From an uncultured bacterium (GTDB lineage: Bacteria > UBA8481): a DNA stretch of 37,856 nt. Positions 1 to 37,856 of the stretch are shown in pieces. The DNA is taken from contig CAZCME010000007.1 in NCBI GenBank assembly GCA_964499705.1, forward strand, positions 186,001-223,856, read 5' to 3'. The translations under genes were made by a program, and so were the position numbers. Below the pieces are notes generated by a model, which was not told where the DNA came from, did no database searches, and was given only the letters and a program-made list of their open reading frames with translations. Position 1 is the stretch's first letter. Every line of letters starts with the position of its first letter.

Positions 1-1381
1 CCGTTGTCGCATCCTTTCGAAAATTTGCGACCGCCAGGACGCTGTAGGGCAGAGCGAGGATGATGCAGATCGCCGCGAGCGAAACGGTCGCGGAAAAGCG
101 GACCGGTTTCAGCGCCATCATGAAAAGAACCGCCCACAAGGGACCGATCATCAGGAACTGACGCGACCAGAACGGCCCCAGGTCCGGCACACCCGTGATC
201 CGCCAGCCATAATAGAGGAGCGGCGCGAGCGAGTAGACCGCGATGCATCGCGCGGAGGAATTCCTTAGCAGCGCGAGGAGCGCGATGGATCCGCAGGCCG
301 CCAGCGGCCATCCGGTCGCGGCCGGAAAAACCTCGAACAGGACGCGGGAGACCGTCGCGATATTCACGTCCGGCCTGTACCACGCCATCGCATGTTTCGC
401 ATCGCTCATCACCGTCCGGTAATCGAGGATCCAGTAGGGATTGCAGAGAACAAACACGGCTCCGGCAACGACGCACGCGGCGATGCATTTTTTCCACGCC
501 ATGGTCCTGTCGCGCAGAATGAGCTCCAGAACGACCCAGCAAAAGCCGCCCATGAGGATCAGTTGCGTGGGGAAGATCGCGCCCGCAAGCCCCACGGCGG
601 CGCCGGCCGCCGCGTAATCGAACAGTCCCGCGCGCCGGATCAGTCGGCACCCAAGCCATGTCGCCATCACGGAAATCGAACCCGCCATCGATACCTGCTT
701 CAGAACGGGGCCGAAGACATACAAGCCCGGCGCCGAGAGAGCCAGCAGGACCGCGAGACAGGAGCGCTTCCGGGAGAGGCCTATCCGGGCCAGGCGATAC
801 ACGAAGACCGGCAGGAGCGCCGACCAGAAGAACGGCCAGATCTTCGCCGCGAGGTAGAAACTCGCCATGAGATCCGGATCCCGGATAAACGGATCGAGTC
901 CTCCGGAGAGCGGAACGAGCCCGAGAAGCCCCGCGATGCCCGCGAGGAGCCCGCATCCGTAGAAGAAAAATCCGCCGTACTGGAAAAAGTGCGGATTGAA
1001 ATCAAGCTGCTTCGGCTTCATTCTCCCCAGCGCCAGCGGCACATGCATCTCGTCGGGCTCCGTCGTGTACAACGCCATCCGCCGCAGCGCCCGGATCCTG
1101 TCGATCTCCCGCTGCGAAAGCCTGGTCGTGTCGTTCGACAATCCCGCGTTCAGGATTTCGCGCGACGACCCCTCGGATTCCTCCAGTTTTTTCCACGCGG
1201 TCGTCATCCATTCGATATCCGTGTCCGAAAAACGCGGCGCGCCATACACGGCCAGGATCCGTTCCGTCGAAGGAAGTCCGAAGGACGCGCATGAGAAGAG
1301 CACGGCGATGAAAGCCATGGAGAGCGCCGCGACGATCGCGGTCGAGACTCGGCGGGAGATATCCTGGCAGGAATCCGTCAT
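1..1381 (-). CDS. GT-C fold membrane glycosyltransferase (GT39/PMT/ArnT-like), runs off the left edge
   Basis: Not in the ORF track (no stop inside the window). Manual translation from ATG at 1381 is open for about 460 codons: N-terminal TM, then YTTEPDE...LDFNPHFFQYGG (PDE / NPHFFxY loop typical of bacterial GT39-like proteins), many TM helices and an NPYW motif. Confidence 0.8.
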   Translation of the reverse strand, partial: MTDSCQDISRRVSTAIVAALSMAFIAVLFSCASFGLPSTERILAVYGAPRFSDTDIEWMTTAWKKLEESEGSSREILNAGLSNDTTRLSQREIDRIRALRRMALYTTEPDEMHVPLALGRMKPKQLDFNPHFFQYGGFFFYGCGLLAGIAGLLGLVPLSGGLDPFIRDPDLMASFYLAAKIWPFFWSALLPVFVYRLARIGLSRKRSCLAVLLALSAPGLYVFGPVLKQVSMAGSISVMATWLGCRLIRRAGLFDYAAAGAAVGLAGAIFPTQLILMGGFCWVVLELILRDRTMAWKKCIAACVVAGAVFVLCNPYWILDYRTVMSDAKHAMAWYRPDVNIATVSRVLFEVFPAATGWPLAACGSIALLALLRNSSARCIAVYSLAPLLYYGWRITGVPDLGPFWSRQFLMIGPLWAVLFMMALKPVRFSATVSLAAICIILALPYSVLAVANFRKDATT

Positions 1382-1405
1382 GGGTGCGGACGGGATTCTA
1401 TCAGC

Positions 1406-2170
1406 TTATTTCCGGGCCGTAATCCAGAGCGATCCGGCGATGTTCCGGACGCCGGGAATCTTTTCCACCATGAGCCCGATATTCTCGGCGAGGCTGACGA
1501 GCTTGTCGGGAATGAGGGGATAGAGAAAATCGTAGAATTCGACAAGGACTGTCGAGAAGCCGGTTTTCCTGAAGATATTTTCCATCTGCCCTTTGAAAAA
1601 GGCGGTCTCATGCGGAGTGTCGCCGAACCGGGCCTTCAGAAACTTGCTCCGCTTGACGATCGCGTTCTGCGGATTCGCGAAATTCGGTTCCGAAAACGCC
1701 GCGCGGCCGCCGGGTTTCAGGATCCTGAAACCTTCCGCCAGGGCATTTTCCACCTCCAGATGATGCAAAATGGACGAGCCGCAGATGGCGTCGAAGACAC
1801 CTTCCCTGAAGGGAAGATGATGCGCATCGCATTCCACGATCCACGCGTTATCGAACGCGCCTTCCTGGCGGCCTTTCAACAGGAGATCATGCGAAATATC
1901 GACGGAGACCAGGCGGCGACCCGCCCGCTTATCCGCCGCCATGACGATTCTCCTCGTGAACTCGCCCGTGCCCGCTCCGAACTCCAGCACGCGCCCCAGG
2001 CCCTTGATTTCCTTCCTTAGCATCATGGCGCGCCGGGACTGCCGGCGCTGCCCCGTGACGGATTCCCAGCCCCAGATCTCCGAAGCCCTTTCCGCAATGC
2101 TCGCGCCATGTTCGCGTTCCGCCGCCAGCCTGCGGCTGAATCGGCCTGGACCGCTGTCGCTATCGCTCAT
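1406..2170 (-). CDS. Class I SAM-dependent methyltransferase
   Basis: VLEFGAGTG motif I, VDIS, DAHHLPF..FDAI, ILKPGG; overlaps the upstream GT2 fusion by 11 nt. Confidence 0.9.
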   Translation of the reverse strand: MSDSDSGPGRFSRRLAAEREHGASIAERASEIWGWESVTGQRRQSRRAMMLRKEIKGLGRVLEFGAGTGEFTRRIVMAADKRAGRRLVSVDISHDLLLKGRQEGAFDNAWIVECDAHHLPFREGVFDAICGSSILHHLEVENALAEGFRILKPGGRAAFSEPNFANPQNAIVKRSKFLKARFGDTPHETAFFKGQMENIFRKTGFSTVLVEFYDFLYPLIPDKLVSLAENIGLMVEKIPGVRNIAGSLWITARK

Positions 2171-3671
2171 GGTGGTTTCGATCCTGCGCGCCGGGCGCGG
2201 GTATCCTGAATTTCACGCGCTGCAACGCGACGAGGCACATCTTCAGGAGCAGAAACCCGTGCCGGAAACGCGATATTTTCGTATCCCCGTAAGTTCTGTC
2301 CCGATACCGGATCGGCATCTCGATGATCCGCAGGTTCTGCCTAGCGGCTCCGAAGATGAGATCGAAATCGCCGAACGGATCGAACTCGCCGAAGTAGTGG
2401 CGATTCGCCGCGATCTTGTCGTAATCGCTGCGGCGGAGCACCTTTGTGCCGCAGAGCGTATCCTTCAGGCGCTGGCCCAGGAGAAAGGAAAAAACGAGCG
2501 CGAAGAAGTGATTCGCAATGACGTTCAAAGGGCGCATGGCCTTGCCTTCCATCGGATAAACAAGCCGCGAACCGTTGATGAATTCGCCTCGCCCTTCCTC
2601 GATCGCGTGGTAGAACTTCGGCAGATCCTCCGGCGGCACGGTGAGATCCCCGTCGAGAATCATGAAGACCTCCCCGTTCGCCGCCGCGTATCCCTTGCGC
2701 ATCGCGTCGCCTTTCCCCTTGCCGGAGCCCTGGTCCACGAGCCGGATCTCGTGGCGGCCGGCATACTTGTCGATCATCTCCAGGATCTTCTCGCGCGTGC
2801 CGTCGTCGGAATTGCCATCGACGAAAATAAGCTCCGTATGCTTCCCCATCCTCGGCAGGCGCGTCACGGCGTCCTCGATGTTTCCGGCCTCGTTCCGTAC
2901 GGGACAGATCACCGATACCGTGTATTCCCGTTCCGGTCGTAAGCCGCCCGGCATCGGCCGGGCGACGGTGTAATTGATGAGCCCCAGCCGGTGCACGAGG
3001 GGAAACGGACCGATGTAACGGTTGATGAAGTTGGAGAGAAGCGGAATCTCCACGGGCAGAATCGTCGTGAATCCCATGCGGATGGATTCGTAACCGTTCA
3101 GGTACAGGAGATTGGTGATGTCATCGAAATTGAGCCAGTTGAGATTCGGCTGCGGCATCCGTTTCCCTATCGTCTCTCCAAGTTTCAGGATGGGCGCCCA
3201 GAGGTAATTGTAGTTCAGGATGATGATGCGTGTGTCCTGCGTGCAATTCTTCCTGATGTTCCGGAAGGCTCTCCAGATATCCTCGATATCCCCGATCGAA
3301 TTGGCGAAGAGGACGACATCGAACTCGCCCTCGACCCTGGCCGTCTGAATATCCATCGCATGAAACTCGAGATGAGGGAACCTGAGCCTGGCTGCATCGA
3401 CAATCGCCGGAGAGAGATCGATCCCCACGCCACGCGACGGCGCAAGATCGTTCAGGAGAAATCCCAGGCCGCATCCGATATCGAGAATTCTTTTTCCCGG
3501 CGCGATGAGGTCGCGCGCCAGCGAGGAAAGCTGGCCGTAGTAATAGGCGTTCTTCCTCCGGAATTCCTCCAGGTTGTCGACGCTATCGTCATAGAACTCG
3601 CGAACACGGTCGGTCTTGGTGAGCGCGAAGGGCGGCATGCCGCCGGGTAGTTCGCTGGAGGTCGATGTCAT
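2160..3671 (-). CDS. Bifunctional SAM methyltransferase / GT2 (DPM1-like polyprenol-phosphate glycosyltransferase)
   Basis: N-half has [10 protein letters not shown]-half has [40 protein letters not shown]. Start moved to ATG 3671, an ATGA overlap with the fcl stop; the track's first 164 aa lie in an alternative frame of fcl. Confidence 0.9.
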
Positions 3672-4609
3672 TTGTTCCGGTTCTCCTCGTACCACTGGAT
3701 CGTTTCCCTCAATCCCTCTTCGAACGGGATCCTCGCGCGCCAGTTGAAATAATCCGCGGCCCGCGTCGTATCGAGGCAGCGGCGCGGCTGCCCGTCCGGC
3801 TTCGACGGATCCCACTCGATCCGCCCGCGGAAATCCGTCATCTTCTTGATGAGATGCGTCAGGTCGCGAATGGAGATTTCCTCGCCCGACCCGAGATTGA
3901 CGGGCTCCGAACCGTCGTAGCGCAACAGCGCCGCGACGATGCCGGCCGCGCAATCGCGGACATGGAGAAATTCGCGCGTCGCCGATCCCGTGCCCCAGGC
4001 GACGATCTTTTCCTCGCGCCTCTCCCGGGCCTCGACGTATTTGCGTATCAGGGCCGGGATCACGTGCGATGTCTCCAGGTCGAAATTGTCCCGGGGACCG
4101 TAGAGATTGACAGGCAGGAGAAAGATCGCGTTCATGCCGTACTGCTGCCTGTAACCCTGGCACTGCACCAGCATGGCTTTCTTCGCGATGCCGTACGGAG
4201 CGTTCGTCACTTCCGGGTACCCGTTCCAGAGCTCTTCCTCCCGGAAGGGCACCGGCGTCATGTTCGGATAGGCGCAGATCGTGCCGGCCACCAAGAGTTT
4301 CTCCACTCCTGCCTGCCGCGATTCCTCGATGACGTGAATCCCCATCGCCATGTTGTCGTAGAAGAACTTCCCCGGGTTCGATCGGTTGGCGCCGATTCCT
4401 CCGACCACCGCCGCCAGGTGGACGACGATGTCGGGCTTCACATCCTGCATCAGTTTCCTGCAGACTTCCTCCTTGCGGAGATCGTACTGCGACGACCGGG
4501 GTATGAAGATGTCGGCCGGTTCATGCTCCCGCAATTGCTCGGTGACAAACGAACCGAGAAATCCGCCGCCGCCCGTCAGGATGATCTTCTTGCCCTTCAG
4601 GTCAGTCAT
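3668..4609 (-). CDS. fcl: GDP-L-fucose synthase
   Basis: [25 protein letters not shown] (YxxxK), [45 protein letters not shown]; start set at MTDLKGKK. Confidence 0.95.
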
Positions 4610-4636
4610 GATTCCATCACAATGGTGAACGGCATG

Positions 4637-4709
4637 AACCACGCAGACACAAAGACACGAAGTAAGTTCATTTTAATGACTCTCTTCGTGTCTTTGCGTC
4701 TTCGTGGTT
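4637..4709. repeat. Intergenic inverted repeat built from 8-nt units (REP/MITE-like)
   Basis: AACCACGCAGACACAAAGACACGAAG (4637-4662) and CTTCGTGTCTTTGCGTCTTCGTGGTT (4684-4709) are complementary at 24/26 positions around a 21-nt AT-rich loop. Confidence 0.85.
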
Positions 4710-4722
4710 GAATCAACATTCA

Positions 4723-7700
4723 TCAGAACGCCTGCCCGATGGAAAAATGCAGCTGGCCGCGATTCTGGTTCGGGAAGTCGAGGCCGACGCCGTAGTCGAG
4801 GCGAATGGGGCCGAGCGGCGAATTGAACCGGACGCCCGCGCCGACGCCGGAGACGAGATCCTTGATCCCGATCTCGTACTCGCCGTCGTACACGCCGCCG
4901 ATGTCGTAGAAGAACGCCATGGAGACCGACTTGTCCTCCGTGAACGGTATGCGATATTCCACGTTCCCCAGGGCGTAGGACCGTCCCGGGCCCGAGAGCG
5001 TGTAGTTGGCGTTATACACCTGGATGCTCCGCTCGCGGTAGCCCCGCACGGAGGACGCGCCGCCCAGGTAGAATTTCTCGGTGGTCGGCACCGGATTGCT
5101 CCGCTCGAACCAGTTGGAGATCGTTCCATACTGTCCACGCACCGCCAGCACGTGGCTCCCGAACGTCTTCGTGAACTTGCTCCACGATATCGTCGGGCGG
5201 TTGAAGGCGACATTGCCTCCGAAGAAGCGCCCGGCGAGCTGGTTGGAGATTTCGAAGATCGATCCGGTCATGGGGTAATGAACGTCGTCGCGCGAATCGC
5301 GCGTGTACGTCGTCGTCAGGGAGGTCGTCGTCCGCACGAAACGGTTCTGGCTCGGGAACCCGACTTCCGCCTGGATGTCCGTCGGCGCGATGCCCGTTAC
5401 GCGCAGAAGCTCGACCTGCTCCACGCCGTACTTATAGCCCATCCGGCCGAATTCGCCGTATTTGTGCGAGAGCCGGATCGCTCCGCCACGCCGGCGCCAG
5501 TCGAATCCTTCCCGCTCCTGGAACGTGTTGAAGAAATCGAAGCCCAGCGAGATCGGGCGGTTCCGGAAGTACGGCTCCGTCCATGATGCGGAGAAGGAAT
5601 TCTTCTTCCCGCCATATTCCGCGGATACGGAAATCTCCTGTCCCGCGCCCGTGAACGTGAAGAAATCGAACGGGTCGAAATTCTTCTTCGTCACCGAAAG
5701 AAATCCGACGAGCCCGTCCACGCTGGAATAACCGCCTCCGAACTGGAGCTGCCCGGTCTTGCCTTCCGCGACCTTCACCTGCAGCACCCGCTGGTCCGGA
5801 TTCGTGCCGGGCTTCAGATCCATCCGCACCGATTGCGGCTCGAAGAATCCAAGAAGTTCCAGCTTCTTCCGGGCTTTTTCGATCTCGTCGCCGTCGAGCC
5901 GGTCACCCGGCCGGAGATTGATCTCCCGCATCACGATCTTGTCGCGCGTCTTGGAATTGCCCTCCACGACGATCTCCTGGAGATAAAGCACCTGGCCCTC
6001 GATCACCTTGATCGTGAAGTCGACGACGCCGCGGGCGGGATCGAGTCTCTCCTGCGGAACGACGCGCACCTCCGCGTAGCCGTGCTTCGCCGTGGCCAGG
6101 CGCATCTTCTCCACGGACTGGAAGAATTTTTGCGCGCGAAAGACGCTGCCGGGCAGGGGGCGAAGCATCTCCATCATCGCCGGAGTCGAAACCGCGGTGT
6201 TGCCCTCGAACTTGACCTCGCCGATCTTGTACTGCGGACCCTCGTTGATCGTGATATCGACGATCATCTTGCCCTTGGCGTCATAATGGACGACCGGATC
6301 CTCCATGACGGCGGATAGAAATCCCTTCTCTACGTACTTGCCCACGATCTTCTGGCGGTCTTCCTCGAATTCAGCCTGCTTGAAGACCTTGCCCGCGCCG
6401 GTCTTCATGTGCCAGTTGAGGCTCCAGTCGGAATAATACTTGTTGCCGTTCAGGTTGAAGGTGTGGATCTTGACCTTGTCCTTCTCCGCGATGCGATACG
6501 TCACGGCGATGGTCTGCGGCTTTCCGGCGCCTTCCTTGCCGGGGTCCACAACGGAGGTCTCGATGGTGACGACGGCGTTCAGATAGCCTTCGTTCTCGAG
6601 ATACTCGGTAATGGCCGAGCGCGATCGTTCGAGCACGGATTGCGAATACGGCGAACCTTCCGACAGCGTCACGACGCCGCGCACATCCGCTTCCTTCACC
6701 TTTTTCAATCCCGCGAGCTTAACGGAGGCCACCTTGCTGCGCTCGGTTACTTTCAAGACAACGTTGCCCTCCGCATCGCTGGCCCCTTCCTCCATGAACG
6801 CGGTCACATCTTCGAAGCGGCCCGTGGCATACAGGCGATGAATCTCGTCGCGGAAATGCCGGCCGATCTCCGGAAGAAGATAGGTCTCCCCGGCGCGCAT
6901 CTTCGAGCCCGCCAGGAGCTGTGACGAATCGTCGACTCCTTCGAATCGGATCGAGTTGACCCGGAAGGTCGGTATCGTCTGCCGGACGATCAGCTCGAAC
7001 TTGGACGGCGAACCTTCCATGTCGCCGCTCTCGACGAGCACGATGTAGCTGCCTCCCTGGTGACCCGCCTGGAAGCGGACACCCGCGAGGCCCGACGCGT
7101 CCGTGCGGACTTCCTCCAGCGAAAGATTCTGCCCGACCGCGCCTTCAGGTTCCGAGACGATGCGGTAGTTGATGGTCACATTCTCGACGGGATTGCCGTA
7201 GAGATCGGCGATGCGGGTGACAAGCGGCGAAATCGCGCGCTGATTCACTTTCAGAACCTGGTTGTTGCCGCTCACGATTTCCAGCCGCGCGGCCGGACCG
7301 GGCACCGTGGATATTTCGTAGGCGGCCGGTTCGCGGGAAAGGTCCGGCACCGAAGCGAGTATCGTGTACGAGCCGACGACGGTGCCGGCTCGCAATCTCG
7401 CGGAGGACATCCCGTCGCTGTCCGTCTTCGTTTCGCGCTGATCCATGCGCCCGCCGTCAGCCGGTGACGGCCGCGAAACGACATCGAACACCACGGAGAC
7501 GCCGGCAAGGGGCTTGCCCGTCTTGTCGGTGACTTTGACCTGGAGCGGGTCCGTCAGTCGACCTACGCGGATTTTCTGACCCGAACCGGACAGGACCGTC
7601 ATCCGGATTTCCGCCTGGTCGCGCTTGGTGATCGCCCCGCGAAATCGTTCCCATGCGGCCGCCGCCTTGTCCGCCTGCCCCGCCGTCTCCCACGCCGTCG

Positions 7701-7917
7701 CCGCCTTCTCCCACGAAACCGCCGCCTCGCCCCAGGCTTCCGAAGCGCGGATTTTTTCTCCGAGATCTTCCCAGATGCGCGCCGCTTCCTCCCGGGCCGT
7801 CGCCGCTTCCTCGAACAATTTCGCCGTGGATGCGGGATCCGTCTGGGCGGAGACGATCGCGGGGATGAAAAGCAGGAGCGCGAACCAGAATTTTATGGCG
7901 TTATGAGCGGGAATCAT
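4723..7917 (-). CDS. bamA: Outer membrane protein assembly factor BamA with N-terminal helical and two Ig-like domains
   Basis: Signal peptide; five POTRA-like repeats from about aa 318; barrel with TGQLQFGGGYSS, GAGQ, FYLGGASSVRGY, SPLGPIRLDYG and C-terminal FSIGQAF. Confidence 0.95.
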   Translation of the reverse strand: MIPAHNAIKFWFALLLFIPAIVSAQTDPASTAKLFEEAATAREEAARIWEDLGEKIRASEAWGEAAVSWEKAATAWETAGQADKAAAAWERFRGAITKRDQAEIRMTVLSGSGQKIRVGRLTDPLQVKVTDKTGKPLAGVSVVFDVVSRPSPADGGRMDQRETKTDSDGMSSARLRAGTVVGSYTILASVPDLSREPAAYEISTVPGPAARLEIVSGNNQVLKVNQRAISPLVTRIADLYGNPVENVTINYRIVSEPEGAVGQNLSLEEVRTDASGLAGVRFQAGHQGGSYIVLVESGDMEGSPSKFELIVRQTIPTFRVNSIRFEGVDDSSQLLAGSKMRAGETYLLPEIGRHFRDEIHRLYATGRFEDVTAFMEEGASDAEGNVVLKVTERSKVASVKLAGLKKVKEADVRGVVTLSEGSPYSQSVLERSRSAITEYLENEGYLNAVVTIETSVVDPGKEGAGKPQTIAVTYRIAEKDKVKIHTFNLNGNKYYSDWSLNWHMKTGAGKVFKQAEFEEDRQKIVGKYVEKGFLSAVMEDPVVHYDAKGKMIVDITINEGPQYKIGEVKFEGNTAVSTPAMMEMLRPLPGSVFRAQKFFQSVEKMRLATAKHGYAEVRVVPQERLDPARGVVDFTIKVIEGQVLYLQEIVVEGNSKTRDKIVMREINLRPGDRLDGDEIEKARKKLELLGFFEPQSVRMDLKPGTNPDQRVLQVKVAEGKTGQLQFGGGYSSVDGLVGFLSVTKKNFDPFDFFTFTGAGQEISVSAEYGGKKNSFSASWTEPYFRNRPISLGFDFFNTFQEREGFDWRRRGGAIRLSHKYGEFGRMGYKYGVEQVELLRVTGIAPTDIQAEVGFPSQNRFVRTTTSLTTTYTRDSRDDVHYPMTGSIFEISNQLAGRFFGGNVAFNRPTISWSKFTKTFGSHVLAVRGQYGTISNWFERSNPVPTTEKFYLGGASSVRGYRERSIQVYNANYTLSGPGRSYALGNVEYRIPFTEDKSVSMAFFYDIGGVYDGEYEIGIKDLVSGVGAGVRFNSPLGPIRLDYGVGLDFPNQNRGQLHFSIGQAF

Positions 7918-7925
7918 GGCACGAC

Positions 7926-7954
7926 AGGGTACTCAGAACCCGGTGGGGATTCAA
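7926..7954 (-). promoter_or_regulatory. sigma70-type promoter for bamA (leaderless-type)
   Basis: TTGAAT-17 nt-TACCCT, ending 8 nt before the bamA ATG; no SD sequence. Confidence 0.5.
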
Positions 7955-7995
7955 GCCGTAATTGGGGAGATACCGTTGCAATACATCCATGATTT

Positions 7996-8907
7996 TTATG
8001 GATTTGCGTGAGGGCGATGCGGCAGAGGAGTGACCCCTTCCAATATCCTGCGTGTCGCGGGCGATTTGTTCAGCGTGTAGAAGTGAATGCCGGGTGCCCC
8101 GCCGACGAGTAGTTCCTTCACCTGCCGGATGGCCCAGGCGATGCCGATCTCCACGACTTCCTCGTCGGAGGATGCGGTCTCGACGGCCGTGCGGAGAGCG
8201 TCGGGTATTTTCGCTCCGCACATCAGGATGAACTTGCCGATCTGCTCCTTCGATGTGATCGGCATGATCCCCGGAATGACATCGCAGTTCCAATCCGGAT
8301 GCGCCTTCAGCCGACGCACAAAATCAAAGTAAGACGCGTTCTCGAAGAAAAGTTGCGTGATGACGAAATCCGCGCCCTTCTCCGCCTTCTCGCGAAGTCT
8401 CGCCATGTCCGTTTCCAGGTCCGGAGCTTCGGGATGCTTTTCCGGATAACCGGCGACGCCGATGGATACGGGGTCCTGGCGCCGGCGGATGAATTCGACG
8501 AGTTCGCCGGCGTGGCCGAATCCGTCCGCCGGCTTGACGAAGGAGGTCGAACCCCGGGGCGGATCTCCCCGCAAGGCGAGCACATTCTCGATGCCGGTTT
8601 CGACAAGCTCATCCAGAACGCCCGCGATCTCGTAACGCGATGCGCCCACGCACGTCAGGTGCGCCATCGTCTCGATGCCGTGATCGCGCTTGATCGTCTC
8701 CACCCATTCGAGCGTCTTCGAGCGTGTGGAGCCGCCGGCGCCATACGTGACCGAGATGAAATCGGGATGGAGCGAACGGAGATCCTTGACGGTCTGGAAG
8801 AGAGATTCCTCCCCCTTGGGTGTCTTGGGGGGAAAGAACTCAAAGGAGAATATGGGCTCGCGCGGATTCTTCGCGCGCTTGGCGGCCAGGATGGCGGAGA
8901 TCTTCAA
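7996..8907 (-). CDS. metF: 5,10-methylenetetrahydrofolate reductase
   Basis: SFEFFPPK, SVTYGAGGSTR, AHLTCV, LALRGDPP, YPEKHPE, ITQLFF, GIHFYTLN; TTG start. Confidence 0.97.
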   Translation of the reverse strand: MKISAILAAKRAKNPREPIFSFEFFPPKTPKGEESLFQTVKDLRSLHPDFISVTYGAGGSTRSKTLEWVETIKRDHGIETMAHLTCVGASRYEIAGVLDELVETGIENVLALRGDPPRGSTSFVKPADGFGHAGELVEFIRRRQDPVSIGVAGYPEKHPEAPDLETDMARLREKAEKGADFVITQLFFENASYFDFVRRLKAHPDWNCDVIPGIMPITSKEQIGKFILMCGAKIPDALRTAVETASSDEEVVEIGIAWAIRQVKELLVGGAPGIHFYTLNKSPATRRILEGVTPLPHRPHANP

Positions 8908-8916
8908 TTCAGGAAC

Positions 8917-9528
8917 TCAGCGCGGCACGGAACCGGCGCGGCCGATATGGTTCATGAACTCCATCCGGAACCGGCCGCCTTCCGCGGAATCCTCGAAGAG
9001 CCCGCGCATCGTGGAAGTGACGGTCAGGGAACCGGGCTTCTCGACACCGCGCATCTCCATGCAGAGATGCCGCGCTTCCAGGACCACCATCACGCCGCGC
9101 GGCTCCAGCTTGCGATTCAGGAAGTCTGCTACCTGCTCCGTCAATCTCTCCTGCACCTGCGGCCGACGGGCGAAGAATTCCAGCGTGCGCGCCAGCTTGG
9201 AGAGACCGGCGATCCGCGCGGCGGGGAGATAGGCCATATGCCCGACGCCGAAGAAGGGAATGATGTGATGCGCGCAGACGGAATAGAAGGGCACATCGCG
9301 CACGATGACCATCGACGTGTATTTCTTGTCGTTCGGAAAGACCGTGATCTTCGGCTCCTGCCCCGTGTAATGCCCCGCGAAAATCTCCTTGTACATCCGG
9401 GCCACGCGCCCCGGAGTGCGGACCAGGTCGGGTTGCGAAAGATCCAGGCCGAGCAGATCGAATAGCCTCGCGAGCTGGCGCTCGATCTCGGGCCAGTCCC
9501 TCGCCTTCCGCTTCAAGCGTTTCGCCAT
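8917..9528 (-). CDS. folE: GTP cyclohydrolase I
   Basis: TPGRVARMY, SVCAHHIIPFFG, GLSKLAR, RRPQVQERLT, HLCMEMRGV. Confidence 0.97.
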   Translation of the reverse strand: MAKRLKRKARDWPEIERQLARLFDLLGLDLSQPDLVRTPGRVARMYKEIFAGHYTGQEPKITVFPNDKKYTSMVIVRDVPFYSVCAHHIIPFFGVGHMAYLPAARIAGLSKLARTLEFFARRPQVQERLTEQVADFLNRKLEPRGVMVVLEARHLCMEMRGVEKPGSLTVTSTMRGLFEDSAEGGRFRMEFMNHIGRAGSVPR

Positions 9529-9534
9529 GCGGGC

Positions 9535-9584
9535 ACTATATCACGCGACGCGGAATTGACACAAACTGACTTCGCGCCGATGAT
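9535..9584. promoter_or_regulatory. Divergent promoters for folE (-) and the STT3-like gene (+)
   Basis: Minus strand: extended -10 TGATATAGT (9543-9535), 6 nt before the folE ATG. Plus strand: TTGACA (9556-9561)-17 nt-GATGAT (9579-9584), 6 nt before ATG 9591. Confidence 0.55.
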
Positions 9585-9590
9585 CGATTC

Positions 9591-11093
9591 ATGGGCGGCG
9601 CCTTCGGCAGATACTCCTTGATCTTCTTCCTCGCCCTGTCGGTCAGGCTCCTTTCATGGAATAGCGTCTTCCCGGGCGACGAAACGGTCTGGGTCGGAGG
9701 ACCGGATGCGTACTATCATGCGAGGAGGGCGGAACTTGCGGCGGCGGGTGCTCCGCTGTCGAATGACCTCTGGTTGAATTACCCTCAAGGGGAAACTCTC
9801 CATTGGCCCGCTGTCTATGACAGAATGCTCGGCATTGTTCGGAAGATATCATCTTCCCGCGTTGTTGCGTTTTCGCCCGTCCTGTTTGGAGTCCTCGCCA
9901 CACTCGCATTTTCGCTCTTTGCTCAAAGGCTCCTGCCCGATGCCTGGCTGCCCTCTTCCCTGGCATTCGCGATTCTTCCCGCGGTGGTCTATCCCAGCTG
10001 CCTCGGAGCCATCGACCATCATTGCGTGGAGGCGTTACTGGTGTGCACGCTCGCCGCGGCGCTTTCCACGTCGTCCCGTTCTCCCGTTCTTGCCGGCATC
10101 ATCGCTATCTCCTCTTTCGGGATCATTCCCATGTACCCCATATTGCTGGTGCTCCTGGTCGGTTCCTGCATTCTCCCCCGTTGCCGACGCGCATCCGCCG
10201 CGACAAGCGTGCTCCTGTCGGCCGCTCTCGCGATTCCCGTCGCGGGACGCTCCTATTTCGCGGATCCGTGGATCTCCAGGATCAACGAGGCCGAGCCGCT
10301 CATCCGGTCCGAAATCGATTTCTTCAAAGCGATCGTCTGGCTATCGCCCGGTTTTCTCTTTCTACCTTCGGCCTGCGCGCGCTGGTGGCGGGCGCGTTCG
10401 GACATGCCCGCAGCGACGGCACTCGTCGCCACCGCCGTCACATTGCCCCTCGTTCTCATCCAGTCGCGATTCACTCTCTACTTCGCCCTTCCTTGCGCCC
10501 TCGCCCTCGGAGAAACGTGGCGACACGCGAGCCACCTCCCGCGGCGACTTCTTCGCATCCTGGCACTCGCGCTTCTCCTGCCCAGCGCGGGTGGGCTTCA
10601 CGAAATGCTCTCCTGGCGGGAAGATCCTCCGCGGGAACTGCGGCGCGCCATGAGCGAGCTTTCGCGCATCACGGAACCGGCGGGGAATCCGATGGATCCG
10701 GAAGCCAGGCCGGACTATGGCGTCGTTGCCGCGTGGGATCTGGGAAATCAGATTCTCTCGATCGGCGAAAGACCCGTTCTGGCGGATGCCTTCCACACGG
10801 GATCCTCGGGGCGCGACCTGGCTCATCGCATCCTGCTTTCTGCGCCGATCGAAGCGACGCGCGTCGCCGATGAGCAGAATGCGCGCGTGCTTTTCCTGAC
10901 GGATATCGCGTCGAACGGGTACGCGCGCGAATACAGAAATACCGATCAGCCGATTCCCTACCACAGCCTGTTCGGACAGTTGTTTATCCTGCAGCGAACC
11001 GACCTGGGATGGGAGAGGATCCACTCGTCCGATGAGCGGATTGCATTCGAGCTATGGAACGTTCCCGCGGTTCAAATCTGGAGGCGCAAATAA
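9591..11093 (+). CDS. STT3/AglB/PglB-like oligosaccharyltransferase (compact, variant motif)
   Basis: N-terminal DAYYHARR and D.WLNYPQG...HWP, DHH motif, SRINEAEPL (TIxE-like), QSRF, C-terminal YGVVAAWDLGNQI (WWDYG-like) followed by RPVLADAF; multiple TM helices. Confidence 0.8.
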   Translation: MGGAFGRYSLIFFLALSVRLLSWNSVFPGDETVWVGGPDAYYHARRAELAAAGAPLSNDLWLNYPQGETLHWPAVYDRMLGIVRKISSSRVVAFSPVLFGVLATLAFSLFAQRLLPDAWLPSSLAFAILPAVVYPSCLGAIDHHCVEALLVCTLAAALSTSSRSPVLAGIIAISSFGIIPMYPILLVLLVGSCILPRCRRASAATSVLLSAALAIPVAGRSYFADPWISRINEAEPLIRSEIDFFKAIVWLSPGFLFLPSACARWWRARSDMPAATALVATAVTLPLVLIQSRFTLYFALPCALALGETWRHASHLPRRLLRILALALLLPSAGGLHEMLSWREDPPRELRRAMSELSRITEPAGNPMDPEARPDYGVVAAWDLGNQILSIGERPVLADAFHTGSSGRDLAHRILLSAPIEATRVADEQNARVLFLTDIASNGYAREYRNTDQPIPYHSLFGQLFILQRTDLGWERIHSSDERIAFELWNVPAVQIWRRK

Positions 11094-11122
11094 AAACGCC
11101 TGCCAGGCAACCTGGCAGGCGT
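11091..11122 (-). terminator. Rho-independent terminator of the first flp gene
   Basis: Perfect 12-bp stem ACGCCTGCCAGG / CCTGGCAGGCGT (11096-11122) with a 3-nt loop, followed on the minus strand by TTTTATTT; lies between convergent genes. Confidence 0.85.
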
Positions 11123-11139
11123 GAAATCCCGTGGATATC

Positions 11140-11340
11140 TCAGTAAATACCGCCGGAAAGCGCGGCCTGATTCTGCCCCATGGTACCCGTGCCCACGGCA
11201 CCGGCGAACATGTTGCGCAAAGGACCACCAAGAGCGACGAAGACTGCAATGACGATAATCGCAATCAGGCCGATGATGAGCCCGTATTCGACCATTCCCT
11301 GTCCAGCCTCGTCCACGTTGAGTTCTCGCAGATCCACCAT
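11140..11340 (-). CDS. flp: Flp family pilin (copy 1)
   Basis: Prepilin motif G|QGMVEYGLII, hydrophobic helix, 66 aa; SD GGAGGTG 7 nt upstream of the ATG. Confidence 0.93.
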   Translation of the reverse strand: MVDLRELNVDEAGQGMVEYGLIIGLIAIIVIAVFVALGGPLRNMFAGAVGTGTMGQNQAALSGGIY

Positions 11341-11382
11341 TTTTCATCACCTCCCTTGCGGAAAAAGATAAGAAAATAATAT

Positions 11383-11398
11383 AGCAAACGGCCTGCCA
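11383..11398 (-). promoter_or_regulatory. sigma54 (-24/-12) promoter upstream of flp copy 1
   Basis: Minus strand TGGCAGGCCGTTTGCT: GG-N10-GC spacing, close to consensus TGGCAC-N5-TTGCW, 42 nt upstream of the ATG. Confidence 0.7.
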
Positions 11399-11429
11399 CG
11401 ATTCCATATCGGGGAGAGTGAAAAATTGC

Positions 11430-13403
11430 TCATTTCACCTCATAAAGGCTGACATTCGCGGCAGTATCCCTGAGCGCCAGGTTCGTATGTTGAAGCAGGT
11501 ATTTCTCCAGCACGGCCCGATCGCCATAGCGCGGCGGGGAAGGGGCCAGTCCTACAAGGATTTTAACGGCATACCAGTCGGGAGCATGCAGAATATGCGT
11601 ATATCGCTCCTTCTTCATCCAGTGGGCGATATGCGCGACCGCGGCCTCCTCGTCCGTGGTATCCGTTTCATGGATCACGGCGAAAATGCGCGGGAGATCC
11701 GCGTCGAATTCGAAGGATGCATTGCGTCCCAGGTGAAAGAGGCGGGATTCGCCGATGGAGAGAACCTTCGCGTCGGCGGGAAGAAGGCGTGCGGCTTCAT
11801 CCTGGATTTTCCAAGATGAGGACCAGTTTCGCATGTAATCCTCCATCGAGATTCCGCCGCACAGGTAGGCAGGAAACGGCTGGTATCGCATGTGAATGTG
11901 AACGGCCACGCCGAAGGACACCGCCACGGCCAGCGTAAATCCGGTCAGGATGAGCTTTCTCCCGGTGGACTTCTTCAGCGTGGAAATCCAGAAGGACAGA
12001 AAAACGGAACCGCCGATGAGGCACGCGCCCAGTGCGGGAAGCACAAAGCGGAAGAGCCCGCCGCGCGCATACGCGTGGCTTCCTCCACCGGTCACGAACC
12101 AGAGCGCGATCGAGGTCGATGTGAGGAAGGAGAGAATTCTCAGGGAGACGCCGCCGGCGCGTGCTGCGGGAAAGCGCCAGGCCAGGATCGCTGACATCGT
12201 GAGAACGGCGAACGCCGCTCCGTACGGTCCGTCAATCCCCTGGTCGATGAAGAGAAAGTACGACGCGAACACCCGCAGCAGCCGCTCCACGACCGGCGCG
12301 GCGATCGAACCCGCCGCGCTGGCCATCACGTGGCCGGATTGCGGCATGATCGTGCCGAACTGAAGGATATTTCTGATCCACCAGTAACTCGGCATCAGGA
12401 GAAGCAACACACAACAGGAGAACCAGACCGATTTTTGCCGGCGAGTCCGCCACGCGAGAACCAGGACGGCAGGGAGGACTCCATAGACTGCCGTCACCTT
12501 GACCGCCAGGCTGGAACCCAGGAAAAAGGCGGCTCGCCATGGAGAGAAGGAGGCGGGCAGGATCCTGCGGATACCGAGCATGAAGAGCAGGAGTGTGAGC
12601 GCCTCCGTCTTCGTATGCGATATCGTGAAGAGCAGAATCGCGCTCGTGGATGTCACCCCGTAAACCATCATGCGCGTCCTGCCACAAATTTCCTCCCGGT
12701 CTTCATGCGCGCCGGCCACTTCCCCGGCCAGTTCGCCCGCCGCGCGGGCGCCTGTCATGACGGCGAACGGGAGGCTCAACCCGAAGAGTATATTCGCGGC
12801 GATCCCCGACGGATCAAGCGCCAGCGTCATGAGCGCCAGCATCTCGCCGGCCTGTGTGTACTGGTAATAATGGACAGCGTCCGGAGGGGTCAGGGAGGCA
12901 CGCGCCAGATACTGCACGCCCAGCCCTATGTGATACGTCAGAGCGTCCATGCCGGCCGGTGGTGCCAGCGTTGAGAGGAACGCCCAGGACAGTCCAGCAC
13001 TCCCCAAAAGCAGCATCGCGATCCCGAACGGGCCGCAGCGAGATACGGATATCCAGACCTTCGAGGGCAGGTGGCGAAGGTTCACAAATGTCATTTCCCC
13101 GGGACCCCAGATCGCCATGGCGAATACCGGGATCGCCAGGAACGGTGCCCTCAATCCTCCGACGAGATGAAGCACGACCGGCCAGAGCGAGAGAATCATG
13201 CAGCCGAACGCGAAATTCTCTTCAGGCAAGCCGTGATGGAACCAGCTTCCGATCCGGAACGCTGCGATTGTCACGAGGAGCGCCATCATGAGCGGATAAA
13301 GCCAGCCGGGAACACTGGTGAGCGAATCGAGGAGAGTGAGAAGGGAACCAACGAATAGAGTGGAGGCCATGATCAGGCCGATGAGTCGAGGTCGCTCTGG
13401 CAT
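11430..13403 (-). CDS. Multi-pass membrane protein, probable GT-C fold glycosyltransferase
   Basis: 657 aa, many TM helices, PPAGMDALTYH loop (DxxxYH as in ArnT/PMT-like proteins), LAVKVTA, PSYWWIRN, RFVLP, soluble C-terminal domain (LPADAKVLSIGESRLFHL). Confidence 0.7.
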   Translation of the reverse strand: MPERPRLIGLIMASTLFVGSLLTLLDSLTSVPGWLYPLMMALLVTIAAFRIGSWFHHGLPEENFAFGCMILSLWPVVLHLVGGLRAPFLAIPVFAMAIWGPGEMTFVNLRHLPSKVWISVSRCGPFGIAMLLLGSAGLSWAFLSTLAPPAGMDALTYHIGLGVQYLARASLTPPDAVHYYQYTQAGEMLALMTLALDPSGIAANILFGLSLPFAVMTGARAAGELAGEVAGAHEDREEICGRTRMMVYGVTSTSAILLFTISHTKTEALTLLLFMLGIRRILPASFSPWRAAFFLGSSLAVKVTAVYGVLPAVLVLAWRTRRQKSVWFSCCVLLLLMPSYWWIRNILQFGTIMPQSGHVMASAAGSIAAPVVERLLRVFASYFLFIDQGIDGPYGAAFAVLTMSAILAWRFPAARAGGVSLRILSFLTSTSIALWFVTGGGSHAYARGGLFRFVLPALGACLIGGSVFLSFWISTLKKSTGRKLILTGFTLAVAVSFGVAVHIHMRYQPFPAYLCGGISMEDYMRNWSSSWKIQDEAARLLPADAKVLSIGESRLFHLGRNASFEFDADLPRIFAVIHETDTTDEEAAVAHIAHWMKKERYTHILHAPDWYAVKILVGLAPSPPRYGDRAVLEKYLLQHTNLALRDTAANVSLYEVK

Positions 13404-13432
13404 CGCCGGTCGAGCATAAGATCGGCGGGGTT

Positions 13433-13470
13433 AAAACACAATGCCCCGCCCCGCTTGCGCGGGACGGGGC
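13433..13470 (-). terminator. Rho-independent terminator of flp copy 2
   Basis: Minus strand GCCCCGTCCCGC-GCAA-GCGGGGCGGGGC (12-bp stem with one G-U pair, GNRA loop), then ATTGTGTTTT. Confidence 0.75.
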
Positions 13471-13513
13471 GGGTTCAATTGTTCAAAGTTGGGCTAAAAG
13501 CGTGTGAACGCTC

Positions 13514-13711
13514 TTAGTAGATGCCCCCTGAAAGAGCTGCCTGGTTCTGGCCCATTGTGCCGGTTCCCACAGCGCCCGAGAACATGTTCCGGAGCGGTCC
13601 TCCAAGAGCAACGAAGACTGCGATGACGATGATGGCGATCAGGCCGATGATCAGGCCGTACTCGACCATTCCTTGTCCGGATTCTGCATTTAACTCGCGA
13701 ATGTCGATCAC
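13514..13711 (-). CDS. flp: Flp family pilin (copy 2)
   Basis: G|QGMVEYGLII motif; GTG start with SD GGAGGTG; mature part 52/53 aa identical to copy 1. Confidence 0.93.
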   Translation of the reverse strand: MIDIRELNAESGQGMVEYGLIIGLIAIIVIAVFVALGGPLRNMFSGAVGTGTMGQNQAALSGGIY

Positions 13712-13804
13712 TTTAATATCACCTCCCTTCGATAAAATCCTTCAAACAGTATCGAAATTTCAATCTAAAAACTGCATACCTATTTTATGATTCGAAGCGT
13801 AAAT

Positions 13805-14020
13805 CTAGAAAATACCGGCTGACAATGACGCCTGGTGCCTCCCGATACCCTCATCCGACAAAGTTCCGCTCGAATCGCCGCCGATATCGACGACGTTGTT
13901 GAAGACTACGAAGACGGTGACAATGAGAACGGCGATCAGGCCCACAATCAGCCCGTACTCGACCATCCCTTGGCCTCGCCTGCTCGCCAAATTCCAACGA
14001 ATCATCAGTGATCTTGTCAT
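13805..14020 (-). CDS. flp: Flp family pilin (divergent copy 3)
   Basis: RRG|QGMVEYGLIVGLIAV motif; C-terminus QASLSAGIF resembles QAALSGGIY of copies 1 and 2; TATAAT ends 8 nt upstream of the ATG. Confidence 0.85.
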   Translation of the reverse strand: MTRSLMIRWNLASRRGQGMVEYGLIVGLIAVLIVTVFVVFNNVVDIGGDSSGTLSDEGIGRHQASLSAGIF

Positions 14021-14061
14021 GGTTGCACATTATATGTCAATGCTTGCTCTTGGTATTTTTT

Positions 14062-14090
14062 TTGACATTCTCGACTTCCGAGAATATTCT
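14062..14090 (+). promoter_or_regulatory. sigma70 promoter with palindromic spacer
   Basis: TTGACA-17 nt-TATTCT; the spacer is ATTCTCG-N5-CGAGAAT; 11 nt before ATG 14102. Confidence 0.6.
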
Positions 14091-14101
14091 TACGTCCTTC
14101 G

Positions 14102-14614
14102 ATGCGTAACTTCCCTATTTGCATGCTGTTTTTGTCCTTCTTTCTCATTTCGTGTGGTCAATCGGCCCCTCCTGGACGTAGCACTGTCGCTGATTCTACC
14201 TCAGTCGGGGCAAATTCCGACAAGATTCCGCTGAAACCGGAGCCCGGAGTGATCGAGGGACGCATTATTAACGCCGACTCGGGTTCGTTATGGAAGATCG
14301 CAATCATCGAATTTCGAGCCGAGGATCCGGAAATCCAGTCGATCATGGCCGCCATGCCCGACAGCCGGGGAGTCTTTGCCGTCTCATTGCCGCCCCTGCC
14401 GTACGAAATCCCTTTCGCAGTCGTCGGTTTCGAGGATGAAAACGGTAACGACCAGATCGATCAAGGGGAGGATTTCGTCGGTAGCCGGTCGATCGGAGCC
14501 GGATATTCCGGCAAAGGAATGTTTCTCCTGACGGAAGCGGGATCTTTCGTCGGCGATCGATCCTGGGATCTCACGGAAGTCGAATTCGTCATCGATGTGA
14601 ATGCGCTCCCCTGA
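14102..14614 (+). CDS. Hypothetical lipoprotein with a DxNxDx-type Ca-binding loop
   Basis: Lipobox LISC (Cys18); DENGNDQIDQGE resembles a Dx[DN]xDG calcium loop. Confidence 0.65.
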   Translation: MRNFPICMLFLSFFLISCGQSAPPGRSTVADSTSVGANSDKIPLKPEPGVIEGRIINADSGSLWKIAIIEFRAEDPEIQSIMAAMPDSRGVFAVSLPPLPYEIPFAVVGFEDENGNDQIDQGEDFVGSRSIGAGYSGKGMFLLTEAGSFVGDRSWDLTEVEFVIDVNALP

Positions 14615-15647
14615 CGCGCGCGGCAAATCCGGATCCCTGCCGCGCGCCCTCCTGACCTGGTTTCTCGTCTTCCTCGCCTTGGAACTCGGAGTCCGCTTTC
14701 AGGAAATCGCCAAAAGCGGGCCGTCGGGATTCTGGTTGAGTTCCCCCGAAGCTCATCACGCCAATGTCCCTTCGGATAATTCTTCTCTCTCTTTTCTTCT
14801 CGCGCCGGAAATCGATCGTTCGGGAGGCCACGGATCCGAATCCGCTCCGCTGAAAATTCTCTGCATCGGCAATTCCAACATCTGGGGGCACCTGACCGAT
14901 GAGGACGCCACGCTGCCGTATCAGCTCTGGAAAAAGCTGAAGGACTCCGGAGTGGAAGCCTGGGTCGTCAACGCCGGCGTGCCCGGCCACACGGCGGAAA
15001 ATATCCGCGCTCATCTCGAGCTCGAACTCGCGCGCGCGAAATATGATCTCGTTCTCTTCACCGCCGGGTGGAACGATCTGCACGCCGCCGCCGCAGCCCC
15101 CTCCCGCGTCCTTGCTCATGCGGCCCCGGGACCGCCTTCAGGCCCCTTCGGCCGCATCGGGCTCTTTCGTCTCGCGGATGCCGCCCTGGAACATATCATG
15201 CCGTTCGCAGTGCCTCCCGACACCTGGAACGCGGCGCGCCTCGATTCCATGATGCCTGAGGTCCGCAGGATCATAAAGCTGGCCCGGAAGAGCGGAGCCT
15301 CCGTCTATGCCATGGATCTTCCCTCGGGGCTCTCCGACGACTCGGGCATCGCGGAAGTCCGCGCCGTGGAAAAGGTCGTCTATCCTCCCGTGCGCCGGTT
15401 TTCGCCGCGCGGCTATCGGCGCCTCTTCGGGGAACTCCTGAAGCGCTATCGATCCGTGATCGCGGAACAGAATGTCCCCCTCCTCTCCTTCGGTCTCGAA
15501 TATGAAGTCCCCTGGGAAGAAAAGAAATTTTTCGTCCTCGATCAATGCCATCCCACGCCGCGCGGCAACCGGCTCATCGCCGACAAGCTCATCGCCCGCC
15601 TTCTCGCCGACGGATTAATACGGGGACAGTATACTATTATTCGATGA
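14601..15647 (+). CDS. Membrane-anchored SGNH/GDSL family protein
   Basis: N-terminal TM (LALELGVR); blocks IGNSNIWG, VNAGVPG, GWNDL, DQCHPTPRGN. Confidence 0.85.
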   Translation: MRSPDARGKSGSLPRALLTWFLVFLALELGVRFQEIAKSGPSGFWLSSPEAHHANVPSDNSSLSFLLAPEIDRSGGHGSESAPLKILCIGNSNIWGHLTDEDATLPYQLWKKLKDSGVEAWVVNAGVPGHTAENIRAHLELELARAKYDLVLFTAGWNDLHAAAAAPSRVLAHAAPGPPSGPFGRIGLFRLADAALEHIMPFAVPPDTWNAARLDSMMPEVRRIIKLARKSGASVYAMDLPSGLSDDSGIAEVRAVEKVVYPPVRRFSPRGYRRLFGELLKRYRSVIAEQNVPLLSFGLEYEVPWEEKKFFVLDQCHPTPRGNRLIADKLIARLLADGLIRGQYTIIR

Positions 15648-15855
15648 GCCGGATCTTTCCCAGCATGTGTTTTGCCTTCGCAGTGGCCTCCTCGACAGCC
15701 TCATCCATGGTGGCCGCCCTGGCCCGCGCGAGCGTGGCTCCGGGATCGACGTTATCGACCGTGCAGATGTATTCCTCGCCCAGCTTGTATGTCGTCACAC
15801 GGAATTGCCACTCCCCGCATCGCTCGATCCGCGCCGCGTAGCCTTCCGCTTTCAA
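15637..15855 (-). CDS. Small hypothetical protein translationally coupled to the sulfurtransferase
   Basis: TTG at 15855 overlaps the upstream TGA (TTGA); 72 aa with a plausible beta-beta-beta-alpha pattern; fills the gap to the convergent SGNH gene. Confidence 0.65.
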   Translation of the reverse strand: MKAEGYAARIERCGEWQFRVTTYKLGEEYICTVDNVDPGATLARARAATMDEAVEEATAKAKHMLGKIRLIE

Positions 15856-16709
15856 ATGGCGTGTGCTCCGCGCTCGACCGGAGCATTGACGAGGTTGCCC
15901 CACTCCGTCCAGGAACCGTCATAGTTCATCACCTTGTCATGCCCCAGCAGAAACTTCAGAACGACCCATGACAGGCTCGATCGCTCCCCGATCCTGCAAT
16001 ACGTCACGACGCCCTTGTCCGGCGTAAGCCCCAGCGGATGGTAAAGTGCTTCCAGTTCGTCTGCCGTCTTGAACGTCCCATCCTCATTCACATTCTTGCC
16101 CCACGGCACGCTGAAGGCGCCGGGAATATGTCCTCCCCTCTGGCATGTCTCCGGCAAGCCCGGCGGACAGAGAATCTTTCCGGAGAATTCATCCGGGGAA
16201 CGAACATCCACAAGCGCCCACGGTCCGTCCGCGCGGACGATATCCATCACCTGCGGCAAAAAGGCCCGCATCGATGCGTCCGGCACCATCGCCTTGTAGA
16301 GCGTCGGCTTGAAAGACGGCATCTGCGCCGTCAGAACCCGGCCTTCCGACAGCCACTTCTTCCGCCCGCCGTTCATGAGCCGGAGATTGGAGTGGCCATA
16401 CATCCTCAGTTGCCAGAAGGCCCAGCACGCGAACCAGTTGTTGTTGTCTCCGTACAGGACGATCGTCGTCTCCGGGGTGATCCCCGTTTCTCCCAGGAGT
16501 TTCTCCAGATCGGCCTTCGGAATGACATCCCGGCGGACGGTGTCGCAGAGCTGGCTCTGCCAGTTCCATCCGACGGCGTTCTCGACATGCGCCTCCTCGT
16601 AGGCCTTCGTGTCGACATCGACCTCGACGACGCGAATCTTCGGATCTCCCGCATGCGCCTCGACCCATTCGGTCGAAACAAGAATTTCCGGATGAGCATA
16701 TTCAGACAT
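15852..16709 (-). CDS. Two-domain rhodanese / thiosulfate sulfurtransferase (CysA/SseA/TtuD type)
   Basis: LVSTEWV, LMNGGRKKW, DVRSPDEFSG, GHIPGA, active-site loop YCRIGERSS, NYDGSWTEWGN; start at ATG 16709 after SD GGAGGT. Confidence 0.95.
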   Translation of the reverse strand: MSEYAHPEILVSTEWVEAHAGDPKIRVVEVDVDTKAYEEAHVENAVGWNWQSQLCDTVRRDVIPKADLEKLLGETGITPETTIVLYGDNNNWFACWAFWQLRMYGHSNLRLMNGGRKKWLSEGRVLTAQMPSFKPTLYKAMVPDASMRAFLPQVMDIVRADGPWALVDVRSPDEFSGKILCPPGLPETCQRGGHIPGAFSVPWGKNVNEDGTFKTADELEALYHPLGLTPDKGVVTYCRIGERSSLSWVVLKFLLGHDKVMNYDGSWTEWGNLVNAPVERGAHAI

Positions 16710-16767
16710 GGCCCCTACCTCCCTCAGCTTGCACATTCCTGAGTATAATCCGAAGAGAAAAGAAAAA

Positions 16768-18093
16768 TCACGCCTTCAGAACGGGATTTCGGGCGGCGGC
16801 GGCTTCGTCCGGCTTGCGGATGGGAGAATTTGTCGGAAGAAGCGAGAGTCGTTCTCCGTCCAATGCGGCAATTTCACGCATCGCCCGGATGAATTCATCC
16901 AGCGTCTCCAGGCTCTCCGTTTCCGTCGGCTCGATCAGGAGCGCTTCGGGGACGAGCAGCGGAAAATAGACCGTCGGAGGATGGATGCCGCGCTCGATGA
17001 GCCCCTTGGCCACGAGATTGGCCGTGATGCCCCGCTCGGCCTTCAACTTCGAAGCCGAGAGGAGACACTCATGAGCGCACGGCATCTCGGAGTAGGGACT
17101 GGGGTACAGGTCCTTGAGAGCGCAGCGGATGTAGTTCGCGGAGATCACGGCATCCTTGGCGGCGCGACGGAGTCCGGCCAAGCCCATCGCCACAATGTAC
17201 GTGTGCGCGCGGACAAGCGCGCCGATATTGCCGCCGAAGGCCATCATGCGGCCGATCGATTTCGAGGGCGTTGTATTCTTCCCTCTGGAGTACACGGGCG
17301 CCGGCAGATATTCCGCCAGCTTCTTCGTGACTCCGACCGGTCCGGCGCCCGGTCCTCCACCGCCATGCGGCACCGCGAACGTCTTGTGCAGATTCACGTG
17401 GCAGACGTCGAAACCCATGGATCCCGGGGAGGCCAGTCCGACGATCGCGTTCAGGTTGGCGCCGTCGTAATACATGAGGCCGCCCGCAGCATGGACAATC
17501 GACGTCACGTCCTCCACGCGCCGCTCGAATAGGCCGAGCGTGTTGGGATTCGTCATCATCATGCCGGCGGTCCGGCTTCCCGCTTTCGACCGCAGGTCAT
17601 CGAGATCGACGCAGCCGTCCGGACCCGTCCTGACCGTGACGACTTCGAATCCGGAACCCTTGGCAGACGCCGGATTCGTTCCATGGGCGGAATCGGGAAT
17701 GAGCATCTCCGTCCGGTCGGTCTGCTTGTTGTCGAGATGGTATTTTCGGATGATGAGGCACCCCGCGAATTCGCCGTGAGCGCCCGCCGCGGGCGAAAGC
17801 GCGAACGCCTCCATGCCGCACAGGAGACTGAGATAGGCGTTCAGTTCGGAAAGGATCCGGCGGAGGCATTCCGCCTGCGGCGACGAGCCGTCGAGTTCGG
17901 AAGGATGGAGATCCCGCAGTCCCGCGAGCGAGACGGCGGCGTCGCAGACCTTGGGATTGTATTTCATCGTGCAGGATCCGAGCGGATAGAACTCCGCGTC
18001 CACCGAGAAATTGAGGCGCGACAGCCGGGTGAAGCGCCGGACGACTTCGAGCTCCGTCCGGTATTCCGGAATGAGGGAGGAATGATCCGTCAC
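16768..18093 (-). CDS. gcvPB: Glycine dehydrogenase (decarboxylating) subunit 2
   Basis: YPLGSCTMKYNPK, PAAGAHGE, PDSAHGTNPAS, YYDGANLNA, HVNLHKTF..PHGGGGPG (PLP lysine), IEPTETES. Confidence 0.96.
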   Translation of the reverse strand: MTDHSSLIPEYRTELEVVRRFTRLSRLNFSVDAEFYPLGSCTMKYNPKVCDAAVSLAGLRDLHPSELDGSSPQAECLRRILSELNAYLSLLCGMEAFALSPAAGAHGEFAGCLIIRKYHLDNKQTDRTEMLIPDSAHGTNPASAKGSGFEVVTVRTGPDGCVDLDDLRSKAGSRTAGMMMTNPNTLGLFERRVEDVTSIVHAAGGLMYYDGANLNAIVGLASPGSMGFDVCHVNLHKTFAVPHGGGGPGAGPVGVTKKLAEYLPAPVYSRGKNTTPSKSIGRMMAFGGNIGALVRAHTYIVAMGLAGLRRAAKDAVISANYIRCALKDLYPSPYSEMPCAHECLLSASKLKAERGITANLVAKGLIERGIHPPTVYFPLLVPEALLIEPTETESLETLDEFIRAMREIAALDGERLSLLPTNSPIRKPDEAAAARNPVLKA

Positions 18094-19271
18094 TGGGTCA
18101 CCGCATGCAGCGTGGCATTGATAAGCTCCGGATATTCCAGCGGGATGCCGTTCTTCTCGCGCGAGACATACTCGTTGAAGATTTCGCCGGAGAAGATGCG
18201 CTTTCCCTTCGAGGCCCGGTCGGCCTTGTTGCGAAGACGGAGCGCTTCGGCGCGCATGCCGTCCATGCCCATCGTCCCGATGTACACCGTCGCCCTCAGG
18301 GTCATAAGCGCCTGGTTGGTGCAGATATTGGAAGTCGCGCGCTCGCGGCGGATATGCTGCTCGCGCGTCTGGAGCGTCAGCACGAACGCGTCCCGGCCCT
18401 CGACGTCGCGCGTGTGCCCCACGATGCGGCCGGGCAACCGGCGCATGAATCGCGATGAGGCGGCGATCAACCCCAGGAACGGGCCGCCGCCGCAGAGAGG
18501 AATCCCGAGAGGCTGCCCCTCCGCCACCGCGATCTCCGCGCCCACTTCCGCCGGCGTCGGCAGGATCGTCACTCCCAGCGGATGAAAGATCTGGATCGGA
18601 ATCGCGCCGGAATTCTTCGCCGCCGCGAACGCGTCCGAGATTTCACGCTCCACGACCCCGAAGACATTCGGCGACTGGATCACGACGCCCAGGGTGTTCT
18701 CGTTCACGTACTTCTCGATCGGCTGGATTCTCCCGGTCGTCATGTCGAAGGGAATCTCCACGATCTTCGCGCCGCGCCCGAGCAGATGCGTCGCCAATAC
18801 TTCCCGGTAAGCCGGACAGACGCTCCGCGCGACCGCCACCTCCGTGCGCGCCGTTTCCGCCATCGCCATCAGCACGGCTTCCACGACCGCGGTCGATCCG
18901 TCGTAGAGGCCAGCGTTGGAGACATCCATCCCCGTCAGGCGGCAGATGCGGGACTGGAACTCGAAGATCGTCGTGAGCGTGCCCTGGGCGCATTCGGGCT
19001 GATACGGCGTGTAGGCCGTCACGAACTCGCCGCGCGACGCGATCGTATTCACGACGGAAGGGATGAAGTAATTGCCGATTCCGAAACCCGAAAGCGGTTC
19101 CCGGATGGGAACGGCGAGGGGTTCGAGATCCGCCATGATCTCCGGTTCCGTCCTCGCATCGAAGATGCTCGGGGAATCCATCCGCACGTGCTGATGCAGT
19201 TCCTGCTCGGCGAGTCCGATCGACGCCAACATGGTCGTGCGGTCCCTGGCGGAAAGGGGAAGAAACTTCAC
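18090..19271 (-). CDS. gcvPA: Glycine dehydrogenase (decarboxylating) subunit 1
   Basis: EFVTAYTPYQPE..QG, FEFQS, SNAGLYDG, GGPFLG, LTLQTREQHIRRERATSNICTNQAL. Confidence 0.95.
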   Translation of the reverse strand: MKFLPLSARDRTTMLASIGLAEQELHQHVRMDSPSIFDARTEPEIMADLEPLAVPIREPLSGFGIGNYFIPSVVNTIASRGEFVTAYTPYQPECAQGTLTTIFEFQSRICRLTGMDVSNAGLYDGSTAVVEAVLMAMAETARTEVAVARSVCPAYREVLATHLLGRGAKIVEIPFDMTTGRIQPIEKYVNENTLGVVIQSPNVFGVVEREISDAFAAAKNSGAIPIQIFHPLGVTILPTPAEVGAEIAVAEGQPLGIPLCGGGPFLGLIAASSRFMRRLPGRIVGHTRDVEGRDAFVLTLQTREQHIRRERATSNICTNQALMTLRATVYIGTMGMDGMRAEALRLRNKADRASKGKRIFSGEIFNEYVSREKNGIPLEYPELINATLHAVTQ

Positions 19272-19282
19272 GAGCGATCTCC

Positions 19283-19657
19283 TCAGCCGATGTGCGCGGA
19301 ATAAGCGTCAGGTGTGAGAAGCTCGCCCGCGGATTCGATCTCGACTTCGAAGAGCCATCCCGCTCCGTAGGGATCGGAATTCACGAGCGCCGGATTGACG
19401 TTCTCGTTTCTCACCGTCACCTTGCCCGTCACGGGAGAATAGATGTCGGAAACGGCCTTCACCGATTCGACCACGCCGACCGCTTCGCCCGCCCTGATGG
19501 TTCTGCCCGGAGCTGGCAGCTCGACGAAGACGATGTCTCCGAGCGCGTGCTGAGCGTGATCCGTGATGCCGACGCGGCCCTTCGATCCGTCCCGCCGGAT
19601 CCACTCGTGTTCTTTCGTGTACATCAGGTCCTTCGGAATATTCGTGCCCGTGCTCAT
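19283..19657 (-). CDS. gcvH: Glycine cleavage system H protein
   Basis: [27 protein letters not shown], lipoyl-lysine motif [18 protein letters not shown]. Confidence 0.97.
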
Positions 19658-19760
19658 TCATTCCTCCCGTCGAAGTGGCGCATCAAAAGTACTCGATTCC
19701 TGCACGCCGGGCGTTCTTCCGTCAGATGGGGAATCCATGACTCAAGAGAATTCGGTTCAG

Positions 19761-20792
19761 TCAGGCTTTCTTACGACCCGGCGAGCGGTAGAACGGTAGC
19801 GCAACTTCTTCCGCGATGCAATCCGTACCGCGAATCCGGACGGCATTCGGTCTCGAAGATTTTTCCACAAGGGCAAGAGCGATGCCGCAGTCGAGGAGCG
19901 GGCTGAAAGTCCCGGAAGTGACTTTACCGACAGTACGCCCGGACGCATCGGCAACGGGATAATCGTGGCGGGGAACCGCGCCCTTGGGGAGCTTCAATCC
20001 GGCGCGGCGGCGGGGACCGTCTTTTCTTCGCAGGAGCGCCTCGCGGGCGAGAAAGGATCCCTCCGGTCTGTCGAGATCGACGGCAAAAGCCAGGCCCGTC
20101 TCGTAGGGATCCGTCTCCTCGGAGATGTCCATGCCGTACAGAGGAAGCCCGGCTTCGATGCGCAGGAGATCCCGGACGCCCAGCCCGCAGGGAGCGGCGC
20201 CGTTGTCCATGAGTTTCTTCCAGAGAAGTCCCGCGGATTCCGCGGGCAGGACGAACTCGTAACCATCCTCGCCCGTGTAGCCGGTTCGAGCCACGAGCGT
20301 GACGTCCACGCCGAGCACATTCACGTTGGTCGCGAATCCACGGCGCGGGCAGAGTTCTCCGGCGAGCGAGATCGCTTCCGGCCCCTGCAGAGCGATCATC
20401 GCCAGCTCGAATCGCGGCGTGACATTCCCCAGGGCGGCGACGTCGATTTCCTTGCGCGACGCGTTCAGGACAATATGCCAGAGATCGTCCTTCATCCGGT
20501 AGGCGATGCAGTCATCGATGATGCCGCCATCCGGGTTCATGATGAGCATGTAGCAGCTCTTTCCGAGCGAGATCTTGTCCAGTGGCCTCGACAAGATCCG
20601 CGAGATTCCGGGATCGGATGTGAGGCAGTGGCCCATGTGCGAGACATCGAAGATGCCGCATTTCGTCCTGACCGCCTTGTGCTCGGCGAGGATGCCTTCA
20701 TACTGGATCGGCATGTCGTATCCCGCGAACGGTCCCATCTTGGCTCCCAGGGCGCGGTGCGCATCGGTGAGCGGAGTCTTCTTAATGTCCAT
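19761..20792 (-). CDS. gcvT: Glycine cleavage system aminomethyltransferase T
   Basis: FAGYDMPIQY, FDVSHMG, ALQGP, RTGYTGEDGYE, GLGVRDLLRIEAGLPLYG, VTSGTFSP. Confidence 0.96.
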   Translation of the reverse strand: MDIKKTPLTDAHRALGAKMGPFAGYDMPIQYEGILAEHKAVRTKCGIFDVSHMGHCLTSDPGISRILSRPLDKISLGKSCYMLIMNPDGGIIDDCIAYRMKDDLWHIVLNASRKEIDVAALGNVTPRFELAMIALQGPEAISLAGELCPRRGFATNVNVLGVDVTLVARTGYTGEDGYEFVLPAESAGLLWKKLMDNGAAPCGLGVRDLLRIEAGLPLYGMDISEETDPYETGLAFAVDLDRPEGSFLAREALLRRKDGPRRRAGLKLPKGAVPRHDYPVADASGRTVGKVTSGTFSPLLDCGIALALVEKSSRPNAVRIRGTDCIAEEVALPFYRSPGRKKA

Positions 20793-21216
20793 CGAGTTTC
20801 TTCCTTATCATTTCGTTCAATTGATCGCGGACGCGCCGGTAATCGTCCAGGGTCCCGCCATGCGGATCGGGAACGTCTCCGTCCGCATCACCACCGTGGG
20901 ACCAATCCGACAATGTCCGTATCTTATCCGCCGGCGCATCGAAGTGTAACAGAATCGCCTCGCGGTGATGCGACTCCATGCAGAGTACCGTGTCCGCCCA
21001 ATCGATGAGGTCCTGATCGAGCAATTGCGCGCGGCCGTCGCATGTAAGGCCGGCTTCGCGCATCGCTTCGAGCGCAAAGCGGGCTCGCGCGGAACCCGGC
21101 CAGGCGGCCGTCCCGGCGGAACGCACCTCGTCGCCGGTCGGAAGAAGGCTCCGCATGATCCCTTCCGCCATCGGGCTTCGACAAGTGTTACCGGTGCAGA
21201 CGAGAAGATACTTCAT
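20782..21216 (-). CDS. Low-molecular-weight phosphatase, YwlE-type (protein-arginine phosphatase-like)
   Basis: P-loop VCTGNTCRSPMAE (Thr at the position associated with YwlE-type enzymes), SAGT, DVPDPHGG. Confidence 0.85.
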   Translation of the reverse strand: MKYLLVCTGNTCRSPMAEGIMRSLLPTGDEVRSAGTAAWPGSARARFALEAMREAGLTCDGRAQLLDQDLIDWADTVLCMESHHREAILLHFDAPADKIRTLSDWSHGGDADGDVPDPHGGTLDDYRRVRDQLNEMIRKKLDGH

Positions 21217-22130
21217 GACGGAGGCGCTTTCAGAGCGAGCGCCATCTTGTATGCTTCGCGTTTGGACACGCCCAACACCTTGACGGTTTCGTCCACGGCA
21301 TCCCGCACGGTGGCGCCGCCGGCGATTTCTCTTTTCAGGAATTCCTCGATGTCGAGCGTCGATACCGGCGCCTGCTCCGACGGCGCACCCGCCATCACGA
21401 TGGTGATCTCTCCGCGCCAGTCTTCTCTTTTCGCGGCTTCCGACGGAACCGTCCGGACGATCTCCTCGTGTTCCTTCGTCATTTCGCGGCAGATGACAAC
21501 ATCGCGATCTCCGCAGATTTCGGAGGTGTCCGCCATCAATTCCTGCATGCGGTGCGGCGCTTCGAAGAGAACAATCGTCTCGACGCGACGCTTGATCTCC
21601 TCCAGCGCGCGCCGTCGTGCCGACGCCTTTGCGGGAAGAAATCCCGCGAAGTAGAATCGGTCCGCGCTCATGCCGGACAGAGCCAGAGACGCGGTCACGG
21701 CGGAAGCTCCCGGGAATACCTGGACCTGATAACCGGCCTGCCGAACCTGCTCCACAAGCACGCGGCCCGGATCGGATACGCCGGGCGAGCCGGCATCCGT
21801 GCAGTAGAGAACATCTTCGCCGTTCTCGATGATCCTAATGACTTTCTGCGCGCCCTCCGCCTCATTGGCTTCGCGGACGGAAAGGTAGTGGGTTTCGGCT
21901 TCGGAACCCGCTTGAATTCCGAACAGGGACTTCAAATCGTCCTCCTTCAGGCGGCAGATCAGTTTTCTCGTGACGCGCGTGTCCTCACAGGCAATCCACC
22001 TTGCCGATAAGAGAGCGCGCGCCGCGCGAAGCGTGATGTCTTCCGCCCGCCCGAGAGGCGTCGTGATCACGATGAGTCGTCCCCTCCCATCTTCCCTCGG
22101 CTTATCCTGAACACGCGGCCTCAACATCAT
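21213..22130 (-). CDS. rsmI: 16S rRNA (cytidine1402-2'-O)-methyltransferase
   Basis: TPLG..EDITLRA, ACEDTRVT, DAGSPGVSDPG, PGASA, FAGFLP, FEAPHR, REMTKEHEE, RGEIT. Confidence 0.93.
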   Translation of the reverse strand: MMLRPRVQDKPREDGRGRLIVITTPLGRAEDITLRAARALLSARWIACEDTRVTRKLICRLKEDDLKSLFGIQAGSEAETHYLSVREANEAEGAQKVIRIIENGEDVLYCTDAGSPGVSDPGRVLVEQVRQAGYQVQVFPGASAVTASLALSGMSADRFYFAGFLPAKASARRRALEEIKRRVETIVLFEAPHRMQELMADTSEICGDRDVVICREMTKEHEEIVRTVPSEAAKREDWRGEITIVMAGAPSEQAPVSTLDIEEFLKREIAGGATVRDAVDETVKVLGVSKREAYKMALALKAPPS

Positions 22131-23545
22131 CGCCGTCCTTGCGCCCGAGCCATGTGACCGCGGATCAGAGGATGATCTTTCCTGTCCAGGGCGCGCTGGA
22201 ATGTCGCGATGGCGGCGGATTTATTGCCGTCGCGCCACAGGAGCACACCGAGTGTGTCGAGATAAAAGGGATCGTCGCGATCCACCGTGAGCGCGTAATC
22301 GTTCAGGCGTCGGGCCTTGGCGAGCGAGATGTTAACGTCCGCGTACACAGCCGCCATGGCATTGGCATAACGCGCCCGGGCCACGGGATCGATCCCCGAT
22401 GTGTCGAGCCAATCCGTCAGCAGATCGAAGACGTCTTCCCCCTCCACCCAACGCTTCCGATGAAAGCGCAACGTGCCGAGAATGAGCCGGAATTCCGGCT
22501 CGTCCGGATAGAGCCGCGCCATCGAATCGTACAGCGATTCGGCTTCATCCAGCCGGTTCATGTCCTCCAGGAGCGAACCGACGGAGATCCACGCGACCGT
22601 ATCGTCCACCAGGGCGCGTGCATACCGGCGTGCGGCATGCAGAGCGCCGGTATCGTCATGCATCAGGCGAGCCCGCTCCACGGCCAGTCCCGCCAACACG
22701 GGATTCTGAGGATCGAGCGCGATGGCTTGAACAAGCAGGGCGGCGGCTTCTTCTTCATCAATCCGATCCATGACCCGCAAAAGCGCCAGCGTCGCCGCCG
22801 CGAAGCGCGATGATTCCTCGCTTGTCAGGCCTCCTTGATTTTCCGGCTTCGCGTCGTTCCAGGCGCGCCAGAGTTGTCCGACGGTGGCTTCCGCATCGTC
22901 GTCCGCGGAGGACACGTGCGCGCGAGGGGCCGCAAGCGGAGGAAGAGACGCGATCTGTTCGGCGGCTATCTCAAGGATCGCTTCGTCTTCCGGCCCGAGA
23001 ACGCGTATCGAGCGTGGAAACGCGGCTTCCGTGGTGATGCCGTCAAACCTGTCATAGATGAATCGGGCGCGAAGTTTTCCGCGCGCATCGAAGAGATCCC
23101 GCGAAAGCATGCGCATCGGTCGTCCCGATAACCGAACTCGATACGTGTATCCCGAGCTGACGACATATTGCCATGTCTGGATGCCGCCCTCCGTCTCCGA
23201 CACAAAGACGCGATCCGCCGAAACGGGACTGACGCCGAACAGATCCCATCCCTTCGCGTCCGCGAGAGCACTCAAGATCGAGTCCGAATCGTCATCGTGA
23301 TATTCCAGCATGTAACGCCCGGGAGAAAATCGCGCGTGCAGTTCGAACACCTTTCCGCCCTGAGTCACCAACCTGCCTGCAACCCCGATCGAACCGATAT
23401 CTTTCGTCGCAAGTTCCCATCGATGCAGCATGTCCGGTCCGCGACGACTGGTGCCGGAAAAAGGGAGGGCGCACGCGGAGAGAATCAGAAGGAAGGGGGT
23501 TATTCTCCGACCCCCACGGATGAGGGTATTGCCTCGGGAGTCCAC
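22127..23545 (-). CDS. TPR-containing putative lipoprotein
   Basis: Lipobox-like LSAC, beta-rich N-half, C-terminal TPRs (YLDTLGVLL..G...AIATFQRAL). Start uncertain; GTG 23545 chosen because the longer ORF begins inside an AT-rich repeat element. Confidence 0.7.
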   Translation of the reverse strand: MDSRGNTLIRGGRRITPFLLILSACALPFSGTSRRGPDMLHRWELATKDIGSIGVAGRLVTQGGKVFELHARFSPGRYMLEYHDDDSDSILSALADAKGWDLFGVSPVSADRVFVSETEGGIQTWQYVVSSGYTYRVRLSGRPMRMLSRDLFDARGKLRARFIYDRFDGITTEAAFPRSIRVLGPEDEAILEIAAEQIASLPPLAAPRAHVSSADDDAEATVGQLWRAWNDAKPENQGGLTSEESSRFAAATLALLRVMDRIDEEEAAALLVQAIALDPQNPVLAGLAVERARLMHDDTGALHAARRYARALVDDTVAWISVGSLLEDMNRLDEAESLYDSMARLYPDEPEFRLILGTLRFHRKRWVEGEDVFDLLTDWLDTSGIDPVARARYANAMAAVYADVNISLAKARRLNDYALTVDRDDPFYLDTLGVLLWRDGNKSAAIATFQRALDRKDHPLIRGHMARAQGRR

Positions 23546-23575
23546 GGATGAACGGACAGGCGCGCCTGGGAGCGG

Positions 23576-23671
23576 CCCACATTGCAACATTGAGAATAAC
23601 GATGATATGAATTTGGAGGGACGAAATCTCGCCAAGTCCTTCATTTCGAATGTTGGAATGTTGGAGAATGT
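23576..23671. repeat. Degenerate intergenic inverted repeat built from 8-nt units
   Basis: CCCACATTGCAACATT (23576-23591) pairs at 14/16 positions with AATGTTGGAATGTTGG (23649-23664); unit GAATGTTG repeated, AT-rich spacer. Confidence 0.5.
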
Positions 23672-23674
23672 CCC

Positions 23675-24232
23675 CTAGCGGTTGATCGTCTCGACGACGG
23701 CGCGAATCGTGACGGACGCCAGGGCTTCCGGATCGCGGCGCAATCGCGGCGCATCGTATCGCCCTTCCGCCAGTTTCTGCACGGCGATGTTATTCGCTTC
23801 CAGGGCATCCCGCGCCTGCCAGAGATGTTCGCCTGTTTCCGTGTCCACGAGCCTGATCGAAACGCTGGTGCGGCCTTTCGAATACTCGGAGATGTGACCG
23901 AGAACGACCGCCTGAGCTCCGAGCATCTTTCCGATCCTGATCGCCGCCGCATCATCGATCCTTTCCGGATCGAAATCCTGCTCGCTGAAGAGCTCCTGCA
24001 CCCTGATGCGCTCCACCAGTCTCCAGCGGCCCACGCGGCCCAGCTCGAGATTGGTGATGTCGGTCGCGATATCCGAGGCTCCGCCCTTGAACGGCAGGAC
24101 GGCGACGGTCTTGTCGTTGAAAGCGGCCAGCTTGTTGGAGACGAAAAATCCGCTGACCCGATACGGCGCCACTGGAGCACATGCTGAAAGCAAGATCAAT
24201 CCCAGAACGATCCCCGACAACCGATTCTTCAT
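23675..24232 (-). CDS. CsgG/HfaB-like lipoprotein (short paralog)
   Basis: Lipobox LSAC; VAVLPF, LVERIRVQELFSEQDF, IRIGKMLGAQAVVLG, RLVDTETGE.LW; start ATG 24232 after SD GGAGGT. Confidence 0.8.
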   Translation of the reverse strand: MKNRLSGIVLGLILLSACAPVAPYRVSGFFVSNKLAAFNDKTVAVLPFKGGASDIATDITNLELGRVGRWRLVERIRVQELFSEQDFDPERIDDAAAIRIGKMLGAQAVVLGHISEYSKGRTSVSIRLVDTETGEHLWQARDALEANNIAVQKLAEGRYDAPRLRRDPEALASVTIRAVVETINR

Positions 24233-24272
24233 TGTGAACCTCCCGCAGAGCATCTTTCATCCCTCAACCTAT

Positions 24273-24983
24273 TCATTTCATCGTCTCCACCATATCCGAC
24301 GCGAGGACGGATGTCAGGAGCGTAACATCCTTTCGCAGGCGATCCCACTCGTTGCGCGGCCGGCGTTTCACCAGGAGCGGATCGTCGCCGCGATAATGGT
24401 TTCGCGCCTGCCAGAGAATCTCGCCCGTCTCCGACTCCACCATCCGCATCGTGATTCCCACTTCCGCATGGGGTTGCCGCATCGAAAGAAACGCCACGAG
24501 CGCGGTCACGGTGTTCGCGACGATCGATATCGCGATCGCTTCGGGCGTCTCCGCGGGCGCCAGGACCGGGAAGGCATCCAGGGGCACTTCCGGCGGACGA
24601 TCGGCCACCTTGTAATCCGTCACCGTTCCCAGGATGACGAGCTGCGCGCCCAGCATCCTGCCGATGCGGGCCGCCGTGGTGTCCTCCACGCGCCTCGGGT
24701 CGAAATCCTGCTCGCGGTAGAGCTCCTTCACGCGGAGCCGCTCGATCATCCGGAACCGGTTCGTCATGCCGATCCGGAGGTTCACCTCGTCGGCCACGAG
24801 ATGTTCGGCTCCGAGAAATCCCGCCTTGTTGTCGAAGGGAAGGACCGCGACCGTGGGCGAATCGAGCGACCGAAGCCTGGGGGACACGAATCCGACATCC
24901 GGAGCGGGAGGCCGGGTCGCGCAGGCGGCCGCGAGCAGGAGAAAAGCGGCGAATCCCGGACCGATGTGATATCTCGGCAGCAA
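24273..24983 (-). CDS. CsgG/HfaB-like lipoprotein (long paralog)
   Basis: Lipobox LAAC; VAVLPFDN, IERLRVKELYREQDF, RIGRMLGAQLVILG, RMVESETGEILW. Confidence 0.8.
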   Translation of the reverse strand: MLPRYHIGPGFAAFLLLAAACATRPPAPDVGFVSPRLRSLDSPTVAVLPFDNKAGFLGAEHLVADEVNLRIGMTNRFRMIERLRVKELYREQDFDPRRVEDTTAARIGRMLGAQLVILGTVTDYKVADRPPEVPLDAFPVLAPAETPEAIAISIVANTVTALVAFLSMRQPHAEVGITMRMVESETGEILWQARNHYRGDDPLLVKRRPRNEWDRLRKDVTLLTSVLASDMVETMK

Positions 24984-25082
24984 TGTGAATCCATTATCTC
25001 AAAATTCTTAGACAGGGTCGATGCGGGAAAAGTTTACGACTTTCTCGCCCTTCTTCATTTTTCCACCCTGCCGCGCTGCCCC

Positions 25083-25110
25083 TTGCATTCCGCGCCGCAG
25101 CCTTTAAACT
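25083..25110 (+). promoter_or_regulatory. sigma70-type promoter for argB-argD-argF (leaderless-type)
   Basis: TTGCAT-16 nt-TAAACT, 6 nt before the argB ATG; no SD sequence. Confidence 0.5.
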
Positions 25111-25116
25111 CCGCGC

Positions 25117-26010
25117 ATGCTCGATAAATGCGAAGCCATCATCGAGGCGCTTCCGTATTTCCGGAAGTTCGCCGGCAAGACCATCGTCATCAAGTACGGC
25201 GGCAGCGCCCAGGTGGAACCGGAATTGCGCACGGGGCTCTGCCAGGACCTCGTGCTCATGCAGACCCTCGGTATTCCCACCGTCCTCATCCACGGCGGCG
25301 GACCGGAGATCTCCGGCATGATGAAGCGCCTCGGCAAGACGGCGCAGTTCATCGAGGGACTGCGGGTGACGGACGAGGAGACCGCGGAGATCACGGAAAT
25401 GGTCCTCGTCGGCAAGATCAACAAGGCGCTCGCCGCGGAAATCAATCTTGCAGGCGGGCGGGCAGTCGGCCTCTCCGGCCGGGACGGCAATCTCGTGCGC
25501 GCCGTGAAGGTCAAACCCGTCAGCATCAACGGCGAGGAGTTCGATCTCGGACATGTCGGAACTCCCGAGAAGATCGATCCCACGATCCTGTCCGACCTCC
25601 TCCGGTGCGGCTACATCCCCGTCGTCGCTCCGACCGGCATGGCGCCCGACGGGAAAATGCTCAACATTAACGGCGATACGGTCGCCTCGTACATCGCGGG
25701 CGCGCTGGCGGCGGAAAAGCTCATCTTCCTCACCGATCAGAAAGGCGTGCTGCGGGATGTGAAGGATGCGGACAGCTGCATCTCGCAGTTGACGCTCTCG
25801 GGACTCGAGGCGCTGGAGAGCGAAGGAATCGCGACCGGCGGGATGATCCCCAAGATCCAGGCGGCGCGCATCGCGATCGAATCGGATGTGAAGGGCGTGC
25901 ACATCATCGACGGTCGCATACCGCATTCGATCATCCTCGAGCTCTTTACTTCGGCGGGCGTCGGGACGATGATCACGCGGAACCAGGGGCAGAAAGGCAT
26001 GATGAGCTGA
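25117..26010 (+). CDS. argB: Acetylglutamate kinase
   Basis: EALPYF..F.GKTIVIKYGG, IHGGGPEI, GLRVTD, NINGD, GGMIPK, ELFT..GVGT. Confidence 0.97.
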   Translation: MLDKCEAIIEALPYFRKFAGKTIVIKYGGSAQVEPELRTGLCQDLVLMQTLGIPTVLIHGGGPEISGMMKRLGKTAQFIEGLRVTDEETAEITEMVLVGKINKALAAEINLAGGRAVGLSGRDGNLVRAVKVKPVSINGEEFDLGHVGTPEKIDPTILSDLLRCGYIPVVAPTGMAPDGKMLNINGDTVASYIAGALAAEKLIFLTDQKGVLRDVKDADSCISQLTLSGLEALESEGIATGGMIPKIQAARIAIESDVKGVHIIDGRIPHSIILELFTSAGVGTMITRNQGQKGMMS

Positions 26011-26011
26011 C

Positions 26012-27202
26012 ATGACGAACGAAGAAATCAAGGGTGAGACGGCAAAATACCTGATGGCGACCTACGCGCGCGTGCCGCTCGCGTTCGTGAAGGGGCGGGG
26101 CGTCACGCTGACAGACGCGGACGGCAGGGAATATCTCGATTTTCTCGCCGGTCTCGCGGTCTGCTGCCTCGGTCATTCCCATCCCGCTCTCGTCTCCGCG
26201 ATCCAGCAGCAGGCCGGGGAGCTTCTGCATACGTCCAATCTCTACCTCGCCTCCAACCAGACGAAGCTGGCGCGGTACCTCGCGGATATCTCCTTCGGCG
26301 ACAAATCCTTCTTCTGCAATTCGGGCGCCGAGGCGAACGAAGGCGCCATCAAGCTCGCGCGGCGATACCAGGAAAAGATCATGGGCAAGCCCGAGAAGAA
26401 ATTCGTTCTCTCCTTCACCAACTCGTTCCATGGCCGGACTCTCGCGACGCTGGCCGCGACGGGACAGACGAAGTATCACGATGGATTTTCTCCCCTGCCC
26501 CAGGGATTCGTGCAGGTCCCCTTCAATGACATTGCCGCCGTGGAGGAAGCCATCGGGACGAATCCTGCGATCGGAGCCATCATCGCCGAGCCGATCCAGG
26601 CGGAAGGCGGCGTCATCCCGGCCTCGAAGGAATTCCTGCCGGCTCTGCGGGAGATTGCCGACCGCGAATCGATCGTGCTCATCTTCGACGAGGTCCAGAC
26701 CGGAATGGGGCGGACGGGAAAATTCTTCGCGTACGAGCATTGGAACACGAAGCCCGACATCATGTCGCTCGCGAAAGGACTCGGAGGCGGCGTGCCGATC
26801 GGCGCCGTCGTTGCGAGCGATAAGTTCGCCGCGGCTTTCGAACCCGGATCGCACGCCTCCACCTTCGGAGGCAATCACCTTTCTTCCGCCGCCGCGATCG
26901 CGGTGATCAAGACCTTCTTCAACGACCAGGTGATCGAGCGGGCGGCCGCAACGGGAAAATACATCTTCGAAAAGATCCAGGCCCTGAAATCTCCCCGCAT
27001 CAAGGAAATCCGCGGCAAGGGGCTCCTCATCGGCATCGTCCTCGATGCTCCGGCCGGCCCCTATGTCACGCGCATGCGCGAAAACGGCATCATCATCGGT
27101 TCCGCCGGCGAAAACGTTCTCCGGATCACTCCGCCTCTCATCGTCTCGCGCCCCCAGTGCGACCAGATGCTCGACACCCTCGATAAAATCCTCGCCTCAT
27201 GA
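26012..27202 (+). CDS. argD: Acetylornithine aminotransferase
   Basis: YLDFLAG, NSGAEANE, SFHGRTL, EPIQAEGG, DEVQTGMGRTG, SLAKGLGGG, HASTFGGN; lies between argB and argF. Confidence 0.95.
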   Translation: MTNEEIKGETAKYLMATYARVPLAFVKGRGVTLTDADGREYLDFLAGLAVCCLGHSHPALVSAIQQQAGELLHTSNLYLASNQTKLARYLADISFGDKSFFCNSGAEANEGAIKLARRYQEKIMGKPEKKFVLSFTNSFHGRTLATLAATGQTKYHDGFSPLPQGFVQVPFNDIAAVEEAIGTNPAIGAIIAEPIQAEGGVIPASKEFLPALREIADRESIVLIFDEVQTGMGRTGKFFAYEHWNTKPDIMSLAKGLGGGVPIGAVVASDKFAAAFEPGSHASTFGGNHLSSAAAIAVIKTFFNDQVIERAAATGKYIFEKIQALKSPRIKEIRGKGLLIGIVLDAPAGPYVTRMRENGIIIGSAGENVLRITPPLIVSRPQCDQMLDTLDKILAS

Positions 27203-28158
27203 CGCGTCGAAGACCGGAATCGAAACACTTCCTCGCTCTCGCCGATGAATCGCCGGAGTCGTTCCGCGCGCTCCTGGATCGGGCGGCCGCATGGAAAAAG
27301 GCCGTCCATTCGAGAAAAATCGACCGCATCTTCGACGCCACTCCGCGGCGGACATCTCCCCTCGTTCTCGCCATGATCTTCCTGAAACCCTCGAACAGGA
27401 CCCGCGTCTCCTTCGAGCTCGCCATGCATCACCTCGGCGGAAAGGCCATGTATCTTTCGCCCCAGGAGATCGGCCTCGGCAAGCGCGAAGCCACGAAAGA
27501 TGTCGCCGCGGTGCTCGGACGTTACGTAGACGGGATCATGGCGCGCGTCTTCCGGCACTCCGATGTCGTCGACCTGGCGAAATATTCCGGAGTGCCCGTC
27601 GTGAACGGCCTCTCCGATATCGAGCATCCCTGCCAGGGGCTGGGCGATCTCCAGACGATTATCGAGCAGGGCGGCCTGCCTTCCCGGAAGACCGTCGTGA
27701 CGTTCATCGGCGACGGCAACAACGTCTCCCATTCGCTGATGCTCGGCGCCGCGCTCCTCGGCATGACATTCCGCCTCGTCGGCCCGAAGGGCTACGAACC
27801 GGATTCCGGGATCGTGAAGAAGGCCCGGACGATCGCGAAGAAAACCGGAGCTCGCATCGAATGCACGCCGGCGCTGCAGGCCATCGCCGGATCGCACTTT
27901 CTTTACACGGATGTCTGGACGTCGATGGGTGACGAAGACCAGGCGGAAAAACGCCGGCTCGCCTTCGAACCATATCGCCTGGACAAGACCATCATGAAGC
28001 GTGCCCCGGATGCGAAGATCCTGCATTGCCTCCCCGCGCATCGCGGCGAGGAGATCACGGATGACGTGATCGACAGCCGGAACTCCGTCGTCCTCGACCA
28101 GGCGGAAAACAGGCTCCATGCCCAGATGGCCGTCCTGGAACGGGCGATGCCCCGCTAG
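27199..28158 (+). CDS. argF: Ornithine carbamoyltransferase
   Basis: FLKPSNRTRVSFE, HPCQ, GDGNNV, TDVWTSMG, HCLPAHRGEE, QAENRLH. Confidence 0.95.
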   Translation: MTRRRPESKHFLALADESPESFRALLDRAAAWKKAVHSRKIDRIFDATPRRTSPLVLAMIFLKPSNRTRVSFELAMHHLGGKAMYLSPQEIGLGKREATKDVAAVLGRYVDGIMARVFRHSDVVDLAKYSGVPVVNGLSDIEHPCQGLGDLQTIIEQGGLPSRKTVVTFIGDGNNVSHSLMLGAALLGMTFRLVGPKGYEPDSGIVKKARTIAKKTGARIECTPALQAIAGSHFLYTDVWTSMGDEDQAEKRRLAFEPYRLDKTIMKRAPDAKILHCLPAHRGEEITDDVIDSRNSVVLDQAENRLHAQMAVLERAMPR

Positions 28159-28167
28159 CCCATACGG

Positions 28168-30708
28168 TCAGGCGCCATGGCCGAGTATGGTTCTCACCTT
28201 CCATAGCAGGTCGCTTTCGGAATAAGGCTTGGGTATGAAGTTCATCGATTGCCTCGTGATGCCGTGCCGGACGATCAGCTCATCCGCGTAACCGGACGTG
28301 AAGAGAACCTTCATGTCGCTCCTCATCCTCAACAACCGGTCCGCCAATTCCGATCCTCCGAGGCGGGGCATCACGATGTCGGTGAAGAGCAGATGGATCG
28401 GGCCCTCATGCGCATGGGCGATCCGAAGCGCGTCTTCCCCGTCCCTGGCCAACAGAACCGTGCACCCGGCACGGCTGAGGACATCGCGCGCGATGAAGCG
28501 CACATCATCGTTGTCCTCCACGATGAGAACGGTCGATTGTTTCGAGAGCGCTTCAACTTCCGGCTCGATGCCGTGCTGGCCGGGCCGGAGGTCGCCCGGG
28601 CGGGATGCCGGAATATGAATCACGAAGCGGGTCCCCTTGCCCGGCGCGCTCTCGCAACGGATCCCTCCCTCATGCTGCTGGATGATGCCGTAGACGACGG
28701 ATAATCCCAGCCCCGTGCCCTTGCCGAGGGGTTTGGTGGTGAAGAACGGCTCGAAGATATGCGGCATTTGCTCCTTCGAAATCCCGGAACCGGTATCGCT
28801 GATGATCATCGTGCCGTATTCGCCGGCCGGCAGTGTTCCGAAGTGATGGGAAACGGGAACATCCAGAGTTTCATGTCCGGTTTCGATCGTGAGTTTCCCC
28901 CCGTCCGGCATCGCGTCCCGGGCATTGACGGCGAGATTGACGATCACCTGGCCTACGAGCCCCTGGTCAGCGCGAATCGGTTCCGCCTCATGCGCGAAGA
29001 CGGTGACGATTTCCACGTGGGATGTGATAATCGGCGTGAGCATCCGGATCGTGCTGGCAACGACCGCGTTCAGATCGACAGCGACAAGCCGAAGCACCTG
29101 GCGGCGGCTGAAAGCGAGAAGCTGTTGCGTCAGGTCCGTGGCGCGCTTCGTGCTCTTCTGGATCACCTCGGTGCTGTGCGCCGCATCATGATCCTCCGGG
29201 ATCAACTGGGCGACCCTCTGGGAATGAAACTGCATCACCATGAGGATGTTGTTGAAATCGTGCGCGATGCCGCCGGCGAGCTGGCCGACGGATTCCATCT
29301 TCTGAGCCTGGTAGAGCTGCTCCTCCAGGATTTTCCTCGACGTGACATCAAAGATCGCTCCATCGAGAAACAGGAGCTTCCCGGACTCATCGTAAACGCC
29401 TCGGCCCTTTTCATAAACCCAGCGCACGGCGCCGGCGCTGTTGACGATCCGATATTCGAGGATGTACGGCTCGTGCCTGGAGAGACTTTCATGGACAATC
29501 CGATCAACGAGCGGCACATCCTCCCGGTGAACGATCTCCGCGTAATGGCGCGCGCCGCCGGACACGAATTCCGTCGCGGGATACCCGGAGATTTCCGCGA
29601 TGCCGTCGCTGATGAACTCCATCTTCCCGTTCTTGTCTTTCCTGCAGCGATAGATCACTCCGGGTATGTTGCGGACCAGCGTCCTGTAATTCTCTTCGCT
29701 GCGCGCTAGGTCCGTCGTGATGCGTTCCGCGAGCGCCAGGGCGGCACGGCGCCCGGTTGCCAGGGTTCGCGTGATCCAGAAGAGCAGAAGGCTGATGAGG
29801 AATCCCGCGGTGAGGATGACGCGGGGAATGGAGCGATCCGTCGCGGCGTGAAATCCGGGCGTCGACTCGAACCGCATCAGGAAGGGAATACCTGCCGCAT
29901 TAACCATGCGCTCCAATACCAGCGGCTGAATCATATCCGGTTGGGACGAGGTCCCCGGATTCGATTCGAAGACACGCGTGGATTTCCTGGATGCATCCGC
30001 ATGCGCTATCACCCGGATCGCGTCAGGCGAACCTTCATCCATTCCTCCGGCGAAGATCGCCCCCTTTTCCACGGCGGCGACGACCCACCCCATCCTTCCG
30101 GCATTTTGGGCAACATGGCAGATGATAAAGCACCCCTCGTCCGGACCCGAGGAGGCGAATCCGGTAATGTGAGTACCGTCGCTCGCCCGGGCGAGCAGGC
30201 GCGCCCGAAACGGATCACTGGAATAATCGAGGCCCAGTTCCTGACTACTGACGGCGCGGGCGGGCGCCAGGAATACTGACGGAAAGATTTCAGCCGCGCC
30301 GCTCCGCGGATGCACGGCATACTCTTCCATGCCGGATGTCCTGAGCAACCGTTCGTGCGCTTCCAATCCCGGACTGTCCACGCGCACCACGTAGGCGATG
30401 CGTCTCAATCCGGGATAGAACCGGTCCAGTTCGATCCCCTCGAAGTAGGCCTCCCATTCGTGCTGCTCCACTTCCCGGCTCGCGGAGAAAAGCCCGACGG
30501 CGCCGTTGGCCGCGGCGGAATACAGTTCCAGTTTCCGTTCCACCGCTGCGATATCCACGCGGGCCTTGTCGCTGAAACGGGACATCTCCCGGTAGGTCAC
30601 GTTATGATCGAGCAATTGCCAGGTGAAAACAGTGAAACCGACGGAGCAGATCAGGACGAGAATCGGGAAGATCCGACCGGTCCAGAGCGCGTGCGGAGTC
30701 GGCGACAT
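28168..30708 (-). CDS. Hybrid sensor histidine kinase (CHASE-PAS-HisKA-HATPase-REC)
   Basis: Two TMs flanking a CHASE-like domain (FYPGL..IAY, LGLD), PAS (NIPGVIYR...VRWV.EKG), LAGGIAHDFNN H-box, NARDAM, PFFTTK..GKGTGLGL, receiver TDIVMP...KP. Start is 30708 or 30717. Confidence 0.93.
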   Translation of the reverse strand: MSPTPHALWTGRIFPILVLICSVGFTVFTWQLLDHNVTYREMSRFSDKARVDIAAVERKLELYSAAANGAVGLFSASREVEQHEWEAYFEGIELDRFYPGLRRIAYVVRVDSPGLEAHERLLRTSGMEEYAVHPRSGAAEIFPSVFLAPARAVSSQELGLDYSSDPFRARLLARASDGTHITGFASSGPDEGCFIICHVAQNAGRMGWVVAAVEKGAIFAGGMDEGSPDAIRVIAHADASRKSTRVFESNPGTSSQPDMIQPLVLERMVNAAGIPFLMRFESTPGFHAATDRSIPRVILTAGFLISLLLFWITRTLATGRRAALALAERITTDLARSEENYRTLVRNIPGVIYRCRKDKNGKMEFISDGIAEISGYPATEFVSGGARHYAEIVHREDVPLVDRIVHESLSRHEPYILEYRIVNSAGAVRWVYEKGRGVYDESGKLLFLDGAIFDVTSRKILEEQLYQAQKMESVGQLAGGIAHDFNNILMVMQFHSQRVAQLIPEDHDAAHSTEVIQKSTKRATDLTQQLLAFSRRQVLRLVAVDLNAVVASTIRMLTPIITSHVEIVTVFAHEAEPIRADQGLVGQVIVNLAVNARDAMPDGGKLTIETGHETLDVPVSHHFGTLPAGEYGTMIISDTGSGISKEQMPHIFEPFFTTKPLGKGTGLGLSVVYGIIQQHEGGIRCESAPGKGTRFVIHIPASRPGDLRPGQHGIEPEVEALSKQSTVLIVEDNDDVRFIARDVLSRAGCTVLLARDGEDALRIAHAHEGPIHLLFTDIVMPRLGGSELADRLLRMRSDMKVLFTSGYADELIVRHGITRQSMNFIPKPYSESDLLWKVRTILGHGA

Positions 30709-30783
30709 GGATGGCATGATAGGGTGATTTCAACGAAGTGGGAATACCGTCAGATGTTCCCCATCCGATGGCGGGAAATTTAA

Positions 30784-30896
30784 CAGGATGGGCAGGATGG
30801 GCAGGATTTGAGAGGAATAAGATCCACTTCCCAATAACGGGACTAAATTGCCTTCTATTCCACCCTGAATCGATCCTGCCTATCCTGTTCATCCTG
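30784..30896. repeat. Intergenic inverted repeat built from 9-nt units
   Basis: CAGGATGGGCAGGATGGGCAGGAT (30784-30807) and ATCCTGCCTATCCTGTTCATCCTG (30873-30896): 21/24 Watson-Crick pairs, the other three G-U; 65-nt AT-rich spacer. Confidence 0.85.
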
Positions 30897-31007
30897 AAAA
30901 TATTTTCGATGGGGAAGTTCTGTTCCGGTAATGGTCCGCTTGACGGATCGCCCTTCCATGGCATACGTTCCATTCGTGAGCGGATTTCATCCAGGTCAAT
31001 CGCGGTC

Positions 31008-31439
31008 ATGAGCACGCTCCTCGACATCGTCAGCCGCCATGAAGCGGCGCTGGCTCCCTATATGAAGCGCGCCCGATTTCCCGCCGGAGAATGCATCTTC
31101 CGCATCGGAGAAACGGACAGTGATAAGGCTTACATCATTCTCAGCGGAGAAGTCTCGATCTCCCGGCTCATCAAGACGACGGAAAAGGAACTCGCCGTGC
31201 TGAAGGGCGGCGACATCATCGGAGAAGTCGCGCTCTTTTCGCGCGGGGCCCGCACGGCGACGGCACGGACCAGGACGGACGTCGAGGCCCTCGTATTTTC
31301 CCGCGACGACCTCGGCGCGCTCAAGTCCACGAATCTTCCCGTAGCCTACGATCTTGTGGAGCGTATCCTGGAAGTGATCGCGGACCGATTGCGTCAGACC
31401 CTGGAACGGTTCGAGGTCGTCTATTTCTGGCTCTCCTGA
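31008..31439 (+). CDS. Stand-alone cyclic-nucleotide-binding domain protein
   Basis: FPAGECIFRIGE, YIILSGEV, GDIIGEVALF, RTATARTRTD; no HTH. Start at ATG 31008 (the track's extension runs through the repeat). Confidence 0.88.
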   Translation: MSTLLDIVSRHEAALAPYMKRARFPAGECIFRIGETDSDKAYIILSGEVSISRLIKTTEKELAVLKGGDIIGEVALFSRGARTATARTRTDVEALVFSRDDLGALKSTNLPVAYDLVERILEVIADRLRQTLERFEVVYFWLS

Positions 31440-31443
31440 TTCC

Positions 31444-32010
31444 GTCGAGGAGATCCGCCCGAACTGGCCCCTGCCTGCCAGGCTTGTTCCCCGTCTTTCC
31501 TTTCCGCCTTACCGCTACATCCCCGGGCAGGCTCCACATCCCACCGCGAATCCGGACGGGCACAGTTTCGGCCGCGGAGAACACGCGAAGCCATTAACCC
31601 TGACGGGGTGGAATTCGCACGAGAACTACCTCTTCGGCTTCGATCTCTTCAATCATGGATACTGGTGGGAGGCGCATGAAAACTGGGAAGGAATCTGGCA
31701 TGCGACGACCGATGAGGATCTGCGAACACTTCTGCAGATTCTCATCCAGCTCGCCGCGGCGTTCCTGAAAGCTCACTCGCACCAGGAACGCGGCGTGGCC
31801 GCGTTCTGCGCGCGGATCACCGGGCGTCTCGCGGGCTTGCGCGCTCGCCACGAATCCCTGGCGGGACTGAACCTGGACGCGCTGACGAGCATCACCAAGC
31901 AATTATTCGAGCATAGAATTCAGTTCGGATCGAGCGCGTTCATCGCGAACAATTTCCCTGTGCTCATTCCGGGCCATGAGGCGAAGGACGAAGCGAGCCG
32001 ACCTTCATGA
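31444..32010 (+). CDS. DUF309-like protein; no canonical start codon in frame
   Basis: Manual translation: FPPYRYIPGQAPHP..NPDGHS ... YLFGFDLFNHGYWWEAHENWEGIW ... LQILIQLAAAFLK, continuing into the track's 31795..32010 ORF. The 5' boundary is approximate. Confidence 0.75.
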   Translation, partial: VEEIRPNWPLPARLVPRLSFPPYRYIPGQAPHPTANPDGHSFGRGEHAKPLTLTGWNSHENYLFGFDLFNHGYWWEAHENWEGIWHATTDEDLRTLLQILIQLAAAFLKAHSHQERGVAAFCARITGRLAGLRARHESLAGLNLDALTSITKQLFEHRIQFGSSAFIANNFPVLIPGHEAKDEASRPS

Positions 32011-32017
32011 ATCACGT

Positions 32018-32869
32018 CTAGGGCTTGGCGAAGCTGAAGTCCTGCGATACCGAGCCGCTGACGGGAACCGTGACTTTCGCGATCTGGGTCCCCAGCTTTT
32101 CGTGCCACGCTTCGATTTCATAGGTGCCCGCCGGTAGATCTCCGCGGATCTCGAACTGCCCGTTCATGCCCGATACCGCGAAAAAGGGATGCTCCATGAC
32201 CGCCGCGTATCCGCCCATCCACGGGTGAACATCGCATTTGATGGAGAACATGGATTCAGGCTTGTCGAAGATCTTCTCCGCTTCGGTCCGCGTCTTCGGC
32301 ATCGCCATATTGAATTCCGGATTCACCTTCGATAACGCATGAACGTTGTGGAGTGTGCCGTCGGGATTTTTCACGACGAGCTTCTGGCCGACCATCATGC
32401 CGAAGACGTGAGGTTTGTACTGGCATCCGGACTGGTCGAGAACAACCGGGGTTGCCGGCGCGGGCCATGCCTTCGCCGGCAGCCCGCCTTTGACATAGAC
32501 GAAGACGTTCGCCATCGCATTGTCCGCGCCCAGGACAAGCGCTTCCGACGTGATGGCGGACTTGTGCCTGGCGGCGCAGATCGGGTCGGCGCCCATCTGA
32601 ATGGGGGGCATCTTGGGAGCGGTGCCCGCGAATTTCACAACGCCCGTGATGCGGACAGGACCGGAAGCCACGGCCACCGGCGCCGGTTCCTCAGGTTGGG
32701 GAGTCCCCGTATCCGTCGCGGCGGCGGTCTCGACAGCCGGTTCCACAGGCTGCGGCATGACGCGCCCCCTGGGCTCGCCGCCGCATCCGATGATGACGGA
32801 ACCCGCCATAGCCATCACGAGGATCCCCGCGACCAGACCACTCTTAACCGAGATTAAATTCCTGTTCAT
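32018..32869 (-). CDS. Lipoprotein with carboxypeptidase-regulatory-like and cupredoxin-like domains
   Basis: Lipobox IIGC, ANVFVYV, LDQSGCQYKPHV, LHNVH ... CDVHPWM, LPAGTYEIEAWHE; start ATG 32869 after SD GGAGG. Confidence 0.8.
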   Translation of the reverse strand: MNRNLISVKSGLVAGILVMAMAGSVIIGCGGEPRGRVMPQPVEPAVETAAATDTGTPQPEEPAPVAVASGPVRITGVVKFAGTAPKMPPIQMGADPICAARHKSAITSEALVLGADNAMANVFVYVKGGLPAKAWPAPATPVVLDQSGCQYKPHVFGMMVGQKLVVKNPDGTLHNVHALSKVNPEFNMAMPKTRTEAEKIFDKPESMFSIKCDVHPWMGGYAAVMEHPFFAVSGMNGQFEIRGDLPAGTYEIEAWHEKLGTQIAKVTVPVSGSVSQDFSFAKP

Positions 32870-32984
32870 TTGAGATCCTCCGATCAACGCGACACAGCCG
32901 CGCGCACGCTTCATTTCGCGGCGATCATAGGACACATCCGCCTCCAATTCCATAAGCTCAATAGGCAATTTGCCCTCTTTTCTC

Positions 32985-33013
32985 TTGATGCAACCGGTCC
33001 TAACGACGATAAT
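32985..33013 (+). promoter_or_regulatory. sigma70-type promoter
   Basis: TTGATG-17 nt-GATAAT, then SD GGAGG and ATG 33031. Confidence 0.5.
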
Positions 33014-33030
33014 TTGCGCGGAGGACGCGC

Positions 33031-33948
33031 ATGGCTGAACCCGAAGATGAAGTTCCGGCGGTGAATGCGGATGACGCCGCCGCATCCCAGGCGGCCCCTC
33101 CGGCGACCCCTCCCGCGGCCGCGCAGGCAGCCGGTCTCAATCCGCGAATCAAGAAGCTTCTCATGATCCTGCTGCCCTTCATGGTGATCACGACCGGCGG
33201 AGCCTTCTATTTCAGCAATAAGATGATGCAGCAAAGGCAGCAGGCGATGCAGCAGGCCGCGCAAAAACCCGCCCAGGCGGACGCCGTCATCACGATGCTT
33301 GCGGATACGGCGAGTCCGGGCAATTCGTCCGGTTCTAAGCCCCATGGGGCGGCTGAAATCAAAGGAGAATCGCCGGCTTCCGAAGGGGCGACGAATGAGC
33401 CGCCGAGGGAAAAATCCATCGTGATGTGGTATAAGAAGCCCCTGAGAACCGGTCAGGTGGTCATTGTCAAGGATAAGAAGGTATCTCTGAAAGCAGCTCT
33501 GTCAGAAATCAAGGATCTATCGAAGCGCCCGGACGGTTACGAATATAATTTCGTACGGGATGACGGTTATCGCTTGGAGATCCTCAGGATTCCAGGTAAT
33601 GATATTTACCGCGTTGCCGTATATACGGCAAATGACACGATGCTACTGGGGCAATTTTCAGGAGGATTTGCGCCGAAAGCGGCTCAAGATCTGCTCACAG
33701 GTTATGCCGACATGCGTCCCGTGGAGTCCCTTGGCATTCCAAGAACGAGCGATGAAGATCGTAAAGCGGAAAGGACGCGTCTCATCGAAAAAATGCCCGA
33801 TAAAACGCCTCAGATGATTGTTCGGTCGCCTGAAAATAGCGGTACCCGAACGCCATCCGCTGGCGCCCCCTTGAAACCTCCCTCCTTCGTCGTATTGCGG
33901 AACGGCGAGGAAGTGCTCCACGATTTCACGCGCGCGCCCGTGGAGTAA
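33031..33948 (+). CDS. Hypothetical single-TM protein
   Basis: Promoter and SD upstream; Ala/Pro-rich N-terminus, one TM, Gln-rich linker, globular C-terminus of unrecognised family. Confidence 0.7.
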   Translation: MAEPEDEVPAVNADDAAASQAAPPATPPAAAQAAGLNPRIKKLLMILLPFMVITTGGAFYFSNKMMQQRQQAMQQAAQKPAQADAVITMLADTASPGNSSGSKPHGAAEIKGESPASEGATNEPPREKSIVMWYKKPLRTGQVVIVKDKKVSLKAALSEIKDLSKRPDGYEYNFVRDDGYRLEILRIPGNDIYRVAVYTANDTMLLGQFSGGFAPKAAQDLLTGYADMRPVESLGIPRTSDEDRKAERTRLIEKMPDKTPQMIVRSPENSGTRTPSAGAPLKPPSFVVLRNGEEVLHDFTRAPVE

Positions 33949-34008
33949 CGAGCCTCGCGCTCCGTTTCCATTCTGAATAAGAGTCTTCATATCGGGCGGG
34001 TTGGATCC

Positions 34009-35004
34009 GTGCTGCTTCGCCTGCTTGCCACTTCTCTTCTCATCCTGATGGTTCTCGCGGGTTGCGTGGGGTATCTGATGATCGCCCCACCCTCCGGAGG
34101 CCCGCGCACGGTCACCATTCCACCGGATGTCGGCCCGGATGAGATCGCCGTTCTCCTGGCTGACGCTCGGATTATCGCTACCCCCGCGGCCTACAGCATC
34201 GCCGCGAATCTCATGAAGCGATCGCCAAAGCCCGGTCGTTACGTCTTCTCCGCCGGTGTCTATCCGTGGGTCGCGGTGCGTATTCTCTCGAAAGGCCCGC
34301 CTCCGGAACTCGAGCTCACGGTCACGGTTCCCGAGGGAAAGCGACTCGAGGAGATCGCCACCATTCTCGACGCGGCCGGGATCACGAACGAGCGGGAATT
34401 CCTGCGCGGCGCCCGGGATCGCGCATTCATTCGCGAGCTCATCGGATCCGATCAGGATTCCCTGGAAGGATACCTCTTCCCCGACACCTACAAGTTCAAG
34501 CCGAATTCGGACGTCCTGTCGGTCATCAGGAGAATGCATCAGCGGTTCACGGAACAATCGTCAGGGCTGGCGAACCCGCGGCTTTCCATGCATGAATTCG
34601 TCACGCTCGCTTCGATCGTCGAGCGTGAAGCGCGCGTGCCGCAGGAGCGACCGCGGATCGCGGCGGTGTATCTGAACCGGCTGCGCATCGGCATGAAACT
34701 GGATGCCGATCCCACGGTCCGCTATGCCGTCAACAAATGGGATACGACGCCCGTCCTGTATGTCGATCTCGAATCCAGGTCACCCTACAACACATACCGC
34801 GTTCCCGGGCTGCCCCCGGGACCGATTTGCTCGCCCGGGCGCGCGAGCCTCGACGCCGTCGCGCACCCGCTCGAATCGCGCGAACTCTTCTTCGTGGCGC
34901 AGGGCGACGGGAGCCATATCTTCTCCGAAAGTTTCCGGGATCACCTGGCTCATGTCGCCGCGGTTCGTCGGACCGCGGCACGCGAGGCGCACGAAAGGCG
35001 ATGA
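34009..35004 (+). CDS. mltG: Endolytic transglycosylase MltG
   Basis: N-terminal TM, TVPEG, LEGYLFPDTY, TLASIVEREA, NRLRIGMKLDADPTV, SPYNTY..PGLPPGPI. Confidence 0.95.
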   Translation: MLLRLLATSLLILMVLAGCVGYLMIAPPSGGPRTVTIPPDVGPDEIAVLLADARIIATPAAYSIAANLMKRSPKPGRYVFSAGVYPWVAVRILSKGPPPELELTVTVPEGKRLEEIATILDAAGITNEREFLRGARDRAFIRELIGSDQDSLEGYLFPDTYKFKPNSDVLSVIRRMHQRFTEQSSGLANPRLSMHEFVTLASIVEREARVPQERPRIAAVYLNRLRIGMKLDADPTVRYAVNKWDTTPVLYVDLESRSPYNTYRVPGLPPGPICSPGRASLDAVAHPLESRELFFVAQGDGSHIFSESFRDHLAHVAAVRRTAAREAHERR

Positions 35005-36110
35005 TCTCGAACCCGGGCCGCCTGGCTGTCGCGACAGGCGTCTTCATCCTGGCGACCGGAGGCCTGTTCGGATGGAATGAAAACAGCTCGTGGAGCGACC
35101 TGATTCCCGCGCTGGCGGGCGCGGCGCTATTGGCGCTCTCCATCCCGGGGCAGGCGAGCCGCCTTTCTCGCGCTTCGCTGATCCCCCTGTTCTGCATGAT
35201 GGCGATGGCCGTGTTAACATGGGATTCCCCGCGCGAATGCATCAGCTGGTTGCTGGTCACAGTCTCTTTTGCGGCCGGCCTGCACTCCCGGCACGACGAC
35301 CTCGTCCGCCGAACCGTTCTCGGCGCTTGCTTTCTGCTTCTCCTGCTGGCCTGTTACCAGCGCTGGATCCTCTTCCCATGGCTGGCGCCCCAACTCGAGG
35401 GCGAAGCGCGCGGCCGCCTTCTCTCCGGCCGCACTTTCTCCTCATTCATGCTTCCCGCTCAATTTTCCGCCTACCTCGCTCTCGTCCTGCCCCTGGCCGT
35501 CGCTGTCGCCCTGACCGATCGGCATCGCCGTGCGCACAAGATCATGGCCATTCTCATCCCCGCCGGCTTTGTGCTCGCCGGATCCCTTTCCGGAGTCGTG
35601 GCCGCCCTGGCCGCGCTGGTGGTTCTTCAGGCGGGATCGCGCCGATTCACGCGCATTCATCTGCTGATGTTAATCGCTCTCCTTGGCGTCCTGGCCTTTC
35701 GCTTTGACGCGCTCATTCTCTCGTCATCGTCCTATTCCATGCGCTGGAACACCTGGCATGCGACGCTCCTCGGCAGCACCGAGAGCCTCTGGACCGGTCA
35801 TGGATCCGGATCATTCGAACAGATCTTCATGACGCGATACTGGATGGAGGGATCCGACGAAGTCAGGCATCCGCATTCATGGCCGCTCAAGATCCTGTTC
35901 GAGCAAGGCCTCGCCGGACTTTTTCTCTGGATCGTTGCCGTGGCTCCCCTGTTCGCAAGACTGCGCGATCGATCGTTCCGAGCCGCGGCGTTTGCATTCG
36001 TGATCGCCTGCCTGCTGGATGTCGCCGATCTTTCGCTGACGCTTCGCTCCCTCGCGTTCTTCCTGCTCGGCAGTTCCCTCTCACCTGACCCGGAAAGCAA
36101 ATCCCCCTGA
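35001..36110 (+). CDS. O-antigen ligase / O-oligosaccharyltransferase family membrane protein
   Basis: ATG 35001 overlaps the mltG stop (ATGA); GRTFSSF..PAQFSAYL, R...W...TGHGSGSF, HPHSW (Wzy_C-type loop). Confidence 0.8.
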   Translation: MISNPGRLAVATGVFILATGGLFGWNENSSWSDLIPALAGAALLALSIPGQASRLSRASLIPLFCMMAMAVLTWDSPRECISWLLVTVSFAAGLHSRHDDLVRRTVLGACFLLLLLACYQRWILFPWLAPQLEGEARGRLLSGRTFSSFMLPAQFSAYLALVLPLAVAVALTDRHRRAHKIMAILIPAGFVLAGSLSGVVAALAALVVLQAGSRRFTRIHLLMLIALLGVLAFRFDALILSSSSYSMRWNTWHATLLGSTESLWTGHGSGSFEQIFMTRYWMEGSDEVRHPHSWPLKILFEQGLAGLFLWIVAVAPLFARLRDRSFRAAAFAFVIACLLDVADLSLTLRSLAFFLLGSSLSPDPESKSP

Positions 36111-36151
36111 TCGCGGAGCGGATCAACTCCGTCGCCGCCGCGCGCGGAAGA

Positions 36152-37789
36152 ATGCAGGCGCGGATCACCATGCTGGCGCCGCTTCTGGCTCTGATTCTCG
36201 GAGTCTCATCCGTGGATCGACTCTGGCCTCGTCTTCCTCTTCTCCTCAGTCTCCTGGCGGGCGTCTCGTTCCTCGCGGCCCTCCGCGCCTTCGATCGCAG
36301 ACTGCTCACTGTGACGGCGTTGCTGGCGTCTCTCATGCTCGGCATCGTTACGGGAACACGAATCGCGGATACCGGCCATCGCTCGATCGTGAAGGATTCC
36401 GCAGTATCCTGGCGAGCGGACGCTGTCTTTACATGGCATACCGCGCGCTTTGTCCGAGCCGTAATGCTGGCCGAGACCGACGTCCTGGACGAGTCCGATC
36501 GCGACCATTATCGACGGGCGGGATTGACTCATCTTCTGGCCATCTCCGGCTTGAACGTCGCCATCCTAGCGGGATTCTTCTGGTGCGCCGTCCGTGGCAT
36601 CGCGGGCGGCGGTGCCGTCACGGAATACGCGGCGGCGGCGGCGACCTCGATCTATATCTTCGGAATCGGAGCGCCTCCTTCCGCATTGCGCGCGGGCCTG
36701 ATGGCTGCCGCGGTATTTCTCGCCAGAGCGTGGAAGCGGCCCGCGCATATTCTCAACGTTCTACTCGGAGCCGCATTCGTGACGGTGGCCTTCGATCCCG
36801 CCGCGCTCTTCGATGTCGGATTTCAGCTGTCGTACGCCGCGACCCTGGGGCTCATTTTCTGGTCACGACCTCTCGAATCGTGGATGCCGGCACGATCCGG
36901 CCTGCTCGGACGATTGATCGCTGTTTCCGCGGCAGCGCAGCTTCCCACGCTGCCGATCATGATGAGCGTCTTCGGCGAGTTCGCGCCGATTGCCTTTCTC
37001 GCCAACATCGCGGTCGTCCCCATCTTCGCTCTCCTCATGCCGCTCATCGTTTTGGCCTTGTGCGGAGTACCGGGATGCGCGGTCCTGACGGAGATTCTTC
37101 ACGGCAGGACGACGGCGATCATCTCCACTTTCGCGGATATGCCCGGATCCTCCTACCTGATCGATCGACCGCCCTTGGCGGCGGTCGTAGCGTTGCTCGG
37201 TCTCTCCGCGCTGCCCATCCTCCCGAATCGCACATCACGAATGGTGGCCGTGTGCGCGCTCGCTCTCATCGCCTTCGGCGCCGTCCTGGCGCATCGCGTC
37301 GAAGATGGGCTTTATCTCGTCAGGGACGGTTCGCGGGCCGGAGCGATGCGCGTGGATGCCGGACAAGCTGAACTCCTCGATCCGGGCCTCTCCGCGGCCA
37401 CCTGGCGCCGGGCGCTTTCGGATCTCCGTATCCGCCGCATCGAACGGGTCATCACGGCCACGCCGATTTCTCTCTCGCACGGACACGCGTTCTCTCTCGT
37501 TCATGACCGCCCCGTCGACGCGTGGGAGATCGATTCCCGATGGGAGACCGACGCGGAAGTGGAAGCCAGGATTTCGCGTCTGAAACGGGCCGGCGCGAAA
37601 ATCACGCGAAGGGCGCCCAATCAGGGGCCGATCATCGCGTTCCATTCGGATATTATCGCTCTCGGTCAGGCAAAAGATACCCGCGCCACGATCCGGATCG
37701 AGATGACAAGGGAGCATGAAATCCTCGTACGGGATGGTGATGGCTCGGTCAGAGCGGTCGTATCCGACAGACTTCAAGTCATGCCATGA
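36152..37789 (+). CDS. comEC: ComEC/Rec2 competence DNA uptake channel
   Basis: AGLTHLLAISGLNV, GAPPSALRA, FDVGFQLSYAAT, AQLPTLPI, LANI..VP. Confidence 0.9.
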   Translation: MQARITMLAPLLALILGVSSVDRLWPRLPLLLSLLAGVSFLAALRAFDRRLLTVTALLASLMLGIVTGTRIADTGHRSIVKDSAVSWRADAVFTWHTARFVRAVMLAETDVLDESDRDHYRRAGLTHLLAISGLNVAILAGFFWCAVRGIAGGGAVTEYAAAAATSIYIFGIGAPPSALRAGLMAAAVFLARAWKRPAHILNVLLGAAFVTVAFDPAALFDVGFQLSYAATLGLIFWSRPLESWMPARSGLLGRLIAVSAAAQLPTLPIMMSVFGEFAPIAFLANIAVVPIFALLMPLIVLALCGVPGCAVLTEILHGRTTAIISTFADMPGSSYLIDRPPLAAVVALLGLSALPILPNRTSRMVAVCALALIAFGAVLAHRVEDGLYLVRDGSRAGAMRVDAGQAELLDPGLSAATWRRALSDLRIRRIERVITATPISLSHGHAFSLVHDRPVDAWEIDSRWETDAEVEARISRLKRAGAKITRRAPNQGPIIAFHSDIIALGQAKDTRATIRIEMTREHEILVRDGDGSVRAVVSDRLQVMP

Positions 37790-37802
37790 AGCATAGAATC
37801 GC

Positions 37803-37856
37803 TGTCAACGCAAAGTAGAAAGTTCCGCTTTTCTGCAAGGTAGAAAGGTCCGCCTC
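37803..37856 (+). mobile_element. Probable terminal repeat of an insertion sequence (truncated by the window end)
   Basis: Begins TGTCAAC, then two 19-nt direct repeats, GCAAAGTAGAAAGTTCCGC (37810-37828) and GCAAGGTAGAAAGGTCCGC (37835-37853), 17/19 identical. A TGT terminus with repeated transposase-binding sites is typical of IS21/IS481/IS1202-type ends. Confidence 0.6.

Follow-up and report, generated by a model that had tools for sequence, protein, structure and literature searches.

Flp pilin genes interleaved with genes for an AglB-like oligosaccharyltransferase and a GT-C enzyme: a candidate pilin glycosylation cassette

Are the Flp pilins of an uncultured groundwater bacterium, small subunits of adhesion pili, glycosylated by the two membrane enzymes whose genes lie among their own? 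We analyzed a stretch of its genome (the window, 37,856 nucleotides), in which positions 9591–14020 carry the genes for a short oligosaccharyltransferase (OST, 500 aa), a GT-C enzyme of 657 aa, and three prepilins of the Flp/Tad type (Table 1). We know of no enzyme yet identified as responsible for sugar modification of Tad/Flp pili. The original prediction described a dedicated cassette in which both enzymes glycosylate Flp tails and an SGNH protein tailors acyl groups, and every gene was found where it had been placed. Gene order, family assignments, conservation, and the lack of sequons stood up to analysis; the role of the SGNH protein and the truly orphan status of the pilins did not. We estimate a probability of about 0.5 that the locus is a pilin glycosylation cassette analogous to PilA-TfpO/TfpW, with the GT-C enzyme more likely than the OST to modify the pilins; the OST may act on the pilins or on other proteins. 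This reading draws on genomic context.

Table 1. Features of the Flp pilin locus and its flank (window coordinates)
Feature	Position	Strand	Details
OST, AglB/STT3-like oligosaccharyltransferase	9591..11093	+	500 aa
Terminator-like hairpin, just 3′ of flp1, touching the OST stop codon	11096..11122	-	12-bp stem, 9 GC pairs, then T-run
flp1, A-type Flp prepilin	11140..11340	-	66 aa; PF04964 33.6 bits
Putative GT-C-fold membrane glycosyltransferase, PMT_2/GT39-like, DUF8201-like C-terminal part	11430..13403	-	657 aa; assigned via paralogues and Atlas model
Strong terminator-like hairpin, 3′ of flp2 and ahead of the GT-C gene	13443..13470	-	12-bp stem, 11 GC pairs, then T-rich tail
flp2, A-type Flp prepilin	13514..13711	-	65 aa; PF04964 35.1 bits
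flp3, B-type Flp prepilin	13805..14020	-	71 aa; PF04964 30.5 bits, under cut-off
Lipoprotein-like ORF, possible accessory gene, uncertain membership	14102..14614	+	170 aa; no family match
SGNH/GDSL hydrolase, probably not part of the unit	14601..15647	+	348 aa; PF13472, E 9.8e-13

An assembly artefact was rejected as the source of the gene order, as the junctions are spanned by Logan contigs, which derive from the runs of two separate studies (one of them possibly the source sample). X1 record 3 bridges the 3′ end of the OST gene, flp1, and the GT-C gene (10442–13103) with 0 differences, X4 record 31 bridges the 5′ end of the GT-C gene, flp2, and flp3, and X3 record 22 bridges flp2, flp3, and the lipoprotein-like ORF. 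The genes flp3, flp2, GT-C, and flp1 are co-directional, with gaps of 89–110 bp. Major pilin genes often have a 3′ terminator followed by a modifier gene that is weakly expressed by read-through, and the co-directional genes with a strong hairpin after flp2 count in favor of a pilin-modification cassette. Terminator-like sites overall were not enriched over shuffled sequences (6 found versus 5.8 expected).

The PF04964 (Flp_Fap) cut-off used for the pilins was 32.2 bits. Processing between GQG and MVEYG gives a mature Flp1 of 51 aa, and Flp2 is a near-duplicate whose mature sequence differs at one residue; Flp3 has the same processing motif and a mature form of 53 aa. Flp1 is 77–85% identical to A-type Flp pilins in four other genomes, and Flp3 is 66–77% identical to the B-type Flp pilins of G001, G003, and G004. 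The mature pilins had been said to lack sequons, and none of their Asn tripeptides (NMF and NQA; NNV and NVV) is N-X-S/T, a sequon that was found in 0/12 Flp pilins. Of the 12 Flp tails aligned, 11 end in an LS(A/G)G motif, as does the B-type Flp of G004.

A scan of the 38 window proteins confirmed the absence of a prepilin peptidase, a secretin, and tad genes from the window. The pilin genes are thus unlinked from tad genes, as their description as orphans implied, but they are not truly orphan, because a full tad core (cpaB, cpaC, cpaE, cpaF, tadB, tadC) lies on contig C13 of the same genome (G000). As this locus is complete and contains no pilin gene, the window Flp pilins are its likely substrates. 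The genome encodes a single A24 prepilin peptidase. It has only four Flp-type genes in 4.67 Mb, three of them inside one 2.9-kb stretch. There are also 26 N_methyl and 21 T2SSE ATPase matches, so pilin genes are common in this genome.

Conservation of the block in relatives had been proposed as a check, and the check gave a positive result. All four genomes of the family keep the OST gene, the GT-C gene, and one or more Flp genes side by side, with 37–46% identity for the OST and 36–40% for the GT-C enzyme; in the same comparison, housekeeping neighbors are 61–76% identical and A-type Flp pilins 83–92%. The block is internally rearranged, not dispersed. An flp gene lies between the OST and GT-C genes only in G000 (flp1), the flp gene of G002 is divergent from the OST gene, the order in G001 is type IV pilin, OST, GT-C, flp, and the OST gene of G003 has the GT-C and MTHFR (methylenetetrahydrofolate reductase) genes as its neighbors. 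In one genome, G001, the genomic context is different: an EcoRV/Dam restriction-modification pair and SpoU replace MTHFR/BamA/gcvP. In G004, the sole sister-family genome (94% complete), the GT-C orthologue keeps the BamA-MTHFR-GCH1 synteny (GCH1, GTP cyclohydrolase I) and a MATE/flippase-like gene replaces the OST gene. Neither an OST nor an Flp gene lies beside this orthologue, an Flp pair is on another contig, and no OST was detected in the genome.

All five genomes are kin, and the conserved adjacencies therefore represent few independent events. The small set of five related genomes, together with the abundance of pilin genes, is what speaks for the view that the adjacency is a rearrangement accident in a pilin-rich lineage and that the genes have no functional link. 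We already disfavor that view and consider it very improbable, because three of the four Flp genes are within 170 bp of the two enzyme genes (OST or GT-C), only 0.9% of the genome is within 1 kb of any pilin match, and the linkage has outlasted the divergence of the enzymes to 36–46% identity as well as a change of context.

Archaeal AglB N-glycosylates archaeal pilins and archaellins, and Tad pili are regarded as archaeal in origin. The OST had been assigned as STT3/AglB-like, which was borne out by a match above cut-off to Pfam AglB_core-like (PF22627; 28.5 bits, cut-off 27); the Pfam STT3 score was below cut-off (14.4 versus 24.5 bits), and NCBIfam archaeo_STT3 (TIGR04154) matched in part (E 2.5e-30). 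Among solved structures, the OST family profile matched A. fulgidus AglB-L 3waj best (E 1.2e-17); 5gmy is a further structure of this protein, and 3vgp and 3vu0 are C-terminal domains of the short AglB-S. The Atlas model of the OST has a TM score of 0.89 over 493 residues against an archaeal AglB cluster. The EL1 Asp, D-H-H, and W-D-x-G motifs align with those of 3waj (OST first: GGPDAYY/GGNDPWY, AIDHH/NDHH, AAWDLGH/WWDYGH), and residues D39, D142-H-H144, E233, and W382-D383 are kept across 10 homologues. With its acidic motifs kept, the OST looks catalytically competent. It differs from archaeal AglB in its bacterial host, in its small size, in the sequon-less pilins beside it, and in its degenerate WWDYG motif (AWDLG, with about 115 residues beyond it). 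No DK/MI-type motif was recognizable in it, and the segment aligned to the A. fulgidus DK-type region has no Lys.

The degenerate WWDYG motif and the missing Lys would suit an OST that had lost its Ser/Thr (+2) pocket and modified a non-canonical site in the Flp tail, with the GT-C enzyme adding a second sugar or extending the first. The intact catalytic acidic residues are consistent with such an activity, and the OST gene abuts a pilin gene in three of the four family genomes (flp1 in G000, flp in G002, and the type IV pilin gene in G001). We nevertheless regard this alternative as unlikely. The OST gene of G003 is not beside a pilin gene, and the OST is missing from G004 despite the same, highly conserved Flp pilins. 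Homologues outside the family mostly lack pilin linkage: a regex screen of 22 fetched loci, in 21 of which an STT3-like ORF was detected, found a pilin-like ORF beside it in only two (G278, G361). This screen also counts against the cassette reading, as does the lack of a pilin neighbor for the closest outside homologue (a short OST in G186, E 1e-146) and for the OST paralogue on contig C1 of G000. Rare relaxed sites aside, we know of no STT3-family enzyme that works without N-X-S/T, and action of the AglB-like OST on the sequon-less window pilins would be pure conjecture.

The 657-aa protein itself matched no Pfam or NCBIfam model, and the earlier guess that it is a GT-C enzyme proved right by an indirect route, through its paralogues and the features and predicted structure in the Atlas. 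Paralogues found with the family profile (E 1e-64 to 1e-90) match PMT_2 (30.3 bits, cut-off 26.1) and GT87 (26.3 bits, cut-off 25), and the Atlas model of the window protein resembles PMT_2/DUF8201/PMT clusters (TM score ~0.8 over ~600 residues). Protein O-mannosyltransferases and PMT_2/GT39-type GT-C enzymes, such as actinobacterial Pmt and ArnT-like enzymes, are among the closest known counterparts. The window protein shares with them a predicted GT-C fold and a conserved acidic motif in the N-terminal half, and differs in its lack of a Pfam match and in the rarity of its orthologue family (8 sequences among 5.8 billion). The family alignment shows PPxGMDALTYH without variation, and the GMDALTYH portion of this motif suggests that the enzyme is catalytically competent.

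Two other clades in the tree of the GT-C family provide a second, independent link to pilins, here of a different class: in G002:C11 and G001:C181, their genes follow N_methyl type IV pilin genes immediately and in tandem (pilin then enzyme on one strand). The G003 member of one of these clades is not beside a pilin gene. In G000, three of the four GT-C family genes are within 6 kb of a pilin-type match, compared with 4.2% of the genome (binomial P ~3e-4), a distance picked after the data were seen; at 4 kb the count is two of four. Because the block is kept in all four family genomes and GT-C paralogues lie beside type IV pilin genes, the linkage of the GT-C family to pilins is, as judged from gene neighborhoods, greater than chance.

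The same enzymes might instead form a general pair for envelope or secreted proteins, glycolipid, or polysaccharide, with the Flp genes merely relocated beside them in one family and not encoding substrates. The G004 orthologue occupies the same housekeeping synteny with neither Flp nor OST, the short OST of G186 has no pilin neighbor, the Flp pilins lack sequons, and each genome has 3–5 matches to the GT-C profile in varied contexts, one beside a GT2 gene. In G017, the genes for an AglB-like OST and a PMT_2 protein form a pair next to a gene for a 2018-aa secreted protein, with no pilin, which suggests that the two enzymes may work together as a module of general use. We consider this explanation possible but less probable than the cassette, because the block stays intact despite internal rearrangement and the move to a different context in G001, genes of two further GT-C clades immediately follow type IV pilin genes, and in G000 the GT-C family is overrepresented in the vicinity of pilin genes.

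The flank of the block fared differently. The SGNH gene had been assigned to the correct family (Lipase_GDSL_2), but neither it nor GCH1 is within the conserved block, and no counterpart turned up in the G001, G002, or G003 locus; the proposed acyl-tailoring step is therefore unsupported. The lipoprotein-like ORF matched no Pfam or NCBIfam family and has a 36%-identical copy beside flp genes in G003 only.

Pilin-specific glycosyltransferases are encoded beside the pilin gene in PilA-TfpO (PilO) and PilA-TfpW of Pseudomonas aeruginosa and in PglS-ComP and TfpM of Acinetobacter/Moraxellaceae. The window locus resembles these systems in that genes for polytopic membrane glycosyltransferases lie beside candidate substrate pilin genes and, by analogy, in that the enzymes would probably use a lipid-linked donor on the periplasmic side; TfpW is also regarded as GT-C-like. 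The paralogue loci G001:C181 and G002:C11 have the identical order, pilin then enzyme on one strand. It differs in that the pilins are of the Flp/Tad type (type IVc, 51–53 residues), not type IVa, and in the presence of two different enzymes. The Wzy_C domain is the hallmark of TfpO, PglL, PglS, and TfpM. Neither the OST nor the GT-C enzyme has Wzy_C, and the sole Wzy_C protein of the window is encoded 20 kb away. Modification of Aggregatibacter Flp1 has been attributed to RcpC, which is now considered a periplasmic protein of the alignment complex (PMC12307814). No glycosyltransferase is assigned in that system. The Caulobacter Tad pilus shows no extra density (PMC10710030). Post-translational glycosylation of an Flp pilin would be common to Aggregatibacter and the window; in G000, candidate enzymes are encoded beside the pilins, and RcpC/CpaB is encoded in the distant tad locus.

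We would propose the enzymatic steps, the donor, and the acceptor residue of the cassette as follows. The Flp prepilins would enter the inner membrane and would presumably be cut at the GQG/MVEYG junction by the single A24 peptidase. The short tail that they expose to the periplasm (GGPLRNMF.GAVGTGTMGQNQAALSGGIY) would then be glycosylated on the outer face of that membrane, before assembly by the C13 tad machine, with sugar from a polyprenyl-phosphate-linked donor. The PMT_2-like GT-C enzyme, which is more likely than the OST to be the pilin modifier, would attach O-linked sugar to Ser or Thr residues, such as those of the GTGT stretch or LS(A/G)G, following the logic of PilA-TfpW and PilA-TfpO. 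The convergently transcribed OST would belong to the same module, and its acceptor could be the neighboring pilins at a non-canonical site or sequon-bearing proteins such as type IV pilins. If this proposal is correct, Flp pilins flanked by two membrane sugar-transfer enzymes would constitute a candidate kit for glycosylation of the Tad/Flp pilus.

Every ORF named in the original prediction was found where it had been placed, namely a short AglB/STT3-like oligosaccharyltransferase (OST), a membrane glycosyltransferase (GT-C), three Flp/Tad prepilin genes (flp1 to flp3), a lipoprotein-like ORF, and a GDSL-type (SGNH) hydrolase. The window spans positions 186001-223856 of contig C7 in the genome under study (4.67 Mb, 45 contigs, 96% complete), which has housekeeping genes on both sides of this locus: BamA, methylenetetrahydrofolate reductase (MTHFR), and GTP cyclohydrolase I (GCH1) upstream, and rhodanese and glycine-cleavage genes downstream. 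Logan contigs from the sequencing runs of two studies, one of them possibly the source of the assembly, span OST-flp1-GT-C and GT-C-flp2-flp3-lipoprotein, and because they bridge both junction stretches, the gene order is not an assembly artefact. The flp3, flp2, GT-C, and flp1 genes lie on one strand with gaps of 89–110 bp, and the OST gene is convergent to flp1 and ends 47 bp from it. Strong hairpins with T-rich tails follow both flp1 and flp2 (the latter with a 12-bp stem containing 11 GC pairs), and terminator-like sites overall were not enriched relative to shuffled sequences (6 observed, 5.8 expected). One contig of sequencing run X4, from another study, was one base short inside flp3 (depth 5.96 of 9.76); such a loss would shift the reading frame and reflects either variation between strains or an error at low depth.

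Coordinates of features in the window and at loci elsewhere (G000, genome under study; G004, sister-family genome; G017 and G186, non-family genomes; C, contig; L, fetched locus)
Feature	Location	Positions	Strand	Remark
Second methyltransferase gene	window	1406-2170	-	follows the fusion gene
Methyltransferase-GT2 fusion	window	2160-4163	-	667 aa
BamA	window	4723-7917	-	1064 aa
OST	window	9591-11093	+	500 aa
flp1	window	11140-11340	-	Flp prepilin
GT-C	window	11430-13403	-	657 aa, membrane protein
Strong hairpin	window	13443-13470		between flp2 and the GT-C gene
flp2	window	13514-13711	-	Flp prepilin
flp3	window	13805-14020	-	Flp prepilin
Base missing in one X4 contig	window	13941		inside flp3
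Lipoprotein-like ORF	window	14102-14614	+	
SGNH hydrolase	window	14601-15647	+	
Wzy_C protein	window	34737-36110	+	457 aa
ComEC competence channel gene	window	36152-37789	+	
OST paralogue	G000:C1	133959-135389 (L026 7894-9411)		short, AglB-like
GT-C paralogue	G000:C19	15243-17018 (L065 8190-10019)		one in-frame TGA
Proteins upstream of cpaB	G000:C13	L035 12238-13989 and 11114-11983	-	583 and 289 aa
MATE/flippase-like protein	G004:C136	L063 8100-9827		weak MATE-family match
Short OST and 386-aa protein	G186:C109	L118 813-3522		
OST, PMT_2 protein, secreted protein	G017:C15	L086 8697-19000		

The OST is a real member of the STT3 family. It passes the Pfam AglB_core-like model (28.5 bits, cut-off 27), scores under the cut-off for STT3 (14.4 bits, cut-off 24.5), and gives a partial match to TIGR04154 (E 2.5e-30) that is far under the full-length cut-off. 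At E ≤ 1e-64, a database of 5.8 billion sequences contains 10 members of its close family, and a profile of the family matched A. fulgidus AglB-L (3waj; E 1.2e-17) among solved structures, with PglB absent from the matches at E ≤ 1. The alignment to 3waj pairs GGPDAYY with GGNDPWY, AIDHH with NDHH, and AAWDLGH with WWDYGH. D39 (in GGPDAYY) and D142-H143-H144, positions of metal ligands in the STT3 family, show no variation across all 10 homologues. A candidate counterpart of the EL5 TIXE/SVSE-type motif is an I-x-E-A-x-P-L stretch with an invariant E233, in a region that HMMER left unaligned to 3waj. The WWDYG position reads AAWDLG; in the 10-sequence alignment W382, D383, and G385 each reach a conservation of 90% or more, and the consensus has Ala in place of the first Trp and Leu in place of Tyr. 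A DK, DKi, or MI motif forms the +2 Ser/Thr pocket of STT3 enzymes. No such motif was recognized in the OST: the segment TDIASNGYAREY, which aligns to SDIEMETGKYYAM of 3waj in the DK-type region, has no Lys. The Atlas predicted model (pTM 0.85) superposed on an archaeal AglB cluster with a TM score of 0.89 over 493 residues, and model comparison also revealed similar, unnamed proteins of ~530 aa from Verrucomicrobiota. The conserved motifs, the Lys-less DK-type segment, and the superposition together indicate an STT3-type enzyme that is probably active and is predicted to have a periplasmic domain of minimal size and to be altered in the region that recognizes the acceptor.

The GT-C protein had no Pfam match at E ≤ 1 and none in NCBIfam, and its family profile had no match among Protein Data Bank sequences at E ≤ 10. 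Only eight orthologue-level sequences were present in a large database; one matches PMT_2 (E 0.012), three match DUF1420 (best E 7.9e-4), and all eight contain the PPxGMDALTYH motif, in which D153 is a candidate for the acidic residue that such enzymes conserve in the first periplasmic loop. In each of the five genomes, the family profile found between 3 and 5 matches. A paralogue on contig C16 of the genome under study passes Pfam PMT_2 (30.3 bits, cut-off 26.1), and one on contig C14 of another family genome, G003, adjoins a GT2 gene and passes Pfam GT87 (26.3 bits, cut-off 25). The Atlas model (pTM 0.84) gave TM scores of 0.72–0.82 over 543–615 residues to PMT_2, PMT, or DUF8201 clusters, with feature scores of 0.98–0.99. 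The original assignment of this protein as a GT-C enzyme is correct on transitive evidence (the Pfam matches of paralogues) and structural evidence (Atlas), and the models indicate that it has a GT-C fold. A further paralogue, on contig C19, is separated by 3.6 kb from a type IV pilin gene and by ~7 kb from the sole prepilin peptidase match; the in-frame TGA in its profile match could stem from pseudogene formation, from a sequencing error, or from codon recoding.

Tad/Flp pili occur widely and serve in adhesion and biofilm formation. In each of the three prepilins in the window, a helix of ~20 hydrophobic residues comes after the GQG|MVEYGLI processing motif, and the mature lengths are 51, 51, and 53 residues for flp1, flp2, and flp3, respectively. 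Against Pfam Flp_Fap (PF04964, cut-off 32.2), flp1 (33.6 bits) and flp2 (35.1 bits) pass, and flp3 (30.5 bits) is 1.7 bits short. The A-type Flp sequences (the flp1 and flp2 kind) are 77–92% identical across all five genomes and the B-type (the flp3 kind) 66–77% identical, and both types end in (A/S)LS(A/G/S)G(I/V)(Y/F), at times plus one residue. As originally noted, the proteins of the window include no tad components. We found a complete tad core locus on contig C13, encoding RcpC/CpaB, a 1121-aa secretin with a pilus N-terminal domain, a REC-ParA CpaE-like protein, a CpaF-like T2SSE ATPase, and two single-domain T2SSF proteins; a pilin gene and a peptidase gene are both absent from this locus. 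A genome-wide motif screen and Pfam search detected a single additional Flp-type gene, ~10 kb from the tad locus. The A24 prepilin peptidase family (PF01478) had one match at E ≤ 0.01 in this 96% complete genome, a 345-aa ORF on C19, and type IV filament genes are abundant (21 T2SSE and 26 N_methyl matches). The tad locus is headed by two proteins with no family match, encoded directly upstream of cpaB; the larger of them looks polytopic.

The association of OST, GT-C, and Flp genes is conserved. Source records of the homologues carry the lineage label Candidatus Hydrogenedentes/Hydrogenedentota, and the reference genome set contains five genomes in total for what it treats as that phylum. In all three other genomes of the same family (G001, G002, and G003), OST, GT-C, and at least one Flp gene are adjacent. 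OST identity in these blocks is 37–46% and GT-C identity 36–40%, and because the housekeeping neighbors BamA and gcvPB are 64% and 76% identical in G003, we conclude that OST and GT-C evolve fast. The block is internally rearranged between family genomes: the order OST(+) flp1(-) GT-C(-) flp2(-) flp3(-) of the genome under study becomes OST(+) GT-C(-) flp(-) flp(-) flp3(-) in G003 (in the same orientation), flp(-) OST(+) GT-C(-) in G002, and type IV pilin(-) OST(+) GT-C(-) flp3-like(-) in G001, where the flanks are an EcoRV/Dam restriction-modification pair and a SpoU gene instead of the BamA-MTHFR context. Among these three loci, only that of G003 also has the lipoprotein ORF. The SGNH gene, which had been proposed as part of the system, occurs in none of them and was rejected as a member. 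Public collections scanned with the OST alignment gave three loci from genomes and four from metagenomes (three of them of the G001 type); all were either known already or archaeal or distant STT3 genes.

The GT-C family shows a second linkage to pilins. Downstream of two N_methyl type IV pilin genes in G002 (contig C11), and of one such gene in G001 (contig C181), lies a tandem pair of GT-C paralogues on the same strand. In the family tree these paralogues belong to two clades other than the Flp-linked one, for which SH-aLRT support is 100%. In the genome under study, a pilin-type match is found no more than 6 kb from three of the four GT-C family genes (168, 3565, and 5931 bp). As 4.2% of the genome lies within that distance, P is about 3e-4 with a 6-kb window that was chosen post hoc; at 4 kb, two of the four are near such a match. 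Pure chance is a very improbable explanation of an OST/GT-C/Flp adjacency that recurs across the family in rearranged forms. The most economical reading, to which we assign a probability of about one half, is that the locus is a pilin glycosylation cassette analogous to the PilA-TfpO/TfpW kind and adapted to Flp, in which GT-C would be the likelier pilin enzyme and OST its module partner.

A clearly less probable reading is that OST and GT-C form a general STT3 plus PMT_2 pair for envelope glycosylation whose proximity to pilin genes is incidental. Several observations count against a dedicated pilin role. The sole sister-family genome (G004, 94% complete) has a GT-C orthologue in the same BamA-MTHFR-GCH1 synteny, the OST slot beside it is occupied by a 575-aa polytopic, flippase-like protein (weak MATE match, E 6.9e-8), and the genome as a whole yielded no OST. 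The A-type and B-type Flp genes of G004 form a pair on a separate contig, amid unrelated genes. The two genes downstream of this pair were considered as cpaB/cpaC and rejected, having no Pfam match and one being GH149-like; their homologues in the genome under study are on other contigs. The latter genome also encodes an OST paralogue on contig C1 (35% identical to OST) that is preceded by an AddAB-like helicase-nuclease pair and followed by a secreted GH16/F5-F8 type C protein and a TonB-dependent receptor, with no pilin nearby.

STT3-like matches were present in 28 genomes of a 401-genome sample. We checked the neighborhoods of 22 non-family loci (20 new loci and two from G017) and detected an STT3-like ORF in 21, only two of which (in G278 and G361) had a type IV pilin-like ORF beside the OST, by regex screen alone. 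Outside the family, the short OST has its closest homologue in G186 (E 1e-146), and this copy has no pilin neighbor. In G017, which belongs to a distant bacterial lineage, a 560-aa PMT_2 protein comes immediately after a full-length AglB-like OST (824 aa, with STT3, AglB_core, and AglB_L1 domains), and a 2018-aa secreted protein (LTD, fn3, and Kelch domains) comes next; this adjacency without a pilin indicates that STT3 and PMT_2 pairing exists independently of pilins, and the pair may be a recurring module. The short OST of G186 is followed by a protein with SGNH-like blocks, whose similarity to the SGNH protein of the window (E 0.013) is a weak lead from a single comparison and hints at a possible OST-SGNH link.

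No N-X-S/T sequon occurs in any of the 12 Flp sequences collected from five genomes, and canonical N-glycosylation of Flp is therefore excluded. The absence itself is not statistically remarkable, because each Flp has 2–3 Asn residues and the sequences are closely related. That OST acts non-canonically on Flp is an unlikely reading. We hold equally doubtful the fuller proposal that an archaeal-type bacterial STT3 without a Ser/Thr-reading pocket and a PMT-like GT-C jointly glycosylate sequon-less Flp/Tad pilins.

Wzy_C is the domain type of classical pilin O-oligosaccharyltransferases. TfpO/PilO, PglL, PglS, and TfpM carry it, whereas neither OST nor GT-C matched Wzy_C (PF04932). The sole Wzy_C protein of the window is an O-antigen ligase-like membrane protein with a weak match to an exosortase-associated O-glycosylation ligase model; its gene immediately precedes the ComEC gene, at a distance of 20 kb from the Flp genes. 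Nearer to the block, a class-I methyltransferase is fused to a GT2 domain whose top NCBIfam matches are to AglJ (E 2.9e-28), a dolichyl-phosphate hexose transferase, and ArnC-like enzymes; the product could be a polyprenyl-phosphate sugar synthase supplying a GT-C enzyme. A 79%-identical copy over 468 residues lies near the G003 block, and with synteny limited to that genome we kept the fusion as a lead only, not as the donor-synthase part of the block. The N-terminal extension of BamA matches Big_1 and invasin D3 Ig-like domains before the POTRA repeats.

In the Caulobacter Tad pilus structure, no density was attributable to glycosylation (PMC10710030), and the introduction of another paper says only that RcpC was "implicated" in Flp glycosylation (PMC12307814). 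In the open-access literature we found no paper linking an STT3-type or PMT_2-type enzyme to Flp pilins. Flp glycosylation has been reported with its transferase unassigned, and the locus offers two concrete candidate enzymes encoded beside Flp substrate genes; it also reveals, in a bacterium, an AglB-type OST whose acceptor pocket is altered. If OST is active on Flp pilins, the acceptor range of STT3 would be wider, which would be relevant to glyco-engineering. Joint action of STT3 and GT-C on sequon-less Flp, if true, would be the first case in which the enzymology of Tad-pilin glycosylation is known and would give the STT3 family a new acceptor rule; the two enzymes would then also belong to a broader class, so far undescribed, of STT3/GT-C enzymes linked to pilins in uncultured bacterial phyla.
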